Assembly (NCBI RefSeq): GCF_044647545.1 | Contig: NZ_CP172818.1 | Strand: one strand, 5' to 3' | From: Escherichia coli | GTDB lineage: Bacteria > Pseudomonadota > Gammaproteobacteria > Enterobacterales > Enterobacteriaceae | Length of the DNA: 64,000 bases | Translations under genes and position numbers: made by a program | Shown: positions 1 to 64,000 of the stretch, one piece after another | Position numbering within the stretch: position 1 is the first letter of the stretch | Layout of the letters: every line of letters begins with the position of its first letter | The notes under the pieces: generated by a model | What the model was told of the DNA's origin: nothing | What the model saw: the letters and a program-made list of their open reading frames with translations, nothing else | Database searches by the model: none

Positions 1-2059
<2,059 letters not shown>

Positions 2060-2071
2060 CTATGCTTTACT

Positions 2072-2707
2072 CTATTCCAGTTGCTGGAGTTCACCGCGCG
2101 GGGTTACTCGCCAACGATGCTGACAGAAATAAAGCAGCGGGTTGTCCTGATTACTGTCGCTATAGCCACTGTACAGCCGCAGCGGCGTGCCGATTTTGCG
2201 CTCCAGTTGCGCGACCTTCTCATGCCCGAGGCAACGCATCGTCAATACCCAACCACCATAGCCACGCTGAATCTGACTGGCGATAAGATTAACCCGCGGC
2301 AGCCAGGGCGTATCGAAATAAACCGCTTCAACCAGCGGCTGCGGAGAGCCGGTAATCAACCAGATATCAGCATCGGAACTTAACAGGTAGGTGGTTAATC
2401 GCTCCTGAACCAGCGGAAAGGCGGTAACATTGTCACGAAACCAGCGTACGAAATCGGCCTGCAACGCCTGCAAACGCGCTTCATTGTGACCAAAAGTGCA
2501 TCCCCACAGAAGCAGACTCATCGGCCAGCGTGCCGCACGGCCTTTTATCAATAACGCAATGGCTATGATCGGCAACAACGGCAGGACAAGCAACGCATTC
2601 AGCGGTTGGCGACGCAGTAAATAACGCAAAAAACTGCCGAACATATCCTGCTGATGCAATGTTCCATCTAAGTCAAAAAACACCACACGACGCTCGTGAG
2701 TTGCCAA
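2072..2707 (-). CDS. pgpC: Phosphatidylglycerophosphatase C, HAD-family phosphatase
   Basis: Track ORF 211 aa; HAD motif FFDLDGTL near N-terminus; membrane-anchor segment. Confidence 0.85.
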   Translation of the reverse strand: MATHERRVVFFDLDGTLHQQDMFGSFLRYLLRRQPLNALLVLPLLPIIAIALLIKGRAARWPMSLLLWGCTFGHNEARLQALQADFVRWFRDNVTAFPLVQERLTTYLLSSDADIWLITGSPQPLVEAVYFDTPWLPRVNLIASQIQRGYGGWVLTMRCLGHEKVAQLERKIGTPLRLYSGYSDSNQDNPLLYFCQHRWRVTPRGELQQLE

Positions 2708-2915
2708 ACCATACTCCTCTGGACTGAAACATCCTGATTAATTTTCGCTACTACATAGCCTAACAGATAGATCATCACTTTTCCGGCAACAATCGACCGC
2801 ATCATGGCTAACTGGAATTTTTAATTCATGGCAATTAGCGGCAATGGAATATAAAATTCACTCGCGTTTGTCTCATATTGCCTGTTGTCGCCACTATTTC
2901 ATCGCGAGGAAAGAT

Positions 2916-3764
2916 ATGAACGGCTTACTTCGTATCCGTCAGCGTTACCAGGGGCTTGCCCAGAGTGATAAAAAACTGGCGGATTATCTGCTGCTACAAC
3001 CTGATACGGCGCGCCATTTAAGCTCTCAGCAACTGGCCAACGAAGCCGGAGTCAGTCAGTCCAGCGTCGTGAAGTTCGCGCAAAAACTCGGCTATAAAGG
3101 TTTTCCGGCACTTAAGTTGGCGTTGAGTGAAGCGCTGGCAAGCCAGCCGGAATCTCCCTCCGTGCCCATTCATAACCAAATCCGCGGTGATGATCCGTTA
3201 CGGCTGGTCGGCGAAAAATTGATTAAAGAAAATACTGCCGCCATGTACGCAACGCTAAACGTTAATAGTGAAGAGAAGCTGCATGAGTGCGTGGCAATGT
3301 TGCGCTCTGCGCGGCGGATAATTCTGACCGGTATTGGCGCTTCGGGTCTGGTGGCGCAAAACTTTGCCTGGAAGCTGATGAAGATTGGCTTCAATGCTGC
3401 CGCAGTGCGCGATATGCATGCGCTACTCGCTACAGTACAGGCGTCGTCCCCTGACGATCTGTTATTAGCCATTTCCTACACCGGTGTACGGCGCGAGTTA
3501 AACCTGGCGGCAGATGAGATGCTGCGAGTGGGCGGAAAAGTGCTGGCGATTACCGGCTTTACTCCCAATGCCCTGCAACAGCGTGCTTCTCATTGCCTGT
3601 ATACCATTGCCGAAGAACAAGCGACAAACAGTGCTTCAATCTCTGCTTGCCACGCGCAGGGAATGTTAACGGATTTGCTGTTCATTGCGCTGATTCAGCA
3701 GGATCTGGAACTGGCACCAGAACGTATTCGTCATAGTGAAGCGCTGGTGAAAAAACTGGTCTGA
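2916..3764 (+). CDS. yfhH: RpiR/MurR-family transcriptional regulator (HTH plus SIS domain)
   Basis: Track ORF 2844..3764; internal Met at 2916 gives 282 aa; N-terminal HTH region and SIS sugar-phosphate-binding region. Confidence 0.8.
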   Translation: MNGLLRIRQRYQGLAQSDKKLADYLLLQPDTARHLSSQQLANEAGVSQSSVVKFAQKLGYKGFPALKLALSEALASQPESPSVPIHNQIRGDDPLRLVGEKLIKENTAAMYATLNVNSEEKLHECVAMLRSARRIILTGIGASGLVAQNFAWKLMKIGFNAAAVRDMHALLATVQASSPDDLLLAISYTGVRRELNLAADEMLRVGGKVLAITGFTPNALQQRASHCLYTIAEEQATNSASISACHAQGMLTDLLFIALIQQDLELAPERIRHSEALVKKLV

Positions 3765-3783
3765 GTAAAGAATGCGCGTATAA

Positions 3784-4080
<297 letters not shown>

Positions 4081-4222
4081 TATTCTGCTCTGGAAGTAGA
4101 GTGTTAATTATCTTATAGAGAAACCTTAACGCTATTATATTTATTTAAATGATGAAATTAGCATAATCATTCACTAAGTAAATTTATATAGTATCTGCCC
4201 AGACACTTATTTATAGTTATTA

Positions 4223-4256
4223 AAGGCGCGTCCGACTGGTTCACCGGACGCACCTT
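4223..4256 (-). terminator. Stem-loop 3' of shoB, putative end of shoB mRNA
   Basis: About 11-bp imperfect inverted repeat GGCGCGTCCG...CGGACGCACC with 10-nt loop; only a weak U-tract follows on either strand. Confidence 0.3.
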
Positions 4257-4273
4257 AAGTACGTTTCCTTGTG

Positions 4274-4354
4274 TTATAAGAACAAAAGGAGCAGCTGTAA
4301 AACAGCAATGATGATTTTGATGACCCGTTTAATAAGGTATCGGCAATCAGTCAT
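4274..4354 (-). CDS. shoB: Type I toxin ShoB, 26-aa hydrophobic membrane peptide
   Basis: Hand translation of minus strand gives MTDCRYLIKRVIKIIIAVLQLLLLFL then stop; matches the known ShoB peptide; too short for the ORF track. Confidence 0.85.
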   Translation of the reverse strand: MTDCRYLIKRVIKIIIAVLQLLLLFL

Positions 4355-4429
4355 TCGTTTTTCCTTAAACAAGGAATGCAGCCGTTCAGATTAGCCCTTA
4401 CATCTCCCCAAAACTGAACGTGCGAGTTA

Positions 4430-4448
4430 TTGGAATCGAGTGCTGCAC
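4430..4448 (+). repeat. 19-nt direct repeat, copy 1 (TTGGAATCGAGTGCTGCAC)
   Basis: 18 of 19 identical to second copy at 4679..4697; lies in the shoB/ohsC intergenic region. Confidence 0.6.
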
Positions 4449-4678
4449 TCCACACCAGAGCTTTGACGACACCACTCGTTTCAATGGGGGAATTCAGTGG
4501 CATGGTGTAAAGCACAGCAAAATTGCCAATAACGAAACCGATTTTAATGTACTTATCAAAAAGCGGTCACGTTAATCTTTTCATCAATGTCGATTTCTTC
4601 GTAAAGGCTCGCGTTTTTTATGTCAGAGATTGCAAGTTGCTTGTACAGGTCAACTAAATTGATCCATAATTATTTCCG

Positions 4679-4697
4679 TTGGAATCGTGTGCTGCAC
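4679..4697 (+). repeat. 19-nt direct repeat, copy 2 (TTGGAATCGTGTGCTGCAC)
   Basis: 18 of 19 identical to copy at 4430..4448. Confidence 0.6.
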
Positions 4698-4717
4698 AAA
4701 ATTAAAGTTGTAAAGTG

Positions 4718-4750
4718 AAAACCCCCGTTCCTTACCAGTTCGGGGGTTTT
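4718..4750. terminator. Bidirectional stem-loop between shoB/ohsC region and acpS
   Basis: 10-bp perfect stem AAAACCCCCG / CGGGGGTTTT with 13-nt loop, T-rich flanks on both strands; 26 nt past acpS stop. Confidence 0.55.
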
Positions 4751-4775
4751 ACTTTATAAAGAGAACGGTATTTTT

Positions 4776-5156
4776 TTAACTTTCAATAATTACCGTGGCA
4801 CAAGCATAGTGGCGTTCATCTGCCAGCGTTACATGCATATTTACAACGCCGAGCTTTTCCGCCAGTTTTAATGCCTCACCCCATAGCCGTAGCCGTGGTT
4901 TGCCGAGCTCATCATTGAATACTTCAAATTGATTAAACGCCAGACCATTGCGGATCCCGGTGCCAAACGCTTTTGCCGCCGCTTCTTTCACAGCAAAACG
5001 CTTCGCCAGAAAACGCACCGGCTGGTGGTGCGTTTTCCAGATTGCCCATTCGTTATCGCTTAATACGCGGCGTGCCAGGCGCTCACCGGATCGGGCGATC
5101 ACCGATTCAATGCGAGCGATCTCCACAATATCCGTACCTAAACCTAATATTGCCAT
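4776..5156 (-). CDS. acpS: Holo-[acyl-carrier-protein] synthase
   Basis: Track ORF 126 aa beginning [13 protein letters not shown]; shares boundary base with pdxJ. Confidence 0.92.
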
Positions 5157-5887
5157 TAGCCACGCGCTTCCAGCATCAAACGCTTCATTTCTGCCACCGC
5201 ATCTTTCAGTCCGGTCATCACTGCACGACCAATAATGGCATGACCGATATTCAGTTCATGCATCTCAGGGATGGCGGCAATGGCTTTCACGTTGTGATAG
5301 GTCAGACCGTGACCAGCGTTAACTTTCAGACCGAGACTAGCGGCAAAGGTCGCGGCTTTGGCGATACGCGCCAGCTCTTGCGCCTGTTCGGCGTCAGTTT
5401 TGGCATCAGCATAGCAACCGGTGTGGATCTCGATAAACGGTGCGCCAACCTCTGCCGCAGCTTTGATCTGCTCTTCATCGGCGTCGATAAACAGAGAAAC
5501 CTGGATCCCGGCCTCCGCCAGATGTTTGCAGGCATCGCGCATTTTTTCACGCTGTCCTGCGACGTCCAGGCCGCCTTCGGTTGTTACTTCCTGACGCTTT
5601 TCCGGTACCAGACAGCAAAAATGTGGCTTCGTCTCAACGGCGATCGCCAGCATCTCTTCGGTCACCGCCATCTCCAGATTCATGCGGGTATCCAGCGTCT
5701 GACGCAGGATGCGCACATCGCGGTCGGTAATGTGGCGGCGATCTTCACGTAAATGCACGGTAATGCCGTCCGCTCCCGCCTGCTCGGCAATAAACGCCGC
5801 CTGCACCGGATCCGGGTAAGCAGTACCGCGTGCGTTACGCAGCGTTGCAATATGGTCAATGTTGACGCCTAACAGTAATTCAGCCAT
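5156..5887 (-). CDS. pdxJ: Pyridoxine 5'-phosphate synthase
   Basis: Track ORF 5156..5902; product starting [20 protein letters not shown] gives 243 aa. Confidence 0.92.
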
Positions 5888-5898
5888 GACAATCCTCA

Positions 5899-6627
5899 TC
5901 ATTCATAATGTGTTTTCACCGTTCGCTTAGGCATAAACTGCCGGAACAGTTCCCTGCTCTTTAATGGTTTACCGCCAAGATACGGCTTAAGCGCCATGCG
6001 GGTAAAGCGTTTCGCGGCGCGCAGTGTGTCTGCGTCAGGAAATTCCCGCGCGTTTAACGCTTTTAACTGCCTTCCGGTGAACGTTTTATTGTCGATAACG
6101 ACGCTTGCGATAAACCCTTTTTCTTCGCGATAACGATACGTCATGGTGTCATCTACCGGCTCGCCGCTACCCGCACAATGGGTAAAATTGACGCCATAGC
6201 CCAGATGCCCGAGCAGTGCCAGTTCAAAGCGGCGCAGCGCGGGTTCTGGCGTACCAGTGGCACCTGCAAGTGACTGAATGCAGTGCAAGTAATCGAAAAA
6301 GAGTTCAGAGAAGCGCGTCTCGTATTCCAGTACGCGGGAGAGAAGTTCGTTGATGTACAGACCGCTGTAAAGCGTGATACCGCTTAATGGCAGCGCCAGC
6401 GAGACGGCTTCAGCACTGCGCAGCGTTTTTACTTCGCCACGCCCGCCGAAACGTAGCAAGAGAGGGGTGAAAGGCTGTAATGCACCTTTCAGAGTAGAGC
6501 GTTTAGAGCGTGCGCCTTTGGCAACCAGACGCACGCGACCCGATTCCTCCGTGAAGACGTCCAGCATCAAGCTGGTTTCGCTCCACGGGCGACTATGCAG
6601 GACAAATGCGCGCTGCCAGCCTTCCAT
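5899..6627 (-). CDS. recO: DNA repair protein RecO
   Basis: Track ORF 242 aa beginning [19 protein letters not shown]. Confidence 0.9.
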
Positions 6628-6638
6628 CGGAGTTACTC

Positions 6639-8251
<1,613 letters not shown>

Positions 8252-8450
8252 TCAGCACACGAAACAGACCTGATATACATGGTTCTGCTAACTGCTTCGC
8301 TGCAGTTTCAGTTTACCGGTATATGGGGACCAACGCTGTTTCGTGTGCCGTGGCAACCTGGAGGTGCCAACCTTAAACTTCGGGGGAATATTCTATACAC
8401 AACGACGGGGGATGTCGTTAGCCACGGGAGATTTATCTCATAAATAATTC

Positions 8451-8477
8451 ACGTTGTCGCCATAACGGCGACAACGT
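8451..8477 (-). terminator. Strong stem-loop 3' of lepB, within the rnc leader region
   Basis: Perfect 11-bp inverted repeat ACGTTGTCGCC / GGCGACAACGT with 5-nt loop, 16 nt past lepB stop, followed on minus strand by an AT-rich tract. Confidence 0.55.
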
Positions 8478-8493
8478 GAACGAAGATGGGCTA

Positions 8494-9468
8494 TTAATGG
8501 ATGCCGCCAATGCGACTTAAGCGCACACCTGTCGGCCATTCGCCTTCTTGCTTATCGAAACTCATCCAGATAGCCGTTGCCCGACCGACCAGATTCGCTT
8601 CAGGCACAAAGCCCCAGTAACGGCTGTCCGCGCTGTTGTCGCGGTTGTCGCCCATCATGAAGTATTGTCCCGGCGGAACAATCCAGGTTGCCAGTTGTTG
8701 CCCTGGCTGCTGGTAATACATCCCCACCTGGTCCTGCGCAATCGGCACTGTCAGAATACGATGCGTCACATCACCCAGTGTCTCTTTACGCTCGGAAAGA
8801 CGAATTCCATTTTCTTTGGTTTCGTTTTTCGGCACTTCAAAGAATCCGCTGGTCGCCTCCCCACCATTACGGCGTGAGAAGGTCTGAACGAAATCGCTCG
8901 GTTCCACGTTGGAGTAGGTGACCGGCAGCGCGTTTTCACATGCCTGGCCGGAACTGCATCCCGGTTGAATCGTCAGCTCTTTCGAGATCGGATCATAAGT
9001 GACTTTATCGCCCGGTAAACCCACCGCGCGCTTGATGTAATCAAGCTTTGGATCTTCCGGATATTTAAAGACCACGATATCGCCGCGTTTCGGATGACCG
9101 GTTTCGATCAGCGTTTTCTGGTAGATAGGATCTTTAATGCCATAAGCAAACTTCTCTACCAGAATAAAATCACCGATTAACAGAGTCGGCATCATCGAAC
9201 CTGACGGGATCTGGAACGGTTCATAAATAAACGAACGCACAATCAATACGATAGCCAGCACCGGAAAAACAGAAGCACCGGTTTCCAGCCAGCCAGGCTT
9301 CGGCGCAACCTTTTTCAGTGTTGCTTTATCCAGTGAGTCACCGGCAGCCGCCTGCGCCGCTGCCTGACGTTCCCGCCGTTTAGGTGCGAAAAAGAATTTA
9401 TCCACGCACCATAAAATGCCCGTCACTAGTGTGGCAATCACCAGAATCAGGGCAAACATATTCGCCAT
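8494..9468 (-). CDS. lepB: Signal peptidase I
   Basis: Track ORF 324 aa; catalytic-region motifs SGSMMPTL and GDNRDNSADSRYWG. Confidence 0.95.
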   Translation of the reverse strand: MANMFALILVIATLVTGILWCVDKFFFAPKRRERQAAAQAAAGDSLDKATLKKVAPKPGWLETGASVFPVLAIVLIVRSFIYEPFQIPSGSMMPTLLIGDFILVEKFAYGIKDPIYQKTLIETGHPKRGDIVVFKYPEDPKLDYIKRAVGLPGDKVTYDPISKELTIQPGCSSGQACENALPVTYSNVEPSDFVQTFSRRNGGEATSGFFEVPKNETKENGIRLSERKETLGDVTHRILTVPIAQDQVGMYYQQPGQQLATWIVPPGQYFMMGDNRDNSADSRYWGFVPEANLVGRATAIWMSFDKQEGEWPTGVRLSRIGGIH

Positions 9469-9483
9469 GCCAACTCCTAAGGG

Positions 9484-11283
<1,800 letters not shown>

Positions 11284-11480
11284 AAAGTATGATTATTGTG
11301 CCTTAATGCCCGGTTAACCAGGCTTTTAGAAGTCGCTGTTCTGAGCTTAACGTCTGTATTAATAGAAACGCCGCATTCTACACTACAACATTGAGGCGAG
11401 GAAATGTTCATACCGTATGGATTGTGGTATCTGGAAACGTCCTCGCATTTGTTATGCAAAATGCAACAAAGCCAGTGAAA

Positions 11481-11960
11481 TCACTGGCTCGCGTCTTCCG
11501 AAGATGTTTCAAATCGCACAAGGCCAGGCGGCAATGCCACGCTTAAGATGATCGGTTGCCATTCAGACCGGGCAGCAAACTTTCGAGAGCAGCCACGTGC
11601 AATCAGGAATCCACCAACGCCACCGAGAATCGCACCGCATAATGCTGCAATATCTGAAGCAAAGAGTAGCTGAAATAGTGAAGCGATGAGGAATAGTCCC
11701 ACCAACGGCGACATATAAACCAGTAATGCGGAGCTAAGCAGGCTGCCTTCGGCGATTCCTAATTCTACTTTTTGCCCCGGCACTAACGGTTCTTCACAGG
11801 GTACGACAATGGTATGCGTGGTTTGCGGGCCAAGTTTATTCAACACGCGGCTACCGCAACCGGCGCGCGAAGCGCAGCTGCTGCATGAGGCTTTAACATC
11901 ACAACTAACCAGCGCCTGCCCGTTTTCCCAGGAGACGACGGTAGCCCACTCTTTGATCAT
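11481..11960 (-). CDS. rseC: Sigma-E regulatory protein RseC
   Basis: Track ORF 159 aa; last gene of the rpoE-rseABC cluster; 4-bp overlap with rseB. Confidence 0.85.
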   Translation of the reverse strand: MIKEWATVVSWENGQALVSCDVKASCSSCASRAGCGSRVLNKLGPQTTHTIVVPCEEPLVPGQKVELGIAEGSLLSSALLVYMSPLVGLFLIASLFQLLFASDIAALCGAILGGVGGFLIARGCSRKFAARSEWQPIILSVALPPGLVRFETSSEDASQ

Positions 11961-12913
11961 TGCGCTGCCCCGAACTTAATATTCTCGGCAATGCGTTTCG
12001 CCGTTTGCGGCGGCAGTTCACCGACAATGGTGATTTCGGCGTTATCACGTACGCTTGTACTGACGGTTCTGCGTCCGGTGCGCAACATCTGATCGGTGCT
12101 CGATGGCGTAGCGCGGTTAACGTTTACCGAGAAGCTGAATAATCCGTCGGAATAGAGACGTGATTCAATAGGCATGTTGTCCATCGTCGGTAGCGGACGT
12201 CGACTACTGGAAACTTCGCTAAAACCCTGTGGCAACCAGGTTGGCGTCCAGCTGAATTTAGCTTTTTCACCTACAGGAACAGAAAGCAACGGCGGCAAAT
12301 TTGCCTTCGCCAGCGTCTGCATACTGCTGCTGATATCCTGATTGACATTAAAAGCAATCACGCGAAATTGTTCCAGCGTTTCACCATCGCGATCAAGGAG
12401 ATCAACCCTCATCGGTAATTTCGATTCGGTGTCCATCCACACGATGTAGCTGTAGCGTGTACCATCTCGGGCAACCACGCGAATAACTTCGCAAAGACGA
12501 TCAGCAATACGCGTGCGCCCGACGGAGATAAAGTCGTAGTAAGGAGAAAGGCGTTTGAAATCGGTATAGATGAGCGATGGCAGAGAATCAACAATGTAAT
12601 CGCCATTAAGCGTGAACGGTTCAAGTCCCGGTTCAAAATAGCTGATCTCATTGCCGCGCTGTACCACTTCCCGGCGCGGGCCATCCATTTGCAACAATTG
12701 TGCAAGAGGACGGTTATCGAGGCGTGCATGTCGATAACGCAGAGACTCAACACCCTGTTTATTGATGCTGATGAATGACAGCTCGTAATTCAGTGACTGA
12801 CTGGCCAGGTTCATCTGCTGTAATAACGCCCCGGACGCGGGAGTGGCCGAGGCGTTAGCAGAGAATAACAGGCTACCTGTCACTAATGACATGGCAAACC
12901 AAAGTTGCTTCAT
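11957..12913 (-). CDS. rseB: Sigma-E regulatory protein RseB (periplasmic)
   Basis: Track ORF 318 aa with N-terminal signal peptide. Confidence 0.88.
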   Translation of the reverse strand: MKQLWFAMSLVTGSLLFSANASATPASGALLQQMNLASQSLNYELSFISINKQGVESLRYRHARLDNRPLAQLLQMDGPRREVVQRGNEISYFEPGLEPFTLNGDYIVDSLPSLIYTDFKRLSPYYDFISVGRTRIADRLCEVIRVVARDGTRYSYIVWMDTESKLPMRVDLLDRDGETLEQFRVIAFNVNQDISSSMQTLAKANLPPLLSVPVGEKAKFSWTPTWLPQGFSEVSSSRRPLPTMDNMPIESRLYSDGLFSFSVNVNRATPSSTDQMLRTGRRTVSTSVRDNAEITIVGELPPQTAKRIAENIKFGAAQ

Positions 12914-13563
12914 TACTGCGATTGCGTTCCTAAAGTTTGAATTCCTGGCACCTGTACAGCGGCTTGCTGGGTTTGCGCCTGCTCAAACTGAAGCTGTTCA
13001 GAGTGGAGTCGGCGTTGCAGTTCGTAATCCTGCAACATTGCATTAATGCGACGACGCTGCTCCTGTACCTGCTGCTGTTGACCATTGTTTGCGGTCGCTT
13101 CAGAAGGTACTCCCAGGCTTACCGGGCTGGCTTTACCCATCATCGGCAGTGTATTAAATACCGGCGTTTCGGGCTGCTGGGACGTTTCAGATTGTCCATT
13201 ATAGTGCTGGACGCCAACGATAACTGCAAGCGATACGCATGCGGCTACGCCCATTTGGGTAAGCTGTGCCGCCCACGGACGTACTTTCTGCCAGAATGGC
13301 ATTTTCTGCCATTGATGCGGCGCAGGCTGGGCTTCCGGGATCAATGTCGCCGGTTGACGTACTGGCTCTTCTTCAATGGCGGCCATCACTCGTGAAGAGA
13401 TATCGAAATGGAGCACCTCGGGAGTATCACCCCGCATTGAGTCACGGATTAAGTGATAGCTTTCCCAGGTTTTCTGCATTTCTGGGTTATGAGCCAGTTC
13501 GTTAAGCAGCTCACTATCCAGCGTTTCGCCATCCATTAAAGCGGAAAGTTGTTCTTTCTGCAT
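12913..13563 (-). CDS. rseA: Anti-sigma-E factor RseA
   Basis: Track ORF 12913..13599; product starting MQKEQLSALMDGE gives 216 aa; central transmembrane segment. Confidence 0.88.
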   Translation of the reverse strand: MQKEQLSALMDGETLDSELLNELAHNPEMQKTWESYHLIRDSMRGDTPEVLHFDISSRVMAAIEEEPVRQPATLIPEAQPAPHQWQKMPFWQKVRPWAAQLTQMGVAACVSLAVIVGVQHYNGQSETSQQPETPVFNTLPMMGKASPVSLGVPSEATANNGQQQQVQEQRRRINAMLQDYELQRRLHSEQLQFEQAQTQQAAVQVPGIQTLGTQSQ

Positions 13564-13595
13564 GCCTAATACCCTTATCCAGTATCCCGCTATCG

Positions 13596-14171
13596 TCAAC
13601 GCCTGATAAGCGGTTGAACTTTGTTATCAATAGCTTCCCTCGCTCGGAAGATACGTGAACGCACCGTACCTACCGGACAATCCATGATAGCGGCTATCTC
13701 TTCATAGCTCAGGCCATCCAGCTCCCGCAAGGTTATTGCCATGCGTAAATCTTCCGGGAGGGACTCAATAGTTCGGAAAACTATCTGTCTCAGTTCTTCT
13801 GACAACATTAAGTTCTCAGGGTTCGAAATTTCTTTCAACGCGCCGCCACTTTCGAAGTTTTCAGCTTCAATGGCATCCACATCACTGGAAGGTGGACGAC
13901 GCCCCTGAGCAACCAGGTAATTTTTCGCTGTATTTACAGCAATCCGATACAGCCATGTATAAAAAGCGCTATCTCCCCGGAACGAATCCAGCGCACGATA
14001 GGCTTTAATAAAAGCTTCTTGTACCACATCGGGAACATCACCCGACGGCACATAGCGGGAAACCAGACTCGCCACTTTATGCTGATAGCGCACTACCAGT
14101 AAGTTAAAGGCTTTCTGATCTCCCTTCTGGACCCGTTCAACCAGGACCTGGTCCGTTAACTGCTCGCTCAT
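13596..14171 (-). CDS. rpoE: ECF RNA polymerase sigma factor sigma-E
   Basis: Track ORF 13596..14204; product starting MSEQLTDQVLVERVQKGDQKAF gives 191 aa. Confidence 0.92.
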   Translation of the reverse strand: MSEQLTDQVLVERVQKGDQKAFNLLVVRYQHKVASLVSRYVPSGDVPDVVQEAFIKAYRALDSFRGDSAFYTWLYRIAVNTAKNYLVAQGRRPPSSDVDAIEAENFESGGALKEISNPENLMLSEELRQIVFRTIESLPEDLRMAITLRELDGLSYEEIAAIMDCPVGTVRSRIFRAREAIDNKVQPLIRR

Positions 14172-14253
14172 CCGAGGTAAAGTCTCCCCAAACCAAATTT
14201 CCACGCGCTATCGAAACGCCACTCCATTAGCTGCAATTTGAGCAAGCAAAGGG

Positions 14254-14281
14254 TTAGAGTGTCTCGTTTTTGTAAAGTTCC
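14254..14281 (-). promoter_or_regulatory. Sigma-E-type promoter upstream of rpoE (autoregulated)
   Basis: Minus strand reads GGAACTT, 16-nt spacer, TCTAA; matches sigma-E consensus GGAACTT / TCTGA; about 85 nt upstream of rpoE ATG. Confidence 0.5.
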
Positions 14282-14569
14282 GTAACGCATCTGTTTTTGT
14301 TTGTCATGCTGTAGACGGATCATTATCTATCATTATAAGTCTACAGAATCTGAACATCGCATTATCTGTGTAGAAATGCCCATTTAACTGCCTGAAGAGT
14401 AACCCAACGGCCTTTTTATTTCACCACCTAATCCTCCACCAGCCAGTAACTTCTCTTTTTCTCGCCGCCCTGCGTCAGCGTGTTTAGCAACTGTAACAAA
14501 TATTAAAATAGCAGGTGTTTATTCGCACAACATGATGCTATGCTGACCAAACCATGTTTAGTAAATTAA

Positions 14570-16923
<2,354 letters not shown>

Positions 16924-17054
16924 GAAAATAAAACCTTGCAGGAAAAACGGCGATAGCACCGGGTGAGAACAATACCCGAGAAGCGATATCCATACAAACA
17001 GATGAAGATTGCAGCCGTAACGTCTATAATCAGCGCCCCACACAGAGGTAGAAC

Positions 17055-18404
17055 ATGACTGTAACGACTTTTTCCGAACTTGAACTCGACGAAAGCCTGC
17101 TGGAAGCCCTCCAGGATAAAGGTTTCACTCGCCCGACCGCCATTCAGGCTGCCGCCATTCCGCCTGCGCTCGATGGCCGTGATGTACTCGGTTCTGCGCC
17201 GACAGGCACCGGTAAAACGGCGGCGTATCTGCTGCCAGCGTTGCAGCACCTGCTCGATTTCCCACGTAAGAAATCCGGTCCGCCGCGTATTTTGATCCTT
17301 ACCCCAACTCGCGAGCTGGCGATGCAGGTGGCCGATCATGCCCGCGAACTGGCGAAACATACGCATCTGGATATTGCCACCATCACCGGCGGCGTGGCCT
17401 ATATGAACCACGCAGAAGTGTTCAGCGAAAACCAGGACATTGTGGTCGCCACGACCGGACGTCTGCTGCAATACATAAAAGAAGAGAACTTCGATTGCCG
17501 CGCGGTTGAAACGCTGATCCTCGACGAAGCAGACCGTATGCTGGATATGGGCTTCGCTCAGGATATCGAACATATTGCTGGCGAAACGCGCTGGCGTAAA
17601 CAGACCCTGCTCTTTTCGGCAACGCTGGAAGGCGATGCGATTCAGGACTTTGCCGAGCGTCTGCTGGAAGATCCGGTGGAGGTTTCTGCCAATCCGTCCA
17701 CCCGTGAGCGCAAAAAAATTCATCAGTGGTATTACCGCGCCGATGACCTGGAACATAAAACCGCATTGCTGGTGCACCTGTTAAAACAGCCGGAAGCGAC
17801 CCGCTCAATTGTGTTTGTGCGTAAGCGTGAGCGTGTGCATGAGCTGGCAAACTGGCTGCGCGAAGCGGGCATCAACAACTGCTATCTCGAAGGTGAGATG
17901 GTACAGGGCAAGCGTAACGAAGCGATCAAGCGTTTGACCGAAGGTCGCGTAAACGTACTGGTTGCAACCGATGTTGCCGCGCGCGGTATCGACATTCCTG
18001 ACGTCAGCCACGTCTTTAACTTCGATATGCCGCGCAGTGGCGATACTTATTTGCACCGTATCGGACGTACCGCGCGCGCCGGTCGTAAAGGCACCGCAAT
18101 TTCGCTGGTAGAAGCCCATGACCATCTGCTGCTGGGCAAAGTTGGTCGCTATATTGAAGAGCCAATTAAAGCTCGTGTAATTGATGAGTTACGCCCGAAA
18201 ACGCGTGCGCCAAGCGAGAAGCAGACCGGCAAGCCATCGAAGAAAGTACTGGCAAAACGCGCCGAGAAGAAAAAAGCTAAAGAGAAAGAGAAGCCGCGGG
18301 TGAAAAAACGCCATCGCGACACCAAAAATATTGGTAAGCGCCGTAAACCGAGCGGAACGGGCGTGCCACCGCAAACGACAGAAGAGTATCAATGCCGGGT
18401 TTAA
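17055..18404 (+). CDS. srmB: DEAD-box ATP-dependent RNA helicase SrmB
   Basis: Track ORF 449 aa; motifs [20 protein letters not shown]; lysine-rich C-terminal tail. Confidence 0.93.
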
Positions 18405-18420
18405 GCCCGGCATTATTTTT
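18394..18420. terminator. Bidirectional terminator between srmB and yfiE
   Basis: Stem GCCGGG / CCCGGC with 5-nt loop followed by ATTATTTTTAT; overlaps srmB stop. Confidence 0.5.
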
Positions 18421-19300
18421 ATCCCGGCAAAAAACACTCTTCAACACACTGAATAAAAATGTGCATCGCCGGGCTAACCGCTTTTCCGGCATGGTGAGCG
18501 CACATTGCCGTAATCGTCTGCGACTGTTCGCCAAAAGGCAATTCGATTAATTCGCCACTCGCAAGTTCATTTGCCACTGTAAAGCGCGGCAGGTAACTGA
18601 CCCCGATATTTGCCGCGACACAACGCTTGATGCTTTCGATACTTATAAGCTCAATGGTGTTTTCCACCGTGATCCGTCGCTGGCGCAGCGTGCTCTCAAA
18701 TATCTGGCGGAAGACACATTGCGGTTCATTGATAATAAAACTACAGGCGTTATGTCTTCCCTGCTCAGTAAAATCGACATCTGCAATTTGCGGTGAAGCC
18801 ACCAGCACCAGCGATTGTTCACCCAACTCTCGCCGGTTCAGAGCATTATCATTCCCTACGCGATAAAAAACCCCGACATCGGCCTCATCATTCAGTAGCG
18901 CATCACGGATCACGTAACAGTTCAGAGACTGCAACGATAAACGCACTTTTGGTGCGCGTTGCCGAAAACGCTGCAACACCTGCGGCATTCGGTAAGAGAG
19001 CAACGTTTCGCCTGAAACAACGCGTAGTTCCCCGTCCGGATCCGACTCTTTTTTGGCAGCCTCACGAAGGGTATCCATCACTCTGGTGAGTTCATAAATG
19101 TGCGGCAGCAGCTTTTTTCCTTCGCGGGTAAGGCACATTCGTCGACCAATTTTCTCAAATAACTGGACTGAGAACTCCTGCTCAAGCTGCTGAATATGAA
19201 AAGTCACCGTCGATTGTGTACAGCACAATTTTTGCGAAGCTCGCAAAAAGGAACCCTCTTCCACCACGGTTTTAAGTGTAATAAAACGGCGCAGATCCAT
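18419..19300 (-). CDS. yfiE: LysR-family transcriptional regulator
   Basis: Track ORF 18419..19345; internal Met at 19300 gives 293 aa; N-terminal HTH plus substrate-binding domain. Confidence 0.8.
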   Translation of the reverse strand: MDLRRFITLKTVVEEGSFLRASQKLCCTQSTVTFHIQQLEQEFSVQLFEKIGRRMCLTREGKKLLPHIYELTRVMDTLREAAKKESDPDGELRVVSGETLLSYRMPQVLQRFRQRAPKVRLSLQSLNCYVIRDALLNDEADVGVFYRVGNDNALNRRELGEQSLVLVASPQIADVDFTEQGRHNACSFIINEPQCVFRQIFESTLRQRRITVENTIELISIESIKRCVAANIGVSYLPRFTVANELASGELIELPFGEQSQTITAMCAHHAGKAVSPAMHIFIQCVEECFLPG

Positions 19301-19402
19301 AACCCCAAACCTATCGAAAATATCGAATTTAGAATGTAAAAACATTCATTTTTTTAAATGTTCCGTGTCGGGTACTGTCTACCAAAACAGAGGAGATAAC
19401 AA

Positions 19403-19990
19403 GTGACACCGACCCTTTTAAGTGCTTTTTGGACTTACACCCTGATTACCGCCATGACGCCAGGACCGAACAATATTCTCGCCCTTAGCTCAGCTACAAC
19501 GCACGGATTTCGTCAGAGTACTCGCGTGCTGGCAGGGATGAGTCTGGGATTTTTAATCGTCATGTTGCTATGCGCGGGAATTTCGTTTTCACTGGCTGTT
19601 ATCGACCCGGCAGCAGTGCATCTGTTGAGTTGGGCGGGGGCGGCATATATTGTCTGGCTGGCGTGGAAAATCGCTACCAGTCCAACAAAGGAAGATGGGC
19701 TTCAGGCAAAACCAATCAGTTTTTGGGCCAGCTTTGCTTTGCAGTTTGTGAACGTCAAAATCATTTTGTATGGCATTACAGCACTGTCGACGTTTGTCCT
19801 GCCGCAAACGCAGGCGCTAAGCTGGATAATTGGCGTCAGCGTTTTGCTGGCGATGATTGGGACGTTTGGCAATGTGTGCTGGGCGCTGGCGGGGCACCTG
19901 TTTCAGCGATTGTTTCGCCAGTATGGTCGCCAGTTAAATATCGTGCTCGCGCTGCTGCTGGTCTATTGCGCGGTACGCATTTTCTATTAA
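19403..19990 (+). CDS. eamB: LysE/RhtB-family cysteine/O-acetylserine exporter
   Basis: Track ORF 195 aa, polytopic membrane protein. Confidence 0.85.
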   Translation: MTPTLLSAFWTYTLITAMTPGPNNILALSSATTHGFRQSTRVLAGMSLGFLIVMLLCAGISFSLAVIDPAAVHLLSWAGAAYIVWLAWKIATSPTKEDGLQAKPISFWASFALQFVNVKIILYGITALSTFVLPQTQALSWIIGVSVLLAMIGTFGNVCWALAGHLFQRLFRQYGRQLNIVLALLLVYCAVRIFY

Positions 19991-19992
19991 TG

Positions 19993-20024
19993 AAAAAAGC
20001 GGAAGAGGTCGCCCTCTTCCGCTT
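19993..20024. terminator. Bidirectional terminator between eamB and grcA
   Basis: 10-bp perfect stem GCGGAAGAGG / CCTCTTCCGC, 4-nt loop, A-run upstream (T-run on minus strand). Confidence 0.7.
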
Positions 20025-20044
20025 AGTAACTTGCTACTTAAGCC

Positions 20045-20428
20045 TTACAGGCTTTCAGTAAAGGTACGAGCGATAACGTCGCGCTGCTGTTCCGGAGTCA
20101 GAGAGTTAAAGCGAACTGCATAACCGGATACACGGATGGTCAGCTGCGGATATTTTTCCGGATGCTTAACTGCATCTTCCAGAGTTTCACGACGCAGAAC
20201 GTTTACGTTCAGGTGTTGACCACCTTCAACGCGAACTTCTGGTTTCACTTCTACTGGAACTTCACGGTACTCAATGTCACCCAGTTTGCTTACTGCAACC
20301 ACTTCGTCTTCTGCAAAACCTGCTTTCGCAACGATGCAACGCGCTTCGCCTTTTTCGCTGTCCAGCAGCCAGAAAGAGTTCAGCAGATCGTCGTTAGCGG
20401 CTTTAGTAATCTGGATACCTGTAATCAT
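20045..20428 (-). CDS. grcA: Autonomous glycyl radical cofactor GrcA
   Basis: Track ORF 20045..20446; product starting [20 protein letters not shown] gives 127 aa; glycyl radical motif RVSGYAV. Confidence 0.92.
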
Positions 20429-20535
20429 GTGATGCCTCCCCGGCAAAATTATTTGATTTGTTCAGCCTGTCGCGGCCAATTGGTAAAACCATTGTTGCTT
20501 GAGTGTATATATACTCCTCAAACACCCTTGAATCT

Positions 20536-20549
20536 TTGATTTAAATCAA
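20536..20549 (-). promoter_or_regulatory. FNR binding site (promoter-proximal) upstream of grcA
   Basis: Perfect FNR consensus TTGAT-TTAA-ATCAA. Confidence 0.65.
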
Positions 20550-20588
20550 TAAAAACCACACATCAAGTATGGTCGCAAATGGATTTTA

Positions 20589-20602
20589 TTGTTTTACATC
20601 AA
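20589..20602 (-). promoter_or_regulatory. Second FNR-like site upstream of grcA
   Basis: TTGTT-TTAC-ATCAA, one mismatch to consensus; centre is 53 bp from the first site. Confidence 0.5.
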
Positions 20603-20732
20603 CTTATGCAGGTGTGAAATTTTACCAATTTACATTTTTTTGCACTCGTTTAAGTCTAAAAAATGAGCATGATTTTGTTCTGTAGAAAGAAGCAGTTAAG
20701 CTAGGCGGATTGAAGATTCGCGGGAGAGCGAG

Positions 20733-21422
20733 ATGGCAAACGAATTAACCTGGCATGACGTGCTGGCTGAAGAGAAGCAACAACCCTATTTTCTTAATAC
20801 CCTACAGACCGTCGCCAGCGAGCGGCAGTCCGGCGTCACTATCTATCCGCCACAAAAGGATGTCTTTAACGCGTTCCGCTTTACAGAGTTGGGTGACGTT
20901 AAAGTGGTGATTCTCGGCCAGGATCCTTATCACGGACCGGGACAGGCGCATGGTCTGGCATTTTCCGTTCGCCCCGGCATTGCGACACCGCCGTCACTGC
21001 TGAATATGTATAAAGAGCTGGAAAATACTATTCCCGGTTTCACCCGCCCTAATCATGGTTATCTTGAAAGCTGGGCGCGTCAGGGCGTTCTGCTACTCAA
21101 TACTGTGTTGACGGTTCGCGCAGGTCAGGCGCATTCCCACGCTAGCCTCGGCTGGGAGACGTTTACTGATAAAGTCATCAGCCTGATTAACCAGCATCGC
21201 GAAGGCGTGGTGTTTTTGTTGTGGGGATCGCATGCGCAAAAGAAAGGGGCGATTATAGATAAGCAACGCCATCATGTACTGAAAGCACCGCATCCGTCGC
21301 CGCTTTCGGCGCATCGTGGATTCTTTGGCTGCAACCATTTTGTGCTGGCAAATCAGTGGCTGGAACAACGTGGCGAGACGCCGATTGACTGGATGCCAGT
21401 ATTACCGGCAGAGAGTGAGTAA
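20733..21422 (+). CDS. ung: Uracil-DNA glycosylase
   Basis: Track ORF 229 aa; motifs GQDPYH and HPSPLS. Confidence 0.95.
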
Positions 21423-21469
21423 ATTTGCGGGAAAATGCCGGATGGCAGAGTTGCCACCCGGCTGATTTA

Positions 21470-22507
21470 TCAGGCTTTATTCTGACGCCACCATTCGCCA
21501 AGAAGAACGCCGGTTGCGACAGAGATATTCAGCCCGGCAACGTTGCCAGTACCATCAATCTTCACGCGCAGATCGTTCGGATCGCGTGCGGCATCCGGTA
21601 ACCCTTCATATTCCTGACCCAGCACCAGTACCATTTTCGCTGGCAGACTGGTTTTGAACAGCGGTTTACCCTGCTCGCTGGAAGTTGTCACTACGGTGTA
21701 ACCCGCCTGACGGAAATCATCCAGCACGTTAACAATGTTGTCGCCAGTAATCGGCTGAACGTGCTCTGCGCCGCCTTCTGCGGTACGGATAGCCGCCCCA
21801 GACTCCAGCAGTGCTGCATCCTGCACCACAACACCTTTCACGCCGAAGTGCGCACAGCTACGCATCATGCCGCCCAGGTTATGCGGGTTAGATTCGTTTT
21901 CCAGGGCCAGTACACAATCCTGCGCGCCAGCCTGGCTTACCCACTGCTGCACGGTTGTACCGTTACGCTTTTTGATCAGGAAGCAAACGCCGCCGTGATG
22001 TTCCGTGCCTGACGCTTTTGTCAGTTCCGCTTCATCCACCACATGGTACGCTTTGCGGTTTGCCGCCATCCAGCGCAAGGCTTCTTTAAAACGTGGCGTT
22101 ACGCTCTGGATAAACCAGGCGCGAACAATCGCTTCCGGACGGCTCTGGAACAGTGCCTGACAGGCGTTTTCTCCGTAGACGCGGGTTTCTTCCGCACGCT
22201 GACGACGCAAAACTTCCGGATCAATAAAACTTTTACCACTGATGCCACCGTGATCGGCCTTTTCCGGCGTCTCATCACCCGGCGCGCGGGAAACTGTGCG
22301 CCACGGCGACTCTTCCCACTTGCGGTCACGGGGCTGACTCTGTTTGTCATCGCGGGCGGGGCGACGGCCACCGTCAGCACGAGATTTTCCTGGACGCCCG
22401 CCCCCTTTCCCGGTACGCGGGTTGTGGGTACGTTTATCAGAATCATCATCACTGCGGACATACATCACTTTGACCTTGCCGCTTTTACCTTTCATTTCAT
22501 CGTTCAT
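21470..22507 (-). CDS. yfiF: SpoU/TrmH-family RNA 2'-O-methyltransferase
   Basis: Track ORF 21470..22582; internal Met at 22507 gives 345 aa; basic Gly/Arg-rich N-terminal region and C-terminal SpoU-type domain. Confidence 0.8.
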
Positions 22508-22713
22508 GCTTTTCTCCACCAGCGCTGCGCGAAGCGCGCAGATTACCCGAAGTGCGCGCGGTTCGCCATGATTTCGTACCAAAGCCTACGACTATCATAC
22601 CTATTGAATAAAACAGATTGTTGTCTGGAACAATGTCCCCGATAATATGTAACATATTAGAAACATACCGGCGTCGTTGCCGATAAGTCTCCTTACTCAT
22701 CCCGAGGTTAGTT

Positions 22714-23133
22714 ATGAATACCGTTTGTACCCATTGTCAGGCCATCAATCGCATTCCCGACGATCGGATCGAAGATGCGGCAAAATGCGGACGCTGCGGT
22801 CACGACTTGTTTGACGGAGAGGTGATTAATGCGACCGGTGAAACGCTCGACAAATTGCTGAAAGATGATCTACCTGTGGTGATCGACTTCTGGGCACCGT
22901 GGTGCGGCCCCTGCCGTAATTTCGCGCCAATTTTTGAAGATGTCGCGCAAGAGCGTAGCGGTAAAGTGCGCTTTGTGAAAGTGAATACCGAAGCTGAACG
23001 TGAATTGAGCAGTCGCTTTGGAATTCGTAGTATACCGACGATCATGATTTTCAAAAACGGTCAGGTTGTCGACATGCTTAATGGCGCAGTACCGAAAGCG
23101 CCGTTTGATAGCTGGCTGAACGAATCTCTTTAA
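22714..23133 (+). CDS. trxC: Thioredoxin 2
   Basis: Track ORF 139 aa; N-terminal zinc-finger cysteine pairs (CTHC...CGRC) and WCGPC active site. Confidence 0.93.
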
Positions 23134-23139
23134 TCTTAC

Positions 23140-23166
23140 CGGGGCGCATCTTGTGCCCCGTTTTCT
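23140..23166 (+). terminator. Rho-independent terminator after trxC
   Basis: Stem CGGGGCGC / GTGCCCCG (one G-U pair) followed by TTTTCTCC. Confidence 0.55.
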
Positions 23167-23201
23167 CCTCTGCGACAATGGCGTTTTTTCGACGCTCTCT
23201 T

Positions 23202-23900
23202 ATGACCGAAAACGCTGTTCTCCAGTTACGCGCCGAGCGTATTGCGCGCGCAACACGTCCTTTTCTTGCCCGCGGTAATCGCGTTCGTCGCTGCCAACGC
23301 TGTCTTTTGCCAGAGAAATTATGTCTCTGTTCGACAATTACCCCAGCACAAGCAAAAAGTCGCTTCTGTTTGCTGATGTTCGACACCGAGCCAATGAAGC
23401 CCAGTAATACCGGGCGTCTGATTGCTGATATTTTGCCTGATACCGTTGCGTTTCAATGGTCGCGTACCGAACCCTCGCTAGATTTGCTGGATCTGGTACA
23501 AAACCCGGACTATCAGCCAATGGTGGTCTTTCCCGCCTCGTATGCTGATGAGCAACGGGAAGTGATCTTCACACCACCTGCCGGTAAGCCTCCGCTATTT
23601 ATCATGCTCGATGGTACCTGGCCGGAAGCTCGCAAGATGTTTCGTAAAAGTCCGTATCTGGATAATCTTCCCGTCATTTCCGTCGATCTTTCCCGGCTTT
23701 CTGCCTATCGCCTGCGTGAAGCCCAGGCTGAAGGCCAATATTGTACTGCCGAGGTAGCCATCGCACTGTTAGATATGGTCGGCGATACCGGGGCGGCGGC
23801 AGGGTTAGGCGAGCATTTTACCCGCTTTAAAACACGCTATCTGGCAGGAAAAACGCAACATCTGGGTAGCATCACAGCAGAACAGTTAGAAAGCGTTTAA
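23202..23900 (+). CDS. tapT: DTW-domain tRNA-uridine aminocarboxypropyltransferase
   Basis: Track ORF 23151..23900; internal Met at 23202 gives 232 aa; CxxC...CxC cysteine motif and DGTW motif. Confidence 0.8.
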   Translation: MTENAVLQLRAERIARATRPFLARGNRVRRCQRCLLPEKLCLCSTITPAQAKSRFCLLMFDTEPMKPSNTGRLIADILPDTVAFQWSRTEPSLDLLDLVQNPDYQPMVVFPASYADEQREVIFTPPAGKPPLFIMLDGTWPEARKMFRKSPYLDNLPVISVDLSRLSAYRLREAQAEGQYCTAEVAIALLDMVGDTGAAAGLGEHFTRFKTRYLAGKTQHLGSITAEQLESV

Positions 23901-23931
23901 AATCATTCGGTCACTTCTGCGGGAGACCGGT

Positions 23932-26592
23932 ATGAGTCAGCGAGGACTGGAAGCACTACTGCGACCAAAATCGATTGCGGTAATTGGCGCATCGATGAAA
24001 CCCAATCGCGCAGGTTACCTGATGATGCGTAACCTGCTGGCGGGAGGCTTTAACGGACCGGTACTCCCGGTGACGCCTGCCTGGAAAGCAGTGTTGGGTG
24101 TGTTGGCCTGGCCGGATATTGCCAGCTTGCCCTTTACACCAGACCTTGCGGTTTTATGTACCAATGCCAGCCGTAATCTTGCTCTTCTGGAAGAGCTCGG
24201 CGAGAAAGGCTGTAAAACCTGCATTATTCTTTCCGCCCCGGTATCGCAACACGAAGATCTCCGCGCCTGCGCCCTGCGCCATAACATGCGCCTGCTTGGA
24301 CCAAACAGTCTGGGTTTACTGGCTCCCTGGCAAGGTCTGAATGCCAGCTTTTCGCCTGTGCCGATTAAACGCGGCAAGCTGGCGTTTATTTCGCAATCGG
24401 CTGCTGTCTCCAACACCATCCTCGACTGGGCGCAACAGCGTGAGATGGGCTTTTCCTACTTTATTGCGCTCGGCGACAGCCTGGATATCGACGTTGATGA
24501 ATTGCTCGACTATCTGGCACGCGACAGTAAAACCAGCGCCATCCTGCTCTATCTCGAACAGTTAAGCGACGCGCGACGCTTTGTTTCGGCGGCCCGTAGT
24601 GCCTCGCGCAATAAACCGATTCTGGTGATTAAAAGCGGACGTAGCCCGGCGGCTCAACGTCTGTTGAACACCACGGCAGGAATGGATCCGGCGTGGGATG
24701 CGGCTATTCAGCGTGCCGGTTTGTTGCGGGTACAGGATACCCACGAACTGTTTTCGGCGGTGGAAACCCTTAGCCATATGCGCCCGCTGCGTGGTGACCG
24801 GTTGATGATTATCAGCAACGGTGCTGCGCCTGCCGCGCTGGCGCTGGATGCCTTATGGTCACGCAATGGCAAGCTGGCAACGCTAAGCGAAGAAACCTGC
24901 CAGAAACTGCGCGATGCACTGCCTGGACATGTGGCAATCTCTAACCCTCTCGATCTGCGCGATGACGCCAGCAGCGAGCATTATGTCAAAACGCTGGACA
25001 TTCTGCTCCACAGCCAGGATTTTGATGCGCTGATGGTTATTCATTCGCCCAGCGCCGCTGCTCCCGCAACAGAAAGCGCGCAAGCATTAATTGAAGCGGT
25101 AAAGCATCATCCCCGCAGCAAGTATGTTTCTCTGCTGACGAACTGGTGTGGCGAGTACTCCTCGCAAGAGGCACGACGATTATTCAGTGAAGCCGGGCTG
25201 CCGACCTATCGCACACCGGAAGGAACCATCACTGCTTTTATGCATATGGTGGAGTACCGGCGTAATCAGAAGCAACTACGCGAAACGCCGGCGTTGCCCA
25301 GCAATCTGACCTCCAATACCGCAGAAGCGCATCTTCTGTTGCAACAGGCGATTGCCGAAGGGGCTACGTCGCTTGATACCCATGAGGTTCAGCCCATCCT
25401 GCAAGCGTATGGCATGAACACGCTCCCCACCTGGATTGCCAACGATAGCACCGAAGCGGTGCATATTGCCGAACAGATTGGTTATCCGGTGGCGCTGAAA
25501 TTGCGTTCGCCGGATATTCCACATAAATCGGAAGTTCAGGGCGTCATGCTCTACCTGCGTACAGCTAATGAAGTCCAGCAAGCGGCAAACGCTATTTTCG
25601 ATCGCGTAAAAATGGCCTGGCCGCAGGCGCGGATCCACGGCCTGTTGGTGCAAAGTATGGCTAACCGTGCTGGCGCTCAGGAGTTGCGGGTTGTGGTTGA
25701 GTACGATCCGGTTTTCGGGCCGTTGATCATGCTGGGCGAAGGCGGTGTGGAGTGGCGTCCTGAAGATCAAGCCGTCGTCGCGTTACCACCGCTGAACATG
25801 AACCTGGCCCGCTATCTGGTTATTCAGGGGATCAAAAGTAAAAAGATTCGTGCGCGCAGTGCGCTACGCCCCTTGGATGTTGCAGGCTTGAGCCAGCTTC
25901 TGGTACAGGTTTCCAACTTGATTGTCGATTGTCCGGAAATTCAACGGCTGGATATTCATCCTTTGCTGGCTTCTGGCAGTGAATTTACCGCGCTGGATGT
26001 CACGCTGGATATCGCGCCGTTTGAAGGCGATAACGAGAGCCGGCTGGCAGTGCGCCCTTATCCGCATCAGCTGGAAGAGTGGGTAGAATTGAAAAACGGT
26101 GAACGCTGCTTGTTCCGCCCGATTTTGCCAGAAGATGAGCCACAACTTCAGCAGTTCATTTCGCGAGTCACCAAAGAAGATCTTTATTACCGCTACTTTA
26201 GCGAGATCAACGAATTTACCCATGAAGATTTAGCCAACATGACGCAGATCGACTACGATCGGGAAATGGCATTTGTAGCGGTACGACGTATTGATCAAAC
26301 GGAAGAGATCCTCGGCGTCACGCGTGCGATCTCCGACCCTGATAACATCGATGCCGAATTTGCCGTGCTGGTTCGCTCGGATCTCAAAGGGTTAGGCTTA
26401 GGTCGACGCTTAATGGAAAAATTGATTACCTATACGCGAGATCACGGACTGCAACGTCTGAATGGTATTACGATGCCAAACAATCGTGGCATGGTGGCGC
26501 TGGCCCGCAAGCTCGGGTTTAACGTTGATATCCAGCTCGAAGAGGGGATCGTTGGGCTTACGCTAAATCTTGCCCAGCGCGAGGAATCATGA
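23932..26592 (+). CDS. patZ: Protein lysine acetyltransferase (acyl-CoA synthetase-like domain plus C-terminal GNAT)
   Basis: Track ORF 886 aa; CoA-binding N-terminal region and GNAT-type C-terminus. Confidence 0.9.
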   Translation: MSQRGLEALLRPKSIAVIGASMKPNRAGYLMMRNLLAGGFNGPVLPVTPAWKAVLGVLAWPDIASLPFTPDLAVLCTNASRNLALLEELGEKGCKTCIILSAPVSQHEDLRACALRHNMRLLGPNSLGLLAPWQGLNASFSPVPIKRGKLAFISQSAAVSNTILDWAQQREMGFSYFIALGDSLDIDVDELLDYLARDSKTSAILLYLEQLSDARRFVSAARSASRNKPILVIKSGRSPAAQRLLNTTAGMDPAWDAAIQRAGLLRVQDTHELFSAVETLSHMRPLRGDRLMIISNGAAPAALALDALWSRNGKLATLSEETCQKLRDALPGHVAISNPLDLRDDASSEHYVKTLDILLHSQDFDALMVIHSPSAAAPATESAQALIEAVKHHPRSKYVSLLTNWCGEYSSQEARRLFSEAGLPTYRTPEGTITAFMHMVEYRRNQKQLRETPALPSNLTSNTAEAHLLLQQAIAEGATSLDTHEVQPILQAYGMNTLPTWIANDSTEAVHIAEQIGYPVALKLRSPDIPHKSEVQGVMLYLRTANEVQQAANAIFDRVKMAWPQARIHGLLVQSMANRAGAQELRVVVEYDPVFGPLIMLGEGGVEWRPEDQAVVALPPLNMNLARYLVIQGIKSKKIRARSALRPLDVAGLSQLLVQVSNLIVDCPEIQRLDIHPLLASGSEFTALDVTLDIAPFEGDNESRLAVRPYPHQLEEWVELKNGERCLFRPILPEDEPQLQQFISRVTKEDLYYRYFSEINEFTHEDLANMTQIDYDREMAFVAVRRIDQTEEILGVTRAISDPDNIDAEFAVLVRSDLKGLGLGRRLMEKLITYTRDHGLQRLNGITMPNNRGMVALARKLGFNVDIQLEEGIVGLTLNLAQREES

Positions 26593-26705
26593 GTAAGGTA
26601 CTGGAAATGTTGACCACTTAATCGGGACTGGTGTTATTATTGCCCGCTTATGTCGTCTGCATTGCACAGAGGACCCTTCAATGAACAGAGAAGAAATGCA
26701 CTGTG

Positions 26706-28061
26706 ATGTTGTCAAAATTTAAGCGTAATAAACATCAACAACACCTTGCCCAACTACCCAAGATTTCTCAATCAGTTGATGATGTCGATTTCTTTTACGC
26801 TCCCGCCGACTTCCGGGAGACGCTGCTGGAAAAAATAGCCAGCGCGAAGCAGCGCATTTGCATTGTCGCCCTGTATCTCGAACAGGATGACGGTGGCAAA
26901 GGCATTCTGAACGCGTTGTATGAGGCTAAAAGGCAGCGTCCGGAACTGGATGTACGGGTGCTGGTCGACTGGCATCGTGCACAACGTGGACGCATTGGCG
27001 CTGCGGCATCTAACACTAACGCTGACTGGTACTGCCGCATGGCGCAGGAAAATCCGGGCGTAGATGTTCCGGTTTATGGCGTTCCAATCAATACCCGTGA
27101 AGCCCTTGGTGTTCTGCACTTTAAAGGCTTTATCATCGACGATAGCGTACTTTATAGCGGTGCCAGCCTGAACGATGTTTACCTGCATCAGCACGATAAA
27201 TATCGCTACGACCGTTATCATCTGATCCGTAACCGTAAGATGTCAGACATTATGTTTGAATGGGTTACACAGAATATTATGAATGGCCGCGGCGTTAATC
27301 GTCTGGATGATGTTAATCGGCCAAAAAGCCCGGAAATCAAGAACGACATTCGCCTGTTCCGCCAGGAGCTGCGTGATGCCGCTTATCATTTCCAGGGCGA
27401 TGCCGACAACGATCAGCTTTCCGTAACGCCGCTAGTGGGGCTGGGGAAATCGAGTCTGTTGAACAAGACCATTTTCCATCTTATGCCTTGTGCCGAGCAG
27501 AAACTAACCATCTGTACGCCATACTTCAACCTGCCAGCAATCCTTGTGCGCAATATTATCCAGTTGCTGCGCGAAGGGAAAAAGGTCGAAATTATTGTTG
27601 GTGATAAAACCGCGAATGACTTCTACATTCCGGAAGATGAACCTTTCAAGATAATTGGCGCATTGCCTTATCTCTATGAGATCAATCTGCGTCGTTTCCT
27701 GAGCCGTTTGCAGTATTACGTCAATACTGACCAGTTAGTGGTTCGGTTATGGAAAGACGACGACAACACCTATCACCTGAAAGGGATGTGGGTTGATGAT
27801 AAGTGGATGCTGGTAACCGGCAATAACCTGAACCCGCGCGCCTGGCGTCTGGATCTGGAAAACGCCATTTTGATCCACGATCCACAACTGGAGCTTGCGC
27901 CGCAGCGAGAGAAAGAACTGGAGCTGATCCGCGAGCATACCACCATCGTTAAGCACTATCGCGATCTGCAAAGTATTGCCGATTATCCGGTGAAGGTTCG
28001 TAAACTCATCCGCCGTTTGCGCCGTATCCGCATCGACCGATTAATTAGCCGCATCCTGTAA
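26706..28061 (+). CDS. pssA: CDP-diacylglycerol--serine O-phosphatidyltransferase
   Basis: Track ORF 26703..28061 (GTG); ATG at 26706 gives 451 aa starting MLSKFKRNKHQQHL. Confidence 0.93.
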   Translation: MLSKFKRNKHQQHLAQLPKISQSVDDVDFFYAPADFRETLLEKIASAKQRICIVALYLEQDDGGKGILNALYEAKRQRPELDVRVLVDWHRAQRGRIGAAASNTNADWYCRMAQENPGVDVPVYGVPINTREALGVLHFKGFIIDDSVLYSGASLNDVYLHQHDKYRYDRYHLIRNRKMSDIMFEWVTQNIMNGRGVNRLDDVNRPKSPEIKNDIRLFRQELRDAAYHFQGDADNDQLSVTPLVGLGKSSLLNKTIFHLMPCAEQKLTICTPYFNLPAILVRNIIQLLREGKKVEIIVGDKTANDFYIPEDEPFKIIGALPYLYEINLRRFLSRLQYYVNTDQLVVRLWKDDDNTYHLKGMWVDDKWMLVTGNNLNPRAWRLDLENAILIHDPQLELAPQREKELELIREHTTIVKHYRDLQSIADYPVKVRKLIRRLRRIRIDRLISRIL

Positions 28062-28066
28062 TCACA

Positions 28067-28094
28067 ACCCCGTCCTGTACGGGGTTTGTTTTTT
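28067..28094 (+). terminator. Rho-independent terminator after pssA
   Basis: Stem ACCCCGT / ACGGGGT with 5-nt loop followed by a T-run. Confidence 0.6.
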
Positions 28095-28106
28095 GGAGGC
28101 CACGTT

Positions 28107-28430
28107 TTGCGTATTCTTTTTGTCTGTTCGCTATTGTTACTTTCTGGATGCAGCCATATGGCTAACGATAGCTGGAGCGGGCAGGATAAAGCTCAACACT
28201 TTATCGCCTCGGCGATGCTTTCCGCCGCCGGAAATGAATATTCACAGCATCAGGGGATGAGCCGGGATCGCAGTGCCATGTTTGGATTGATGTTCTCTGT
28301 CAGTTTGGGGGCGTCAAAAGAGCTTTGGGATAGCCGCCCCGAAGGGAGCGGCTGGAGCTGGAAGGATTTTGCCTGGGATATCGCCGGTGCAAGCACCGGC
28401 TATACCGTCTGGCAACTGACCCGTCACTAA
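28107..28430 (+). CDS. yfiM: Small lipoprotein
   Basis: Track ORF 28086..28430; TTG at 28107 preceded by GGAGG with 7-nt spacing gives 107 aa; lipobox LLSGC; 4-bp convergent overlap with kgtP. Confidence 0.7.
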
Positions 28431-29725
28431 AGACGCATCCCCTTCCCTTTGCGATGTAGCATCAAAGAAACCAGAAACGCCACCACGGCCATCAAGGTCA
28501 CATACCAGAAGAAGGCTGTTTCCATTCCTATTGATTTCAGCGACAACGCTACGTACTCCGCCGAACCACCAAATATAGCATTGGCGACCGCATATGACAG
28601 ACCAACACCTAATGCGCGAACCTGGGCCGGGAACATTTCAGCCTTCAGTATTCCACTGATTGAAGTATAAAAACTCACTATCAGCAGGGCACACATCACC
28701 AGACCAAAAGCGGCATAAGGCGAGGAAACGTTTTGCAATGCTGAGAGAATAGGAACGGTAAAAATGGCTGCCAGCGAACCGAAACATAACATTGAGGTAC
28801 GGCGACCAATCTTATCCGACAGCGCGCCAATGAGTGGTTGAATAAGCATGAATACAAACAATGCGGCAGTCATAATGCCACTCGCCACGTTGGCATGCAT
28901 TCCCGCAGTATTTACCAGATACTTCTGCATATAAGTGGTGAAGGTATAGAAACAAAGGGAGCCCGCAGCGGTAAAACCGAGAACCATGATGAATGCACGG
29001 CGATTGCGCCATAATCCTTTCAGAGATCCAGCTTCTTTTAAAGCGCGCGTTTCTTGTTGTGAAGTTTCATCTAACTGACGACGTAACCACAACGCCACAA
29101 CAGCTAACACAGCTCCTAACGCGAAAGGAATACGCCATCCCCACTCTCTGAGTGCAGCGTCTTCCATGGTGTGTTGTAAAACCACGACAACCAGTAGAGC
29201 TAGCAGTTGCCCGCCGATCAACGTCACATACTGAAATGATGCGTAAAAACCTTTGCGCCCTTCAACGGCAACTTCACTCATATAGGTGGCGCTGGTGCCA
29301 TATTCTCCGCCAACGGATAATCCCTGGAATAAACGAGCAAGAAGCAATAATGCCGGAGCCCAGGTACCGATTGTTTCGTAGCCTGGCAAACAGGCGATAA
29401 CCAGTGAGCCGAAACACATCATACACACCGATAATAGCATCGATTTTTTGCGACCATGTTTATCGGCTATGCGGCCAAATAGCCAACCGCCTATTGGGCG
29501 CATCAGAAATCCCGCAGCAAAAACACCTGCTGTTTGTAGTAGTTGAGTCGTCGTGTTCCCGGAAGGGAAGAAGATGTGGGCAAAGTAGAGTGAACAGAAC
29601 GAGTAGACATAGAAATCGAACCACTCGACCAGATTACCTGAAGAGGCCCCCACAATCGCCCAAATGCGGCGACGAGTATCACTACTTGTCAGTTTGCTGT
29701 CTGCCGTTACAGTACTTTCAGCCAT
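28427..29725 (-). CDS. kgtP: Alpha-ketoglutarate:proton symporter (MFS)
   Basis: Track ORF 432 aa, 12-TM MFS-type sequence. Confidence 0.93.
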
Positions 29726-30008
29726 GCCATTATGTCTCCTGCCGTAATCCGATGCTTTTGTCGGTCGCTGTTGTTTATTTTTTTTGGTAAAAAAATGTTA
29801 TACATTTGTTGCGTATCATTATGCAACCTTAACCATGAATTTAGTTAGCAGGAAAATGGTTATTGAGGAGCTTAAGGATAAATTTCTGGTAAGGAGGACA
29901 CGTATGGAAGTAGGCAAGTTGGGGAAACCGTATCCGTTGCTGAATCTGGCATATGTGGGAGTATAAGACGCGCAGCATCGCATCAGGCATTTTTTTCTGC
30001 ACCAATGC

Positions 30009-30035
30009 AAAAAGGCCATCCTGACGGATGGCCTT
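30009..30035 (-). terminator. rRNA operon terminator (T1-like)
   Basis: Stem GGCCATCC / GGATGGCC, 4-nt loop, T-run on minus strand, 13 nt past the 5S 3' end. Confidence 0.75.
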
Positions 30036-30047
30036 CTGCTTAATTTG

Positions 30048-30167
30048 ATGCCTGGCAGTTCCCTACTCTCGCATGGGGAGACCCCACACTACCATCGGCG
30101 CTACGGCGTTTCACTTCTGAGTTCGGCATGGGGTCAGGTGGGACCACCGCGCTAAGGCCGCCAGGCA
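30048..30167 (-). rRNA. rrfG: 5S ribosomal RNA
   Basis: Exactly 120 nt; reverse complement begins TGCCTGGCGGC and ends CAGGCAT. Confidence 0.97.
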
Positions 30168-30259
30168 AATTCTGTTTCATCAGACCGCTTCTGCGTTCTG
30201 ATTTAATCTGTATCAGGCTGAAAATCTTCTCTCTTCCGCCAAAACATCTTCGGCGTTGT

Positions 30260-33163
<2,904 letters not shown>

Positions 33164-33356
33164 TCACAACCCGAAGATGTTTCTTTCGACTCATCATCGT
33201 GTTGCGAAAATTTGAGAGACTCACGAACAACTTTCGTTGTTCAGTGTTTCAATTTTCAGCTTGATCCAGATTTTTAAAGAGCAAATATCTCAAACATCAC
33301 CCGAAGATGAGCTTTGAGATATTAAGGCAGGTGACTTTCACTCACAAACCAGCAAG

Positions 33357-33432
33357 TGGCGTCCCCTAGGGGATTCGAACCCCTGTTACCGCCGTGAAAG
33401 GGCGGTGTCCTGGGCCTCTAGACGAAGGGGAC
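33357..33432 (-). tRNA. gltW: tRNA-Glu (anticodon UUC) in the 16S-23S spacer
   Basis: 76 nt; reverse complement reads GTCCCCTTCGTCTAGAGGCCCAGGACACCGCCCTTTCACGGCGGTAACAGGGGTTCGAATCCCCTAGGGGACGCCA. Confidence 0.97.
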
Positions 33433-33507
33433 GTGTCGCAAGACGCCTTGCTTTTCACTTTCTATCAGACAATCTGTGTGAGCACTTCAAAGTACGCTTC
33501 TTTAAGG

Positions 33508-35049
<1,542 letters not shown>

Positions 35050-35180
35050 AAAAGTTTGATGCTCAAAGAATTAAACTTCGTAATGAATTACGTGTTCACT
35101 CTTGAGACTTGGTATTCATTTTTCGTCTTGCGACGTTAAGAATCCGTATCTTCGAGTGCCCACACAGATTGTCTGATAAA

Positions 35181-35193
35181 TTGTTAAAGAGCA
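35181..35193 (-). promoter_or_regulatory. rrn leader boxA antitermination element
   Basis: Minus strand reads TGCTCTTTAACAA, the canonical rrn boxA. Confidence 0.7.
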
Positions 35194-35230
35194 GTGCCGC
35201 TTCGCTTTTTCTCAGCGGCGCGGGGTGTGC

Positions 35231-35258
35231 ATAATACGCTTTCCCGCTACAGAGTCAA
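35231..35258 (-). promoter_or_regulatory. rRNA operon promoter P2
   Basis: Minus strand TTGACT, 16-nt spacer, TATTAT. Confidence 0.7.
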
Positions 35259-35349
35259 GCATTTATTTTTGCTTTCTCTGCCGGAGTTCTCAGGAGAACC
35301 CCGCTGACCCGGCGGCGTGCTTGCCGTTGTTCCGTGTCAGTGGTGGCGC

Positions 35350-35377
35350 ATTATAGGGAGTTATTCCGGCCTGACAA
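35350..35377 (-). promoter_or_regulatory. rRNA operon promoter P1
   Basis: Minus strand TTGTCA, 16-nt spacer, TATAAT, GC-rich discriminator GCGCCACC; AT-rich UP-like tract upstream. Confidence 0.75.
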
Positions 35378-35460
35378 GAGGAAAATATAAAAACTTTATC
35401 GTTCGCTCATTTTTCAGGCAAAACATCTTAAATATAGTCTTTCCCGTCTAACTTATAGAC

Positions 35461-35488
35461 AAAAACGAGCCCCGAAGGGCTCGTTTTA
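35461..35488 (-). terminator. Rho-independent terminator after clpB
   Basis: Stem ACGAGCCC / GGGCTCGT with 4-nt loop, T-run on minus strand, 5 nt past clpB stop. Confidence 0.7.
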
Positions 35489-35492
35489 TCAT

Positions 35493-38066
35493 TTACTGGA
35501 CGGCGACAATCCGGTCTTCATTAACTTCCAGGCGAATCACTTTACCCGGAACCAATTCACCAGACAGTATTTGCTGTGCCAGCGGGTTTTCGATCTGCTG
35601 CTGAATTGCACGTTTCAGAGGACGTGCACCATAGACCGGATCGTAACCGTTCTCGCTCAGCAGTTTCAGCGCCTCGTCAGAAATGTGGATTTCATAACCA
35701 CGTTCTTCCAGACGTTTATACAGACGTTTCAACTGAATCTGCGCAATCGACGCAATGTGCTGTTCACCCAGCGGATGGAAGACCACCACTTCATCGATAC
35801 GGTTAATGAATTCCGGACGGAAGTTATGGCTTACCACACCGAGCACCAGCTCTTTCATGTGCGCATAATCCAGTTCACCGAAGCGTTCCTGAATCAAATC
35901 GGAACCGAGGTTAGAGGTCATAATGACAACCGTATTACGGAAGTCGACCGTTCTCCCCTGCCCGTCAGTCAGACGCCCATCATCCAATACCTGCAACAGA
36001 ATGTTGAAGACATCCGGATGCGCTTTTTCCACTTCATCCAGCAGGATGACGGAATACGGACGACGACGCACCGCTTCGGTCAGGTAGCCACCTTCTTCAT
36101 AACCGACATATCCCGGAGGCGCACCAACCAGACGAGACACCGAGTGTTTCTCCATAAACTCGGACATATCGATACGGACCATCGCCTCGTCGCTATCAAA
36201 CATAAAGTTCGCCAGCGCCTTACAAAGCTCAGTTTTCCCCACACCCGTTGGGCCGAGGAACAGGAATGAACCAATCGGGCGATTTGGATCCGCCAGCCCC
36301 GCACGGCTACGACGAATAGCGTTAGATACCGCATCAACCGCTTCGTTCTGACCAATAACGCGATGGTGCAGTTCTTGCTCCATACGCAGCAGTTTTTCGC
36401 GCTCGCTTTCCATCATGCGAGAAACCGGAATCCCCGTCCAACGCGCCAGCACTTCAGCAATTTCGGCATCGGTCACTTTATTACGCAACAGACGCATAGT
36501 TTTGCCTTCGAGCTGCGTTGCGGCTTCCAGTTGCTTTTCCAGTTCCGGGATTTTGCCGTATTGCAGTTCAGACATCCGCGCCAGGTCACCCACACGGCGA
36601 GCCTGTTCAATAGCGATTTTCGCCTGTTCCAGTTCCGCTTTAATGGTCTGCGTACCAGAAAGCGATGCTTTCTCTGCTTTCCACTCTTCTTCTAACTCGG
36701 AGTACTGACGTTCTTTGTCGCTCAGTTCTTCGTTGAGCATATCCAGACGTTTTTTACTGGCTTCATCAGACTCTTTCATTAACGCCTGTTGTTCCAGTTT
36801 GAGCTGGATGATACGGCGATCGAGTCGGTCGAGTTCTTCTGGTTTTGAGTCAATCTGCATACGAATGCTGGATGCTGCCTCATCGATCAGGTCGATGGCT
36901 TTATCTGGCAGCTGGCGGTCAGCAATGTAGCGATGAGACAACGTCGCCGCTGCAACAATTGCCGGGTCAGTAATTTGCACATGGTGGTGCAGCTCGTAAC
37001 GTTCTTTCAGGCCACGTAGAATCGCAATGGTATCTTCAACAGAAGGCTCGGCAACAAACACTTTCTGGAAACGACGTTCCAGCGCAGCATCTTTTTCGAT
37101 GTACTGGCGATATTCGTCAAGCGTCGTGGCACCTACGCAGTGCAATTCACCACGCGCCAGCGCCGGTTTCAGCATGTTTCCGGCGTCCATTGCGCCATCG
37201 GCTTTACCCGCGCCGACCATGGTATGTAATTCGTCGATAAACAGGATGACGTTGCCTTCCTGTTTGGCAAGATCGTTAAGTACGCCTTTTAAACGTTCTT
37301 CAAACTCACCGCGATATTTCGCCCCAGCCACCAGCGCGCCCATATCCAGCGCCAGTACGCGGCGGCCTTTCAACCCTTCGGGCACTTCGCCGTTGATAAT
37401 ACGCTGCGCCAGACCTTCAACGATGGCAGTCTTACCGACGCCTGGTTCACCAATCAGTACCGGGTTATTTTTAGTACGACGTTGCAGCACCTGAATGGTA
37501 CGGCGAATTTCTTCATCACGACCAATCACCGGATCGAGTTTACCCTGTTCGGCTCGTTCGGTAAGGTCGATGGTATATTTTTTCAAAGCCTGACGTTGGT
37601 CTTCAGCACCTTGATCGTTCACGCTTTCACCTCCACGCATTTGTTCAATCGCTTGAGTAATGTTGGCGGTGGTCGCCCCTGCTGCTTTCAGGATGTCGGC
37701 CAGCGTGCCGCGAGACTCAAGTGCCGCCAGAACGAACAGTTCTGACGAGATAAAGTTATCACCACGTTTTTGCGCCAGCTTGTCGCAAAGATTAAGAACG
37801 CGCACCAGATCCTGTGATGGCTGGACATCACCACCAGTACCTTCAACCTGCGGTAAACGATTTAATGCCTGATTGATATCTGTGCGCAACTGGCCAGCAT
37901 TTATGCCAGCGGATGTTAATAAAGGACTAACCGAACCCCCTTCCTGATTCAGCAGGGCGCTCATTAAATGAAGTGGTTCGATGAATTGGTTGTCGTGCCC
38001 GAGTGCAAGTGATTGGGCATCGGCAAGAGCAAGCTGGAATTTATTAGTAAGACGATCCAGACGCAT
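35493..38066 (-). CDS. clpB: Chaperone ClpB (Hsp100 disaggregase, two AAA+ modules)
   Basis: Track ORF 35493..38078; ATG at 38066 with GGAGG upstream gives 857 aa starting [14 protein letters not shown]; Walker A GEPGVGKT and GPTGVGKT. Confidence 0.95.
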
Positions 38067-38105
38067 AACTCCTCCCATAACGGATCAAAGTTGCTACTGG
38101 AGATT

Positions 38106-38133
38106 AAATGAGGTCATCCCTCAATTATTCAAG
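38106..38133 (-). promoter_or_regulatory. Sigma-32 (heat-shock) type promoter for clpB
   Basis: Minus strand CTTGAA, 13-nt spacer, CCTCATTT; resembles sigma-32 consensus CTTGAAA / CCCCATNT. Confidence 0.5.
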
Positions 38134-38195
38134 GTTATTGACCAGATTAATGTGAAAAGAAAATCACGCGTACCGGATCGTCTTGATTCTTTAGG

Positions 38196-38927
38196 TTATA
38201 TCAGCCAAATGAAACTTGCCATACGACCGGTGGTCTTGTCGCGACGATAAGAGAAGAAAGTCTCATTTTCCGTATATGTACAACGGTCGCCGCCGAAAAT
38301 TTGTTCAACACCAACGCTCGCCAGACGCTGCCGGGCAAGCTGATAAATGTCCGCCAGATACTTATCACCATGCTGAATGAAAGCTGTACTCGCTTCGGCG
38401 TCTACTGCCATAAACGCCTCGCGAACCTCCGCCCCCACTTCAAACGCGCGTGGACCAATTGCCGGCCCTAACCAGGCGAGAATATTTTCTGGATTATCAG
38501 CAAAACAGGAAACTGTCTCTTCCAGCACGCCTGCGCACAGTCCACGCCAGCCAGCATGAGCGGCGGCGACTTCCGTTCCCGCTCGATTGCAAAACAGCAC
38601 AGGGAGGCAGTCGGCAGTCATCACTGCGCAAACCGTGCCGGGCGTATTGCTATAAGAGGCATCTGCTCGTTTTGAGGCATAAGGTTCGCCAGTAAGCTTA
38701 AGCACATCTTTGCCGTGTACCTGCTCAAGCCAGACCGGTTTAGAAGGCAAATTGCCCGCAGCAAAAAGTCGCTTGCGATTCTCCTCAACGTGATCCGGGT
38801 TATCGCCACAATGGGCACCGAGGTTGAGCGAGTCATACGGGGGCAAGCTCACGCCGCCGATACGAGTAGAGCTACAGGCCGCAACACCTTTTGGCAGCGG
38901 CCACTGCGGGACAATCAGCTTACTCAT
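38196..38927 (-). CDS. pgeF: Purine nucleoside phosphorylase/laccase-family protein (YfiH, DUF152)
   Basis: Track ORF 243 aa; 4-bp overlap with rluD. Confidence 0.85.
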   Translation of the reverse strand: MSKLIVPQWPLPKGVAACSSTRIGGVSLPPYDSLNLGAHCGDNPDHVEENRKRLFAAGNLPSKPVWLEQVHGKDVLKLTGEPYASKRADASYSNTPGTVCAVMTADCLPVLFCNRAGTEVAAAHAGWRGLCAGVLEETVSCFADNPENILAWLGPAIGPRAFEVGAEVREAFMAVDAEASTAFIQHGDKYLADIYQLARQRLASVGVEQIFGGDRCTYTENETFFSYRRDKTTGRMASFIWLI

Positions 38928-39904
38928 AACCAGTCCACTTCATCTTTATGCTCTTCGAAATCGGCGCGCATCACCTCAATCAGCTCCACCATATCTTGTG
39001 GAATAGGCGCATGCCATTCCATTTCGATACCGGAGATCGGGTGATAAAGACGCAGCATGGTTGCATGAAGCGCCTGGCGGTCAAATTTACGCAGCGTGGA
39101 GATAAACGCTTCCGAAGCACCTTTTGGCGGACGCGGACGGCCACCATAAACCGGATCGCCCACCAGCGGATGAGTGATATGGGCCATATGCACGCGGATC
39201 TGGTGCGTACGTCCAGTTTCCAGACGCAACCGCAGACGCGTGTGCACACGGAAGTGTTCCATGATGCGATAGTGAGTCACCGCTGGTTTGCCCATCGGAT
39301 GCACCGCCATATGGGTACGTTTGGTCGGGTGGCGGCTGATTGGTTCATCTACTGTACCGCCAGCGGTCATATGACCAATTGCCACCGCTTCATACTCACG
39401 AGTCATTTCACGCCTTTGCAAAGATTCGACTAAACGCGTCTGAGCCGGAACGGTTTTTGCCACAACCATCAGGCCAGTGGTGTCTTTATCCAGACGATGG
39501 ACGATGCCTGCACGCGGTACATCGGCAATGGGCGGATAATAATGAAGCAATGCATTCAGTACCGTGCCATCCGGGTTACCCGCGCCAGGATGTACCACCA
39601 GGTCGCGCGGTTTATTAATGACGATGATATCGTCATCTTCATAGACGATATCCAGCGGGATATCCTGCGGTTCAAAACGCGCTTCTTCTTCAATCTCAGC
39701 GTTGATGGCCACCTGCTCGCCACCCAATACTTTTTCTTTCGGCTTATCACAAACTTTGCCGTTAACCAGCACGCGCTGGTCGAGGATCCATTCTTTTATC
39801 CGCGAACGTGAATAATCCGGGAACATTTCGGCCAAAGCCTGATCTAAGCGTTGACCGAGTTGGTTTTCGGACACCGTTGCAGTGAGCTGTACTCGTTGTG
39901 CCAT
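38924..39904 (-). CDS. rluD: 23S rRNA pseudouridine synthase D
   Basis: Track ORF 326 aa; S4-like N-terminus and catalytic motif HRLDKDTTG. Confidence 0.93.
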   Translation of the reverse strand: MAQRVQLTATVSENQLGQRLDQALAEMFPDYSRSRIKEWILDQRVLVNGKVCDKPKEKVLGGEQVAINAEIEEEARFEPQDIPLDIVYEDDDIIVINKPRDLVVHPGAGNPDGTVLNALLHYYPPIADVPRAGIVHRLDKDTTGLMVVAKTVPAQTRLVESLQRREMTREYEAVAIGHMTAGGTVDEPISRHPTKRTHMAVHPMGKPAVTHYRIMEHFRVHTRLRLRLETGRTHQIRVHMAHITHPLVGDPVYGGRPRPPKGASEAFISTLRKFDRQALHATMLRLYHPISGIEMEWHAPIPQDMVELIEVMRADFEEHKDEVDWL

Positions 39905-40038
39905 ATATACTGCTTCTTCGTTTATCGTTGGGGTTTTACGGCTTTGCCGTTTAATATAGTGTGCTATTGTAGCTGGTCTTAACCGGGAGCAGGAACAGAG
40001 AATCTCCCGTATTACATTTTGAGGAAAGTCAAAACGTC

Positions 40039-40776
40039 ATGACGCGCATGAAATATCTGGTGGCAGCCGCCACACTAAGCCTGTTTTTGGCGGGTTGCTC
40101 GGGGTCAAAGGAAGAAGTACCTGATAATCCGCCAAATGAAATTTACGCGACTGCACAACAAAAGCTGCAGGACGGTAACTGGAGACAGGCAATAACGCAA
40201 CTGGAAGCGTTAGATAATCGCTATCCGTTTGGTCCGTATTCGCAGCAGGTGCAGCTGGATCTCATCTACGCCTACTATAAAAACGCCGATCTGCCGTTAG
40301 CACAGGCTGCCATCGATCGTTTTATTCGCCTCAACCCGACCCATCCGAATATCGATTATGTCATGTACATGCGTGGCCTGACCAATATGGCGCTGGATGA
40401 CAGTGCGCTGCAAGGGTTCTTTGGCGTTGACCGTAGCGATCGCGATCCTCAACATGCTCGAGCTGCGTTTAGTGACTTTTCCAAACTGGTGCGCGGCTAT
40501 CCAAACAGCCAATACACCACTGATGCAACCAAACGTCTGGTGTTCCTGAAAGATCGTCTGGCGAAATATGAATACTCCGTTGCAGAGTACTACACCGAAC
40601 GTGGCGCATGGGTTGCCGTCGTCAACCGCGTCGAAGGCATGCTGCGTGACTACCCGGATACCCAAGCTACGCGTGATGCGCTGCCGCTGATGGAAAATGC
40701 TTACCGCCAGATGCAGATGAACGCTCAGGCTGAAAAAGTCGCAAAAATTATTGCCGCTAACAGCAGCAACACTTAA
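40039..40776 (+). CDS. bamD: Outer membrane protein assembly factor BamD (lipoprotein, TPR)
   Basis: Track ORF 245 aa; lipobox LAGCSG. Confidence 0.92.
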
Positions 40777-40796
40777 CAGGTGTTATAAACGCAAAA

Positions 40797-40823
40797 CGGC
40801 AGCCCTTGAGCTGCCGTTTTTTT
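40797..40823 (+). terminator. Rho-independent terminator after bamD
   Basis: Stem CGGCAGC / GCTGCCG with 6-nt loop followed by TTTTTTT. Confidence 0.7.
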
Positions 40824-40992
40824 ATTCTGTTAGTTGTGAAACTGAAGCGATTTAGTCACTATCGATCTCATCAAATATGGCTCGCTTTGAGATATTCCTC
40901 AAGTAAAAAAACACCTCTTCCTGCGATTTCTCACAAAAAAGATTCGTTGACAAAAAGTGACAAAATTATGAGATTTCCATCACACATTTTGA

Positions 40993-41388
<396 letters not shown>

Positions 41389-41412
41389 TCCTTTATATTG
41401 AGTGTATCGCCA

Positions 41413-41436
41413 ACGCGCCTTCGGGCGCGTTTTTTG
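41413..41436 (+). terminator. Rho-independent terminator after raiA
   Basis: Stem ACGCGCC / GGCGCGT with TTCG loop followed by TTTTTT. Confidence 0.7.
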
Positions 41437-41491
41437 TTGACAGCGTGAAAACAGTACGGGTACTGTACTAAAGTCACTTAAGGAAACAAAC

Positions 41492-41539
41492 ATGAAACAC
41501 ACACCGTTTTTCTTCGCATTCTTTTTTACCTTCCCCTGA
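41492..41539 (+). CDS. pheL: pheA leader peptide (Phe-rich, 15 aa)
   Basis: Hand translation gives MKHTPFFFAFFFTFP then stop; seven Phe codons; absent from ORF track. Confidence 0.9.
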   Translation: MKHTPFFFAFFFTFP

Positions 41540-41585
41540 ATGGGAGGCGTTTCGTCGTGTGAAACAGAATGCGAAGACGAACAAT

Positions 41586-41615
41586 AAGGCCTCCCAAATC
41601 GGGGGGCCTTTTTTA
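41586..41615 (+). promoter_or_regulatory. pheA attenuator terminator hairpin
   Basis: Stem GGCCTCCC / GGGGGGCC (one G-U pair) followed by TTTTTTT, between pheL and pheA. Confidence 0.75.
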
Positions 41616-41637
41616 TTGATAACAAAAAGGCAACACT

Positions 41638-42798
41638 ATGACATCGGAAAACCCGTTACTGGCGCTGCGAGAGAAAATCAGCGCGCTGGATGAAAAATTA
41701 TTAGCATTACTGGCAGAGCGACGCGAACTGGCCGTCGAGGTGGGAAAAGCCAAACTGCTCTCGCATCGCCCGGTACGTGATATTGATCGTGAACGCGATT
41801 TGCTGGAAAGATTAATTACGCTCGGTAAAGCGCACCATCTGGACGCCCATTACATTACTCGCCTGTTCCAGCTCATCATTGAAGATTCCGTATTAACTCA
41901 GCAGGCTTTGCTCCAGCAACATCTCAATAAAATTAATCCGCACTCAGCACGCATCGCTTTTCTCGGCCCCAAAGGTTCTTATTCCCATCTTGCGGCGCGC
42001 CAGTATGCTGCCCGTCACTTTGAGCAATTCATTGAAAGTGGCTGCGCCAAATTTGCCGATATTTTTAATCAGGTGGAAACCGGCCAGGCCGACTATGCCG
42101 TCGTACCGATTGAAAATACCAGCTCCGGTGCCATAAATGACGTTTACGATCTGCTGCAACATACCAGTTTGTCGATTGTTGGCGAGATGACGTTAACTAT
42201 CGACCATTGTTTGTTGGTCTCCGGCACTACTGATTTATCCACCATCAATACGGTCTACAGCCATCCGCAGCCATTCCAGCAATGCAGCAAATTCCTTAAT
42301 CGTTATCCGCAATGGAAGATTGAATATACCGAAAGTACGTCTGCGGCAATGGAAAAGGTTGCACAGGCAAAATCACCGCATGTTGCTGCGTTGGGAAGCG
42401 AAGCTGGCGGCACTTTGTACGGTTTGCAGGTACTGGAGCGTATTGAAGCGAATCAGCGACAAAACTTCACCCGATTTGTGGTGTTGGCACGTAAAGCCAT
42501 TAACGTGTCTGACCAGGTTCCAGCGAAAACGACGTTGTTAATGGCGACCGGGCAACAAGCTGGTGCGCTGGTTGAAGCGTTGCTGGTACTGCGCAACCAC
42601 AATCTGATTATGACCCGTCTGGAGTCACGCCCGATTCACGGTAATCCATGGGAAGAGATGTTTTATCTGGATATTCAGGCCAATCTTGAATCAGCGGAAA
42701 TGCAAAAAGCATTGAAAGAGTTAGGGGACATCACCCGTTCGATGAAGGTATTGGGCTGTTACCCAAGTGAGAACGTAGTGCCTGTTGATCCAACCTGA
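41638..42798 (+). CDS. pheA: Bifunctional chorismate mutase / prephenate dehydratase
   Basis: Track ORF 386 aa. Confidence 0.95.
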
Positions 42799-42804
42799 TG
42801 AAAA

Positions 42805-42835
42805 GGTGCCGGATGATGTGAATCACCCGGCACTG
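42805..42835. terminator. Bidirectional stem-loop between pheA and tyrA
   Basis: Stem GTGCCGG / CCGGCAC enclosing a shorter GTGA/TCAC stem. Confidence 0.5.
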
Positions 42836-42840
42836 GATTA

Positions 42841-43962
42841 TTAGTGACGGTTGTCATTCGCCTGACGCAATAACACGCGGCTTTCACTCTGAAAACGCTG
42901 TGCGTAATCGCCGAACCAGTGCTCCACCTTGCGGAAACTGTCAATAAACGCCTGCTTATCGCCCTGCTCCAGCAACTCAATCGCCTCGCCGAAACGCTTA
43001 TAGTAACGTTTGATTAACGCCAGATTACGCTCTGACGACATAATAATGTCGGCATAAAGCTGCGGATCCTGAGCAAACAGTCGCCCAACCATCGCCAGTT
43101 CAAGGCGGTAAATCGGCGAAGAGAGCGCCAGAAGTTGCTCAAGCTGAACATTTTCTTCTGCCAGGTGCAGCCCATAAGCAAAAGTAGCAAAGTGGCGCAG
43201 AGCCTGAATAAACGCCATATTCTGATCGTGCTCGACAGCGCTAATACGATGCAGCCGAGCGCCCCAGACCTGAATTTGCTCCAGAAACCATTGGTATGCT
43301 TCCGGCTTACGTCCATCACACCAGACCACAACTTGCTTTGCCAGGCTACCGCTGTCCGGGCCGAACATCGGGTGTACCCCCAGCACCGGACCATCATGCG
43401 CCGCCAGCATGGCCTGTAATGGTCCATTTTTCACCGATGCCAGATCGACCAGAATACAATCTTTCGGTAAAGGCGGTAATTTGCCGATAACTTGCTCAGT
43501 AACGTGGATTGGCACACTAACAATCACCATTCCGGCATCGGCAACAATATCAGCCGCTCGATCCCAGTCATGTTGCTCCAGAATCCGCACCTGATAACCC
43601 GATAGTGTCAGCATCTTCTCGAACAGGCGTCCCATCTGACCGCCACCGCCGACGATAACCACCGGACGCAGTGACGGACAAAGCGTTTTAAATCCTTTGT
43701 CGTTTTCACTGGAGTAAGATTCACGCATCACCCGACGCAAAACATCCTCAATCAGATCTGGCGGTACACCCAGAGCTTCCGCCTCTGCACGCCGCGAGGC
43801 CAGCATAGATGCCTCGCGCTCCGGAACATAAATAGGCAGTCCAAAGCGGCTTTTCACCTCGCCAACTTCAGCAACCAGTTCCAGACGCTTCGCTAATAAA
43901 TTCAGCAGCGCTTTATCGACTTCATCAATTTGATCGCGTAATGCGGTCAATTCAGCAACCAT
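42841..43962 (-). CDS. tyrA: Bifunctional chorismate mutase / prephenate dehydrogenase
   Basis: Track ORF 373 aa; NAD-binding GGGGQMG. Confidence 0.95.
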
Positions 43963-43972
43963 AATAAACCTC

Positions 43973-45043
43973 TTAAGCCACGCGAGCCGTCAGCTGCCCG
44001 TTCAGATCCTGATGAATTTCACGCAGCAAGGCATCGGTCATTTCCCAACTAATGCAGGCATCGGTGACGGATACACCGTATTTCATTTCACTGCGCGGTT
44101 GCTCGGAAGACTGATTGCCCTCGTGGATATTACTTTCAATCATCAGACCAATAATTGAGCGATTGCCATCTTTGATTTGAGCAACCACGGATTCTGCCAC
44201 CGCAGGCTGACGGCGATAATCTTTATTGGAATTACCGTGGCTGCAATCTACCATCAGAGACGGGCGCAGTCCCGCCTGTTCCATCTCTTTTTCACATTGC
44301 GCAACATCCGCAGGGCTATAGTTCGGCGCTTTACCACCGCGCAGGATCACATGCCCGTCCGGATTCCCCTGAGTTTGTAGCAACGCCACCTGCCCTGCCT
44401 GGTTAATGCCAACAAAACGGTGCGGCTGGGCGGCGGCACGCATAGCGTTAATAGCCGTTGCAAGGCTGCCGTCGGTGCCGTTTTTAAAACCAACCGGCAT
44501 GGAAAGCCCGGAGGCCATTTCACGGTGTGTTTGCGATTCCGTTGTACGAGCACCAATTGCTGACCAGCTAAACAGATCGCCCAGGTATTGCGGGCTATTC
44601 GGATCTAACGCTTCCGTCGCCAGTGGCAGTCCCATATTCACCAGCTCAAGCAGCAATTTACGCGCGATCTGCAGCCCGGCTTCTACATCAAAAGAGCCAT
44701 CCATATGGGGATCGTTAATCAACCCTTTCCAACCGACAGTGGTACGGGGTTTTTCAAAATAGACGCGCATTACCAGATAGAGGCTATCGCTGACCTCTGC
44801 GGCAAGGGCTTTAAATCGACGAGCATATTCCAGAGCAGTTTCCGGATCATGAATGGAACAAGGACCACAGACTACCAACAGACGAGGATCGCGCCCGGCG
44901 ATAATATCTGAAATGGTTTTACGCGAGTCAGCAATCTGGGCTTCCTGTTGCAGGCTTAATGGAAAAGCGGCCTTCAGTTGTTCCGGAGTCATTAAAACTT
45001 GTTCGTCGGTAATATGTACGTTATTCAGCGCGTCTTTTTGCAT
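43973..45043 (-). CDS. aroF: Tyr-sensitive DAHP synthase
   Basis: Track ORF 43973..45112; product starting [15 protein letters not shown] gives 356 aa. Confidence 0.93.
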
Positions 45044-45137
45044 GATGGCGATCCTGTTTATGCTCGTTTGCGATAGTTGATCCTCAGCGAGGATGACGTA
45101 ACGATAACACATAAAGTAAAGTTTTCAATCCATATTT

Positions 45138-45155
45138 CGTACATTTTTCTTTACA
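45138..45155 (-). promoter_or_regulatory. TyrR box upstream of aroF
   Basis: CGTACA-N6-TTTACA, two mismatches to TGTAAA-N6-TTTACA. Confidence 0.45.
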
Positions 45156-45189
45156 CAAGCAATTTATTCGCGCTTTTAACCCTTGTTTA

Positions 45190-45207
45190 TGTATAAATAA
45201 ATTTACA
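45190..45207 (-). promoter_or_regulatory. TyrR box upstream of aroF
   Basis: TGTATA-AATAAA-TTTACA, one mismatch to TyrR consensus. Confidence 0.5.
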
Positions 45208-45252
45208 CCACCTTTGAAAACAATCCGCTATGCTTTGAAAAAGGAGAAAGAA

Positions 45253-45618
45253 ATGATGAAAAAGTTTATTGCCCCCTTGTTGGCTTTACTGGTTAGCGGA
45301 TGTCAGATTGATCCTTATACTCACGCGCCAACCTTGACCAGCACCGACTGGTATGATGTCGGTATGGAAGATGCGATATCGGGCAGCACCATAAAAGATG
45401 ACGATGCATTTAGCGATTCACAGGCGGATCGCGGTCTATACCTTAAAGGATATGCCGAAGGACAAAAGAAAACTTGCCAGACCGATTTTACTTATGCCCG
45501 GGGACTTTCCGGTAAAAGCTTTCCTGCCAGCTGCAACAATGTTGAAAATGCCAGCCAACTGCATGAAGTATGGCAAAAAGGGGCTGATGAAAATGCCAGC
45601 ACAATACGATTAAATTAA
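45253..45618 (+). CDS. yfiL: Small lipoprotein (DUF2799 family)
   Basis: Track ORF 45214..45618; ATG at 45253 preceded by AGGAG gives 121 aa; lipobox LVSGC. Confidence 0.7.
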   Translation: MMKKFIAPLLALLVSGCQIDPYTHAPTLTSTDWYDVGMEDAISGSTIKDDDAFSDSQADRGLYLKGYAEGQKKTCQTDFTYARGLSGKSFPASCNNVENASQLHEVWQKGADENASTIRLN

Positions 45619-45767
45619 TTAAACCCCCACAAATAAATTAAACATGAGATTCTACTCATTGTGTTTTATTTCTCACATTGATGACGACCGCATGAAAGAA
45701 TGATATTTTAATGAGCATTCTGAAAAAATATCGATGCATTTCGAGCGAAGATGGTGAGGATCCCTGA

Positions 45768-46286
45768 ATGCGTTTTTCTCACCGACTGTTCTTACTGCTG
45801 ATTCTCCTGCTGACGGGAGCACCAATACTCGCTCAGGAACCTTCTGACGTTGCGAAAAACGTGCGTATGATGGTTTCCGGTATTGTCAGTTACACCCGCT
45901 GGCCTGCGCTATCAGGGCCACCAAAGTTATGTATCTTTTCATCTTCACATTTTAGTAACGCCCTACAAGAGAATGGCACGACATCTTTGCCTTATCTACC
46001 TGTCATCATTCACACTCAACAAGAGGCGATGATTTCAGGCTGCAATGGTTTTTATTTTGGCAACGAGTCACCGACATTCCAGATGGAATTAACCGAACAA
46101 TATCCGTCAAAGGCGTTATTATTAATTGCCGAACAAAATACCGAGTGCATTATTGGTAGCGCCTTTTGTCTAATCATCCACAATAATGACGTCAGATTTG
46201 CCGTAAACCTGGATGCCTTATCGCGTAGCGGTGTAAAGGTCAACCCGGATGTCTTAATGCTCGCACGGAAGAAAAATGATGGATAA
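45768..46286 (+). CDS. yfiR: Periplasmic repressor of diguanylate cyclase DgcN
   Basis: Track ORF 172 aa with signal peptide; overlaps dgcN start by 11 nt. Confidence 0.85.
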
Positions 46287-47502
46287 CGATAATTCTCTTC
46301 ATAAGCGCCCCACGTTTAAAAGAGCATTACGCAACATCAGCATGACCAGCATATTTATCACTATGATGCTGATCTGGCTGCTGCTTTCCGTGACGTCAGT
46401 GCTAACCCTGAAACAGTACGCGCAAAAAAACCTGGCACTGACAGCAGCAACAATGACTTACAGTCTGGAAGCAGCTGTCGTTTTTGCCGATGGCCCTGCA
46501 GCAACTGAAACACTGGCAGCGCTGGGGCAGCAAGGCCAATTTTCAACTGCAGAAGTGCGTGATAAGCAGCAAAATATTCTGGCATCCTGGCATTACACCC
46601 ATAAGGAACCAGGCGATACTTTCAGCAATTTCATAAGCCACTGGCTCTTCCCTGCCCCCATCATTCAGCCGATTCGTCACAATGGTGAAACCATTGGCGA
46701 AGTACGCTTAACTGCTCGCGACAGTTCAATCAGCCATTTTATCTGGTTTTCGCTCGCTGTCCTGACCGGTTGTATTCTGCTGGCATCAGGCATCGCAATT
46801 ACCCTCACCCGCCATTTGCACAATGGCCTGGTTGAAGCGTTAAAAAACATCACCGATGTCGTACATGATGTGCGTTCCAACCGCAATTTTTCCCGACGAG
46901 TTTCGGAAGAACGTATCGCAGAGTTTCACCGCTTCGCTCTCGACTTCAACAGTCTGCTGGATGAAATGGAAGAGTGGCAGCTTCGTTTACAGGCCAAAAA
47001 TGCGCAGCTTCTACGTACCGCGCTACATGACCCATTAACCGGGCTGGCTAACCGCGCAGCGTTTCGTAGCGGCATCAACACGTTGATGAACAATTCCGAT
47101 GCCCGAAAAACGTCGGCGTTACTATTTCTTGATGGCGATAATTTCAAATATATCAATGATACCTGGGGTCATGCGACGGGCGATAGAGTCTTGATTGAAA
47201 TAGCAAAACGGTTAACTGAATTTGGCGGGCTGCGACATAAAGCATACCGACTGGGCGGCGATGAATTCGCTATGGTGCTCTATGATGTACAATCGGAATC
47301 TGAAGTGCAGCAGATATGCTCAGCACTGACACAAATTTTTAATCTCCCGTTTGATCTTCATAATGGCCATCAGACTACCATGACATTAAGCATTGGTTAC
47401 GCGATGACCATTGAGCACGCCTCTGCGGAAAATTTACAAGAGCTTGCCGATCACAATATGTATCAGGCCAAACACCAGCGTGCCGAAAAGCTGGTGAGAT
47501 AA
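46276..47502 (+). CDS. dgcN: Membrane diguanylate cyclase (HAMP plus GGDEF)
   Basis: Track ORF 408 aa; two TM segments, HAMP region, active-site RLGGDEF. Confidence 0.92.
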
Positions 47503-47517
47503 CAAGGATATATCGAT

Positions 47518-48000
47518 ATGATAAAGCACCTGGTAGCACCCCTGATTTTCACCTCACTAATACTGACTGGCTGCCAGTCCCCTCAGGGAAAGTTTACTCC
47601 TGAGCAAGTCGCCGCTATGCAATCTTATGGATTTACTGAATCCGCCGGCGACTGGTCGCTGGGCTTATCAGATGCCATTCTGTTCGCAAAAAATGACTAC
47701 AAATTGCTCCCGGAAAGCCAGCAACAGATCCAAACCATGGCAGCCAAATTGGCCTCGACAGGGCTAACGCATGCCCGTATGGATGGACACACCGACAACT
47801 ATGGTGAAGACAGTTACAACGAAGCCTTATCATTGAAACGGGCGAATGTCGTGGCCGATGCATGGGCTATGGGTGGACAAATTCCGCGCAGCAATCTCAC
47901 CACACAAGGTTTAGGAAAAAAATATCCCATAGCCAGTAACAAGACCGCCCAGGGCCGCGCCGAGAACCGCCGCGTCGCAGTGGTGATTACAACCCCTTAA
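47518..48000 (+). CDS. yfiB: OmpA-family outer-membrane lipoprotein, DgcN activator
   Basis: Track ORF 160 aa; lipobox ILTGC; OmpA-like C-terminal region. Confidence 0.88.
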   Translation: MIKHLVAPLIFTSLILTGCQSPQGKFTPEQVAAMQSYGFTESAGDWSLGLSDAILFAKNDYKLLPESQQQIQTMAAKLASTGLTHARMDGHTDNYGEDSYNEALSLKRANVVADAWAMGGQIPRSNLTTQGLGKKYPIASNKTAQGRAENRRVAVVITTP

Positions 48001-48017
48001 AACACGAGCAAACAGAT

Positions 48018-48046
48018 AAAAAAAGGGCCAGCCAATTGGCCAGCCC
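48018..48046 (-). terminator. Rho-independent terminator after rplS (bidirectional with yfiB)
   Basis: GGGCCAGCC-AATT-GGCCAGCCC stem-loop preceded on plus strand by AAAAAAA (T-run on minus strand). Confidence 0.65.
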
Positions 48047-48076
48047 TTCTTAACAGGATGTCGCTTAAGCGAAATC

Positions 48077-48427
<351 letters not shown>

Positions 48428-48465
48428 TTAATCTCTTATCCTGGGTAAACTGATATCTCGGGGGC

Positions 48466-49233
48466 TTACGCCATCCCATCATGTTTATGTTGCTGTTGTG
48501 CGTGTTCCGTTTTGAACTCCGCCAGCAACCTTGCTTGCTCTTCAGTCAGAGCCAGGTTTTCCAGAAGTTCAGGTCTTCTAAGCCAGGTACGGCCCAGCGA
48601 CTGTTTCAAACGCCAGCGACGTATCTCGGCATGGTTGCCCGACAGTAACACTGGCGGAACTTCCATCCCTTCTAACACCTCAGGCCGCGTATAGTGCGGG
48701 CAATCCAGCAATCCTTCAGCAAAGGAATCTTCCGTTGCCGAGGCCTCATGTCCCAGTACTCCCGGAATAAACCGGGAAACGGAGTCAATCAGCGTCATTG
48801 CTGGTAACTCACCACCACTGAGAACGTAATCGCCGATTGACCATTCTTCGTCAATTTCGGTTTGGATCACGCGCTCATCTATACCTTCGTAGCGACCGCA
48901 CACCAGAATCAATTTTTGATTCGTTGCCAGTTCGCTGACGCCCGCTTGATCAAGCTTGCGTCCCTGTGGTGACAGATAAATCACCTTTGCGCCTTCACCC
49001 GCCGCGGCTTTTGCTGCATGAATGGCGTCCCGCAAGGGTTGCACCATCATTAACATCCCCGGTCCGCCGCCGTAAGGACGATCGTCCACGGTACGGTGCC
49101 GGTCATGCGTGAAGTCGCGAGGACTCCAGCTCTGGATGCTCAGCAGGCCATTTTTAACTGCCCGGCCAGTTACCCCGTAATCGGTAATTGCGCGGAACAT
49201 TTCAGGAAACAGGCTAATTATGCCAATCCACAT
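48466..49233 (-). CDS. trmD: tRNA (guanine37-N1)-methyltransferase
   Basis: Track ORF 255 aa. Confidence 0.95.
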
Positions 49234-49263
49234 AGCGCCGTCTTTTACCGTTTATCCGGTGGT

Positions 49264-49812
49264 TTAAAAACCAGGATCCCAATCTACTTCGATTGAACGA
49301 GTAGTGAGATCGACTTTCTTGATAACCTGCCCATCGAGGAACGGTACGAGACGTTCCTTGATACCAAACGCATCTTTCAGGTTTGCCTTAATGACGAGAA
49401 CGTCATTAGATCCGGTTTCCATCATATCGACGACTTTACCGAGATCGTAGCCTTCAGTGGTTACTACCTGGCAGCCCATCAGGTCTTTCCAGTAGTAGTC
49501 ACCCTCTTCAAGCTGAGGCAACTGCGATGAATCCACGACAATTTCACAATTCGTCAGCAGGTTCGCCGCATCACGATCGTCAACGCCTTTCAGCTTGATG
49601 ATCATGTCCTGATTGTGGTGCTTCCAGCTTTCCAGCTGGACTTGCTGCCACTGACCCGCCTTCTGGATAAACCAGGGCTGATAGTCAAAAATGCTTTCGG
49701 CGTCTTCGGTGGAAGAAAACACTCTGAGCCACCCACGAATACCGTAAGACGAACCCATTTTTCCCAAAACGATGGGATCAACAGGTGCTTGCGCGGTGAG
49801 TTGTTTGCTCAT
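49264..49812 (-). CDS. rimM: Ribosome maturation factor RimM
   Basis: Track ORF 49264..49821; product starting [28 protein letters not shown] gives 182 aa. Confidence 0.92.
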
Positions 49813-49830
49813 CATGACCACCGTGACAGA

Positions 49831-50157
<327 letters not shown>

Positions 50158-50213
50158 TTACTGATTTCTGGAGAAAATGCAATCAGCAGTTAATAACTCT
50201 GTCGCATAAGGTT

Positions 50214-51575
50214 TTAGCGACCAGGAAATCCCGGCGGCATCATCCCCTTCATGCTTCTCATCATCTTCGCCATTCCGCCCTTCTTCATTTTCTTCATCAT
50301 GCGCTGCATGTCGTCGAACTGTTTCAGAAGACGGTTAACGTCCTGCACCTGCATACCGCAACCGGCGGCGATACGACGCTTACGCGAACCTTTGATGATT
50401 TCTGGCTTAGCGCGCTCTTTCATCGTCATCGAGTTGATGATGGCTTCCATACGCACCAGCACTTTATCGTCCATCTGCGACTTGACGTTATCCGGGATCT
50501 GCCCCATGCCCGGCAGTTTGCCCATCAGGCTGGCCATGCCGCCCATATTTTTCATCTGGCGCAGTTGCTCAAGGAAGTCATTGAGATCGAAGCCGTCGCC
50601 TTTTTTCAGCTTGCTGGCTAATTTCTCAGCTTGCGCGCGGTCAACTTTGCTTTCGATATCTTCGATCAGCGACAGTACGTCGCCCATGCCGAGAATACGG
50701 GAAGCGATGCGGTCCGGATGGAACGGCTCCAGCGCCTCGGTTTTCTCGCCAACACCGAGGAACTTGATCGGTTTGCCAGTGATGTGACGAATAGAGAGCG
50801 CCGCACCGCCACGAGCATCGCCGTCGACTTTAGTCAGTACCACACCGGTCAGCGGTAACGCTTCATTGAATGCTTTTGCCGTATTGGCCGCATCCTGACC
50901 AGTCATGGCATCAACCACAAACAGGGTTTCAACCGGATTAATCGACGCATGGACTTGTTTGATCTCGTCCATCATCGCTTCGTCAACGTGCAGACGACCG
51001 GCGGTATCCACCAGCAGCACGTCGTAGAATTTCAGTTTGGCTTCTTTCAGCGCCGCGTTAACGATATCTACCGGCTTCTGACCAACATCAGAAGGGAAGA
51101 AATCAACGCCCACCTGCTCTGCCAGCGTCTCAAGCTGTTTGATTGCCGCCGGACGATAAACGTCGGCAGAAACCACCAGCACTTTCTTCTTGTGCTTCTC
51201 GCGCAGGAACTTACCGAGTTTACCAACGCTGGTTGTTTTACCGGCACCTTGCAGGCCCGCCATCAGCACGACCGCAGGCGGTTGCGCAGCCAGGTTCAGG
51301 GTCTGGTTCTCTTCGCCCATCGCCGCAACCAGTTCGTTACGGACAATTTTGACGAACTCCTGCCCCGGCGTCAGGCTCTTATTAACTTCATGACCAACCG
51401 CTTTCTCTTTTACGCGATTGATAAACTCACGCACTACCGGCAGGGCGACGTCCGCCTCCAGCAGCGCCATGCGCACTTCGCGCAGCGTATCTTTTACGTT
51501 GTCTTCAGTGAGGCGTCCACGGCCACTGATATTGCGCAGCGTGCGCGACAAACGATCGGTTAAATTATCAAACAT
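50214..51575 (-). CDS. ffh: Signal recognition particle protein Ffh
   Basis: Track ORF 453 aa; GTPase motifs GLQGAGKTT and DTAGR; Met-rich C-terminal M domain. Confidence 0.95.
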   Translation of the reverse strand: MFDNLTDRLSRTLRNISGRGRLTEDNVKDTLREVRMALLEADVALPVVREFINRVKEKAVGHEVNKSLTPGQEFVKIVRNELVAAMGEENQTLNLAAQPPAVVLMAGLQGAGKTTSVGKLGKFLREKHKKKVLVVSADVYRPAAIKQLETLAEQVGVDFFPSDVGQKPVDIVNAALKEAKLKFYDVLLVDTAGRLHVDEAMMDEIKQVHASINPVETLFVVDAMTGQDAANTAKAFNEALPLTGVVLTKVDGDARGGAALSIRHITGKPIKFLGVGEKTEALEPFHPDRIASRILGMGDVLSLIEDIESKVDRAQAEKLASKLKKGDGFDLNDFLEQLRQMKNMGGMASLMGKLPGMGQIPDNVKSQMDDKVLVRMEAIINSMTMKERAKPEIIKGSRKRRIAAGCGMQVQDVNRLLKQFDDMQRMMKKMKKGGMAKMMRSMKGMMPPGFPGR

Positions 51576-51741
51576 TGTCTCTCGCCTGGGGTGGAAACGG
51601 TTGGCCGCAATCGCGACACATCATCAGTATTTTGCCGCAGTATAACATGAAGGCGTCTTTGTTGTTATGCAACGGTTGGAGCAGCGTTCACCTGACGCTA
51701 TACTGCTTCTCTTTCTTATTGCTCAAACTGTCGACATTACT

Positions 51742-52533
51742 ATGCCCGTTTTTGCTCTGCTCGCGCTTGTCGCCTACTCCGTCAGTCTTGCGCTGATTGT
51801 ACCCGGTCTGCTGCAAAAAAACGGCGGCTGGCGGCGCATGGCTATTATTTCTGCGGTCATTGCGCTGGTCTGCCACGCAATCGCTCTGGAAGCCCGCATC
51901 CTGCCCGACGGTGATAGCGGACAAAACCTCAGCCTGCTGAACGTTGGTTCATTGGTCAGTTTGATGATCTGTACGGTAATGACCATTGTGGCTTCTCGCA
52001 ATCGTGGCTGGTTGCTGCTACCCATTGTCTATGCCTTTGCGCTTATCAACCTGGCGCTGGCGACCTTCATGCCCAATGAATACATAACCCATCTGGAAGC
52101 AACGCCTGGGATGCTGGTGCACATTGGCTTATCGCTCTTTTCCTATGCCACGCTAATTATCGCCGCCCTGTACGCGCTGCAACTGGCGTGGATTGATTAC
52201 CAACTGAAGAACAAGAAACTAGCGTTTAACCAGGAAATGCCGCCATTGATGAGTATCGAGCGTAAAATGTTCCACATCACGCAGATTGGCGTGGTGCTGC
52301 TAACGCTCACGCTTTGCACTGGCCTGTTCTACATGCACAACTTATTTAGCATGGAAAATATCGACAAGGCCGTGCTCTCTATCGTGGCGTGGTTTGTCTA
52401 TATTGTGCTGCTGTGGGGACATTATCATGAAGGATGGCGTGGACGCCGCGTCGTCTGGTTTAACGTTGCGGGTGCAGTCATTCTGACACTGGCCTACTTC
52501 GGCAGCCGAATTGTCCAGCAGTTAATCAGCTAA
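51742..52533 (+). CDS. ypjD: Inner membrane protein, cytochrome c assembly (CcmC/CcsA-like) family
   Basis: Track ORF 51667..52533; internal Met at 51742 gives 263 aa; polytopic membrane sequence. Confidence 0.7.
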   Translation: MPVFALLALVAYSVSLALIVPGLLQKNGGWRRMAIISAVIALVCHAIALEARILPDGDSGQNLSLLNVGSLVSLMICTVMTIVASRNRGWLLLPIVYAFALINLALATFMPNEYITHLEATPGMLVHIGLSLFSYATLIIAALYALQLAWIDYQLKNKKLAFNQEMPPLMSIERKMFHITQIGVVLLTLTLCTGLFYMHNLFSMENIDKAVLSIVAWFVYIVLLWGHYHEGWRGRRVVWFNVAGAVILTLAYFGSRIVQQLIS

Positions 52534-52577
52534 ACCCAGAAAAGGAGTTTCCCCTGGAACACATTTCTACTACTACG

Positions 52578-53840
52578 TTGATCATTATTCTGATCATCAT
52601 GGTGGTCATTTCAGCCTATTTTTCCGGGTCCGAAACCGGAATGATGACCCTCAACCGCTATCGTCTGCGACATATGGCGAAACAGGGTAATCGCTCGGCC
52701 AAACGCGTCGAAAAATTGCTGCGTAAGCCAGACCGCCTGATTAGCCTGGTGTTAATCGGCAATAACCTGGTCAATATTCTTGCCTCCGCGCTCGGCACTA
52801 TTGTTGGGATGCGTTTGTACGGCGATGCGGGCGTGGCAATTGCGACTGGTGTGCTGACTTTTGTCGTACTGGTTTTTGCTGAGGTATTGCCGAAAACCAT
52901 TGCCGCGCTGTACCCGGAAAAAGTCGCTTATCCGAGTAGTTTTCTGCTGGCTCCGCTGCAAATTTTGATGATGCCGCTGGTCTGGTTGCTGAATGCTATT
53001 ACCCGCATGTTAATGCGCATGATGGGCATCAAAACCGATATCGTGGTTAGCGGCTCTTTGAGCAAAGAAGAGTTGCGCACCATCGTGCACGAATCGCGCT
53101 CACAAATTTCCCGTCGCAATCAGGATATGCTGCTGTCGGTGCTCGATCTGGAAAAAATGACCGTTGATGACATCATGGTGCCGCGCAGTGAAATTATCGG
53201 TATTGATATCAACGATGACTGGAAATCGATTCTGCGCCAACTCTCCCACTCACCTCACGGGCGCATCGTGCTCTACCGTGATTCGCTGGACGACGCCATC
53301 AGTATGCTGCGTGTGCGTGAAGCCTGGCGACTCATGTCGGAGAAAAAAGAGTTCACCAAAGAAACCATGCTACGCGCCGCGGACGAGATCTATTTTGTCC
53401 CGGAAGGTACGCCGCTCAGCACGCAGTTGGTGAAGTTTCAGCGCAACAAAAAGAAAGTCGGCCTGGTCGTCAACGAGTATGGAGACATTCAGGGGCTGGT
53501 GACGGTTGAAGATATTCTGGAAGAGATTGTCGGCGATTTCACTACCTCGATGTCGCCAACACTTGCCGAAGAGGTCACGCCGCAAAACGACGGTTCGGTG
53601 ATTATCGATGGCACCGCCAACGTGCGAGAAATCAACAAAGCCTTTAACTGGCATCTACCTGAAGACGATGCCCGCACGGTTAATGGCGTCATTCTTGAAG
53701 CTCTGGAAGAGATCCCTGTCGCTGGCACCCGCGTGCGTATTGGCGAGTACGATATCGATATTCTCGACGTACAGGATAATATGATTAAGCAGGTAAAAGT
53801 TTTTCCTGTGAAACCGCTGCGCGAGAGTGTGGCGGAGTAA
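52578..53840 (+). CDS. yfjD: CNNM/CorC-family membrane protein (DUF21, CBS pair, CorC domains)
   Basis: Track ORF 420 aa beginning at a TTG codon; true start may differ slightly. Confidence 0.8.
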   Translation: MIIILIIMVVISAYFSGSETGMMTLNRYRLRHMAKQGNRSAKRVEKLLRKPDRLISLVLIGNNLVNILASALGTIVGMRLYGDAGVAIATGVLTFVVLVFAEVLPKTIAALYPEKVAYPSSFLLAPLQILMMPLVWLLNAITRMLMRMMGIKTDIVVSGSLSKEELRTIVHESRSQISRRNQDMLLSVLDLEKMTVDDIMVPRSEIIGIDINDDWKSILRQLSHSPHGRIVLYRDSLDDAISMLRVREAWRLMSEKKEFTKETMLRAADEIYFVPEGTPLSTQLVKFQRNKKKVGLVVNEYGDIQGLVTVEDILEEIVGDFTTSMSPTLAEEVTPQNDGSVIIDGTANVREINKAFNWHLPEDDARTVNGVILEALEEIPVAGTRVRIGEYDIDILDVQDNMIKQVKVFPVKPLRESVAE

Positions 53841-53876
53841 AAAAACGGCCCGGCATTCGCATGCTGGGCCGTGATT
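53841..53876. terminator. Bidirectional terminator between yfjD and grpE
   Basis: Stem ACGGCCCGG / CTGGGCCGT (one G-U pair), A-run on plus side gives a T-run on the minus strand. Confidence 0.6.
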
Positions 53877-53893
53877 TATTACGAAAGCAGAAA

Positions 53894-54520
<627 letters not shown>

Positions 54521-54533
54521 CTAACTTCGCTTA

Positions 54534-54561
54534 TTATGGGGATCAGTTTCAGGGTTTCAAG
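54534..54561 (-). promoter_or_regulatory. Sigma-32 (heat-shock) promoter for grpE
   Basis: Minus strand CTTGAAA, 13-nt spacer, CCCCATAA; near-perfect sigma-32 consensus. Confidence 0.7.
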
Positions 54562-54609
54562 GGAAGCACTCACATTGTCATCAATCTTCGCAACAAGGAC
54601 CTCGGAAAA

Positions 54610-55488
54610 ATGAATAATCATTTCAAGTGTATTGGCATTGTGGGACACCCACGGCACCCCACTGCACTGACAACACATGAAATGCTCTACCGCTGGCTGT
54701 GCGCAAAAGGTTACGAGGTCATCGTTGAGCAACAAATCGCTCACGAACTGCAACTGAAGAATGTGAAAACTGGCACGCTCGCGGAGATTGGGCAACTGGC
54801 AGATCTCGCGGTAGTTGTTGGTGGCGACGGTAATATGCTGGGCGCGGCGCGCACGCTCGCCCGCTACGATATTAAAGTTATTGGAATCAACCGTGGCAAC
54901 CTGGGTTTCCTGACTGACCTTGATCCCGATAACGCCCAGCAACAATTAGCCGATGTGCTGGAAGGCCACTACATCAGCGAGAAACGTTTTTTGCTGGAAG
55001 CGCAAGTCTGTCAGCAAGATTGCCAGAAACGCATCAGCACGGCGATTAACGAAGTGGTACTTCATCCTGGCAAAGTGGCGCATATGATTGAGTTCGAAGT
55101 GTATATCGACGAGATCTTTGCGTTTTCGCAGCGTTCCGATGGACTGATTATTTCGACGCCAACAGGCTCCACCGCCTATTCCCTCTCTGCGGGCGGTCCT
55201 ATTCTGACACCCTCTCTGGATGCGATTACCCTGGTGCCCATGTTCCCGCATACGTTGTCAGCACGACCACTGGTCATAAACAGCAGCAGCACGATCCGTC
55301 TGCGTTTTTCGCATCGCCGTAACGACCTGGAAATCAGTTGCGACAGCCAGATAGCACTGCCGATTCAGGAAGGTGAAGATGTCCTGATTCGTCGCTGTGA
55401 TTACCATCTGAATCTTATTCATCCGAAAGATTACAGTTATTTCAATACATTAAGCACCAAGCTCGGCTGGTCAAAAAAATTATTCTAA
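54610..55488 (+). CDS. nadK: NAD kinase
   Basis: Track ORF 292 aa; GGDGN motif. Confidence 0.95.
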
Positions 55489-55505
55489 TTTTACGCCAGC
55501 CTCTT

Positions 55506-55525
55506 TACTGTATATAAAACCAGTT
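55506..55525 (+). promoter_or_regulatory. LexA (SOS) box 1 upstream of recN
   Basis: TACTGTATATAAAACCAGTT, CTG-N10-CAG. Confidence 0.65.
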
Positions 55526-55527
55526 TA

Positions 55528-55547
55528 TACTGTACACAATAACAGTA
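55528..55547 (+). promoter_or_regulatory. LexA (SOS) box 2 upstream of recN
   Basis: TACTGTACACAATAACAGTA, CTG-N10-CAG; a weaker third half-site follows at about 55548..55563. Confidence 0.65.
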
Positions 55548-55573
55548 ATGGTTTTTCATACAGGAAAACAACT

Positions 55574-57235
55574 ATGTTGGCACAACTGACCATCAGCAAC
55601 TTTGCTATCGTTCGTGAGCTTGAGATTGATTTTCATAGCGGCATGACCGTAATAACTGGCGAGACCGGCGCGGGTAAATCTATTGCAATAGATGCCCTCT
55701 GTCTTTGTCTCGGTGGTCGCGCTGAAGCCGACATGGTGCGTACCGGCGCTGCTCGCGCTGACCTGTGCGCCCGTTTTTCTCTGAAAGATACGCCAGCGGC
55801 CCTGCGCTGGCTGGAAGAAAACCAGCTTGAAGACGGGCATGAATGTTTGCTTCGTCGCGTAATCAGCAGCGATGGTCGCTCCCGTGGTTTTATCAACGGT
55901 ACAGCGGTTCCTCTTTCACAACTGCGCGAACTGGGTCAGTTGCTGATTCAGATCCATGGTCAGCACGCTCATCAGTTACTCACCAAACCCGAGCACCAAA
56001 AATTCCTGCTTGATGGCTATGCCAATGAAACCTCTCTACTCCAGGAAATGACCGCACGTTATCAGTTGTGGCATCAAAGCTGCCGTGACCTCGCGCATCA
56101 TCAACAGTTAAGTCAGGAACGCGCCGCCCGTGCAGAACTGCTGCAATACCAATTAAAAGAACTTAACGAATTTAATCCGCAGCCCGGAGAGTTTGAGCAA
56201 ATCGACGAAGAGTACAAACGTCTGGCGAACAGCGGTCAATTGCTGACTACTAGCCAGAATGCATTGGCAGTAATGGCCGACGGTGAAGACGCAAACCTGC
56301 AAAGTCAGCTTTACACGGCTAAACAACTGGTGAGCGAATTGATTGGCATGGACAGCAAACTGTCCGGCGTACTTGATATGCTGGAAGAAGCTACCATCCA
56401 GATTGCTGAAGCCAGCGATGAACTGCGCCACTACTGCGATCGTCTGGATCTCGATCCCAACCGACTGTTTGAACTTGAACAGCGCATCTCAAGACAGATT
56501 TCGCTGGCACGTAAACATCACGTCAGCCCTGAGGCATTGCCACAGTATTACCAGTCGCTACTGGAAGAACAGCAGCAACTGGACGATCAGGCCGACTCAC
56601 AAGAAACGCTCGCGCTGGCGGTAACGAAACATCATCAGCAGGCACTGGAAACGGCGCGCGCGTTACACCAGCAACGCCAGCACTATGCAGAAGAACTTGC
56701 ACAGCTGATCACCGACAGTATGCATGCACTCTCTATGCCGCATGGGCAGTTTACGATCGATGTTAAATTTGACGAGCATCACCTGGGCGCTGACGGCGCT
56801 GATCGTATTGAGTTTCGGGTAACCACCAACCCAGGTCAGCCAATGCAGCCTATTGCCAAAGTCGCATCCGGTGGTGAGTTGTCCCGCATCGCATTGGCAA
56901 TTCAGGTCATCACGGCGCGTAAAATGGAAACCCCGGCACTGATTTTTGATGAAGTGGATGTAGGGATTAGCGGCCCAACAGCGGCAGTTGTCGGCAAACT
57001 GCTGCGTCAACTTGGCGAATCAACTCAGGTGATGTGTGTTACCCACCTGCCACAAGTCGCGGGATGTGGTCATCAACACTATTTTGTCAGCAAAGAAACC
57101 GATGGTGCGATGACAGAAACGCACATGCAATCCCTGGATAAAAAAGCGCGGTTACAAGAGCTGGCACGCCTGCTTGGTGGCAGTGAAGTCACACGTAACA
57201 CACTGGCGAATGCGAAAGAACTACTTGCGGCGTAA
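55574..57235 (+). CDS. recN: DNA repair protein RecN (SMC-like ATPase)
   Basis: Track ORF 553 aa; Walker A GETGAGKS. Confidence 0.95.
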
Positions 57236-57383
57236 ACTTTTTTCCTGCTTCACGGTCAGAGTAAACAGCAAAACGCCGTAGGACCGGAAAGCAAAAGGTT
57301 TTAAAGTGATGAAAGGTCTATTATCATCGGCATATTACAGATGAGCCACGTACTGCTCGGGCCCGAAAAGGAATCAAATCACT

Positions 57384-57725
57384 ATGCGCTGTAAAACGCT
57401 GACTGCTGCAGCAGCAGTACTATTGATGTTGACCGCAGGCTGTTCCACTCTGGAGCGAGTGGTTTACCGTCCTGACATCAACCAGGGGAATTATCTGACC
57501 GCTAACGACGTATCCAAAATACGTGTTGGCATGACGCAACAACAAGTTGCGTACGCATTGGGTACACCGCTGATGTCCGACCCATTTGGTACAAATACCT
57601 GGTTCTATGTCTTCCGCCAGCAACCTGGTCATGAAGGTGTAACGCAGCAAACGCTGACGCTGACCTTTAACAGTAGCGGTGTGTTGACCAACATTGATAA
57701 CAAACCTGCGCTGAGTGGTAACTAA
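57384..57725 (+). CDS. bamE: Outer membrane protein assembly factor BamE (lipoprotein)
   Basis: Track ORF 113 aa; lipobox LTAGCS. Confidence 0.92.
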
Positions 57726-57750
57726 TAATAAAGTTGCTCTCAAAGAGGTT

Positions 57751-57779
57751 AAAAAAGGTGCTCAATGAGCACCTTTTTT
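57751..57779. terminator. Bidirectional terminator between bamE and ratB
   Basis: Stem GGTGCTC / GAGCACC with 3-nt loop flanked by AAAAAA and TTTTTT. Confidence 0.7.
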
Positions 57780-57786
57780 CTGTCTG

Positions 57787-58077
57787 TTATTTATTCGCTG
57801 ATTTTTCTGCTCGTTGCCTGCGAAGCTCTTTCGGATCGGCAATGAGAGGACGATAAATCTCCACCCGATCGCCATCATGCACCGTATCGCTCAGTTTGGC
57901 CGGACGGCTGTAAATGCCGACTTTGTTTTTAGTTAAATCGATATCGGTACGCAATTCCAGCAAGCCACTGGCACGAATAGCTTCTTCAACCGTCGCACCC
58001 TCCTGCAGCGTCACGCGCTGCAGGTACTGCTTCTCAGGTAGCGCATAAGCCACCTCAACGGCAATTTTACCTGGCAC
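57787..58077 (-). CDS. ratB: Small protein RatB (ubiquitin-like fold family)
   Basis: Track ORF 57787..58161; internal Met at 58077 gives 96 aa; 11-bp overlap with ratA. Confidence 0.7.
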
Positions 58078-58543
58078 TGTAAACCTCTTTCGCACGAACC
58101 GTAAAAGCCTGGACCATATTAGCCGCCAGCTCTTTAAACACGCGACCAAAGGCGAGTTCAATCAACTTATTGGTAAACTCAAAGTCGAGATGAAACTCGA
58201 TACGACACGCCTCCTGGCTCAGCGGCGTAAACTTCCATCCACCGATCAATTTCTTGAACGGCCCATCCACCAGATTCATAAGAATACTTTGGTTACTGGT
58301 CAACTGGTTGCGGGTAGTAAACGTTTTGCTGATCCCAGCCTTAGAGACATCTACCGCCGCAGTCATCTGCCCAGGAGTGGACTCCAGAATCCGACTTCCG
58401 GTACAACCCGGCAAAAACTGAGGATAAGACTGAACGTCATTCACTAACTGATACATTTGCTCCGCGCTGTAGGGTACCAGTGCGGTCCGGCTAATCTGAG
58501 GCATAACAATTTCCATCAACAAAAATCCAACAAATAATATCAT
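58067..58543 (-). CDS. ratA: Ribosome association toxin RatA (SRPBCC fold)
   Basis: Track ORF 158 aa; start could instead be the internal MPQISRT Met. Confidence 0.8.
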
Positions 58544-58674
58544 TTATCCTGCTGTAAAAAAAACGCTATCCCGGCGCTGGGTAACATCGGGTTCATGCTA
58601 AGATAGAGCCTTGTCCCCCGCAGGATTGATATGGGGTGTTTTCGATTTCAGATTACCGATGATTCACGACGCTT

Positions 58675-59157
58675 ATGACGAAGAAAAAAGCACATAAACC
58701 TGGTTCAGCGACCATCGCGCTTAACAAGCGCGCCCGGCACGAATACTTTATCGAAGAAGAGTTCGAGGCGGGACTTGCCCTGCAAGGCTGGGAGGTTAAA
58801 TCCCTGCGCGCAGGAAAAGCCAATATCAGCGACAGCTACGTCCTTCTGCGTGACGGAGAGGCATTTCTGTTTGGCGCTAACATCACGCCAATGGCTGTGG
58901 CCTCCACGCATGTGGTGTGCGATCCTACCCGTACCCGCAAGTTACTTCTCAACCAGCGCGAACTGGACTCATTGTACGGTCGCGTCAATCGAGAAGGCTA
59001 TACCGTAGTGGCGCTCTCCCTGTACTGGAAAAATGCCTGGTGCAAAGTGAAAATCGGCGTCGCCAAAGGTAAGAAACAGCATGATAAACGTTCAGATATC
59101 AAAGAACGCGAATGGCAGGTGGATAAAGCGCGTATCATGAAAAACGCCCACCGTTAA
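58675..59157 (+). CDS. smpB: SsrA-binding protein SmpB
   Basis: Track ORF 160 aa. Confidence 0.95.
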
Positions 59158-59371
59158 ACCTGCACTGCAATTATTGATCCGCTCCTCACCGCGCCTCCCT
59201 CTCCGGCGGCGCGAATGCACATCTTATTGGCTATCACATCCGACCCAAATGTTGCCATCCCATTGCTTAATCGAATAAAAATCAGGCTACATGGGTGCTA
59301 AATCTTTAACGATAACGCCATTGAGGCTGGTCATGGCACTCATGAATCTGGTATACTTACCGTTACACATT

Positions 59372-59734
59372 GGGGCTGATTCTGGATTCGACGGGATTTG
59401 CGAAACCCAAGGTGCATGCCGAGGGGCGGTTGGCCTCGTAAAAAGCCGCAAAAAATAGTCGCAAACGACGAAAACTACGCTTTAGCAGCTTAATAACCTG
59501 CTTAGAGCCCTCTCTCCCTAGCCTCCGCTCTTAGGACGGGGATCAAGAGAGGTCAAACCCAAAAGAGATCGCGTGGAAGCCCTGCCTGGGGTTGAAGCGT
59601 TAAAACTTAATCAGGCTAGTTTGTTAGTGGCGTGTCCGTCCGCAGCTGGCAAGCGAATGTAAAGACTGACTAAGCATGTAGTACCGAGGACGTAGGAATT
59701 TCGGACGCGGGTTCAACTCCCGCCAGCTCCACCA
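59372..59734 (+). ncRNA. ssrA: Transfer-messenger RNA (tmRNA)
   Basis: 363 nt from GGGGCTGATTCTGGATTCGACGGG to GGGTTCAACTCCCGCCAGCTCCACCA; internal frame GCAAACGACGAAAACTACGCTTTAGCAGCTTAA encodes tag ANDENYALAA; TATACT -10-like hexamer upstream. Confidence 0.97.
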
Positions 59735-59781
59735 AAATTCTCCATCGGTGATTACCAGAGTCATCCGATGAAGTCCTAAGA

Positions 59782-59813
59782 GCCCGCACGGCGCAAGCCC
59801 TGCGGGCTTTTTT
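59782..59813 (+). terminator. Rho-independent terminator after ssrA
   Basis: Stem AAGCCC / GGGCTT with 3-nt loop (within a larger GCCCGCA / TGCGGGC repeat) followed by TTTTT. Confidence 0.65.
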
Positions 59814-59868
59814 GTGCCCTCAATTTGTCCCGCGAAGTCCGAAGAGAACTAATTAAATCCGAACCTTT

Positions 59869-59919
59869 TAGGCCCATTGATAGGCCCAACGAAAAGCTCT
59901 ATTGTTTACGTTGGGCCTA
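59869..59919 (+). promoter_or_regulatory. Repeat cluster upstream of intA (candidate Int/regulator binding sites)
   Basis: Two direct copies of TAGGCCCA (59869, 59881) and a perfect 10-bp inverted repeat TAGGCCCAAC...GTTGGGCCTA (59881..59890 and 59910..59919), 19-57 bp upstream of intA ATG. Confidence 0.4.
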
Positions 59920-59937
59920 AACGCAGGGAGACTCCCC

Positions 59938-61179
59938 ATGGCAAGAAAAACCAAGCCGTTAACTGATACGGAAATCAAAGCCGCCAAACCTAAAGATGCC
60001 GATTACCAGCTTTATGACGGTGACGGGCTTACTCTGTTAATCAAGTCCAGTGGCAGTAAGCTTTGGCAATTCCGTTACTATCGGCCTTTGACCAAGCAGC
60101 GAACCAAACAGAGCTTCGGTGCCTATCCTGCCGTCTCGCTTTCTGATGCACGTAAACTCAGAGCCGAATCTAAAGTTTTATTGGCGAAAGACATTGATCC
60201 TCAGGAACATCAGAAAGAACAGGTGAGGAATTCTCAAGAGGCCAAAACCAATACCTTCTTGTTAGTTGCCGAGCGTTGGTGGAATGTGAAGAAAACCAGC
60301 GTAACAGAGGACTATGCCGACGATATCTGGCGCTCGCTTGAGAGAGATATTTTCCCGGCAATCGGTGATATCAGTATCACTGAGATTAAGGCTCATACTC
60401 TGGTTAAAGCAGTTCAGCCGGTTCAGGCCAGAGGTGCATTAGAGACTGTTCGCCGCCTTTGTCAGCGTATTAACGAAGTCATGATTTATGCGCAGAACAC
60501 AGGCCTGATTGATGCTGTTCCTAGTGTAAATATCGGAAAAGCTTTCGAGAAACCGCAAAAGAAAAACATGCCAAGCATCCGGCCGGATCAACTTCCGCAG
60601 CTAATGCACACCATGCGTACGGCAAGTATCAGCATGTCCACAAGATGCCTGTTCATGTGGCAACTTCTAACCATCACCCGCCCTGCCGAAGCTGCTGAGG
60701 CTCGATGGGATGAGATCGATTTCAATGCTAGCGAATGGAAAATTCCTGCAGCTCGAATGAAGATGAACCGGGACCATACGGTTCCACTATCTGATGGGGC
60801 TCTTGCTATTCTGGAAATGATGAAGCCTCTCAGTGGTGGCCGAGAATTTATCTTTCCTAGCCGTATCAAGCCCAACCAACCAATGAATAGCCAAACAGTG
60901 AATGCAGCACTCAAGCGTGCTGGCTTAGGAGGTGTACTTGTTTCACACGGCTTGCGTTCTATCGCCAGTACGGCACTCAATGAGGAAGGATTTCCACCTG
61001 ATGTCATTGAAGCAGCGCTTGCTCATGTAGACAAAAATGAGGTGCGTCGCGCTTATAACCGCAGTGATTATCTTGAGCAACGTCGTCCGATGATGCAATG
61101 GTGGGCTGATCTCGTAAAAGCAGCAGATAGTGGTAGCATCGTTTTAACTCATTTGAGCAAAATTCGTCTTGTCGGATAA
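59938..61179 (+). CDS. intA: Tyrosine-type prophage integrase
   Basis: Track ORF 59902..61179; ATG at 59938 preceded by GGGAG gives 413 aa; catalytic-region motifs HGLRS and RAYNRSDY. Confidence 0.92.
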   Translation: MARKTKPLTDTEIKAAKPKDADYQLYDGDGLTLLIKSSGSKLWQFRYYRPLTKQRTKQSFGAYPAVSLSDARKLRAESKVLLAKDIDPQEHQKEQVRNSQEAKTNTFLLVAERWWNVKKTSVTEDYADDIWRSLERDIFPAIGDISITEIKAHTLVKAVQPVQARGALETVRRLCQRINEVMIYAQNTGLIDAVPSVNIGKAFEKPQKKNMPSIRPDQLPQLMHTMRTASISMSTRCLFMWQLLTITRPAEAAEARWDEIDFNASEWKIPAARMKMNRDHTVPLSDGALAILEMMKPLSGGREFIFPSRIKPNQPMNSQTVNAALKRAGLGGVLVSHGLRSIASTALNEEGFPPDVIEAALAHVDKNEVRRAYNRSDYLEQRRPMMQWWADLVKAADSGSIVLTHLSKIRLVG

Positions 61180-61186
61180 AATATTT

Positions 61187-61216
61187 ATCAGCCCAGCTCT
61201 CTGGGCTGATATTTCT
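61187..61216 (+). terminator. Stem-loop terminator after intA
   Basis: Perfect 10-bp stem ATCAGCCCAG / CTGGGCTGAT with 4-nt loop, AT-rich flanks, 8 nt past intA stop. Confidence 0.6.
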
Positions 61217-61304
61217 AAAAGATCGCACTAAATAGCTACGCGGAATAGTGCTCTACTTTCGTTTAGCCCTTTCAGAGGTAAGACATTAGGGCAATTTCAC
61301 TGTA

Positions 61305-61318
61305 TGACTGCGCAGTCA
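61305..61318. repeat. Perfect 14-bp palindrome TGACTGCGCAGTCA
   Basis: Self-complementary 14-mer in the intA-yfjH intergenic region; possible operator or part of the yfjH 3' structure. Confidence 0.4.
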
Positions 61319-61422
61319 TCGAGTCTGTGGGGTGTTGCTCCTTTTGCAACGTATCACTTGTCAATAAATAGAAAGTGTAGATGTATTAGGCGCAGCTATT
61401 TAGTCTATATGGCAAGTAGTAA

Positions 61423-62379
61423 TTATTTACTTCTTTTTTTTCTACGAACAGCGCTATCGAAAGCTTGTTTTACATCTTCATTTTTTAAAGACCATTGATT
61501 TAAAATAGTATCAACCAAAGCATCTTGACTCATTGTTGCTACACGATATTTTTTATTTTGATTATTTATCTCAAACTCTGACATTTGAATAAAATCCCAT
61601 AGCGGTTCGATAAGTTCATTAACTGCTACAACCTTATTTTTCCACCCATCATTCGGAACAGAGTCATTAATTAGCTCAACCAACTTCAGTTGAATGATAT
61701 GGTACACTTCCGCTTTGCTTTTGCCACCCTTCTTTCCTGCACTCCGCCTGACTTCTGATAATTTTTTTTGATTACAAACAGAGATGTTAAACCAAGTCAT
61801 ACCTATGCACTTATCAAATAACTCCGCAGCCCGATGAAATGCTTTAAAGGCAACGTTTTCATTTTCAGACATGATAGATTTTCCCCAGAAAAAAGAGATT
61901 GAGGCGAACATAAGGTGTGCCTTGAAAATGTCATTAATGGAAAATGGCTCGATAACAAGAGGTAAAAACGTTTCCTTGGTAAGGTTTGAACTTAGATTTT
62001 TCCAGCATTCTTGAGCTGGATCATATAATTCAGTGTATTCTTCCTTTATCTCCAGTTGCCCATTCACTGTATGGTGCCTTGTTTCCCATGGTACATCGCA
62101 GGAATATAACCTCACACGAGTACCTATTTTCTCAGAGCTCCAGAATTGCTCTCGCATTCTGCCTAGCTCAATCCGTATTTCCGGATGATCTTCCTCTAGA
62201 ACATCAGTATCCACCGCCCATTCGCATTCGGACATGTGATAGGCGAGATCACGTCGTTTTCTACAAATTTGTTCATAAAAATCATTCAGAGAAATCATAA
62301 AACCACCATAAATCAATGTATTAGAGGTTGTAAAAATTGTATTTTTGGTACATGGGTTTTTTGCCTTAAAGATACCCAT
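61423..62379 (-). CDS. yfjH: Uncharacterized prophage protein, AT-rich orphan gene adjacent to integrase
   Basis: Track ORF 61423..62499; internal Met at 62379 gives 318 aa and avoids overlap with alpA; strongly AT-rich; no motif I can assign. Confidence 0.6.
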   Translation of the reverse strand: MGIFKAKNPCTKNTIFTTSNTLIYGGFMISLNDFYEQICRKRRDLAYHMSECEWAVDTDVLEEDHPEIRIELGRMREQFWSSEKIGTRVRLYSCDVPWETRHHTVNGQLEIKEEYTELYDPAQECWKNLSSNLTKETFLPLVIEPFSINDIFKAHLMFASISFFWGKSIMSENENVAFKAFHRAAELFDKCIGMTWFNISVCNQKKLSEVRRSAGKKGGKSKAEVYHIIQLKLVELINDSVPNDGWKNKVVAVNELIEPLWDFIQMSEFEINNQNKKYRVATMSQDALVDTILNQWSLKNEDVKQAFDSAVRRKKRSK

Positions 62380-62422
62380 TAATCTCTCTGCAACCAAAGT
62401 GAACCAATGAGAGGCAACAAGA

Positions 62423-62635
62423 ATGAACAATCGATCGGCCGTTAGAATACTACGGTTACCAGCGGTTATCCAAAAAACAGGTATGGCACGGGCCACCATC
62501 TATGACTGGTTGAACCCCAAATCACCACGATACGATGCCACCTTTCCCAAAAAGCGAATGCTCGGCGTGAAATCTGTCGGATGGATTGAGGCCGAGATTG
62601 ATGAGTGGTTATCACAACGCTGTAAACTTATTTGA
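62423..62635 (+). CDS. alpA: AlpA-family prophage transcriptional regulator / excisionase-like protein
   Basis: Track ORF 70 aa beginning MNNRSAVRILRLPAVIQKTGMARATIYDW; GAGG ribosome-binding site upstream. Confidence 0.85.
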   Translation: MNNRSAVRILRLPAVIQKTGMARATIYDWLNPKSPRYDATFPKKRMLGVKSVGWIEAEIDEWLSQRCKLI

Positions 62636-62763
62636 GGGTGTTACATGAATTCATACTCAATTGCTGTCATCGGAGTGTAAACATCCTGCTATTTCCGCCA
62701 TTAATAGCGGAATAGCCATATTTGCTAAACAATTTCTTAATTTAATTAAATAAGAGGCATTGC

Positions 62764-64000
62764 ATGTTCAATGGTCGTCCTTTCCCTGTAGATGCATTTC
62801 CTAAAATTATCAGGAATGCAATTTATGAAGTGGAACAGCATACGCAGGCCCCTCAAGGTTTGATTGCTGCTTCTGCTCTTGGGGTAATTTCTCTTGCCTG
62901 TCAGAACCGGATTGATGTTTGCCGATTGAATAATCTACGTGGCCCGGTATCACTTTTCTTAATGACTCTGGCTGAATCAGGTGAACGTAAGAGTACGGTT
63001 GATAAACTGCTGATGAAGCCATTATATCAACTGGAAGAGGATTTATTTGAAAAATACACCCACGATCTTACCGCATGGAGAAATGATGAAGCAATTTTTA
63101 ATATTGAAAAAAAAGCACTGATGTCAAAACTTAAATCAGATATTCGACGTAACAAAGATCACTTGGCAACAAATGAAAGACTTAAAGAACTACTTACGAC
63201 AAACCCGAAAGCTCCAGTGAGATTCAAATTTTTATTTAACGATGCCACACCTGCAGCTATTAAAGCTCATCTCTGTGGGCACTGGCGATCAGTCGGCATC
63301 ATGTCTGATGAAGCTGGGATCATTTTTAATGGTTACACACTTAACGAGCTGCCGTTTATCAATAAGATGTGGGATGGTTCAATATTTACGGTGGAAAGGA
63401 AAAACGAGCCCGAGAAATTAATTAGAGATGCAAGAATAACACTGTCGCTGATGGTCCAGCCTAATGTTTTTAAGGGTTATATCGACAGGAAAGGAGATAT
63501 GGCAAAGGGGATTGGATTTTTTGCACGGTGCCTCATGTGCCAGCCTGCTTCAACACAAGGTAACAGAAAAATTTCCAACCCAATTTTTTCAAATGAACAT
63601 TTGCCGGTATTTCACCAACGTCTTATGGAAATTGTTAATGAGAGCATCATTAAAATTAATGAAAATAATCGCATCTGCCTCCGATTCTCTGCAGAAGCAG
63701 AAAGACATTGGATCGAATTCTACAACCAGGTCGAGTCAGAAATGAGAATGATTGGCCTTCTTTATGATTTTAAGGATTATGCTTCTAAAATGGCGGAGAA
63801 CATGGCGAGGCTTGCTGCCTTACTTCATTACTTCAGCGGTGATGGAGGCGATATATCTGTTACCGCAGTAAAAGCAGCAGTGGAGATAGTGGCTTGGTAT
63901 ATTGAAGAATACATCCGCTTGTTCTCTAAAAAAGAAGAGTTTTCTTTAGATGTTTCAGAAGCAGATGAGCTTTATTGTTGGATAAAAGATTACTGCACGC
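62764..64000 (+). CDS. yfjI: Uncharacterized prophage protein (DUF3987-like by recollection), 3' end beyond window
   Basis: Hand translation from ATG 62764 (AGAGG 7 nt upstream) is open to the window end (412 codons) beginning MFNGRPFPVDAFPKIIRNAIYEVEQHTQAPQGL; absent from ORF track because no stop lies in the window. Confidence 0.7.
   Translation, partial: MFNGRPFPVDAFPKIIRNAIYEVEQHTQAPQGLIAASALGVISLACQNRIDVCRLNNLRGPVSLFLMTLAESGERKSTVDKLLMKPLYQLEEDLFEKYTHDLTAWRNDEAIFNIEKKALMSKLKSDIRRNKDHLATNERLKELLTTNPKAPVRFKFLFNDATPAAIKAHLCGHWRSVGIMSDEAGIIFNGYTLNELPFINKMWDGSIFTVERKNEPEKLIRDARITLSLMVQPNVFKGYIDRKGDMAKGIGFFARCLMCQPASTQGNRKISNPIFSNEHLPVFHQRLMEIVNESIIKINENNRICLRFSAEAERHWIEFYNQVESEMRMIGLLYDFKDYASKMAENMARLAALLHYFSGDGGDISVTAVKAAVEIVAWYIEEYIRLFSKKEEFSLDVSEADELYCWIKDYCT

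Follow-up and report, generated by a model that had tools for sequence, protein, structure and literature searches.

How is recN controlled from the short spacer that separates it from nadK? An earlier note on this DNA had described two full CTG-N10-CAG boxes and a third half-match packed into the 60 bp before the recN start, and took them for LexA boxes that imply tight SOS repression. The analysis reported here covered the window, meaning the whole 64,000-nucleotide stretch of DNA. The region is very probably the LexA (SOS) operator-promoter of Escherichia coli recN, in which one sigma-70 promoter lies under three sites for LexA dimers, and nothing was found that contradicts this overall reading.

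The setting is that of an E. coli chromosome. With 321 bp spanning the operator as query, many E. coli strains match at 100% identity, and 5425 of 5426 complete genomes carry the sequence; judged by sequence, the source of the window is the E. coli chromosome. (One of the 5426 genomes is without a match, and one of the 5427 matching places is in a record labelled plasmid.) The RefSeq gene order is grpE (minus strand), nadK, recN, bamE, yfjF, ratA, smpB, and NCBIfam also confirms the NadK, BamE, and GrpE neighbours. The product of the gene 3' of the boxes matches the RecN model NF008121 over residues 1-553 of 553 with 1067 bits (cutoff 418), an equivalog-level match, and TIGR00634 with 575 bits (cutoff 408). 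Together with the RefSeq annotation, these matches identify the gene as recN, as the earlier note had named it, coding for a predicted SMC-like DNA repair ATPase. The spacer between nadK and recN (55489-55573) is 85 bp long with 32% G+C, and reads ...cctctTTACTgtatataaaaccagttTATACTgtacacaataacagtaatggtttttcatacAGGAaaacaactATG. A terminator scan of 55300-55700 returned no terminator-like site between the two genes. Transcripts of nadK could thus conceivably extend into recN, a path that three LexA dimers, if bound, would obstruct. Coordinates are collected in Table 1. The Rfam matches elsewhere in the window are those to be expected near recN in E. coli.

Table 1. Features of the nadK-recN spacer, its flanking genes, and the non-coding RNA matches of the window.
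Feature	Position	Strand	Remarks
LexA box 1	55506-55525	n/a	TACTGTATATAAAACCAGTT; strongest site; over the -35 hexamer and promoter spacer
LexA box 2	55528-55547	n/a	TACTGTACACAATAACAGTA; over the -10 hexamer and putative transcription start
LexA box 3 (degenerate)	55546-55565	n/a	TAATGGTTTTTCATACAGGA; ATG replaces CTG; in the 5' UTR
-35 hexamer TTTACT	55504-55509	+	sigma-70-like match
-10 hexamer TATACT	55526-55531	+	sigma-70-like match, 16-bp spacer
Transcription start (approximate)	55538	+	inferred from the -10 position, about 7 nt beyond the hexamer
Shine-Dalgarno AGGA	55562-55565	+	direct reading; 8 nt before the ATG, within the right arm of box 3
recN CDS	55574-57235	+	553 aa; ORF listing, RefSeq annotation, NCBIfam
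nadK	54610-55488	+	292-aa ORF, co-directional, 5' of recN; NF002893, 566 bits
rRNA operon (5S, 23S, a tRNA, 16S)	30050-35049	-	Rfam, above gathering threshold
tmRNA (ssrA)	59372-59734	+	Rfam, above gathering threshold
Phe leader	41491-41616	+	Rfam, above gathering threshold
rncO	8167-8381	-	Rfam, above gathering threshold
RyfD	38047-38185	-	Rfam, above gathering threshold
ohsC	4678-4755	+	Rfam, above gathering threshold
AsrC	11165-11996	+	Rfam, above gathering threshold

The LexA core rule, CTG-N10-CAG, is followed exactly at 55508-55523 (CTGTATATAAAACCAG) and at 55530-55545 (CTGTACACAATAACAG); these are the two full boxes of the earlier note, which lie within the stretch it had given (55506-55563). 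Box 1 has the core CTGT-N8-CCAG, which satisfies the rule, and box 2 the perfect core CTGT-N8-ACAG. Box 3 is the half-match: its core at 55548-55563 reads ATG-N10-CAG (ATGG-N8-ACAG), with the right half intact and the left half failing, and it follows the rule by half. Between the end of each box and the recN ATG (55574) lie 48, 26, and 8 bp, respectively. Their centres are 22 bp (boxes 1 and 2) and 18 bp (boxes 2 and 3) apart, and boxes 2 and 3 have 2 bp in common. Together they do fill a block of 60 bp (55506-55565), but not the 60 bp right before the start of recN, as had been written; the block stops 8 bp short of the ATG.

The promoter is the sole sigma-70-like match in 55300-55700, with a score of 9/12 and a 16-bp spacer. 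Boxes 1 and 2 show the promoter overlap that characterizes LexA boxes, lying across the -35 and -10 hexamers, respectively. The putative start site agrees with the recN leader, which we take to be about 36 nt long. Box 3 would then occupy about +9 to +28 of this leader, between the start site and the ATG.

Counting bare CTG-N10-CAG matches proved uninformative as a test of the boxes. The window contains 30, mostly inside genes, where shuffles predict 14.25; the excess arises because CTG and CAG are common codons. Matrix scoring was used instead. The heterology index (HI) was calculated from a symmetrised Berg-von Hippel matrix, ln[(n_cons+0.5)/(n_obs+0.5)], trained on 17 E. coli LexA boxes from Table 4 of PMC3009722, with recN excluded. 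On this matrix the HI is 4.2 for box 1, 9.1 for box 2, and 11.7 for box 3, absolute values that vary with the training set. Published values for the three recN boxes are reportedly about 5.2, 9.4, and 11.5. A listing in PMC11228462, with the value taken from Courcelle et al. 2001, gives recN an HI of 3.5. The earlier note had proposed just this scoring, and the high HI at every site that it named as a refutation was not seen: all three boxes lie under the working threshold of HI<15 quoted in PMC11002266. Among the 63,981 20-mers of the window, boxes 1, 2, and 3 rank first, second, and third. The next best HI is 12.8, and the other 28 CTG-N10-CAG matches in the window range from 12.8 to 29.6. 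A first-order Markov null of the same composition gives a mean of 0.2 sites with HI<=11.8 per 64 kb, and three sites as good never arose together when the 85-bp spacer was shuffled 20,000 times.

The fourth-best match to the LexA matrix lies elsewhere in the window, at 19373-19392 (TACTGTCTACCAAAACAGAG), with a perfect CTGT-N8-ACAG core and an HI of 12.8. An ORF for an eamB/yfiK-like cysteine exporter begins immediately downstream, at a GTG (19404), and the match overlaps the GAGGAG ribosome-binding site of this ORF. A literature search for a LexA link to eamB/yfiK found none.

The arrangement suggests a simple scheme. In uninduced cells, LexA at box 1 (strong) would occlude the -35 hexamer and the promoter spacer, and LexA at box 2 (medium) would occlude the -10 hexamer and the start site, so that RNA polymerase is excluded. 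Box 3 (weak) would probably add a further dimer or a roadblock; we infer this step and the occupancy of box 3, as also the exact start site, any cooperativity between dimers, and any role as a roadblock against nadK read-through. Upon DNA damage, RecA-ssDNA filaments would stimulate LexA self-cleavage, the operators would empty, and a fairly good promoter would then drive strong RecN synthesis.

Published observations bear on several of these steps. LexA autocleavage is stimulated by RecA-ssDNA filaments (PMC11228462). Expression of recN is induced 19-fold by AZT and shows a 36-fold dependence on lexA (PMC11228462, Table 1); after ciprofloxacin, the log2 fold change is 4.6 for the transcript and 6.8 for the protein (PMC11002266). 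RecN expression is restricted to damaged cells, and the protein is degraded by ClpXP (PMC10714372). The number of boxes does not by itself prove tight repression, which the earlier note had read from it; it is these induction and lexA-dependence measurements that support the claim.

Within E. coli, the operator hardly varies. Of 5426 E. coli records, 5357 match the 131 bp at 55470-55600 with an identity of 99% or more. Four divergent strains from along this ranking (a K-12-like laboratory strain, O157:H7, KV7, and a seawater isolate) were aligned, and none has a change in any box, in either promoter hexamer, or in the Shine-Dalgarno sequence. Single-nucleotide differences among the aligned strains are confined to 55493 and 55495, on the 5' side of the -35 hexamer, and 55570, in the gap between box 3 and the ATG.

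Position 55570 is A in the window, and G in the K-12-like strain, O157:H7, KV7, MB07152, and most strains. The variant is thus outside every box, in the spacer that separates the Shine-Dalgarno sequence from the ATG. Among evenly spread E. coli records, about two-thirds differ from the 131-bp query by one mismatch, presumably the one at 55570.

Conservation between species was assessed by scanning one genome per species for a single CTGT-N9-CAG located 105-135 nt upstream of the back-translated codons for the RecN P-loop (GETGAGK). This pattern left the second box and box 3 unconstrained. The scan returned at least 120 recN loci, all selected for at least one CTGT-N9-CAG, so the frequency of recN genes without LexA control cannot be read off from them. 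Among the matches listed, alignment of the protein to E. coli RecN begins at residue 1 or 2 for 120 of 120 loci, and the recN ATG precedes the P-loop codons by 84 nt at all 30 loci examined. Counted from the P-loop codons, the E. coli boxes lie at -152, -130, and -112.

Boxes at -152 and -130 recur across the Enterobacterales: Citrobacter, Enterobacter, Klebsiella, Superficieibacter, Pseudescherichia, Yersinia, Rahnella, Brenneria, Photorhabdus, Proteus, Providencia, Arsenophonus, and E. albertii. Vibrio, Salinivibrio, Aeromonas, and some Shewanella have a pair of boxes with the 22-bp spacing, in a register close to that of E. coli. In Pseudoalteromonas the two boxes are separated by 23-24 bp; Pseudomonas mostly has a single box, and some Shewanella have three strong ones. 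Boxes 1 and 2 share a register in Enterobacterales, Vibrio, and Aeromonas, which is the conservation that characterizes LexA boxes.

Sites with HI<=12.5 were counted at the 120 loci among the matches listed: none at 9 loci; one at 52; two at 47; and three at 12. At least two such sites are present at 59 of these 120 loci. The nine loci without a site comprise eight from outside the Gammaproteobacteria (e.g., Brevundimonas, Shimia, an Erythrobacter MAG, and Victivallales) and one from Halomonas. They matched the pattern by chance, and serve as an internal negative control.

Base by base, the 30 loci in the E. coli register (among the matches listed) give 1.75 bits per column for box 1, 1.35 for box 2, and 1.22 for box 3; the 30-nt flank upstream of box 1 gives 0.65. 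Box 2 has arms of 1.69 bits and a centre of 0.84 across these loci, the profile expected of a LexA site. Also in the orthologues among the matches listed, CTTTACT at the -35 region is invariant and TATACT at -10 is conserved.

At two Shewanella loci (L014 and L085), the boxes lie about 167, 145, and 125 nt upstream of the P-loop codons, spaced 22 and 20 bp, with HI values of 4.3-7.0. This triple operator, in which the third box has the full consensus, is stronger than that of E. coli.

Could the boxes be chance coincidences of CTG and CAG in an AT-rich spacer? The abundance of bare CTG-N10-CAG matches in the window would allow it, but the matrix ranks, the shuffled spacers, the retention of the boxes across orders, and the published LexA dependence (PMC11228462) leave the idea hardly credible; it is already refuted by the scores and by cross-species conservation. 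A different kind of alternative would add a second regulator to LexA: DnaA, co-repressing recN from a DnaA box overlapping one of the LexA boxes, as proposed in PMC6015884. In that study, recN-lacZ expression is 2- to 3-fold higher in dnaA(A345S) cells, and an overlapping DnaA box is reported. DnaA-like 9-mers are indeed present, at 55509-55517 (minus strand, one mismatch), and at 55530-55538 and 55552-55560 (both plus strand, two mismatches each). None of these is an exact DnaA box, however, and matches to TTATNCACA with up to two mismatches occur in the window at about the chance rate (588, compared with 543 expected). Moreover, the reported effect is small, and direct binding of DnaA to recN is absent from the account in the available part of PMC6015884. 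DnaA co-repression appears to be a minor rival that gains no support from the sequence alone, and it is quite unlikely to operate here.

The more searching question concerns box 3. Only boxes 1 and 2 might be operators, and box 3 a segment of the 5' UTR and ribosome-binding region that resembles a LexA half-site and is kept for reasons of translation or mRNA. The left half of box 3 lacks the C of CTG, and its right arm, ACAGGA, includes the Shine-Dalgarno sequence; because of this overlap, conservation of ACAGG could be driven by translation. Moreover, the centre of box 3, GTTTTTCAT, is conserved among Enterobacteriaceae (1.06 bits per column, compared with 0.84 for the centre of box 2), beyond what the centre of a LexA site usually needs. 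Scores at this position also vary between species: HI values of 9.7-12.2 are seen for E. coli, E. albertii, a single Enterobacter, Photorhabdus, and several Vibrio, and values of about 14.5 (14-15) for most other Enterobacteriaceae. A single base that box 3 has in common with box 2 (CAGTA versus CAGTT) accounts for the gap between E. coli and these other Enterobacteriaceae. In Salmonella, FIMO missed the corresponding box (PMC8072944). Set against all this is the geometry. In 24 distinct orthologous leaders among the matches listed, drawn from three orders, neither the TG at box positions 4-5 nor the ACAGG at positions 15-19 varies, and the two keep LexA-box spacing, with TG fixed exactly 10 nt upstream of CAG. 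The base preceding TG is not fixed: E. coli has A, Vibrio T, Photorhabdus G, and Rahnella C, and in Rahnella the site is a full CTGT-N8-ACAG core. In the window, box 3 scores third-best, compared with about 0.2 such sites per 64 kb under the null, and its HI of 11.7 falls near the weak end of accepted sites. Three boxes are also counted for recN in the literature (PMC8072944; PMC3323433; PMC10714372). Together, these observations make it unlikely that boxes 1 and 2 are the only operators. Most likely, box 3 is a true, if weak, LexA site, and the retention of LexA-box geometry across three orders, despite the poor score, argues that it is functional.

An RNA structure might account for the conservation of the box 3 region in another way, through a leader hairpin (GGUUUUUC/GGAAAAC) that sequesters the Shine-Dalgarno sequence. 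A 7-bp stem of this kind is present in the minimum-free-energy fold of 55538-55600, but the fold has a z-score of only -0.85, with 40 of 200 shuffles folding at least as well, and RNAalifold returned no conserved pair among the 24 orthologous leaders (among the matches listed). The hairpin was rejected on these grounds and is very improbable, and with it goes the conserved RNA structure that could have explained box 3 without LexA. It is doubtful, although conceivable, that box 3 is more than one extra operator and has a dual use, with a LexA site and the ribosome-binding site combined into one element of the transcribed leader. If so, its conservation in Enterobacterales, Vibrionales, and Aeromonas, including a central T-run under tighter constraint than the centre of box 2, would reflect a distinct role for box 3. 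One option would be a LexA roadblock against nadK read-through, no terminator-like site intervening; another would be repression coupled to the initiation of translation.

(A 13-codon upstream ORF beginning at the ATG of box 3, position 55548, was dismissed by inspection: its start codon varies in orthologues, and no Shine-Dalgarno sequence precedes it.)

The triple SOS operator of recN is already known and ordinary, a textbook regulatory region that has been in the literature since 1987-2000. The promoter/operator of E. coli K-12 recN was reportedly described by Rostas et al. in 1987 (NAR 15:5041), and Fernandez de Henestrosa et al. in 2000 and Courcelle et al. in 2001 are said to have counted three recN boxes. 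A modest comparative interest attaches to the degenerate third site, which retains LexA-box geometry across three orders. The K-12 operator occupies the same locus with the same flanking genes, and from the nadK stop codon to the recN ATG the K-12-like strain and the window have a single difference, at 55570, outside all boxes. The sequence of box 1 is that of the recN box in Table 4 of PMC3009722 and in Table S1 of PMC6015884, and the same Table S1 lists box 2 as a recN LexA box.

Salmonella enterica recN, which is induced 39-fold, also has three boxes, placed 8, 26, and 48 bp from the ATG as in the E. coli window (PMC8072944). The Salmonella boxes have other sequences, with HI values of 12.97, 7.72, and 8.82 by that study's own matrix. 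Box 1 is clearly the strongest in E. coli, unlike in Salmonella.

Other multi-operator SOS promoters likewise pack several LexA sites over one promoter. That of lexA carries two LexA boxes. Several LexA sites are described for uvrB in PMC6015884, and multiple boxes for the recN promoter of Vibrio, which has served in one Vibrio strain as a fluorescent SOS reporter (bioRxiv 10.1101/565556). Packed LexA sites have been associated with heavy or graded regulation (PMC3323433; bioRxiv 10.1101/565556). The recN promoter differs from these other promoters in the spacing and number of its sites, and in placing the third of them in the leader, over the ribosome-binding site.

Follow-up and report, generated by a model that had tools for sequence, protein, structure and literature searches.

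The ratAB locus of Escherichia coli, also known as pasTI, was described as a type II toxin-antitoxin (TA) system, and much of the later literature on the two genes has been concerned with whether this label is correct. According to papers that cite it, the study of Zhang & Inouye (2011) reported binding of RatA to the 50S ribosomal subunit, and overexpression of the 158-aa open reading frame (ORF) was found to arrest growth and to shift ribosome profiles, a result since reproduced (PMC11988751). Overexpression of PasT also arrested growth in the hands of Norton & Mulvey (2012, PMC3464220), who rescued the cells in liquid culture by co-overexpressing PasI, mapped the toxicity to the first 9–13 PasT residues and tied the N-terminus to persister formation. 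As retold in a recent preprint (10.64898/2026.05.04.722385), on the other hand, the original RatA study saw neither a RatA-RatB complex nor neutralisation. Fino et al. (2020, PMC7424257) observed that growth was not inhibited by PasT/RatA, whatever its copy number, found no functional link to PasI/RatB, and recognized the protein as a homologue of Coq10; pasTI mutants have respiratory defects, and these are complemented by pasT alone or by human COQ10. Fasnacht et al. (2025, PMC11988751) then established that the annotated ORF, when overexpressed, yields two proteins, initiated at Met1 and Met14, and that toxicity and perturbed ribosome profiles accompany the Met1 form only. The native promoter yields the Met14 form only, and an M14I substitution abolishes both the protein and complementation. 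The artificial Met1 form now accounts for the rescue that Norton & Mulvey reported. The NCBI protein-family model and many database records still name RatA 'type II toxin-antitoxin system toxin RatA'.

Two further families frame the comparison. Members of the Coq10/CC1736 family, among them mitochondrial Coq10 and Caulobacter CC1736 (PDB 1T17), share their SRPBCC/START domain with RatA. RatA differs from Coq10 in being soluble or peripherally membrane-associated, with neither a mitochondrial targeting sequence nor a membrane anchor, and in being coupled, in beta- and gammaproteobacteria, to a downstream gene of the RnfH family that has no counterpart beside Coq10; outside these two classes a solitary ratA is common (PMC7424257). 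The product of that downstream gene, RatB, shares its Pfam family (PF03658) and beta-grasp core with RnfH of the Azotobacter vinelandii Rnf1 complex (PDB 8AHX chain H), a cytoplasmic subunit with no cofactor of its own, in contact with RnfC and RnfB (PMC12174285); both proteins are small, cofactor-less and cytoplasmic. HI0395 of Haemophilus influenzae, solved by structural genomics as a 'hypothetical protein' (PDB 2HJ1), is a RatB orthologue alignable over residues 4–88. The conserved neighbourhood RnfH-START-SmpB-SmpA was described in 2006 by Iyer et al. (PMC1779556), who also noted the divergent promoter region common to smpB and ratA, and again in 2014 (PMC4131195).

The window analysed here is a stretch of 64,000 nucleotides from an E. 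coli genome (NCBI RefSeq GCF_044647545.1, contig NZ_CP172818.1). Between 57.3 and 59.8 kb it carries, in this order, recN and bamE on the plus strand, yfjF (ratB) and ratA on the minus strand, and smpB and ssrA again on the plus strand, the same locus, gene order and 11-nt overlap described for RatAB/PasTI. Expressed ratA (pasT, yfjG) occupies 58067..58504 and encodes 145 aa; ratB (yfjF, pasI) occupies 57787..58077 and encodes 96 aa from a GTG start, as judged from its ORF, translation and match to PF03658. The convergent downstream neighbour is bamE (smpA; 57384..57725, plus strand; annotation and Pfam PF04355, E 1.2e-27). The divergent upstream neighbour is smpB (58675..59157, plus strand; Pfam PF01668, E 1.5e-57), followed by the tmRNA gene ssrA (59372..59734, plus strand; ARAGORN, and 292.8 bits against the Rfam tmRNA model). 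An Rfam scan of 57000–60000 returned tmRNA as its sole match; the intergenic regions gave no hit to a known regulatory RNA. The control region between smpB and ratA (58544..58674) contains a T-rich stretch upstream of the ratA -10 element and, on the plus strand at 58596-58604, a conserved TGCTAAGAT that is a candidate extended -10 of a putative smpB promoter.

The ratAB transcript would end at a bidirectional intrinsic terminator (57751..57779, both strands) that is common to bamE and ratB, begins 8 nt past the ratB stop and consists of a 13-bp perfect stem with A6 and T6 flanks, as identified by a terminator scan and by folding. On the ratB strand the RNA folds at -18.3 kcal/mol (z = -4.6), and 0 of 200 shuffled sequences were equally stable. 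The scan gave five hits against 2.4 +/- 1.4 expected; two other terminator-like structures, at 58200-58185 within ratA and at 58578-58562 upstream of it, are weak 5-bp stems and were treated as chance, although the upstream stem could be part of the T-rich region upstream of the promoter.

The locus behaves as part of the core genome. Several E. coli chromosomes match the 2-kb segment 57300-59300 at 100% identity; across 56779-59691 there are 47 differences from MG1655, RatA being identical to the K-12 protein and RatB differing by S65T. The ratA-yfjF locus is carried by 5424 of 5426 complete E. coli genomes, on the chromosome and in a median of one copy. For comparison beyond the species, diverse RatB homologues were drawn from a representative-library search, a first RatB protein search having given close enterobacterial relatives only; the resulting set comprises 80 genomic loci with RatB relatives, each seen with +/-4 kb of its genome, from Enterobacterales, Pasteurellales, Alteromonadales, Vibrionales, Aeromonas and some Betaproteobacteria. 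The order smpB-ratA-ratB-bamE-recN, with ratA and ratB divergent from smpB and convergent with bamE and recN, is kept in 55 of the 80 genomes and in several orders. This single-copy, syntenic distribution is neither patchy nor multi-copy nor mobile, unlike that of mobile TA loci. The neighbourhood of ratB with smpB and ssrA is also among the most conserved for smpB.

RatA carries the Pfam domain Polyketide_cyc (PF03364; SRPBCC/START) with an E-value of 1.3e-38 over residues 23–148 in legacy numbering, and it aligns with PDB 1T17 over residues 7–143 (E 1.7e-19). Translation from 58504 gives a 145-aa SRPBCC/START protein that is the bacterial counterpart of mitochondrial Coq10. Evidence for what it does comes from a preprint (10.64898/2026.05.04.722385), in which ubiquinone-8 (Q8) co-purifies with RatA and RatA interacts with UbiF and UbiG in a BACTH assay. 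Within this scheme, RatA binds Q8 and is proposed to pick it up at the soluble Ubi biosynthetic complex and deliver it to the inner membrane, thereby sustaining aerobic electron transport. Our main reading, to which we assign a probability of about 85%, is that ratA-ratB is a core-genome housekeeping operon rather than a TA system and that RatA is a Coq10-type ubiquinone carrier. In our comparison the locus is conserved in the manner of a housekeeping operon.

How the two genes are joined can be read directly from the DNA. ratA ends with TAA at 58069..58067 and ratB begins with GTG at 58077..58075, giving an 11-nt overlap (58067..58077, minus strand) in which ratB is read in the +1 frame. An earlier note on this DNA had reported just this overlap, on the minus strand between smpB and bamE, and had named ratA and its SRPBCC fold, all of which the ORFs, the sequence and the PF03364 match bear out. 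A ratB Shine-Dalgarno sequence, AAGAGG, lies within the ratA coding sequence (58084..58089, minus strand), 6 nt before the GTG. A longer ratB ORF of 124 aa, initiated at TTG (57787-58161), was rejected, as homologues start at the GTG position and it is the GTG that has a Shine-Dalgarno sequence.

The arrangement is widely conserved. ratA and ratB are adjacent and in the same order in 72 of the 80 loci, which come from Enterobacterales, Vibrionales, Alteromonadales, Aeromonadales, Pasteurellales and Betaproteobacteria and in which RatA identity falls to about 35%. An overlap of 1–20 nt is present in 68 of these 72 loci, all from gamma- or betaproteobacteria (8 nt in 41, 11 nt in 17, 4 nt in five, 17–20 nt in four and 1 nt in one); each of the remaining four, which look like exceptions, has another possible start codon from which the overlap would be 11 nt. 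An overlap kept in 68 of 72 loci is therefore not due to chance. The position of the ratB start is conserved across all 72, its ribosome-binding site always lies inside ratA, and an (A/G)AGAGG or GAGG motif stands at the same place before ratB in most Enterobacterales loci. Taken together, the conserved overlap and the ribosome-binding site within ratA fit translational coupling in an operon of fixed stoichiometry. Since ratB starts before ratA stops and has its own Shine-Dalgarno sequence within ratA, ribosomes ending ratA could re-initiate on ratB, and ratB would depend on ratA transcription; deletion of ratA lowers ratB expression with a log2 fold change of -6.75 (preprint 10.64898/2026.05.04.722385). 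The resemblance of this overlapping layout to a TA module is a coincidence, the layout being common in ordinary operons.

The family Pasteurellaceae offers a natural separation of the two genes. In eight of its loci, from Haemophilus spp., Rodentibacter spp., Cricetibacter and Aggregatibacter segnis, ratB stands without an adjacent ratA within +/-4 kb; the H. influenzae locus itself is absent from the retrieved set. ratA is deleted in seven of the eight, and pseudogene fragments persist in the eighth, that of A. segnis, where a 405-bp gap upstream of ratB holds remnants of ratA residues 43–75 and 109–143 at ~70% identity (E 4e-17). The neighbouring species A. kilianii has an intact ratA that overlaps ratB by 8 nt, and a search with its RatA named many Pasteurellaceae genera, with no Haemophilus sensu stricto or Rodentibacter among them. 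Some Pasteurellales are reported to have lost ubiquinone (PMC11707229). In the rows of Table S1 of that survey covered here, A. segnis, Rodentibacter heylii and a Haemophilus sp. have the menaquinone pathway and a zero for almost every Ubi protein; the species of this table match those of our loci, seen at +/-4 kb, only in part. The loss of ratA in genera reported to lack ubiquinone synthesis is consistent with a RatA dedicated to ubiquinone.

In these same lineages RatB has kept all family-invariant residues, with dN/dS values of 0.04–0.36; the unsaturated pair of Rodentibacter sequences gives a dN of 0.016 and a dS of 0.317. A JmjC/RoxA-like gene shares 4 nt with ratB in each of the two Rodentibacter loci. 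That ratB remains intact and under purifying selection where ratA is gone indicates that the function of RatB needs neither RatA nor ubiquinone, and a gene that outlives ratA in all eight loci is not behaving as a dedicated antitoxin would.

RatB belongs to the RnfH family by both sequence and structure. It matches Pfam Ub-RnfH (PF03658, E 1.9e-35) and NCBIfam NF002490 ('RnfH family protein'), and its homologues in the PDB are 2HJ1 (E 3e-28) and 8AHX chain H (E 1.4e-13). The AF2 model has a mean pLDDT of 88 over the whole chain, with a confident beta-grasp core at residues 4–75 and a C-terminal helix at 82–94 of lower confidence; the modelled core superposes on 8AHX chain H with an rmsd of 0.7 A over 70 columns (44% identity, TM 0.95 on the target). 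The two proteins part company at the C-terminus. The RatB clade has a nearly invariant basic tail, ...YRPLxADPKExRRxRA, which includes the basic helix D81-P82-K83...R86-R87; RnfH proteins encoded at the end of rnfABCDGE beside nifHDK have a poly-Asp tail instead, ...YQRITRVLDDDDDDDD. The ratB gene follows ratA far from rsx, and no rnf or rsx gene was found within 4 kb of ratB in any of the 80 loci. With tails of opposite charge, RatB and RnfH are to be seen as distinct subfamilies, probably with different partners, and RatB, in sequence terms, is assigned to a sister or paralogous subfamily (UPF0125/YfjF) rather than to the Rnf subunit RnfH itself. Natural RatA-RatB fusions were also sought: candidates P0004, P0121 and P0123 proved to be frameshifted or chimeric E. 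coli-like gene calls and P0225 a RatB-kinase-like fusion unrelated to RatA, so that none of them was usable. Protein tags seem to be badly tolerated.

What RatB does has to be approached from its fold and its distribution. A whole-Keio screen with only 30 hits found altered stop-codon readthrough in knockouts of yfjF, rsxBCDE and ubiEFH alike; the yfjF knockout, which was not complemented, lowered readthrough (PMC10570021). We infer that RatB is a protein-docking adaptor tied to respiratory or redox metabolism, with a role not confined to RatA; it is a 96-aa ubiquitin-fold protein with a conserved basic C-terminal helix. It is tempting to go further, and to suggest tentatively that RatB is no accessory of RatA but a free-standing, basic-tailed beta-grasp adaptor with a conserved job of its own, possibly docking on Rsx/Rnf or linking the respiratory or redox state to translation termination. 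The purifying selection after ratA decay, the overlap with the gene of the RoxA-like ribosomal oxygenase in Rodentibacter, the readthrough phenotype and the smpB/ssrA neighbourhood all fit such an adaptor, a proposal that we nonetheless hold to be less probable than its negation.

A more specific assignment would make RatB the 'RsxH/RnfH' subunit still missing from the Rsx (Rnf-type) complex of E. coli, its adjacency to ratA reflecting a shared respiratory theme only. The reference annotation NC_000913.3 leans this way in labelling yfjF a 'putative component of the Rsx system', a label for which we found no direct evidence, and the close superposition on 8AHX chain H, the contacts of RnfH with RnfC and RnfB, the appearance of yfjF together with rsxBCDE and ubiEFH in the readthrough screen and the persistence of ratB in Pasteurellaceae without ubiquinone are all in keeping with it. 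Against these stand the absence of rsx or rnf genes near ratB throughout the comparison set, the basic tail where RnfH has a poly-Asp one, and the lack of complementation of the yfjF knockout, and we consider a role as an Rsx subunit unlikely.

We judge it similarly doubtful that RatB has no functional tie to RatA at all, with the overlap a product of genome compaction between two unrelated small genes that share a promoter. Such independence would account for the finding that ratA alone complements all ratAB/pasTI mutant phenotypes (PMC7424257, preprint 10.64898/2026.05.04.722385), and for the solitary ratA genes outside the beta- and gammaproteobacteria and the solitary ratB genes of Pasteurellaceae. 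It sits poorly with an adjacency and gene order retained across several orders down to 35% RatA identity; conservation that long usually reflects co-function or matched stoichiometry. A housekeeping operon of two coupled genes, in which RatA handles ubiquinone, remains the preferred reading.

The toxin question turns on where ratA begins. In the K-12 reference NC_000913.3 the gene is named 'ribosome association toxin RatA' and starts at a position corresponding to 58543, giving a legacy ORF of 477 nt and 158 aa (58067..58543, minus strand); NCBI PGAP places the start in other E. coli genomes at 58504, the Met14 ATG of the legacy numbering, for a gene of 438 nt. The 39 nt at issue (58505..58543, minus strand), from 'Met1' to codon 13, hold the -10 element, the transcription start and the 5' UTR and are untranslated in vivo (PMC11988751). 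Fasnacht et al. (PMC11988751) located the -10 box of a sigma-70 promoter within the annotated ratA ORF, placed the transcription start site downstream of Met1 by primer extension and dRNA-seq, and found that an M1S mutation lowers both the promoter score and the mRNA. In the window, the Met1 ATG is embedded in AATGATATTAT, which can be read as a TG-n-TATTAT extended -10 element, here TG-A-TATTAT (58534..58542, minus strand), whose TG is supplied by the second and third bases of the 'Met1' ATG. This assignment of the -10 hexamer, a reading of the sequence, fits the published effect of M1S. The extended -10 (TGATATTAT, 58542-58534) would thus overlap the codon long annotated as ratA Met1, so that the mRNA begins inside the legacy ORF, probably near 58526-58528. 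The -35 region of the ratA promoter is poor, which kept a sigma-70 scan from reporting it; the promoter was assigned from the extended -10 motif, the conservation of that motif and the published mapping. With transcription starting downstream of Met1, only the Met14 protein is made.

Comparison across genera leads to the same conclusion. An ATG aligns with the Met14 codon in all 68 usable loci. TGnTAnnnT occurs 38–44 nt upstream of this real start in 44 of 45 Enterobacterales, whatever the frame, and is kept even in loci with a GTG or an out-of-frame ATG. An open in-frame start at 'Met1', 13 codons upstream, is found in only 16 of the 45; the remaining 29 lack it through a one-base shift of the motif, through replacement of the ATG (as by GTG, which preserves the TG) or through stop codons in the frame. 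The element is therefore conserved as a promoter and not as a codon, and the toxic N-terminus is not conserved as coding sequence.

It might still be supposed that an unmapped upstream promoter, or intergenic read-through, makes the hydrophobic N-extended RatA under some rare stress, as a growth brake peculiar to the lineage of E. coli and its closest kin. Escherichia and 15 other loci do have an open frame running from the -13 ATG, the authors of the preprint left upstream promoters possible (10.64898/2026.05.04.722385), and there is the reported link between the N-terminus and persister formation (PMC3464220). Yet no full-length protein appeared in growth phases, a three-week stationary phase, anaerobiosis or the stresses tested (PMC11988751, preprint 10.64898/2026.05.04.722385), and no Shine-Dalgarno sequence precedes Met1. 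The in-frame ATG, moreover, is largely a by-product of the fixed spacing of 38–39 nt between the -10 element and the real start, and a change of one nucleotide in that spacing, or a stop, destroys it in 29 of 45 Enterobacterales. A conditional toxin of this kind we regard as very improbable.

A genuine type II TA system, in which RatA would bind the 50S subunit and block 70S formation while RatB, as a labile antitoxin, was kept in step by the overlap, is the least probable reading of all, as its supports (the overexpression phenotypes, the PasI rescue, the compact overlapping layout and the database names) are outweighed by a toxic species for which the sole start codon precedes the native transcription start, so that it cannot be made from the native promoter (PMC11988751), by the lack of toxicity seen by Fino et al., by the viability of a ratB deletion (preprint 10.64898/2026.05.04.722385), by the reported lack of complex formation or neutralisation in the original study, by a single-copy core locus with synteny fixed across orders, by a 'Met1' extension that is not conserved as coding sequence and by purifying selection on ratB where ratA has been lost. 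The earlier note had framed RatA as a ribosome association toxin that blocks 70S association in a TA-like pair, a view now superseded by published work (PMC7424257, PMC11988751) and by the comparative data given here; it was right to caution that RatB is not a proven antitoxin. It had also set the pair at 57787-58543, of which the ratB end and the overlap stand, and the upper edge is the legacy Met1, the real start being 58504.

For the housekeeping operon, the locus itself, the TA claim and its refutation, the correction of the start codon and the function in ubiquinone handling are already published. The present analysis adds cross-genus evidence that 'Met1' is a promoter element, a quantification of overlap conservation, the split between basic and acidic tails in the RnfH family, and the retention of ratB after ratA decay in Pasteurellaceae that lack ubiquinone. 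These findings carry a warning for genome scans, in that a reference start codon and a family name have together spread a function derived from an overexpression artefact; sequence comparison across genera is by itself enough to reveal the ratA 'start codon' as a promoter element. They also draw attention to RatB/YfjF, a conserved ubiquitin-fold protein found in most beta- and gammaproteobacteria, for which the lineages that have naturally lost ratA and kept ratB provide a handle to separate its role from ubiquinone handling.

The public records for ratA and yfjF (ratB) conflict with one another, as is evident when the K-12 reference (NC_000913.3 2754008-2754764, locus L082) is set against NZ_CP033850.1 (L001). 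In the K-12 reference, ratA is a 477-nt gene for a 'ribosome association toxin' and yfjF encodes a 'putative component of the Rsx system'; PGAP gives ratA a length of 438 nt and the name 'type II toxin-antitoxin system toxin RatA', with yfjF as an 'RnfH family protein', and some newer records name the homologues 'ubiquinone-binding protein'. Aggregatibacter segnis, a species scored as being without the ubiquinone pathway (PMC11707229), retains only pseudogene fragments of ratA upstream of an intact ratB (L056:3720-4005), and in its sister species A. kilianii ratA is still intact (L049:3577-4008).

Two elements lie in the smpB-ratA intergenic region. The first, TGCTAAGAT at 58596-58604 on the plus strand, is an extended -10-like motif that faces smpB; comparison of upstream regions showed that it is kept throughout Enterobacterales, where the opposite strand reads ATCTTAGCA(T/C)G. 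This motif is a candidate smpB promoter arranged back-to-back with the ratA promoter. The second, at 58562-58578 on the minus strand, immediately upstream of the ratA -10 element, is a weak hairpin with a T8 run whose T-rich stretch is conserved among Enterobacterales. No minus-strand gene that this hairpin could terminate lies upstream of it, and the hairpin and T8 run may serve as a -35/UP-like element or may block transcription that reads through from the direction of smpB.

On the far side of ssrA, the window continues into the cryptic prophage CP4-57 island (intA, yfjH, alpA, yfjI; 59735-64000), which is 100% identical to that of E. coli K-12 by sequence comparison even as the adjoining backbone (56779-59691) differs from K-12 MG1655 at 47 sites over 2.9 kb. 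GC content drops from ~0.50 to 0.38-0.42 past 61 kb of the window, and most of the island is present in only 382 of 5426 genomes. From this combination of an identical island, a diverged backbone, a fall in GC and sparse carriage, the prophage looks as if it has been shared horizontally among backgrounds that otherwise diverged.

Within the wider RnfH family, alignment A2 distinguishes two C-termini. RnfH proteins encoded last in rnfABCDGE beside nif genes terminate in a run of 6-10 aspartates (L083:1845-7264), and RatB-type proteins terminate in a basic RPLxADPKExRRxRA tail; as judged from these aligned sequences, the Pfam family is divided cleanly by two oppositely charged tails. In P0225, a metagenomic protein of 428 aa, a RatB-type domain, basic tail included, is apparently joined to some 340 aa of further sequence in which a kinase-like HRDLDPKN motif occurs; the protein is either a candidate fusion or a gene-calling artefact.

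In Pasteurellaceae, ratB is flanked by pth/ychF and by a JmjC plus ROXA-like winged-helix gene of the ribosomal oxygenase family, followed by xseA (L050:2042-3588, L054:4001-5535 and other loci), and the two Rodentibacter loci each show a 4-nt overlap between the stop of ratB and the start of the JmjC gene. This pth/ychF-JmjC/ROXA-like context is a second translation-related neighbourhood for RatB, in addition to that of smpB/ssrA.

What the first reader, a model, noticed from the sequence alone, without database searches (positions are those of the whole stretch)
59700..64000. P4-family cryptic prophage arm inserted at tmRNA gene
An integrase gene sits 200 bp downstream of ssrA, followed by an AlpA-type regulator and AT-rich ORFs of unknown function. 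GC content drops visibly relative to the flanking core genes. This is the only clearly accessory segment in the window and the most likely place for strain-specific or defence-related cargo.
Basis: partly seen in the sequence, partly recalled or inferred. Interest (0 to 1): 0.5.

Follow-up and report, generated by a model that had tools for sequence, protein, structure and literature searches.

The report
CP4-57 island arm at tmRNA gene
This is the left end of CP4-57, a long-studied integrase-led island next to the E. coli tmRNA gene, so it is ordinary, except that here a copy identical to the K-12 one sits in a non-K-12 strain background.

Summary
The tmRNA gene ssrA lies at 59372-59734. An intact P4-type tyrosine integrase gene (intA, 59938-61179) starts 203 bp after it. 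Then come yfjH (minus strand), alpA, and yfjI, which is cut by the window end. GC falls from 50.8% in the core to 39.3% past intA.

From 59692 to 64000 the sequence has no mismatch to the E. coli K-12 element CP4-57. This element is already well studied: AlpA-induced, IntA-dependent excision, which in K-12 deletes T357 of ssrA and inactivates tmRNA.

Only the integration module is P4-like: Int, AlpA, and an att site with tandem 12-bp arm repeats. The K-12 island has no P4 alpha, epsilon, sid, delta or psu homologue and no virion or lysis gene. It is better described as an integrative genomic or defence island than as a prophage.

No known defence gene lies inside the window. In K-12, Hachiman (AbpAB) and RnlAB lie just past it.

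One unexpected point is that the flanking core is not K-12. It is 98.2-98.7% identical to K-12 but about 100% identical to FDAARGOS_497-like strains, whose ssrA site is empty. The switch falls in the 44 nt that hold the att core. This means either recent site-specific acquisition or an assembly chimera. Novelty: already known. Interest: low.

The parts
59372..59734 (+). ssrA (tmRNA gene). Its 3' end is the attL site. It has C at 59691 (ssrA position 320) where K-12 has T.
   Evidence: ARAGORN. Rfam RF00023, 292.8 bits.
59712..59735 (+). attL core region, TTCAACTCCCGCCAGCTCCACCAA. The block CGCCAGC (59721-59727) is the only stretch shared with the attR of both K-12 CP4-57 and the EC476 island, so it is the likely crossover block. 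T357 of ssrA is at 59728.
   Evidence: attB/attL/attR alignments. Coordinates. The T357 deletion on excision is from PMC10107115.
59778..59817 (+). Island-borne intrinsic terminator hairpin plus T-run, 44 nt after the tmRNA CCA end. It replaces the native downstream sequence and probably terminates ssrA transcription.
   Evidence: Terminator scan and inverted repeat I9. RNA fold. Nearly the same hairpin is carried by two other ssrA islands and is absent from the empty site.
59869..59919 (.). Three copies of TAGGCCCA(T/A): two direct copies with 12-bp spacing (59869, 59881) and one inverted (59911-59919). They are probable arm-type IntA-binding sites of the P' arm and overlap a promoter-like site (59877-59905) for intA.
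   Evidence: These are the only 3 matches to TRGGMCCAW in 64 kb. A tandem pair with the same 12-bp spacing sits 55 bp left of the K-12 attR core. The layout matches the annotated P4 attP arm repeats. Promoter scan.
59938..61179 (+). intA, an intact P4-type tyrosine integrase of 413 aa.
   Evidence: NCBIfam PRK09692 1-413/413. Pfam domains. Catalytic residues. Identical to K-12 IntA and 36% identical to P4 Int.
61186..61211 (.). Hairpin between the convergent genes intA and yfjH, terminator-like on both strands.
   Evidence: Terminator scan.
61423..62379 (-). yfjH, function unknown, 36.8% GC. The true start is probably Met28 (ATG at 62298), giving 291 aa.
   Evidence: No Pfam or NCBIfam match. 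PHROG 19089, unknown function, aligns to residues 28-318. 11 of 14 aligned homologues begin at or after Met28. Residues 1-28 are disordered in the AF2 model. No informative fold match.
62423..62635 (+). alpA, a 70-aa AlpA/Vis-type winged-helix protein that acts as excision activator or excisionase.
   Evidence: PF05930 precomputed on the identical protein. PHROG 'excisionase and transcriptional regulator'. 34% identical to P4 ORF88. Function from PMC3105296, PMC10107115 and PMC5148205.
62764..64000 (+). yfjI, a DUF3987 helicase-like protein. The first 412 of 469 codons are present; the gene is cut by the window end.
   Evidence: Identical to the first 412 residues of K-12 YfjI, with no stop codon. 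Pfam DUF3987, 1.3e-107. PHROG 2373 'DNA helicase', 5e-100.

Best explanation
The segment is the left (attL) arm of CP4-57, an integrative genomic island led by a P4-type integrase and inserted into the 3' end of the tmRNA gene ssrA.

**How it works.**
- IntA is a tyrosine recombinase with an arm-binding domain. It recombines a short core inside the ssrA acceptor/T-arm region, most likely the 7-nt block CGCCAGC.
- The island's P' arm carries the last 7 nt of ssrA (TCCACCA) and its own terminator hairpin. The tmRNA gene therefore stays intact and is terminated by island DNA while the island is resident.
- Tandem 12-bp TAGGCCCA repeats upstream of intA are the probable arm-type Int sites.
- AlpA, a small winged-helix protein of the P4 Vis/excisionase type, switches the system towards excision.
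- In K-12 the attR copy lacks T357. Excision there leaves a tmRNA without its G.U identity pair, which inactivates trans-translation.
- YfjI (DUF3987 helicase-like) probably belongs to a remnant replication module. YfjH is of unknown function.

**Shown here:** identity to K-12, gene content, the att anatomy, and the empty-site comparison.

**Taken from the literature:** AlpA-induced and IntA-dependent excision, and the T357 deletion with its consequences.

**Inferred:** the crossover block, the roles of the arm sites and the terminator, and that this strain's island continues as in K-12.
For: **Identity.** There are 0 mismatches to K-12 MG1655 from 59692 to 64000, and the intA, yfjH, alpA and yfjI products are identical to K-12's.

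**Empty-site control.** FDAARGOS_497 has ssrA directly followed by ypjA. attB equals attL up to CCACCAA. The K-12 attR is an imperfect copy, and the sequence after it matches the empty-site flank.

**Integrase.** It is intact, with full domain set and catalytic residues.

**Arm repeats.** They cluster at both island ends, with P4-like geometry.

**Terminator.** The hairpin is conserved in three different ssrA islands.

**Literature.**
- Excision of CP4-57 deletes T357/U357, the G.U wobble of the acceptor stem, and switches ribosome rescue to ArfA (PMC10107115).
- alpA overexpression cures CP4-57, and excision leaves ssrA with a 1-bp change (PMC3105296).
- In Shewanella CP4So, AlpA acts as excisionase and the same U is lost (PMC5148205).
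Against: - Only 4.3 kb of an island that is 22 kb in K-12 lies in the window. The right arm, attR and cargo of this strain are unseen.
- The flanking core is not K-12, and no complete RefSeq E. coli genome has this exact junction. That the rest of the island equals K-12's is therefore an assumption.
- The TRGGMCCAW motif was defined after seeing the sites, so its clustering is descriptive and not a test.
- The terminator and crossover assignments are inferred from sequence only.
Confidence: 0.95

Rival explanations
1. The join between a non-K-12 core and a K-12-identical island is not biological. It could be a mis-join in an assembly of a sample contaminated with K-12 DNA, or a constructed chimera. 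The switch would then fall inside the stretch of ssrA that both genomes share.
For: - Window 705-59735 is 99.95-100% identical to FDAARGOS_497, while 59692-64000 is 100% identical to K-12.
- None of 5426 complete genomes has the junction. The best matches are K-12 strains at 99.9%.
- All 19 sampled genomes that hold the arm at about 100% identity are K-12 or lab derivatives.
- Relatives with the same core have an empty site.
- Among 32 contigs encoding the same RecN, none carried CP4-57.
Against: - The switch interval (59692-59735) is also exactly where true site-specific integration would place it, so its position does not decide between the two readings.
- Other islands do integrate at this site in the same lineage, so the site is active.
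- Metagenome contigs show the same attL junction with the non-K-12 'C' allele of ssrA joined to related islands.
Confidence: 0.4
2. It is a true P4-like satellite phage, a capsid-hijacking element with sid, delta, psu and alpha genes, and not a degenerate island.
For: - Int is 36% identical to P4 Int, and AlpA is 34% identical to P4 ORF88.
- The att site has P4-type architecture.
- A real P4-like satellite occupies the same ssrA site in a related strain, L014.
Against: - tblastn with all 13 P4 proteins against the whole 22-kb K-12 island finds only Int and ORF88.
- YfjI shares no PHROG with P4 alpha.
- The arm in the window is identical to K-12's.
- IntA is only 61% identical to the integrase of the L014 satellite.
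Confidence: 0.03
3. The K-12-type island entered this lineage by homologous recombination of a larger K-12 fragment (transduction or conjugation) and not by IntA-mediated integration.
For: K-12 donors are widely used in laboratory crosses. The island DNA shows no divergence from K-12.
Against: The nearest K-12-specific SNPs to the left (59691, 59362, 59344, 59338) are all absent. The left crossover would have had to fall within 43 nt of homology directly next to the island, which is improbable for RecA-dependent exchange.
Confidence: 0.07

Closest known systems
CP4-57 of Escherichia coli K-12 (ssrA-intA-yfjH-alpA-yfjI ... ypjF)
   Same: The DNA is identical from 59692 to the window end. Gene order, attL, terminator and arm repeats are the same.
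   Different: The host background differs. The core is 98.2-98.7% identical to K-12 and about 100% identical to FDAARGOS_497-like strains. ssrA has C instead of T at position 320. The right 18 kb and attR are unseen.
CP4So of Shewanella oneidensis (P4-like island at ssrA)
   Same: It is inserted at the 3' end of ssrA. It has a P4-type IntA and an AlpA excisionase, 47% identical to CP4-57 AlpA according to the paper. Excision deletes the U of the acceptor-stem G.U pair (PMC5148205).
   Different: It is in a different genus and carries different cargo. Its excision is controlled by H-NS and cold, which is reported not to apply to CP4-57.
Satellite phage P4
   Same: It has a tyrosine integrase with an arm-binding domain (36% identity) and ORF88/Vis, which resembles AlpA (34% identity). 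It integrates into the 3' end of a tRNA-type gene. Its att site has tandem 12-bp arm repeats about 54 bp to one side of the core and about 113 bp to the other, plus an inverted copy at the int start. The CP4-57 spacings are 55 and 135 bp.
   Different: The K-12 island has no alpha, epsilon, cI, sid, delta, psu, gop, beta or cII homologue. The target is ssrA, not tRNA-Leu.
Other integrase-led islands at the E. coli ssrA site (the EC476 Lamassu-like/SIR2 island; the P4-like satellite in GCA_030713555.1)
   Same: They use the same insertion point after CCACCA. Their integrases are related (48.5% and 61% identity). They carry a near-identical island-borne terminator after ssrA, followed by integrase-specific repeats before int. 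The EC476 attR also has a deletion right after CGCCAGC.
   Different: The cargo is entirely different, and so are the arm-repeat sequences.

Membership tests
CP4-57 (K-12 island at ssrA) | Inserted at the 3' end of ssrA, with attL inside the gene | tested here: met
   ssrA lies at 59372-59734. Identity to the empty site ends at 59735.
CP4-57 (K-12 island at ssrA) | Left-arm gene order intA, yfjH (opposite strand), alpA, yfjI, with K-12 sequence | tested here: met
   There are 0 mismatches from 59692 to 64000, and the proteins are identical.
CP4-57 (K-12 island at ssrA) | Remaining about 18 kb (yfjJ ... ypjF) and a degenerate attR next to ypjA | not testable with these tools
   This part lies beyond the window end. 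It was seen only in K-12.
P4-type integration module | Tyrosine recombinase with an N-terminal arm-binding domain, homologous to P4 Int, with an intact catalytic set | tested here: met
   Pfam finds Arm-DNA-bind_3, Phage_int_M and Phage_integrase. It is 36% identical to P4 Int over 402 aa. R248, K275, H337, R340, H363 and Y373 are present.
P4-type integration module | Small AlpA/Vis-type winged-helix excision factor | tested here: met
   PF05930. 34% identical to P4 ORF88, E = 1e-11. PHROG excisionase families.
P4-type integration module | An att site in the 3' end of a tRNA-like gene, flanked by tandem 12-bp arm repeats | tested here: met
   The motif was defined post hoc, so this is an anatomical match and not a statistical one.
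P4-like satellite phage (strict sense) | Alpha primase-helicase | tested here: not met
   No BLAST hit in the K-12 island. YfjI is DUF3987, PHROGs 2373 and 3022, while P4 alpha falls in PHROG 2249 and others, with none shared.
P4-like satellite phage (strict sense) | sid, delta and psu (capsid-size control and helper transactivation) and epsilon | tested here: not met
   They are absent from the window and from the entire 22-kb K-12 island by tblastn. They are present in a real satellite at the same site, L014.
P4-like satellite phage (strict sense) | RNA-based immunity (CI RNA) | tested here: inconclusive
   No Rfam family other than tmRNA reached its threshold in 59000-64000. There is no cI homologue in K-12. 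I did not verify that Rfam models the P4 CI RNA.
Prophage (virus-derived element with virion, packaging or lysis genes) | At least remnants of head, tail, terminase or lysis genes | tested here: not met
   None of the 22 K-12 island proteins hits a PHROG in a structural, packaging or lysis category.
Anti-phage defence system inside 59.7-64 kb | A protein that matches a known defence-system model | tested here: not met
   PADLOC gives no hit for IntA, YfjH, AlpA, YfjI or YfjJ. In K-12, HamA/HamB (Hachiman, = AbpA/AbpB) lie 2-6 kb past the window end.

The most novel reading that the evidence does not exclude
CP4-57 is usually treated as a defective relic confined to the K-12 lineage. The most novel reading is that it is still horizontally mobile: a copy identical to K-12's integrated by IntA-mediated site-specific recombination into an unrelated FDAARGOS_497-like lineage whose sequenced relatives have an empty ssrA site. 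If so, its attR in this strain should carry an intact T357. Excision would then restore ssrA instead of breaking it, and the tmRNA 'excision switch' would be a K-12-specific decay and not a built-in property of the element.
Probability: 0.35. Interest if true: 0.35.

Novelty: already known. Interest (0 to 1): 0.12.

Why it matters
As an element it adds nothing new. CP4-57, its AlpA/IntA excision switch and its effect on tmRNA have been studied since 1994.

Its practical value is for annotation. The window ends in the island's integration and replication arm, so any strain-specific or defence cargo must be sought beyond base 64000.

The only point worth following up is the K-12-identical arm in a non-K-12 chromosome. 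If real, it documents recent mobility of an element regarded as immobile. It would also offer a natural test of whether tmRNA inactivation on excision is intrinsic to the element or a K-12 accident. If it is an artefact, it flags a chimeric assembly.

Tried and rejected
1. **Exact attR search.** I looked for an exact second copy (12-30 nt) of the ssrA 3' end in K-12, and ran blastn-short, and found nothing. The attR copy has three indels and was found only by reading the ypjF-ypjA gap and by local alignment.
2. **Fixed-offset comparison.** A first comparison with K-12 at a fixed offset gave nonsense because of an upstream indel. It was replaced by BLAST.
3. **YfjH function.**
   - No Pfam, NCBIfam or PADLOC hit.
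   - Only 19 proteins were found in 5.8 billion, 18 of them full-length relatives; the named ones are all Enterobacterales.
   - The AF2 model is moderate (pLDDT 70).
   - No PDB fold match; the best E-value is 0.59.
   - AFDB50 matches are almost all uncharacterised proteins; one weak match is labelled only 'DNA-binding protein'.
   - The one lead is that yfjH overexpression blocked the retron-Sen2 RcaT toxin in a screen (bioRxiv 10.1101/2020.06.22.160242). I did not follow it up.
4. **Looking for the window's exact junction elsewhere.**
   - A metagenome scan with a 71-nt junction pattern gave 3 contigs. They share only the junction and 80-1370 bp of the island, then diverge.
   - Contigs encoding the exact YfjH were all K-12-like.
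   - Contigs encoding the window's RecN had empty sites or other islands.
5. **YfjI as a relative of P4 alpha.** Rejected.
6. **A general attR pattern.** EC476 has no copy of the 23-mer within 5 errors. Its right junction had to be found through the flank.
7. **Primary paper.** Kirby et al. 1994 (PMC205313) is not held in the library. Its content is cited only through later papers.
Full report
**1. What is in the sequence**

ARAGORN places a tmRNA gene at 59372-59734 (+) with the E. coli tag ANDENYALAA. Rfam RF00023 matches the same span at 292.8 bits.

The ORFs downstream are as follows:
- 59902-61179 (+). The ATG used in K-12 is at 59938, 203 bp after ssrA.
- 61423-62499 (-). K-12 annotates it as 61423-62379, yfjH.
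- 62423-62635 (+), alpA.
- An ORF from 62764 that runs off the window end, yfjI.

GC content is 50.8% for the core, 47.6% for intA and 39.3% for 61180-64000. The last value is below every one of 283 equal-sized core windows, whose minimum is 45.4%. Two details need adding: yfjH lies between the integrase and alpA on the other strand, and the GC drop begins only after intA.

**2. Identity**

Megablast of 59300-64000 against 5426 complete E. coli genomes gives K-12 strains as best hits. Their annotation is ssrA, intA, yfjH, alpA, yfjI. The K-12 record shows the whole island:
- intA, yfjH, alpA, yfjI, yfjJ
- abpB/abpA
- yfjM
- rnlA/rnlB
- yfjP-yfjT
- arsenic-gene remnants
- yfjW
- lfgA/lfgB
- ypjJ
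- yfjZ/ypjF
- then ypjA outside the island

This is CP4-57. From 59692 to 64000 there is not a single mismatch to MG1655, and the products of intA, yfjH, alpA and the 412 visible codons of yfjI are identical to K-12's.

**3.

No exact copy of 12 nt or more of the ssrA 3' end exists downstream in K-12. A degenerate copy lies in the ypjF-ypjA gap, 22,030 bp downstream.

Strain FDAARGOS_497 has the same core as the window but no island: ssrA is followed after 161 bp by ypjA. The three junctions are:

| Site | Source | Sequence |
|---|---|---|
| attB | empty site, FDAARGOS_497 | ...TTCAACTCCCGCCAGCTCCACCA\|ATCATGATTGG |
| attL | window | same up to CCACCA, then AAATTCTCC... |
| attR | K-12 | TTCAGACT-CCGCCAGC-CCACCA\|ATCATGATTGG |

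So a second copy exists, and genomes without the integrase have ssrA directly next to ypjA. The interpretation survives its own test.

The T missing from the K-12 attR is T357 of ssrA, window position 59728. This agrees with published work:
- CP4-57 excision deletes T357/U357, the G.U wobble of the acceptor stem. That inactivates tmRNA and switches ribosome rescue to ArfA (PMC10107115).
- Excision leaves ssrA with a one-base change, and alpA overexpression cures the element (PMC3105296).
- The same U is lost when CP4So excises in Shewanella, where AlpA behaves as the excisionase and IntA is required (PMC5148205).

**4. Anatomy of the arm**

*IntA.* It is full length against NCBIfam PRK09692. 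It has arm-binding, central and catalytic domains. It keeps R248, K275, H337, R340, H363 and Y373.

*The spacer between ssrA and intA.* It contains two features:
- A strong hairpin plus T-run at 59778-59817. Two unrelated islands at the same site carry an almost identical hairpin at the same distance from CCA. The empty site has no terminator until the one shared with ypjA, about 190 nt away. I infer that resident islands supply the ssrA terminator.
- Three copies of TAGGCCCA(T/A): two direct copies 12 bp apart and one inverted copy 18 nt before the ATG. They overlap a promoter-like site.

These three are the only matches to TRGGMCCAW in the 64-kb window. In K-12, a further tandem pair with the same 12-bp spacing lies 55 bp left of the attR core.

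The annotated attP of phage P4 has the same plan: tandem 12-bp repeats about 54 bp on one side of the core, tandem repeats about 113 bp on the other, and an inverted copy at the int start. The motif was defined after I had seen the sites, so this is an anatomical parallel and not a statistical test.

*YfjI.* It is a DUF3987 protein in a PHROG named 'DNA helicase'.

*YfjH.* It has no family assignment:
- Its relatives are few. The named ones are all Enterobacterales.
- Most of them start at Met28, which is also where the PHROG alignment starts.
- Residues before Met28 are disordered in the model, so the true start is probably 62298.
- Fold searches gave nothing informative.

**5. Is it P4-family? 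Is it a prophage? Is it a defence island?**

BLAST of all 13 P4 proteins against the 22-kb K-12 island finds only Int (36% identity) and ORF88/Vis (34% identity to AlpA). P4 alpha and YfjI share no PHROG.

None of the 22 island proteins falls in a virion, packaging or lysis PHROG category. By contrast, a genuine P4-like satellite (int, psu, delta, sid, alpA, ash, epsilon) occupies the same ssrA site in a related strain.

CP4-57 is therefore P4-like only in its integration module. The label 'cryptic P4-like prophage' is historical.

PADLOC finds no defence protein among IntA, YfjH, AlpA, YfjI and YfjJ. In K-12, AbpA/AbpB match HamA/HamB (Hachiman) at E = 1e-266 and 1e-220, and YfjR is a WYL protein. 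All of these lie past base 64000.

**6. The unexpected point: the background is not K-12**

The numbers are:
- Upstream of 59691 the window differs from MG1655 at 1.3-1.8% of positions.
- Window 705-59735 is 99.95-100% identical to FDAARGOS_497.
- Window 50000-59700 is 100% identical to about 30 listed strains.
- At least four of those strains have the empty junction at 100% identity.

The switch from 'FDAARGOS-like' to 'K-12-identical' lies between 59692 and 59735, the 44 nt that contain the att core.

The combination was not found elsewhere:
- No complete genome has it.
- All 19 evenly sampled carriers of the arm at about 100% identity are K-12 or lab derivatives.
- A metagenome scan for the junction, and contig look-ups through YfjH and RecN, did not recover it.

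Two readings fit equally well: recent IntA-mediated integration of a K-12-type CP4-57 into this lineage, or a chimeric join across the shared ssrA sequence. Import by homologous recombination is unlikely, because none of the K-12 SNPs within 400 bp to the left came along. The window alone cannot decide this. The attR and read support in the source assembly would.

**7. Wider context seen in passing**

The uninterrupted ssrA/ypjA-side junction is present in 2528 of 5426 genomes, so roughly half of E. coli have something at or near this site.

In EC476 a 19.8-kb island with Lamassu-like and SIR2 genes sits there. Its attR shares only CGCCAGC with ssrA and lacks 5 nt right after it. K-12's attR lacks 1 nt at the same position. 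This suggests that CGCCAGC is the crossover block. It also suggests that damage to ssrA on excision may be common among these islands.

**8. Verdict**

The finding is real and correctly interpreted, and it is a textbook element. Novelty is 'already known' and interest is low (0.12). The only open question is whether the K-12-identical arm in a non-K-12 chromosome is biological.

Noticed in passing
window 39416-59735 versus 59692-64000: The core is 98.2-98.7% identical to K-12 but 99.95-100% identical to FDAARGOS_497-like strains, which have an empty ssrA site. The island arm is 100% identical to K-12. The switch lies within the 44 nt around the att core, and no complete RefSeq E. coli genome has this combination.
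   Followed up: partly
window 59691 (ssrA position 320): This is the only ssrA difference from K-12: C here and in FDAARGOS_497, T in K-12 and EC476. It is also the last K-12-discriminating SNP before the island.
   Followed up: no
window 62298-62379 (yfjH 5' end): The annotated YfjH start (62379) is probably 27 codons too far upstream. Eleven of 14 aligned homologues and the PHROG profile begin at or after Met28, and residues 1-28 are disordered in the model. The later start would widen the yfjH-alpA divergent promoter region from 43 to 124 bp.
   Followed up: partly
window 59778-59817; L013 and L014, about 45-70 nt after ssrA: Three unrelated ssrA-site islands carry a near-identical terminator hairpin (AGCCCGCA...CTGCGGGCTTTTTT) just after the tmRNA gene. 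The empty site lacks it, so resident islands appear to supply the ssrA terminator.
   Followed up: partly
L015 (E. coli EC476, NZ_AP027419.1), right junction near locus 28005 (minus orientation): The attR of this Lamassu-like/SIR2 island reads ...GGGACGCCAGC|CAATCATG. It shares only CGCCAGC with ssrA and lacks 5 nt (TCCAC) immediately after it, at the spot where K-12's CP4-57 attR lacks T357. Excision there would probably also damage tmRNA.
   Followed up: partly
L014 (GCA_030713555.1, JAUOVX010000009.1) 14346-21662: A genuine P4-like satellite (int, SEC-C protein, psu, delta, sid-sized ORF, alpA, ash, epsilon-type 'Derepression') sits at the same ssrA site in a strain with the same RecN as the window. 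Its integrase is 61% identical to IntA.
   Followed up: partly
window about 40813 (between bamD and raiA): FDAARGOS_497 carries an IS4 insertion here (L003 40189-41535) that the window lacks. Apart from this the two are collinear.
   Followed up: no
window 4001-5000 and 45001-46000: These are low-GC blips (40.7% and 42.0%). They map to the conserved yfhL-shoB-acpS region and the aroF-yfiL region, not to accessory DNA.
   Followed up: yes
phage records OK490418.1 and OK490421.1 (Klebsiella phages Kp4865-2 and Kp4866-6): The closest integrases to IntA in the phage collection (85% identity, full length) are in two unannotated 46-kb Klebsiella phage records. This suggests that complete temperate phages use the same integrase type.
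   Followed up: no
yfjH (window 61423-62379), literature: In a genome-wide overexpression screen, yfjH was among the prophage genes that blocked the RcaT toxin of retron-Sen2 (bioRxiv 10.1101/2020.06.22.160242). This hints at a possible counter-defence role for an otherwise unassigned protein.
   Followed up: no

What the first reader, a model, noticed from the sequence alone, without database searches (positions are those of the whole stretch)
59869..59919. Direct and inverted TAGGCCCA repeats immediately upstream of intA
Two direct copies of TAGGCCCA and a perfect 10-bp inverted repeat flank a 19-bp spacer just before the intA ribosome-binding site. This arrangement is typical of integrase arm-type or repressor binding sites controlling int expression.
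Basis: seen in the sequence. Interest (0 to 1): 0.35.

Follow-up and report, generated by a model that had tools for sequence, protein, structure and literature searches.

The report
Integrase arm-type sites overlapping intA promoter
The three TAGGCCCA copies just before the intA gene of the E. coli K-12 CP4-57 prophage are most likely accessory ("arm-type") docking sites for the prophage's own integrase, laid out as in satellite phage P4 and sitting on the likely intA promoter; this is a well-supported but ordinary feature of this kind of element.

Summary
TAGGCCCA occurs at 59869-76(+), 59881-88(+) and 59912-19(-). A perfect 10-bp inverted repeat flanks a 19-nt spacer, 19 nt before the intA ATG (59938). 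These are the only three copies in the 64-kb window.

The window is E. coli K-12 smpB-ssrA followed by the left end (attL) of prophage CP4-57.

The repeats are best read as the three int-proximal (P') arm-type sites of integrase IntA:
- Phage P4's GenBank record annotates the same layout as "attP arm sequence repeats".
- Two further copies lie about 60 bp inside the other prophage end (attR).
- In about 150 related islands the word changes in all copies at once: GGCCCA, GGCACC or GGTACC.
- The word class tracks the integrase's N-terminal arm-binding domain. It does not track AlpA, the rest of Int or the host genus.

A sigma-70-like promoter (TTGATA-17-TATTGT) is interleaved with the sites, and its key positions are invariant. 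Int autorepression, as reported for P4 and KplE1, is therefore likely but untested.

Caveats:
- One intact recombinant (L164) is discordant.
- The far-arm words of the GGTACC class do not match.
- Sites and domain are physically adjacent.
- No binding or transcription-start data exist.

Verdict: new member of a known kind, modest interest.

The parts
59372..59734 (+). ssrA (tmRNA) gene. Its 3' end is the integration target of CP4-57.
   Evidence: ARAGORN; Rfam RF00023, 292.8 bits.
59716..59735 (+). attL core region (ACTCCCGCCAGCTCCACCAA), approximate. It is shared with attR, which lacks one C and one T.
   Evidence: Comparison of window 59700-59740 with attR at L001 about 22682-22701. The core is conserved in the alignment of right-end arms.
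59778..59815 (+). Intrinsic terminator of ssrA, supplied by the prophage left arm.
   Evidence: Inverted repeat I2 plus a T-run.
59869..59876 (+). P'1: first direct copy of the arm-type word TAGGCCCA (with flank: TTTTAGGCCCA). It lies just upstream of the -35-like hexamer.
   Evidence: Invariant within class A and changed in concert to TAGGCACC in class B.
59877..59882 (+). -35-like hexamer TTGATA of the putative intA promoter, bridging P'1 and P'2.
   Evidence: Consensus scan, 9/12 match with a 17-nt spacer. TTG is invariant in both classes. No transcription-start data were found.
59881..59890 (+). P'2: second direct copy (TAGGCCCAAC), the left arm of the inverted repeat. It lies between -35 and -10.
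59900..59905 (+). -10-like hexamer TATTGT in the centre of the palindrome.
   Evidence: Across 21 unique variants the T, A and final T are invariant while the middle positions vary: TATTGT, TATGGT, TAACAT, TATAGT, TATTAT.
59910..59919 (-). P'3: inverted copy (GTTGGGCCTA on the + strand). It covers the predicted transcription start.
   Evidence: It changes in concert with P'1 and P'2.
59927..59930 (+). Shine-Dalgarno GGAG of intA.
   Evidence: Read from the sequence; 7 nt before the ATG.
59938..61179 (+). intA, a P4-family tyrosine integrase of 413 aa.
   Evidence: Pfam Phage_integrase, Phage_int_M and Arm-DNA-bind_3. Annotated as intA in K-12 records.
59959..60222 (+). Codons for the N-terminal arm-type DNA-binding domain (residues 8-95). 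This is the proposed reader of the TAGGCCCA words.
   Evidence: PF13356, E = 3.8e-24. PDB homologues 3ju0 and 3jtz/3rmp. It is the only part of Int that is structured by repeat class. AlphaFold2 model, pLDDT 90.9.
62423..62635 (+). alpA, a Vis-like excision/regulatory protein of the same element. It is a partner in excision but is not supported as the binder of these repeats.
   Evidence: PF05930. AlpA type does not segregate with repeat class.

Best explanation
The three TAGGCCCA copies are the int-proximal (P') arm-type binding sites of the CP4-57 attachment site.

Proposed mechanism, in four steps:
1. IntA is a heterobivalent P4-family tyrosine integrase. Its catalytic and core-binding domains act at the ssrA 3'-end core. 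Its N-terminal Arm-DNA-bind_3 domain (residues about 8-95) docks on the TAGGCCCA words.
2. There are five such words. Two tandem copies (12-bp period) plus one inverted copy lie between the core and intA; this is the feature found here. Two further tandem copies lie about 60 bp inside the other prophage end, outside the window at MG1655 about 2,777,889-2,777,908.
3. With DNA bending (an IHF-like site is conserved in the far arm) and the excision factor AlpA, Int molecules bridge arm and core sites. This builds the recombination complex for integration and excision.
4. The three P' sites straddle the -35, the spacer/-10 and the +1 of the likely intA promoter. Their occupancy by IntA should therefore also shut off intA transcription, giving negative autoregulation as reported for P4 Int and KplE1 IntS.

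Shown here: the anatomy, the homology of layout to P4, the presence of copies on both arms, the concerted change of the word with the arm-binding domain, and the conservation pattern of the promoter-like hexamers.

Inferred: actual Int binding, the transcription start, and autorepression.
For: 1. Same architecture as P4, where the record itself annotates the repeats. NC_001609 carries 'attP arm sequence repeat' features. Two are tandem 12-bp units (3965-3954, 3953-3942). An inverted unit follows 16 nt later, at the int start (3926-3915). Two more tandem units lie 53 bp from the core in the other arm (4174-4151). CP4-57 has two tandem 12-bp-period copies, then an inverted copy 19 nt later, 19 nt before the ATG. 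Two tandem copies lie about 60 bp left of the attR core.

2. IntA carries the Arm-DNA-bind_3 domain (PF13356, E = 3.8e-24). The domain is homologous to the solved arm-binding domains 3ju0 and 3jtz/3rmp.

3. The word changes in concert in every copy. Among 80 Enterobacterales loci the layout is kept and the word is TAGGCCCA(AC) in 35 loci and TAGGCACC(TC) in 33. In 4 loci it is (T)AGGTACC, present in five copies.

4. Within a class the words are invariant, and variation sits in the spacer.

5. The class follows the arm-binding domain. Residues 1-100 are about 70% identical between classes A and B. The core-binding domain is 92-95% identical, and the catalytic domain is 84-90% identical to both references, with mixing. 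In IMG/VR contigs, 36 modules are A/A and 38 are B/B.

6. The class does not follow AlpA. Near-identical AlpA types occur with both words: L023 vs L038, L065 vs L063, L006/13/22 vs L054. Many loci have no alpA within 6 kb.

7. The class does not follow the host. Both classes occur in Escherichia, Citrobacter, Providencia and Morganella.

8. The far arm co-varies for classes A and B.
- Class A: NH-21 has TAGGCCCAACGATAGGCCCAAT. The contig holding L091 and L116 is also A/A.
- Class B: EC1515 has TAGGCACCCTCTTAGGCACC. L033 and its counterpart L104 are also B/B.

9. Promoter. TTGATA-17-TATTGT is a 9/12 consensus match. TTG of the -35 and T, A and final T of the -10 are invariant across 21 unique variants, while other spacer positions vary.

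10. Precedent. KplE1 intS and P4 int promoters overlap arm sites and are repressed by Int (PMC2951348).
Against: - No binding, footprint or transcription-start data exist for CP4-57 in what I could search.
- The sites abut the codons of the arm-binding domain (20-70 bp away, and under 300 bp in the excised circle). Co-segregation could therefore partly reflect linkage.
- One intact natural recombinant, L164, has class B words with a class A domain.
- In the two class C islands whose right end is visible (L067, L068), the far-arm words are TAGGCCCA/TAGGTCCC or TTGGGCCCA rather than GGTACC.
- K-12's own far-arm copies are imperfect: TAGGACCA and TGGGACCA.
- Older genetics, recalled from memory (Trempy/Kirby 1994), report that AlpA raises IntA synthesis. 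An AlpA-responsive element must therefore lie somewhere near this promoter.
Confidence: 0.82

Rival explanations
1. The repeats are binding sites for AlpA, the Vis-like excisionase/regulator. AlpA would activate or repress intA and direct excision through them.
For: AlpA belongs to the Phage_AlpA/Vis family. It is described as the intA regulator. From memory, P4 Vis binds two boxes between int and the attP core (Cali 2004). The location fits.
Against: Near-identical AlpA proteins accompany different words, and very different AlpA proteins (47-90% identity), or none within 6 kb, accompany the same word. Copies of the word also sit in the far arm in the P4 arm-repeat layout. Other conserved boxes (AAGTCC/AATCC motifs, 59762-59863) are better candidates for AlpA.
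Confidence: 0.07
2. The inverted repeat acts as an RNA hairpin in the intA leader or in ssrA read-through RNA. It would control translation, stability or termination.
For: The RNA would fold stably (-28.8 kcal/mol, z = -3.0). The class A to class B change is compensatory in the two arms.
Against: - The conserved -10-like hexamer sits in the loop, so a transcript from that promoter would lack the left arm.
- There is no T-run after the stem and no Rfam match.
- The third copy (P'1) and the far-arm copies change in concert, although they are direct repeats with no pairing partner.
Confidence: 0.04
3. The repeats are the operator of a host or other prophage repressor, or of a nucleoid protein, unrelated to recombination.
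For: The dyad symmetry over a promoter resembles a classical operator.
Against: Both word classes occur in the same host genera and species, so a host factor cannot explain the class switch. Cargo genes differ among islands that share a word. The word also recurs next to the attR core.
Confidence: 0.04
4. The cluster is a chance arrangement or a neutral relic of a local duplication.
For: About 3.5% of shuffled windows contain some 8-mer triple within 60 bp.
Against: The architecture is conserved in more than 150 loci from many genera. The words are invariant, the spacers vary, and the words are replaced in concert.
Confidence: 0.01

Closest known systems
Satellite phage P4 attP arm sequence repeats and Pint (Pierson & Kahn 1987, as annotated in NC_001609; Piazzolla 2006 as cited in PMC2951348)
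   Same: The layout matches: two tandem 12-bp-period direct copies plus one inverted copy between the core and the int start, and two tandem copies 50-60 bp from the core in the other arm. The integrase is homologous (Arm-DNA-bind_3; N-terminal region 40% identical). int is transcribed away from the tRNA-like target.
   Different: The word differs (P4 TTGGGGGCAT vs TAGGCCCAAC). The target differs (leuX vs ssrA). The spacer is 16 vs 19 nt. In P4 the inverted copy overlaps the annotated start codon. Binding and autoregulation were tested in P4, not here.
KplE1 (CPS-53) intS promoter overlapping attL arm-type sites (PMC2951348)
   Same: The int promoter is embedded in P' arm sites next to a tRNA gene. 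One arm site overlaps the -10. Int and the directionality factor repress it.
   Different: The integrase subfamily, site sequence and site number differ. The directionality factor is TorI, not an AlpA/Vis protein.
Lambda Int arm-type sites (P1, P2, P'1-P'3)
   Same: Five accessory sites are read by an N-terminal domain that is distinct from the core-binding domain. IHF-type bends lie between arm and core (established knowledge; IHF-like site).
   Different: In lambda, int is transcribed toward att and its promoters are remote, so the arm sites do not overlap the int promoter. From memory, lambda and HK022 share arm specificity and differ in core specificity. Here the core is shared and the arm specificity differs.
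Arm-type binding domains of the HPI and HAI7 integrases (PDB 3jtz/3rmp, 3ju0)
   Same: These domains are homologous to IntA residues 8-108 (E = 1e-13 to 5e-18). The 3jtz/3rmp chains (one identical sequence) are named 'Integrase | CP4-like integrase' in the PDB listing.
   Different: They belong to different islands and tRNA targets. I could not read the paper, so their DNA sites were not compared.

Membership tests
Arm-type sites of a heterobivalent tyrosine integrase | The integrase has a separate N-terminal arm-binding domain. | tested here: met
   PF13356 Arm-DNA-bind_3 at residues 8-95, E = 3.8e-24. PDB 3ju0 and 3jtz homologues. AlphaFold2 model of residues 1-105, pLDDT 90.9.
Arm-type sites of a heterobivalent tyrosine integrase | A repeated word, different from the core, is present on both arms of attP. 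| tested here: met
   P' arm: 3 copies. P arm: 2 copies at L001 22604-22623, imperfect. P-arm copies are perfect in NH-21, EC1515, L014, L033 and L074, and in L092, L093, L095, L096 and L101; in L103 the second word is TAGGCACT.
Arm-type sites of a heterobivalent tyrosine integrase | The site sequence co-varies with the arm-binding domain, not with other proteins. | tested here: met
   Classes A and B: 68 genome loci and 74 IMG/VR modules are concordant, 1 is discordant (L164). There is no association with AlpA, with the catalytic domain or with the host. Caveats: physical linkage, and the class C far-arm words do not match.
Arm-type sites of a heterobivalent tyrosine integrase | A bending-protein (IHF) site lies between the arm sites and the core. 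| tested here: inconclusive
   A one-mismatch IHF-like site is conserved in position in the P arm. None was found in the P' arm.
Arm-type sites of a heterobivalent tyrosine integrase | The Int N-terminal domain binds the sites directly, and the sites are needed for recombination. | not testable with these tools
   This needs gel-shift or footprinting and excision assays.
P4-type attP architecture | Two tandem 12-bp-period copies plus an inverted copy lie before int, and two tandem copies lie in the other arm. | tested here: met
   NC_001609 features and sequence compared with window 59869-59919 and L001 22604-22623.
P4-type attP architecture | The word is the same as in P4 (TTGGGGGCAT). | tested here: not met
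   The word here is TAGGCCCAAC. The layout is homologous but the specificity differs.
Int-autoregulated int promoter overlapping attL (P4 Pint, KplE1 PintS) | A functional sigma-70 promoter lies inside the arm-site cluster. | tested here: inconclusive
   9/12 consensus match. The conservation pattern is TTG....TAnnnT. No transcription-start data were found.
Int-autoregulated int promoter overlapping attL (P4 Pint, KplE1 PintS) | Int supplied in trans represses the promoter. | not testable with these tools
   Precedents only.
AlpA/Vis (directionality factor) binding boxes | The site specificity follows the directionality-factor protein. | tested here: not met
   The same AlpA type occurs with different words, and different or absent AlpA occurs with the same word.
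Intrinsic terminator or known structured RNA | A GC-rich hairpin followed by a U-run, or a match to an Rfam family. | tested here: not met
   There is no T-run after 59919. No Rfam hit covers 59860-59940.

The most novel reading that the evidence does not exclude
The arm-site word and the arm-binding domain may form an exchangeable specificity module. It has diversified into at least three classes (GGCCCA, GGCACC, GGTACC). Further words (GGTAYAC, GGCACTC) were seen only as DNA arms, with no matching integrase domain identified. The islands share the same core and the same target (ssrA). That diversification could make co-resident or tandem ssrA islands orthogonal: each integrase would assemble only on its own arms, so tandem islands excise independently instead of as a composite.

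Anecdotal support: the one intact tandem pair seen is mixed-class (L091, class A then class B). The two same-class tandems (L014 A then A; L033/L104 B then B) have lost the downstream island's arm sites by deletion.
Probability: 0.2. Interest if true: 0.55.

Novelty: new member of a known kind. Interest (0 to 1): 0.3.

Why it matters
This result gives CP4-57, a much-used model for prophage excision, biofilm and tmRNA physiology, an explicit map of its recombination site. That map comprises five arm-type sites, the core, an IHF-like site and the likely intA promoter. None of these is annotated in the MG1655 record.

It predicts that IntA limits its own synthesis. This bears on how AlpA, Hha or H-NS trigger excision.

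The class A/B/C word switch, tied to about 15 residues of the arm-binding domain, offers a natural specificity code for P4-family integrases. That code could be tested directly and used to design orthogonal integration systems. The general principle has been known since P4 and lambda.

Tried and rejected
- Literature. No open-access paper in the library describes IntA or AlpA binding sites in CP4-57 or prints the repeat sequence. Kirby/Trempy 1994 and Szwagierczak 2009 are not held, so I cannot exclude that the 1994 papers mentioned the repeats.
- Transcription-start data. Cappable-seq supplements hold nothing at these coordinates, and the Rend-seq paper has no held supplements.
- Right ends that gave nothing. 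E. coli M11 (class B) has lost its right end to an IS3 element. The H53-type match is a remnant without arm repeats. The Klebsiella 'phage' record Kp4865-2 is an unverified prophage cut-out with no usable far arm.
- Pairing attempt. IMG/VR far-arm contigs could not be paired with their int ends, because the contigs do not contain them.
- Loose pattern. The first IMG/VR pattern scan was dominated by chance matches.
- Explanations rejected. The RNA-hairpin, Rfam, terminator and chance explanations were examined and rejected.
- IHF. No IHF consensus site was found in the P' arm.

Full report
**Context**

The window is the E. coli K-12 smpB-ssrA region followed by the left end of the cryptic P4-like prophage CP4-57.
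- ssrA (tmRNA) lies at 59372-59734 (Rfam).
- intA is at 59938-61179 and alpA at 62423-62635.
- Identical sequence is found in K-12 strains.
- In MG1655 coordinates the finding lies at about 2,756,090-2,756,140. That record annotates only 'cryptic prophage CP4-57' and intA there.

**The observation**

It is correct in every detail.
- TAGGCCCA occurs at 59869-76 and 59881-88 on the + strand, with a 12-bp period, and at 59912-19 on the - strand.
- TAGGCCCAAC / GTTGGGCCTA is a perfect 10-bp inverted repeat around 19 nt. It extends to 15-nt arms with one mismatch.
- The right arm ends 7 nt before the GGAG and 18 nt before the ATG.
- These are the only three copies in 64 kb, against 1.4 expected.
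- It is the only triple of any 8-mer within 60 bp in the window. Only 7 of 200 shuffles give any such cluster.

**Comparison within E. coli**

About 1,050 of 5,426 complete E. coli genomes carry this ssrA-proximal arm. Aligning K-12 with strains M11 and EC1515 gave the key result. The layout is identical, but all three copies read TAGGCACC(TC) instead of TAGGCCCA(AC). The complementarity of the inverted pair is therefore kept, and the third, direct copy changes too.

DNA identity between K-12 and M11 runs as follows:
- 100% from the core to 59834;
- a fall exactly at the repeats;
- 53-73% through the first ~85 codons of intA;
- about 80% after that.

At protein level the two integrases are 85% identical, with the differences concentrated in the first ~120 residues.

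**Comparison across Enterobacterales**

Eighty loci encoding IntA relatives (70-97% identity) were retrieved from different species. Printing the 90 nt before each start codon showed the same architecture almost everywhere, in three word classes:
- class A, TAGGCCCA: 35 loci;
- class B, TAGGCACC: 33 loci;
- class C, (T)AGGTACC: five copies each in Pectobacterium, Brenneria and Lonsdalea, and a slightly degenerate set in Serratia bockelmannii.

Within a class the words are invariant, and variation sits in the 19-nt spacer.

A few elements are visibly decaying:
- repeats deleted (L014);
- one unit lost (L045);
- words mutated together with a stop codon in int (L027);
- frameshifted int genes (L183, L216, L220, L221).

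**Which protein reads the word?**

- *Domain structure.* IntA has an Arm-DNA-bind_3 domain at residues 8-95, a central domain and the catalytic domain. The arm domain is homologous to the solved arm-binding domains of the HAI7 and HPI integrases.
- *Integrase.* Word class segregates with the type of the N-terminal 100 residues, which are about 70% identical between classes A and B. The core-binding domain is 92-95% identical between classes. The catalytic domain is 84-90% identical to both references, and some loci are closer to the 'wrong' reference.
- *AlpA.* It does not segregate. Near-identical AlpA types occur with both words, AlpA identity within one class ranges from 47 to 90%, and many loci have no alpA within 6 kb.
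- *Host.* Both classes occur within Escherichia, Citrobacter, Providencia and Morganella, which excludes a host factor.
- *IMG/VR contigs.* 36 A/A and 38 B/B modules were found. One intact discordant recombinant, L164, has class B words and a class A domain, with the junction near codons 5-8.
- *Diagnostic residues.* Class-diagnostic residues are 9-11, 14-15, 24, 32, 42, 48, 54-60 and 73-74. They fall in the first helix and the four strands of a confident model. That they contact DNA is inference.

**The other arm**

Arm-type sites should occur on both sides of the core in the excised form.
- K-12: TTTTAGGACCAACAATGGGACCAAAATG lies about 60 bp inside attR, as two tandem, slightly imperfect copies.
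- Strain NH-21 (class A int, with a different sequence between core and repeats): the right end carries TAGGCCCAACGATAGGCCCAAT.
- Strain EC1515 (class B int): the right end carries TAGGCACCCTCTTAGGCACC.
- A class B mini-island (L033, and its counterpart L104) and a class A island (L116/L091) are also concordant.

An alignment of ten right-end arms shows that only four elements are conserved: the two words, an AAAGTTGAA box, an IHF-like site and the core.

The exception is class C. In L067 and L068 the visible right-end words are TAGGCCCA/TAGGTCCC or TTGGGCCCA, not GGTACC. Right-end arms with GGTAYAC words exist in tandem arrays, but their integrases are not visible. This remains unresolved. 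The possible causes are relaxed specificity, chimeric islands, or an error in my assignment of island limits.

**Comparison with P4**

The P4 GenBank record annotates six 'attP arm sequence repeats'. In int orientation these are:
- two tandem 12-bp units in one arm;
- the core;
- two tandem 12-bp units;
- 16 nt of spacer;
- an inverted unit at the int start;
- one further unit (3621-3632) inside the int coding sequence, which I did not compare with CP4-57.

Apart from that sixth unit, this is the CP4-57 layout with a different word (TTGGGGGCAT). The finding is therefore the CP4-57 counterpart of a feature described for P4.

**Promoter**

A TTGATA-17-TATTGT match lies inside the cluster.
- The -35 bridges copies 1 and 2.
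- The -10 is in the centre of the palindrome.
- The predicted start falls in copy 3.

Across 21 unique variants the TTG of the -35 and the T, A and final T of the -10 never vary, while neighbouring positions do.

For KplE1 intS, and for P4 int as cited there, promoters that overlap arm sites are repressed by Int and by the directionality factor. I infer the same for intA. I found no transcription-start data.

**Rivals**

- *AlpA boxes:* disfavoured by the lack of co-variation.
- *RNA hairpin:* the fold would be stable (-28.8 kcal/mol). However, the likely promoter starts inside it, there is no U-run or Rfam match, and the unpaired direct copies co-vary.
- *Host or other repressor:* excluded by both classes occurring in one species.
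- *Chance:* excluded by conservation.

**Limits**

- Everything about binding and regulation is inferred.
- The sites and the arm domain are adjacent, so linkage contributes to the association.
- L164 shows that the link can break.
- I could not read the 1994 papers on slpA/alpA, so prior description of these repeats cannot be excluded.

**Verdict**

This is a real, functional-looking element: the P' arm-type sites of IntA interleaved with the intA promoter. It is a new member of a known kind. The modest new insight is that arm word and arm domain have diversified together while the core and target stayed the same.

Noticed in passing
window 59762-59785, 59835-59843, 59855-59863: A box just right of the core is conserved across elements. 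CP4-57 has CATCCGATGAAGTCCTAAGAGCCC and P4 has CATCCGAGAAAGTCCAAATATCCC at the equivalent place. NH-21 (ATTCCAAAGCAATCCAAGA) and Brenneria (GAAGTCCACTAAGCCC) have similar boxes. Two more AAGTCCGAA / AAATCCGAA copies lie nearer the arm sites. These are candidate AlpA/Vis boxes, or signals for tmRNA 3' processing.
   Followed up: partly
L164 8284-9600 (IMG/VR UViG_2740892417_000010): An intact 413-aa integrase has a class A arm-binding domain behind class B repeats, with the recombination junction near codons 5-8. It is a natural mismatch that could test the specificity model.
   Followed up: partly
L014 5750-5990; L033 8154-8290 (counterpart L104); L091 14231-14500; L096: Tandem ssrA islands were seen. 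The same-class neighbours (A then A in L014, B then B in L033) have lost the downstream island's arm sites by deletion. The mixed A-then-B pair in L091 is intact. The sample is too small to conclude anything.
   Followed up: no
L073 about 5720-5830; L112 11107; L175 6377; L166; L202: Right-end arms carry further words: TTGGTATAC/TAGGTATAC and TTGGTACAC/TAGGTACAC. The layout is the same (two copies, AAAGTTGAA box, IHF-like site, core). Their integrases are not in the fetched DNA.
   Followed up: partly
L071 5662-5713 and 5846-5960 (Limnobaculum): A more distant relative (70% identity) has the two-direct-plus-one-inverted layout with the word TGGCACTC, about 290 bp upstream of int. A second cluster of GTCACA/TGTGAC repeats lies directly before the gene.
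   Followed up: no
L001 22604-22623 (MG1655 about 2,777,889-2,777,908; outside the window): K-12's far-arm copies read TAGGACCA and TGGGACCA, not TAGGCCCA. The same arm is at least 99% identical in 482 E. coli genomes. Base 5 of the word therefore seems tolerant, or this prophage has weakened sites.
   Followed up: partly
P arms in alignment A3 (for example L085 20025-20070): An invariant AAAGTTGAA box follows the second far-arm copy, and a positionally conserved IHF-like site (WCAAnnnnTTA) lies about 25 nt before the core. The surrounding sequence is otherwise unalignable.
   Followed up: partly
window 59778-59815: The ssrA transcription terminator lies inside the prophage arm, so the element supplies the 3' end signals of the host tmRNA gene. 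NH-21-type and Brenneria-type arms carry different terminators at the same place.
   Followed up: no
window 59865 (boundary): K-12 and E. coli M11 are 100% identical from the core to 59834, and identity then drops abruptly at the first repeat. This looks like a recombination junction at the edge of the 'arm sites plus arm domain' block.
   Followed up: yes
L027, L117, L183, L216, L220, L221: Decaying copies: point-mutated repeat words occur together with stop codons or frameshifts in int.
   Followed up: no

What the first reader, a model, noticed from the sequence alone, without database searches (positions are those of the whole stretch)
61423..62379. yfjH: AT-rich orphan gene in the integrase-proximal cargo position
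The 318-aa ORF is oppositely oriented to intA and alpA, has markedly lower GC than neighbours, and carries no motif I can recognise. Integrase-adjacent variable slots in P2/P4-family elements are known to carry anti-phage or other accessory cargo, so this is the best candidate for something undescribed. The evidence is positional and compositional only.
Basis: inference. Interest (0 to 1): 0.5.

Follow-up and report, generated by a model that had tools for sequence, protein, structure and literature searches.

The report
yfjH: conserved island backbone gene
yfjH is a real but uncharacterised gene that always sits between the integrase and the alpA switch gene in a family of enterobacterial genomic islands, so it is probably part of the island's own excision and activation machinery and not swappable anti-phage cargo.

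Summary
The window is E. coli K-12, with the order ssrA, intA, yfjH, alpA, yfjI (the CP4-57 island). The ORF is real and AT-rich (37% GC, against 47-48% for intA and alpA). It is under purifying selection, with dN/dS 0.19-0.27. It has no match in Pfam, NCBIfam or PADLOC and no relative of its fold in the PDB. The annotated 318-aa start is probably 27 codons too long, and homologues support a 291-aa protein starting at 62298.

The gene is not an orphan. It belongs to PHROG 19089, and a profile search found 93 representative clusters, mainly from Enterobacterales.

It is not variable cargo either. In the roughly two dozen related loci examined, a YfjH-family gene lies between a P4-type integrase and an alpA plus replication module. 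The variable defence cargo (AbpAB/RnlAB, Qat, helicases, ABC-3C) lies elsewhere. The K-12 allele is only 57-60% identical to alleles in islands whose integrase is 94-97% identical.

The best reading, which is inferred and not shown, is an accessory or regulator of the Int/AlpA excision switch that binds DNA through a conserved basic C-terminal helical domain. The closest known analogue by position is the iolg/icg slot of PICMI satellites, but I found no homology to the PICMI115 IOLG protein. Interest is modest.

The parts
61423..62298 (-). yfjH coding sequence with the revised start (291 aa). It has an acidic, variable N-terminal part (aa 1-115), a long helical hairpin, and a basic conserved C-terminal helical domain (aa 181-291).
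   Evidence: ORF. PHROG 19089 matches aa 28-318 of the annotated form at E 1.4e-112. Homologues of 291-292 aa begin at this Met. dN/dS is 0.19-0.27. AF2 models. Charge analysis.
62299..62379 (-). The annotated 27-codon N-terminal extension of yfjH. It is probably not translated and instead holds the promoter and leader.
   Evidence: The ATG at 62379 is not conserved in alignment A3, whereas the ATG at 62298 is invariant. A sigma-70-like site (TTTACA, 18 nt spacer, TATGGT) lies at 62334-62305 on the minus strand. A GGTGG Shine-Dalgarno-like motif sits 4 nt upstream of the 62298 ATG.
62299..62422 (.). The 124-bp divergent control region between yfjH and alpA. It is better conserved than the yfjH coding sequence.
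   Evidence: Mean column identity is 82% across K-12, three other E. coli, Mangrovibacter, Yersinia and one metagenome. Invariant blocks include TGTAAAAA..TTTTGGTA, a T6 run (TTTTTT), CCAAA and GAGGCA; a -10-like TAATCT is conserved in five of the seven. The TGTAA..TTTTTG block is partly kept in relatives at 24-37% identity (L013, L014).
62423..62635 (+). alpA, the AlpA-family regulator and excision factor. It is the constant neighbour of the YfjH family.
   Evidence: Pfam PF05930 is present on the neighbouring gene in related loci.
59938..61179 (+). intA, the P4-type tyrosine integrase. It is the other constant neighbour.
   Evidence: It is 94-97% identical in islands whose YfjH is only 57-60% identical.
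59372..59734 (+). ssrA (tmRNA), the integration site of the island.
   Evidence: Rfam RF00023, 292.8 bits.
61186..61211 (.). A perfect 11-bp inverted repeat followed by T or A runs on both strands. It is a likely bidirectional terminator shared by the convergent genes intA and yfjH.
61227..61404 (.). A 178-bp MITE-like insertion with 34-nt imperfect terminal inverted repeats in the yfjH 3' region. It accounts for the 243-bp int-yfjH spacer, which is 58-76 bp in most related islands.
   Evidence: Inverted repeat I1. The RNA fold has z = -5.1. 107 other E. coli records hold matches at 60-80% identity (two listed: 72%), at least one of them at an unrelated locus.
62764..64000 (+). yfjI (DUF3987, primase/helicase-like), cut by the window end. 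It is the first gene of the replication module that follows alpA.
   Evidence: PF13148 in related loci.

Best explanation
YfjH is a core backbone protein of CP4-57-type integrative islands. These islands carry a P4-type integrase, AlpA, a DUF3987 or other replication gene, and an inovirus-Gp2-like Rep protein.

I propose that YfjH is an accessory or regulator of the Int/AlpA excision and activation switch and is not cargo. In this model it is a helical protein, probably dimeric, that contacts island DNA through its conserved, positively charged C-terminal domain (aa 181-291). The DNA contacted would be the conserved 124-bp yfjH-alpA control region and/or the att sites. The faster-evolving acidic N-terminal part would set partner specificity. 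YfjH would then either hold alpA off in the quiescent island or act with Int and AlpA during excision.

What is shown: the conserved position, the conserved partners, purifying selection, the conserved intergenic DNA and the basic C-terminal domain. What is inferred: DNA binding, dimerisation and any effect on alpA or on excision.
For: 1. The YfjH-family gene lies between int and the alpA-replication module in every locus with enough flanking sequence. These are K-12; six other E. coli islands; Mangrovibacter, Yersinia and metagenomes; and Citrobacter, Siccibacter and Photorhabdus. Relatives at 20-37% identity show the same arrangement even where the integrase is only 32-33% identical and DUF3987 is replaced by other replication genes.
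2. The gene is retained in a nearly cargo-free island, L011, which holds the core genes plus IS elements only.
3. The yfjH-alpA intergenic region is 82% conserved, while the proteins are only 57-60% identical.
4. The C-terminal region carries a net positive charge in all 38 members examined (median +8.5). The N-terminal part is acidic. The core model is confident and has a 67-residue helix typical of coiled-coil dimers.
5. The family is absent from 50,697 phage records and 72,556 plasmid records, so it is specific to chromosomal islands.
6. There is a precedent. PICMI satellites have the order int, iolg/icg, alpA, primase. Their slot genes fall into 13 unrelated families of unknown function, and deletion of iolg in PICMI115 abolishes excision (PMC10803314).
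7. No master repressor is known for Gram-negative islands controlled by AlpA (PMC6092414).
Against: - The only sequence hint is to the ribbon-helix-helix protein TraY at E = 0.021. The model contradicts it, because it shows a helix where the beta-strand should be.
- In the most distant members the gene runs in the same direction as int and converges on the alpA operon. The divergent-promoter arrangement is therefore not universal, and no shared operator motif was found there.
- There is no homology to the IOLG protein of PICMI115.
- One related E. coli island (L012) has an unrelated 411-aa gene in the slot.
- The only published functional datum is of a different kind: overexpression blocks the retron-Sen2 toxin RcaT.
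Confidence: 0.4

Rival explanations
1. One reading: yfjH is a single-gene anti-phage (or other accessory) cargo carried in a variable integrase-adjacent hotspot.
For: It lies next to a P4-type integrase, is AT-rich and has no known function. The island does carry defence genes (abpAB, rnlAB, a GmrSD fragment). Alleles diverge quickly (57-60% identity where Int is 94-97% identical), as expected under an arms race. Defence systems do sometimes insert on the integrase side of the slot gene (ABC-3C in L012 and L013).
Against: The same family occupies the slot in nearly all related islands, while the cargo elsewhere changes. PADLOC finds no credible match for YfjH or nine diverse relatives. dN/dS of 0.19-0.27 indicates ordinary purifying selection. 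In the comparable PICMI satellites the defence hotspot lies elsewhere, between prim and fis.
Confidence: 0.12
2. YfjH is a counter-defence or toxin-neutralising protein. The island would carry it to neutralise retron-type or other abortive-infection toxins in the host.
For: yfjH was listed among the prophage-gene blockers of the retron-Sen2 toxin RcaT in an overexpression screen (bioRxiv 10.1101/2020.06.22.160242; repeated in PMC11951105).
Against: This is a single high-throughput overexpression hit. The text does not say that yfjH was among the 11 blockers that were re-validated. Other blockers in that screen include chaperones and proteases, so indirect effects are common. The library clones presumably encode the 318-aa annotated form. 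Strict linkage to int and alpA is not explained by an anti-retron role.
Confidence: 0.1
3. YfjH is an auxiliary DNA-processing protein for island replication or mobilisation. It would work with the Gp2-like rolling-circle initiator YfjJ and with YfjI at an origin in or near the conserved intergenic region, much as TraY or MobI assist relaxases.
For: A YagK/YfjJ (Gp2-like) gene is present in essentially every locus that holds a YfjH-family gene and has enough flanking sequence, including the distant ones. There is a weak profile match to the relaxosome protein TraY (E = 0.021). The C-terminal domain is basic.
Against: The TraY match is marginal, and the ribbon-helix-helix fold is not supported by the model. 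YfjJ identity varies from 38% to 96% independently of YfjH identity. No origin-like repeats were found in the 124-bp region.
Confidence: 0.15
4. YfjH has no current function in K-12 and is a decaying remnant of a cryptic element.
For: CP4-57 is regarded as cryptic. Deleting intA through ypjF did not change the proteome under the tested conditions (PMC10107115). One relative, in Photorhabdus, is disrupted by an IS element.
Against: The K-12 ORF is intact and full length relative to its homologues. The family is under purifying selection. In vitro transcription of yfjH by sigma-S RNA polymerase and a roughly 2-fold rise after acid shift have been reported.
Confidence: 0.05

Closest known systems
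IOLG/ICG genes of PICMI satellites (int-overlapping or int-contiguous genes; Vibrionaceae; PMC10803314)
   Same: They lie between a tyrosine integrase and alpA in a small island that also carries a DUF3987/DUF5906 primase. Their function is unknown and they fall into many unrelated sequence families. They are conserved within a lineage, while defence cargo sits at another hotspot. Distant YfjH relatives (L029-L031) are contiguous and co-directional with int, exactly like icg.
   Different: There is no sequence homology to the IOLG of PICMI115: hmmsearch scores are near zero and hhalign probability is 0.2%. K-12 yfjH converges on int and diverges from alpA; it does not overlap int. It is 291 aa against 187 aa. 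A requirement for excision is shown for iolg but untested for yfjH.
Stl/Rpr master repressors of SaPIs and Gram-positive PICIs
   Same: Both are genes of similar size next to int and are transcribed divergently from the excision/replication operon across a short control region. Both diverge rapidly in sequence between related islands.
   Different: No helix-turn-helix or other DNA-binding domain is detectable. In YfjH the conserved part is C-terminal and the variable part N-terminal. The divergent arrangement is lost in distant members. Repression and phage-induced relief are untested.
Defence hotspots of P4-like satellites (between int and psu) and of P2 prophages
   Same: Both involve a P4-type integrase next to AT-rich genes of unknown function, in an island rich in defence genes. 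This hotspot is cited in PMC10803314.
   Different: The slot here is not exchanged between related islands, and the occupant matches no defence model. The variable region is downstream of yfjJ.
RacC (Rac prophage), a small blocker of the retron toxin RcaT
   Same: Both were recovered as prophage-encoded RcaT blockers in the same screen.
   Different: RacC is 91 aa, was the strongest blocker, was followed up experimentally, and is linked to its trigger recE. YfjH is 291 aa, unrelated, not followed up in the text, and linked to int and alpA.

Membership tests
PHROG 19089 (unknown function) | Significant full-length match to the profile | tested here: met
   E = 1.4e-112 over profile positions 1-291 of 292. 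Distant relatives also match at E 1e-14 to 1e-38.
Known anti-phage defence systems (PADLOC-DB v2) | Match to a defence-protein HMM | tested here: not met
   No families for YfjH at E up to 1. Nothing credible for nine diverse relatives.
Known anti-phage defence systems / hotspot cargo | Occupies a slot whose content is exchanged between otherwise related elements | tested here: not met
   The same family is in the slot in 6 of 7 non-K-12 E. coli islands and in all other genera sampled. The cargo differs downstream of yfjJ.
Known anti-phage defence systems / hotspot cargo | Confers phage resistance | not testable with these tools
   No published phenotype was found.
PICMI IOLG/ICG slot genes | Located between int and alpA in an int-alpA-primase island | tested here: met
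   the PICMI115 locus for comparison.
PICMI IOLG/ICG slot genes | Overlaps or is contiguous and co-directional with int | tested here: not met
   K-12 yfjH converges on intA with a 243-bp gap. The feature is met only in distant relatives L029-L031.
PICMI IOLG/ICG slot genes | Sequence homology to PICMI115 IOLG | tested here: not met
   hmmsearch scores were -0.6 and 0.4 bits, and hhalign probability was 0.2%. The paper itself groups iolg/icg into 13 unrelated families.
PICMI IOLG/ICG slot genes | Required for island excision | not testable with these tools
   This needs a yfjH deletion and an excision assay.
Stl/Rpr-type island master repressor | Transcribed divergently from the excision/replication operon across a short control region | tested here: inconclusive
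   True for the K-12-type subfamily, with gaps of 105-136 bp. Not true for the most distant members.
Stl/Rpr-type island master repressor | Recognisable DNA-binding domain (helix-turn-helix) | tested here: not met
Stl/Rpr-type island master repressor | Represses island genes and is relieved by a helper-phage protein | not testable with these tools
   No data. Literature states that a global repressor in Gram-negative PICIs is unclear.
Ribbon-helix-helix (TraY-like) DNA-binding proteins | Significant sequence match | tested here: inconclusive
   The profile of the conserved core hits TraY repeat 2 at E = 0.021, 18 bits, over 52 residues.
Ribbon-helix-helix (TraY-like) DNA-binding proteins | Beta-strand, helix, helix fold | tested here: not met
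   The high-confidence model has one continuous 67-residue helix across the position where the strand should be.

The most novel reading that the evidence does not exclude
The YfjH family is the missing resident control protein of AlpA-switched islands in Enterobacterales. It would be a structurally new DNA-binding repressor/sensor, or an obligatory excision cofactor. It would keep the island silent until a phage or stress signal acts on its fast-evolving N-terminal half. It would thus play the role that Stl plays in SaPIs, but with an unrelated fold.
Probability: 0.2. Interest if true: 0.6.

Novelty: new member of a known kind. Interest (0 to 1): 0.35.

Why it matters
How AlpA-controlled islands and satellites of Gram-negative bacteria are kept silent and then switched on is still open. 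No master repressor is known for them (PMC6092414). The integrase-adjacent iolg/icg genes of PICMIs are needed for excision, but their function is unknown (PMC10803314).

yfjH is the E. coli K-12 occupant of that slot. The question can therefore be tested in the most tractable organism, using an existing AlpA-induced CP4-57 excision assay.

The practical results are as follows:
- The annotated start of a K-12 y-gene is probably wrong (291 aa, not 318 aa).
- yfjH should not be treated as a candidate defence gene on positional grounds.
- In this island family the variable, defence-rich region lies downstream of yfjJ.

Tried and rejected
- **Domain and family scans.** Pfam, NCBIfam and PADLOC scans of YfjH, and Pfam on 48 relatives, found nothing.
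- **Sequence searches of the PDB.** Full-length and N-terminal queries gave only chance-level hits. The conserved-core profile gave a marginal TraY hit, which I rejected because the model lacks the beta-strand.
- **Walker-A reading of GKKGGKS.** Rejected, because the spacing is wrong and the motif is not conserved in the family (alignments).
- **Homology to the PICMI115 IOLG.** I recovered the locus through its AlpA sequence. The result was negative.
- **Homology to the 411-aa slot gene of island L012.** Negative.
- **Shared operator motif.** I looked upstream of alpA and of yfjH-like genes in distant islands and found none.
- **Repeats in the 124-bp control region.** Only short, weak ones were found.
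- **Phage and plasmid collections.** No homologue in either.
- **Rfam scan of 58500-64000.** Only tmRNA was found.
- **Locus searches that failed.** A viral-contig scan with the PICMI AlpA found nothing.
- **Paper not available.** Wang et al. 2009 on CP4-57 excision is not held.

Full report
**What is there**

The window end carries recN, bamE, ratA, smpB, ssrA, intA, yfjH, alpA and yfjI. It is 100% identical to E. coli K-12 MG1655, so this is the left end of the CP4-57 island integrated at ssrA.

On the minus strand an ORF ends at 61423. The annotated start at 62379 gives 318 aa, and the longest ORF (358 aa) would overlap alpA. yfjH is opposite in orientation to intA and alpA. Its GC content is 37.4%, against 47.6% for intA and 46.9% for alpA, although the next gene, yfjI, is just as AT-rich at 37.9%.

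The gene is real. Close alleles differ with dN/dS of 0.19-0.27. The family is conserved over its full length. The conserved core gives a very confident AlphaFold model, with pLDDT 93.8 and pTM 0.75.

**Start codon**

PHROG 19089 aligns to residues 28-318 of the annotated protein, and most homologues are 291-292 aa and begin at the equivalent of Met28. In an alignment of the yfjH-alpA intergenic DNA from seven islands, the ATG at 62298 is invariant, while the annotated ATG at 62379 exists only in K-12. A GGTGG motif lies 4 nt upstream of 62298.

I therefore take the protein to be 291 aa (61423-62298). That leaves a 124-bp divergent control region, not the 43 bp implied by the annotation.

**Not an orphan**

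The first search found 27 proteins. A profile search of 1.84 billion representative proteins found 93 clusters, of which 14 had E below 1e-30.

The named members come from Escherichia, Salmonella, Klebsiella, Citrobacter, Enterobacter, Raoultella, Yersinia, Serratia, Providencia, Proteus, Pantoea, Photorhabdus and Xenorhabdus. A few structure-level relatives come from Aeromonas and Burkholderiales. All are annotated as hypothetical.

The family is nevertheless rare. A pattern scan tuned to the close subfamily found 6 loci among 100,044 species-representative genomes, which is a lower bound. There is no match in 50,697 phage records or 72,556 plasmid records.

The K-12 allele itself occurs in 363 of 5,426 complete E. 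coli genomes, all at 99% identity or more. The rows listed are mostly K-12 or laboratory derivatives.

**Not variable cargo**

Every locus with enough flanking sequence shows the same backbone.
- In E. coli MS 115-1, 22AR0118, ABWA45, JX2, 23AR0806 and 2013C-4282 the order is ssrA, int, YfjH-family gene (minus strand), alpA, replication genes (yfjI in five of them; YagM/YagL in 2013C-4282) and a Gp2-like yfjJ. MS 115-1 has a second integrase-bearing prophage just upstream of int, and its ssrA is not in the stretch shown.
- The same order holds in Mangrovibacter plantisponsor, Yersinia and gut or environmental metagenomes.
- It also holds in Citrobacter youngae, Siccibacter colletis, an uncultured enterobacterium and Photorhabdus khanii, where flanking sequence is available. 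In Photorhabdus the gene is interrupted by an IS200/IS605 transposase.

What follows yfjJ differs from island to island:
- AbpAB, a GmrSD fragment and RnlAB in K-12;
- the Qat system in JX2;
- DEAD/DEAH helicases in 23AR0806 and in the metagenomic locus L007;
- BRO-N, a GIY-YIG nuclease and a helicase in 2013C-4282;
- a 467-aa hypothetical protein in MS 115-1 and Mangrovibacter;
- only IS elements in ABWA45.

Defence genes can also sit on the integrase side of the slot gene. Examples are the ABC-3C systems in L012 and L013.

Only one sampled island, L012 (integrase 85% identical at the protein level), has an unrelated 411-aa gene facing an alpA-like gene.

The phenotype half of that criterion could not be tested.

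**Linkage holds at long range, but the orientation does not**

Relatives at 20-37% identity still lie divergently next to an AlpA gene, with gaps of 105-119 bp. They usually lie next to a P4-type integrase that is only 32-33% identical to IntA. In these islands DUF3987 is replaced by UCP007319 plus HTH_7 genes (L013, L014/15, L016/17).

In the most distant members the order is int, then the yfjH-like gene in the same direction, then a Gp2-like rep gene and alpA on the opposite strand (L030/31 and L033; L029 has an unclassified 388-aa gene in the rep position). In L033 the upstream neighbour is an unidentified 757-aa protein, not a recognised integrase.

The constant feature is therefore a position between int and the alpA-replication module. 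A shared divergent promoter is not constant.

**Evolutionary pattern**

Against islands whose IntA is 94-97% identical and whose AlpA is 81-91% identical, YfjH is only 57-60% identical. The exception is the locus L022, where it is 47%. Within the protein, the N-terminal 115 residues are less conserved than the rest, at roughly 40-60% identity against roughly 51-71%.

Across the wider family only residues from about 116 to 291 align. The conserved motif is GGxxKAxxY...K.E...LL....P..GWKxK..A...I...L..FI ... WSRxD..VK.AF...V..KK.

The 124-bp control region is more conserved than the gene, at 82% mean column identity, with invariant blocks.

**Structure and motifs**

The full-length model is mostly helical with a small beta-sheet at residues 61-91 (pLDDT 80). 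The core model (aa 116-291) is a helical hairpin containing a single 67-residue helix, followed by a small bundle of three helices and a beta-hairpin.

The C-terminal region from residue 181 carries a net positive charge in all 38 members examined, from +3 to +16 with a median of +8.5. The K-12 N-terminal part has a net charge of -9. This fits nucleic-acid binding but does not prove it.

A marginal profile hit to the second ribbon-helix-helix repeat of TraY (E = 0.021) is contradicted by the model. I treat it as a chance helix-loop-helix resemblance.

**Published information**

yfjH is listed among the poorly characterised genes of K-12. Four observations exist:
- It was preferentially transcribed by sigma-S RNA polymerase in vitro, as was the intergenic region downstream of it.
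- It rose about 2-fold after an acid shift.
- It was listed among prophage-gene blockers of the retron-Sen2 toxin RcaT in an overexpression screen. The text does not say that it was individually re-validated.
- It accumulated three mutations in one long-term stationary-phase culture.

No defence phenotype has been reported.

Two papers frame the context. [quoted passage not shown] In the PICMI satellites of Vibrionaceae the order is int, iolg/icg, alpA, primase. The slot genes fall into 13 unrelated families of unknown function. Deleting iolg in PICMI115 abolishes excision. The defence hotspot lies elsewhere (PMC10803314).

I recovered the PICMI115 locus through its published AlpA sequence. 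Its 187-aa IOLG has no detectable homology to the YfjH family. The resemblance is therefore one of position and context only.

A recent study of tmRNA-integrated Pseudomonas islands with IntY, AlpA, a Gp2-like protein and RadC describes the same general class of defence-carrying island (PMC12595487).

**Interpretation**

The evidence shows that yfjH is a lineage-conserved backbone gene of an island family defined by a P4-type integrase, AlpA and a Gp2-like Rep protein.

I infer, with confidence of about 0.4, that it is an accessory or regulator of the Int/AlpA switch that acts on island DNA through its basic C-terminal domain. It could repress alpA or act as an excision cofactor. The present data cannot separate these two versions.

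The rivals are:
- an auxiliary factor for replication or mobilisation working with YfjJ (0.15);
- a blocker of retron or other toxins (0.10);
- a functionless remnant (0.05).

The remaining probability is for functions I have not thought of.

**Verdict**

The finding is of modest interest. Its value is that K-12 offers an easy test bed for the unexplained integrase-adjacent genes of AlpA-controlled islands. It also corrects the annotated start of a K-12 gene.

Noticed in passing
window 61227-61404: A 178-bp MITE-like element with 34-nt imperfect terminal inverted repeats lies between intA and the yfjH stop codon. As RNA it folds far better than shuffled controls (z = -5.1). Apart from the K-12-type records at 99% or more, the spacer query finds 107 E. 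coli records with 60-80% matches, including one next to an ISEc1 transposase and an Rhs gene in strain D7. It explains the unusually long int-yfjH spacer and may correspond to the sigma-S-dependent 'intergenic region downstream of yfjH' transcript reported in PMC3141248.
   Followed up: partly
window 62299-62379: The RefSeq start of yfjH (318 aa) appears to be 27 codons too far upstream. The conserved start is at 62298 (291 aa). Overexpression libraries built on the annotation would carry an unnatural N-terminal extension.
   Followed up: yes
window 62305-62334 (minus strand): A sigma-70-like promoter (TTTACA, 18 nt spacer, TATGGT) ends only 6 nt before the conserved yfjH ATG. It would give a leaderless or near-leaderless mRNA, as for some phage repressor genes. 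The -35 hexamer is conserved in six of the seven aligned islands, but the -10 is not well conserved.
   Followed up: partly
L012 (E. coli CAVP773) 10368-18301: In an ssrA island whose integrase is 85% identical to IntA, the int-alpA interval holds IS2, a three-gene ABC-three-component defence system, ISSen4, a 'virulence factor' gene and an unrelated 411-aa hypothetical protein facing the alpA-like gene. The slot can therefore be occupied by another family, and cargo can insert on the integrase side.
   Followed up: partly
L023 (Photorhabdus khanii NC19) about 6000-7308: The yfjH homologue is split by an insertion that encodes an IS200/IS605-type TnpA. The two halves appear as separate 'uncharacterized proteins' in AFDB (W3VBW5 and W3VEF4).
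   Followed up: partly
L004 and L005, 12484-20876: In two genomes a P2/186-like prophage (CI repressor, Fil, and in L005 the GpA replication protein) is integrated in tandem next to the island's integrase, where ssrA and smpB lie in the related locus L003.
   Followed up: no
L001 (K-12) 15931-21934, beyond the window end: The variable region after yfjJ in K-12 carries abpB/abpA (formerly yfjK/yfjL), a GmrSD-domain fragment (yfjM) and rnlAB. The equivalent position in other islands carries the Qat system, DEAD/DEAH helicases or BRO-N plus a GIY-YIG nuclease. This is the real cargo hotspot of the island family.
   Followed up: partly

What the first reader, a model, noticed from the sequence alone, without database searches (positions are those of the whole stretch)
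62764..64000. Long ORF missing from the ORF track because it runs off the window end
Translation from ATG 62764 stays open for 412 codons to the last base, with a good ribosome-binding site. It matches the start of the prophage gene yfjI as I recall it. Any analysis relying only on the track would miss it.
Basis: seen in the sequence. Interest (0 to 1): 0.4.

Follow-up and report, generated by a model that had tools for sequence, protein, structure and literature searches.

The report
Known prophage gene yfjI, cut short
The open frame at the end of the window is the first 412 of 469 codons of yfjI, an already annotated gene of the E. coli K-12 cryptic prophage CP4-57 whose product looks like an MCM-type replicative helicase of that mobile island; the finding is correct but ordinary.

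Summary
From ATG 62764 the frame stays open for 412 codons to base 64000. It has an AAGAGG ribosome-binding site 6 nt upstream and an in-frame TAA at 62743-62745. The other five frames carry 16-43 stops (chance about 3e-13). The ORF tool omits it only because it runs off the window.

The interpretation also holds. The DNA is 100% identical to E. coli K-12 MG1655, where the same ATG starts yfjI (469 aa, "YfjI family protein"). The stop lies 173 nt beyond the window. Context is the CP4-57 cryptic prophage: ssrA, intA, yfjH, alpA, yfjI.

YfjI is a full-length DUF3987 protein (Pfam E 7e-108) and is officially of unknown function. Here it has:
- an invariant P-loop (SGERK) and Walker B glutamate across 83 relatives
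- a C-terminal winged helix that the window cuts off

A DUF3987 relative is a proven 5'-3' helicase. int-alpA-DUF3987 is a conserved core of small integrative islands and phage satellites. Most likely YfjI is the island's replicative helicase, probably idle in K-12.

Known gene, known family: low interest.

The parts
62752..62757 (+). Ribosome-binding site AAGAGG, 6 nt upstream of the yfjI ATG
   Evidence: Read directly from the sequence
62764..64000 (+). yfjI, codons 1-412 of 469. The missing 57 codons and the stop lie 173 nt beyond the window end
   Evidence: 100% identity to MG1655 yfjI, with the same start and frame
62845..63927 (+). DUF3987 (PF13148) domain, aa 28-388. It comprises an N-terminal helical part, an AAA+ ATPase core and a helical lid
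62971..62994 (+). P-loop / Walker A variant A70-E-S-G-E-R-K76-S77
   Evidence: S72, G73, E74, R75 and K76 are invariant in 83 relatives of 21-85% identity
63304..63312 (+). Walker B S181-D182-E183, at the end of strand 176-181
   Evidence: E183 is invariant in 83 relatives. Strand assignment comes from the AF2 model
63958..64000 (+). Start of the C-terminal winged-helix domain (aa 399-464). Only its first helix (aa 399-412) lies inside the window
62423..62635 (+). alpA, the excision activator / Vis-like protein of CP4-57, 128 nt upstream of yfjI on the same strand
   Evidence: Pfam Phage_AlpA E 7e-24. RefSeq annotation. 34% identical to P4 Vis/ORF88, E 4e-13
61423..62379 (-). yfjH, unknown function, divergent from alpA
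   Evidence: RefSeq annotation. PHROG 19089, unknown function. No Pfam family
59938..61179 (+). intA, the P4-family tyrosine integrase of CP4-57
   Evidence: Pfam Phage_integrase plus Arm-DNA-bind_3. Annotation. 36% identical to P4 Int, E 9e-85
59372..59734 (+). ssrA (tmRNA), the chromosomal attachment site that marks the left border of CP4-57
   Evidence: ARAGORN. Rfam RF00023, 292.8 bits. Annotation. Integration into ssrA is stated in PMC3105296

Best explanation
The ORF is the 5' 88% of yfjI (b2625) of the E. coli K-12 cryptic prophage CP4-57. This is shown. YfjI is a stand-alone member of the DUF3987 family: an AAA+ ATPase of the MCM (superfamily 6) kind with a helical lid and a C-terminal winged helix. 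This is shown by sequence profile and by predicted fold. The rest is inferred. It is the replication helicase of the int-alpA-DUF3987 type of integrative island. After AlpA-triggered excision it would bind the circle through its winged helix, assemble as a ring, and unwind DNA using ATP bound at K76/E183. Host primase and polymerase would do the synthesis, because YfjI itself has no primase domain. In K-12 the module is probably silent or insufficient, because the excised element is lost.
Against: No biochemical or genetic test of YfjI itself exists. It is still listed among uncharacterised 'y-ome' genes (PMC11551758). 789 transposon insertions in it were reported to be neutral (bioRxiv 10.64898/2026.05.27.727350). 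alpA overexpression is used to cure K-12 of CP4-57 (PMC3105296), so the excised circle is not stably maintained. No origin-like iteron cluster was found near the gene. No primase was identified in the island. Foldseek TM-scores are modest (0.25-0.39), partly because of an inserted helix of about 55 residues (aa 76-128) after the P-loop. Similarity to the assayed helicase AgaPH was not measured here. The AAA+ clade also contains non-helicases (RavA, BchI).
Confidence: 0.75

Rival explanations
1. yfjI in K-12 is an intact but functionless relic. The gene once served a mobile island, and in the cryptic CP4-57 it is neither expressed usefully nor needed. This concerns its present role and is compatible with the helicase ancestry.
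For: Insertions in yfjI were neutral. CP4-57 is lost after alpA-driven excision. Excision is rare, fewer than 1 per 100,000 cells. GC content of 35-40% marks foreign DNA. No promoter-like site above background lies upstream.
Against: The ORF is full length. Every family-invariant residue is present. It is identical across K-12 lineages and present in 413 of 5426 complete E. coli genomes. Family-wide dN/dS is 0.10-0.15, although this measures the family's history and not K-12's recent past.
Confidence: 0.3
2. YfjI is an AAA+ protein that is not a helicase. It could be an origin-binding initiator or loader (ORC/Cdc6-like), or a MoxR/chelatase-like remodelling ATPase that uses its winged helix to bind DNA.
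Confidence: 0.1
3. YfjI is an anti-phage defence ATPase, part of the defence cargo of CP4-57 (AbpAB, GmrSD-like YfjM and RnlAB lie just downstream).
Against: PADLOC gave no hit. Its position next to alpA is constant while the defence cargo downstream changes completely between islands. That marks it as a core gene, not cargo.
Confidence: 0.05
4. YfjI is a DNA primase, as homologous genes are labelled in satellite models ('prim') and in some database names ('putative DNA primase/helicase').
For: There is a weak match to PHROG 3022 'DNA primase' (E 1e-8, aa 251-421). Source names appear. The PICMI 'prim' model uses PF13148.
Against: YfjI has no Toprim, Prim-Pol/AEP or zinc-ribbon domain. Pfam finds only DUF3987 even at E<=1. 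The PHROG 3022 match covers positions 553-720 of a 788-position profile, i.e. the C-terminal part of a long profile and not its start. In fused relatives the primase domains lie N-terminal to the DUF3987 part.
Confidence: 0.03

Closest known systems
E. coli K-12 yfjI (b2625; WP_000481742.1), CP4-57 prophage
   Same: Identical DNA over all 1237 bases held in the window. Same start codon, frame and neighbours.
   Different: Nothing differs. The window simply ends 173 nt before the stop, so 57 C-terminal residues are missing.
AgaPH, the PriCT-DUF3987 helicase of a pAgo-carrying island of Seonamhaeicola (PMC11724360)
   Same: Both have the DUF3987 domain with Walker A and B followed by a small C-terminal domain, and both are encoded in an integrase-bearing island. 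AgaPH is an oligomeric ATP/dATP-dependent 5'-3' helicase.
   Different: AgaPH has an N-terminal PriCT domain and a partner Prim-Pol gene (AgaPP). YfjI has neither. Pairwise similarity was not measured here.
MCM replicative helicases (archaeal MCM, eukaryotic MCM2-7, MCM8/9)
   Different: Sequence identity is only 9-15%. YfjI lacks the N-terminal OB-fold/zinc domain of MCM and has a small helical N-terminus instead. It has a long helix (aa 76-128) inserted after the P-loop. The assayed DUF3987 helicase moves 5'-3', whereas MCM moves 3'-5' (established knowledge).
Phage P4 alpha protein (primase-helicase-origin binding) and the P4 int/vis module
   Same: Both sit in the same kind of element. IntA is 36% identical to P4 Int (E 9e-85) and AlpA is 34% identical to P4 Vis (E 4e-13). 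The replication gene lies downstream of vis/alpA on the same strand. P4 alpha also ends in an origin-binding winged helix (from knowledge).
   Different: YfjI shows no sequence similarity to alpha (E 0.55). Alpha is a Toprim primase plus a superfamily 3 helicase (from knowledge). YfjI is MCM-like and has no primase. This looks like non-orthologous replacement, not membership. sid, delta and psu have no annotated counterpart in the 6 kb downstream of yfjI; the rest of CP4-57 was not examined.
'prim' gene of PICMI phage satellites (Vibrionaceae) and Pri/Rep of PICI-type satellites
   Same: The core is int, alpA and a replication gene. The PICMI search model defines 'prim' by PF13148 or DUF5906. 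Deleting prim lowers satellite replication and transfer.
   Different: CP4-57 integrates in ssrA, not next to fis. It is larger and carries much cargo. No helper phage is known, and the K-12 element is lost after excision.
SCCmec Cch and SaPI Rep (DUF927) helicases
   Different: They belong to a different Pfam family, and the structural score is much weaker than to MCM itself.

Membership tests
E. coli K-12 gene yfjI (CP4-57) | Nucleotide identity, same start and frame, same neighbours (ssrA-intA-yfjH-alpA upstream) | tested here: met
   100% identity over 1701 bases. The annotation places yfjI at L001 6465-7874, which is window 62764 onward.
DUF3987 / YfjI family (Pfam PF13148) | Whole-protein score above Pfam's gathering threshold with full-length coverage of the model | tested here: met
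   361 bits against a cut-off of 27; model positions 1-363 of 364; aa 28-388.
Superfamily 6 (MCM-like) AAA+ helicases | P-loop lysine (Walker A) and Walker B acidic residue conserved | tested here: met
   S72-G-E-R-K76 and E183 are invariant in 83 relatives of 21-85% identity.
Superfamily 6 (MCM-like) AAA+ helicases | AAA+ core plus lid fold closest to MCM | tested here: met
Superfamily 6 (MCM-like) AAA+ helicases | Arginine finger, sensor 1, sensor 2 and the pre-sensor-1 hairpin in the right places | tested here: inconclusive
   The invariant residues Q232 (end of strand 224-231), R255, R268 and R349 (lid) are candidates. They were not mapped residue by residue onto an MCM structure.
Superfamily 6 (MCM-like) AAA+ helicases | Ring (hexamer) assembly and ATP-driven DNA unwinding | not testable with these tools
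   Shown only for the relative AgaPH (PMC11724360).
Primase-helicase fusion proteins (P4 alpha type, Prim-Pol/Toprim-DUF3987 type) | A primase domain (Toprim, AEP/Prim-Pol, zinc ribbon) in the same polypeptide | tested here: not met
   DUF3987 is the only significant Pfam hit even at E<=1. There is no similarity to P4 alpha. Primase domains occur only in longer relatives.
Phage satellites with an int-alpA-replication core (PICMI / PICI / P4-like) | Co-located integrase, AlpA and a DUF3987/DUF5906-type replication gene | tested here: met
   intA 59938-61179, alpA 62423-62635 and yfjI 62764 onward. These are the criteria of the PICMI model apart from fis.
Phage satellites with an int-alpA-replication core (PICMI / PICI / P4-like) | Induction, replication and packaging by a helper phage; for P4-like satellites, also sid/delta/psu capsid-size genes | not testable with these tools
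   No helper is known for CP4-57, and the excised element is lost. sid/delta/psu homologues are not annotated in the 6 kb downstream of yfjI. The rest of CP4-57 was not examined.
Anti-phage defence proteins (PADLOC models) | A match to any known defence-system model | tested here: not met
   No PADLOC family at E<=0.01.

The most novel reading that the evidence does not exclude
alpA-yfjI-yfjJ is a self-contained replication module of a widespread class of ssrA/tRNA-integrating defence islands that behave as helper-dependent satellites. In this reading a primase-less MCM-like helicase (YfjI) works in trans with a small HUH-type nicking protein (YfjJ). YfjJ carries invariant H109-x-H111 and Y187-x-x-K190 and matches REP_ORF2-G2P. 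The excised circle would then replicate by a rolling-circle route primed from the nick, and CP4-57 of K-12 would be a dormant example that could be woken by the right helper phage.
Probability: 0.2. Interest if true: 0.45.

Novelty: already known. Interest (0 to 1): 0.1.

Why it matters
For the scan, the finding is a useful technical reminder. An ORF track that drops frames running off the window hides a real 469-codon gene, and the part that is cut off is a separate domain, the winged helix. Biologically nothing new is found. yfjI is annotated in every K-12 genome. Its family was predicted to be MCM-like helicases in 2016, and a member was shown to be a helicase in 2025. The modest added value is that K-12's own 'unknown function' gene can now be given a specific, testable function: replication helicase of the CP4-57-type island. 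It also sits in the same int-alpA-replication core as recently described phage satellites. That makes E. coli K-12 a convenient place to test how such islands replicate.

Tried and rejected
- NCBIfam and PADLOC gave no family for YfjI, YfjJ or YfjH.
- Sequence searches against PDB chains found nothing significant, either with the single protein or with a 29-sequence profile. The best relevant hit was an MCM at E 2.1.
- The first AlphaFold run used 27 close homologues and failed in the ATPase core (pLDDT 67.5; residues 157-276 below 50). Its Foldseek search gave only weak MCM hits. A second run used an 83-sequence alignment that included distant relatives, recruited through IMG/VR loci and a profile search. 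That solved the problem.
- YfjI against P4 alpha: no similarity. 'P4-like' therefore applies to int and alpA only.
- The promoter and terminator scan of 61100-64000 was not above shuffled background, and it found no + strand terminator between alpA and yfjI.
- The alpA-yfjI spacer folds no better than shuffles (z -0.96). Rfam found only tmRNA.
- The repeat search and a k-mer search for clustered iterons around yfjI/yfjJ found no convincing origin.
- A small Psychrobacter plasmid with a DUF3987 gene turned out to have its own RepM plus an integrase-bearing insert, so it says nothing about DUF3987 as a sole replicon function.
- The idea that YfjJ is an obligatory partner of the helicase was weakened. 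Burkholderia and Stenotrophomonas islands have int-alpA-DUF3987 without YfjJ.

Full report
1. The observation

Window 62764-64000 on the + strand translates into 412 codons without a stop, up to the last complete codon of the window.
- The ATG at 62764 is the first possible start after an in-frame TAA at 62743-62745.
- AAGAGG lies at 62752-62757, six bases before the ATG.
- The other five frames of the same 1237 bases contain 16 to 43 stops.
- 2000 shuffles never gave fewer than 14 stops in this frame.
- The composition-based chance of 412 open codons is about 3e-13.
- The mechanical ORF list omits this frame, because ORFs that run off the source are not listed.

2. Identity

A megablast of window 62300-64000 against all complete E. 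coli genomes gives 100% identity over all 1701 bases to K-12 MG1655, C600, J53 and other K-12 derivatives. The features under the match are annotated yfjH, alpA and yfjI. 413 of 5426 genomes have a match.

In MG1655 (locus L001) yfjI occupies 6465-7874. That is window 62764 to a position 173 nt beyond the window end. The alignment of window and MG1655 has no mismatch.

The surroundings are the left end of the cryptic prophage CP4-57:
- smpB
- ssrA, the tmRNA, at window 59372-59734
- intA, yfjH on the minus strand, alpA, yfjI
- beyond the window: yfjJ, abpB, abpA, yfjM and rnlA

GC content falls from about 50% to 35-40% across yfjH-yfjJ.

3. What the protein is

Residues 28-388 match Pfam DUF3987 end to end (E 7e-108). 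They also match PHROG 2373, labelled DNA helicase (E 5e-100). NCBIfam, PADLOC and PDB sequence searches give nothing.

The family is very large. A full HMMER scan of 1.84 billion representative proteins finds 11,435 clusters at E<=1e-3 and 1,768 at E<=1e-30. Roughly 43 of the best 150 carry 200-600 extra N-terminal residues. Where I looked at such longer relatives, the extension is a Prim-Pol, Toprim, PriCT or DnaB-N domain. DUF3987 thus occupies the helicase position of primase-helicases. YfjI itself has no primase domain.

In an 83-sequence alignment spanning 21-85% identity the invariant residues are S72-G-E-R-K76 (a P-loop), E183 (Walker B, preceded by D182 in the YfjI subfamily), Q232, G251, R255, P261, G266, R268, A312, E324, R349 and R433.

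With that alignment AlphaFold2 gives a confident model (mean pLDDT 91.3, pTM 0.80). An earlier run with only close homologues failed in the core. The model shows:
- a small helical N-terminus
- a beta-sheet ATPase core, with an unusually long helix (76-128) inserted after the P-loop
- a helical lid (279-387)
- a short disordered linker (390-396)
- a canonical winged helix (399-464)

This independently reproduces the published assignment of DUF3987 to MCM-related superfamily 6 helicases with a C-terminal wHTH (PMC4889955). A PriCT-DUF3987 protein, AgaPH, has since been shown to be an oligomeric, ATP/dATP-dependent 5'-3' DNA helicase that needs its Walker A and B motifs (PMC11724360).

The window ends at residue 412, inside the first helix of the winged helix. 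The whole ATPase is in the window, but the presumed DNA-recognition domain is not.

4. Context and likely role

The trio alpA-yfjI-yfjJ, preceded by a P4-family integrase and followed by unrelated cargo, recurs in Dickeya, other E. coli and Cronobacter. The cargo differs each time: radical-SAM/PHP genes, a DUF4011 helicase, SMC-like/MComp1 genes.

More distant stand-alone relatives (about 30% identity) in Stenotrophomonas and Burkholderia lie in int-x-alpA-DUF3987 modules. These are followed by McrBC plus a type I restriction enzyme, or by Kiwa, and have no yfjJ. The constant core is therefore int, alpA and the DUF3987 gene. That is the definition used for the PICMI satellites of Vibrionaceae, where the DUF3987/DUF5906-type gene ('prim') is needed for satellite replication and transfer, and alpA triggers excision (PMC10803314).

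Comparison with phage P4 itself gives:
- IntA is 36% identical to P4 Int (E 9e-85).
- AlpA is 34% identical to P4 Vis (E 4e-13).
- YfjI has no similarity to the P4 alpha primase-helicase (E 0.55).

So the replication slot is filled by a non-homologous helicase. dN/dS of 0.10-0.15 against orthologues, with dS near saturation, indicates long-term purifying selection on the family.

The best-supported reading is that YfjI is the replicative helicase, and probably the origin-recognising protein through its winged helix, of this class of island. It would act after AlpA-driven excision. What is shown is identity, family, motifs, fold and synteny. What is inferred is ring formation, origin binding, use of host primase and polymerase, and any activity of the K-12 copy.

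5. Evidence against, and rivals

- YfjI has never been assayed. [quoted passage not shown]
- Overexpressing alpA is a standard way to cure K-12 of CP4-57 (PMC3105296). So the excised circle does not maintain itself, and the module is idle, insufficient or helper-dependent in K-12.
- I found no iteron-like origin and no promoter or terminator signal above background.

The rivals considered are a functionless relic (compatible with the helicase ancestry), a non-helicase AAA+ initiator or remodeller, a defence ATPase, and a primase. The last two are contradicted by PADLOC, by the constant position next to alpA and by the absence of any primase domain.

6. Side observation

YfjJ lies outside the window and is annotated 'inovirus Gp2 family'. 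It matches PF11726 and, above threshold, PF23343 REP_ORF2-G2P. It carries an HUH-like H109-Y-H111 and a Y187-x-x-K190 motif, both invariant in four orthologues of 40-55% identity. It looks like a rolling-circle nicking protein sitting next to the helicase. This underlies the speculative reading given as the novel case. Its absence from the beta-proteobacterial islands argues that it is not an obligatory partner.

7. Verdict

The gene and its family are already known, and the functional assignment reached here agrees with published predictions. The novelty category is 'already known' and the interest is low (0.1). The practical lesson is that end-of-window ORFs need to be rescued. A minor biological gain is a concrete, testable function for a K-12 'y-gene'.

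Noticed in passing
L001 8027-8653 (MG1655; about 326-952 nt beyond the window end): YfjJ ('inovirus Gp2 family', PF11726 plus PF23343 REP_ORF2-G2P) carries an HUH-like RHYHLIL motif and a DYMTK (YxxK) motif. H109, H111, Y187 and K190 are invariant in four orthologues of 40-55% identity. It looks like an uncharacterised HUH rolling-circle nuclease next to the helicase gene.
   Followed up: partly
L002-L006 and L029-L032 (Dickeya, E. coli, Cronobacter, Stenotrophomonas, Burkholderia loci): int...alpA-DUF3987 is a constant core, followed by a hot spot of changing defence-type cargo: radical SAM/PHP, a DUF4011 helicase, SMC-like+MComp1+CTD1, McrBC plus type I R-M, and Kiwa KwaAB. In K-12 the same position holds AbpAB, YfjM and RnlA.
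   Followed up: partly
window 61423-62499 (-) against annotated yfjH 61423-62379: The mechanical ORF for yfjH is 358 aa from an upstream ATG and would overlap the start of alpA (62423) on the opposite strand. RefSeq annotates 318 aa. The PHROG 19089 match begins only at residue 28 of the annotated protein, so the true start is uncertain. YfjH has no Pfam family.
   Followed up: no
window 59902-61179 (+): The ORF list starts intA at a TTG at 59902 (425 aa). The annotated gene starts at the ATG at 59938 (413 aa).
   Followed up: no
window 62688-62716 (+), alpA-yfjI spacer: An imperfect hairpin, GCTATTTCCGCC-ATTAATA-GCGGAATAGC, sits 48 nt upstream of the yfjI ATG. It has no T-run, is not called a terminator, and the spacer folds no better than shuffles (z -0.96). 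It could be a protein-binding site.
   Followed up: partly
window 61186-61211, just after intA: A G+C-rich hairpin (11 pairs) reads as a terminator on both strands between intA and yfjH. It is the only strong terminator-like site in the region.
   Followed up: no
L001 3570-3620 (window about 59869-59919), between ssrA and intA: TAGGCCCA occurs three times within 50 nt, and a 15-nt inverted repeat (TAGGCCCAACGAAAA / TTTACGTTGGGCCTA) lies here. These may be integrase arm sites or regulatory sites of CP4-57.
   Followed up: no
literature and database labels (PICMI model, JGI names, PHROG 3022): DUF3987 genes are often labelled 'primase' or 'prim'. The domain itself is the helicase part, and stand-alone members such as YfjI have no primase domain.
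   Followed up: yes
plasmid collection, e.g. NZ_CP011106.1 and NC_006365.1 (Legionella): YfjI-family genes of about 33% identity sit on many conjugative Legionella plasmids (26 of the 64 plasmid records with a match). A 216-nt fragment 94% identical to yfjI codons 297-368 lies on two E. coli plasmids.
   Followed up: no
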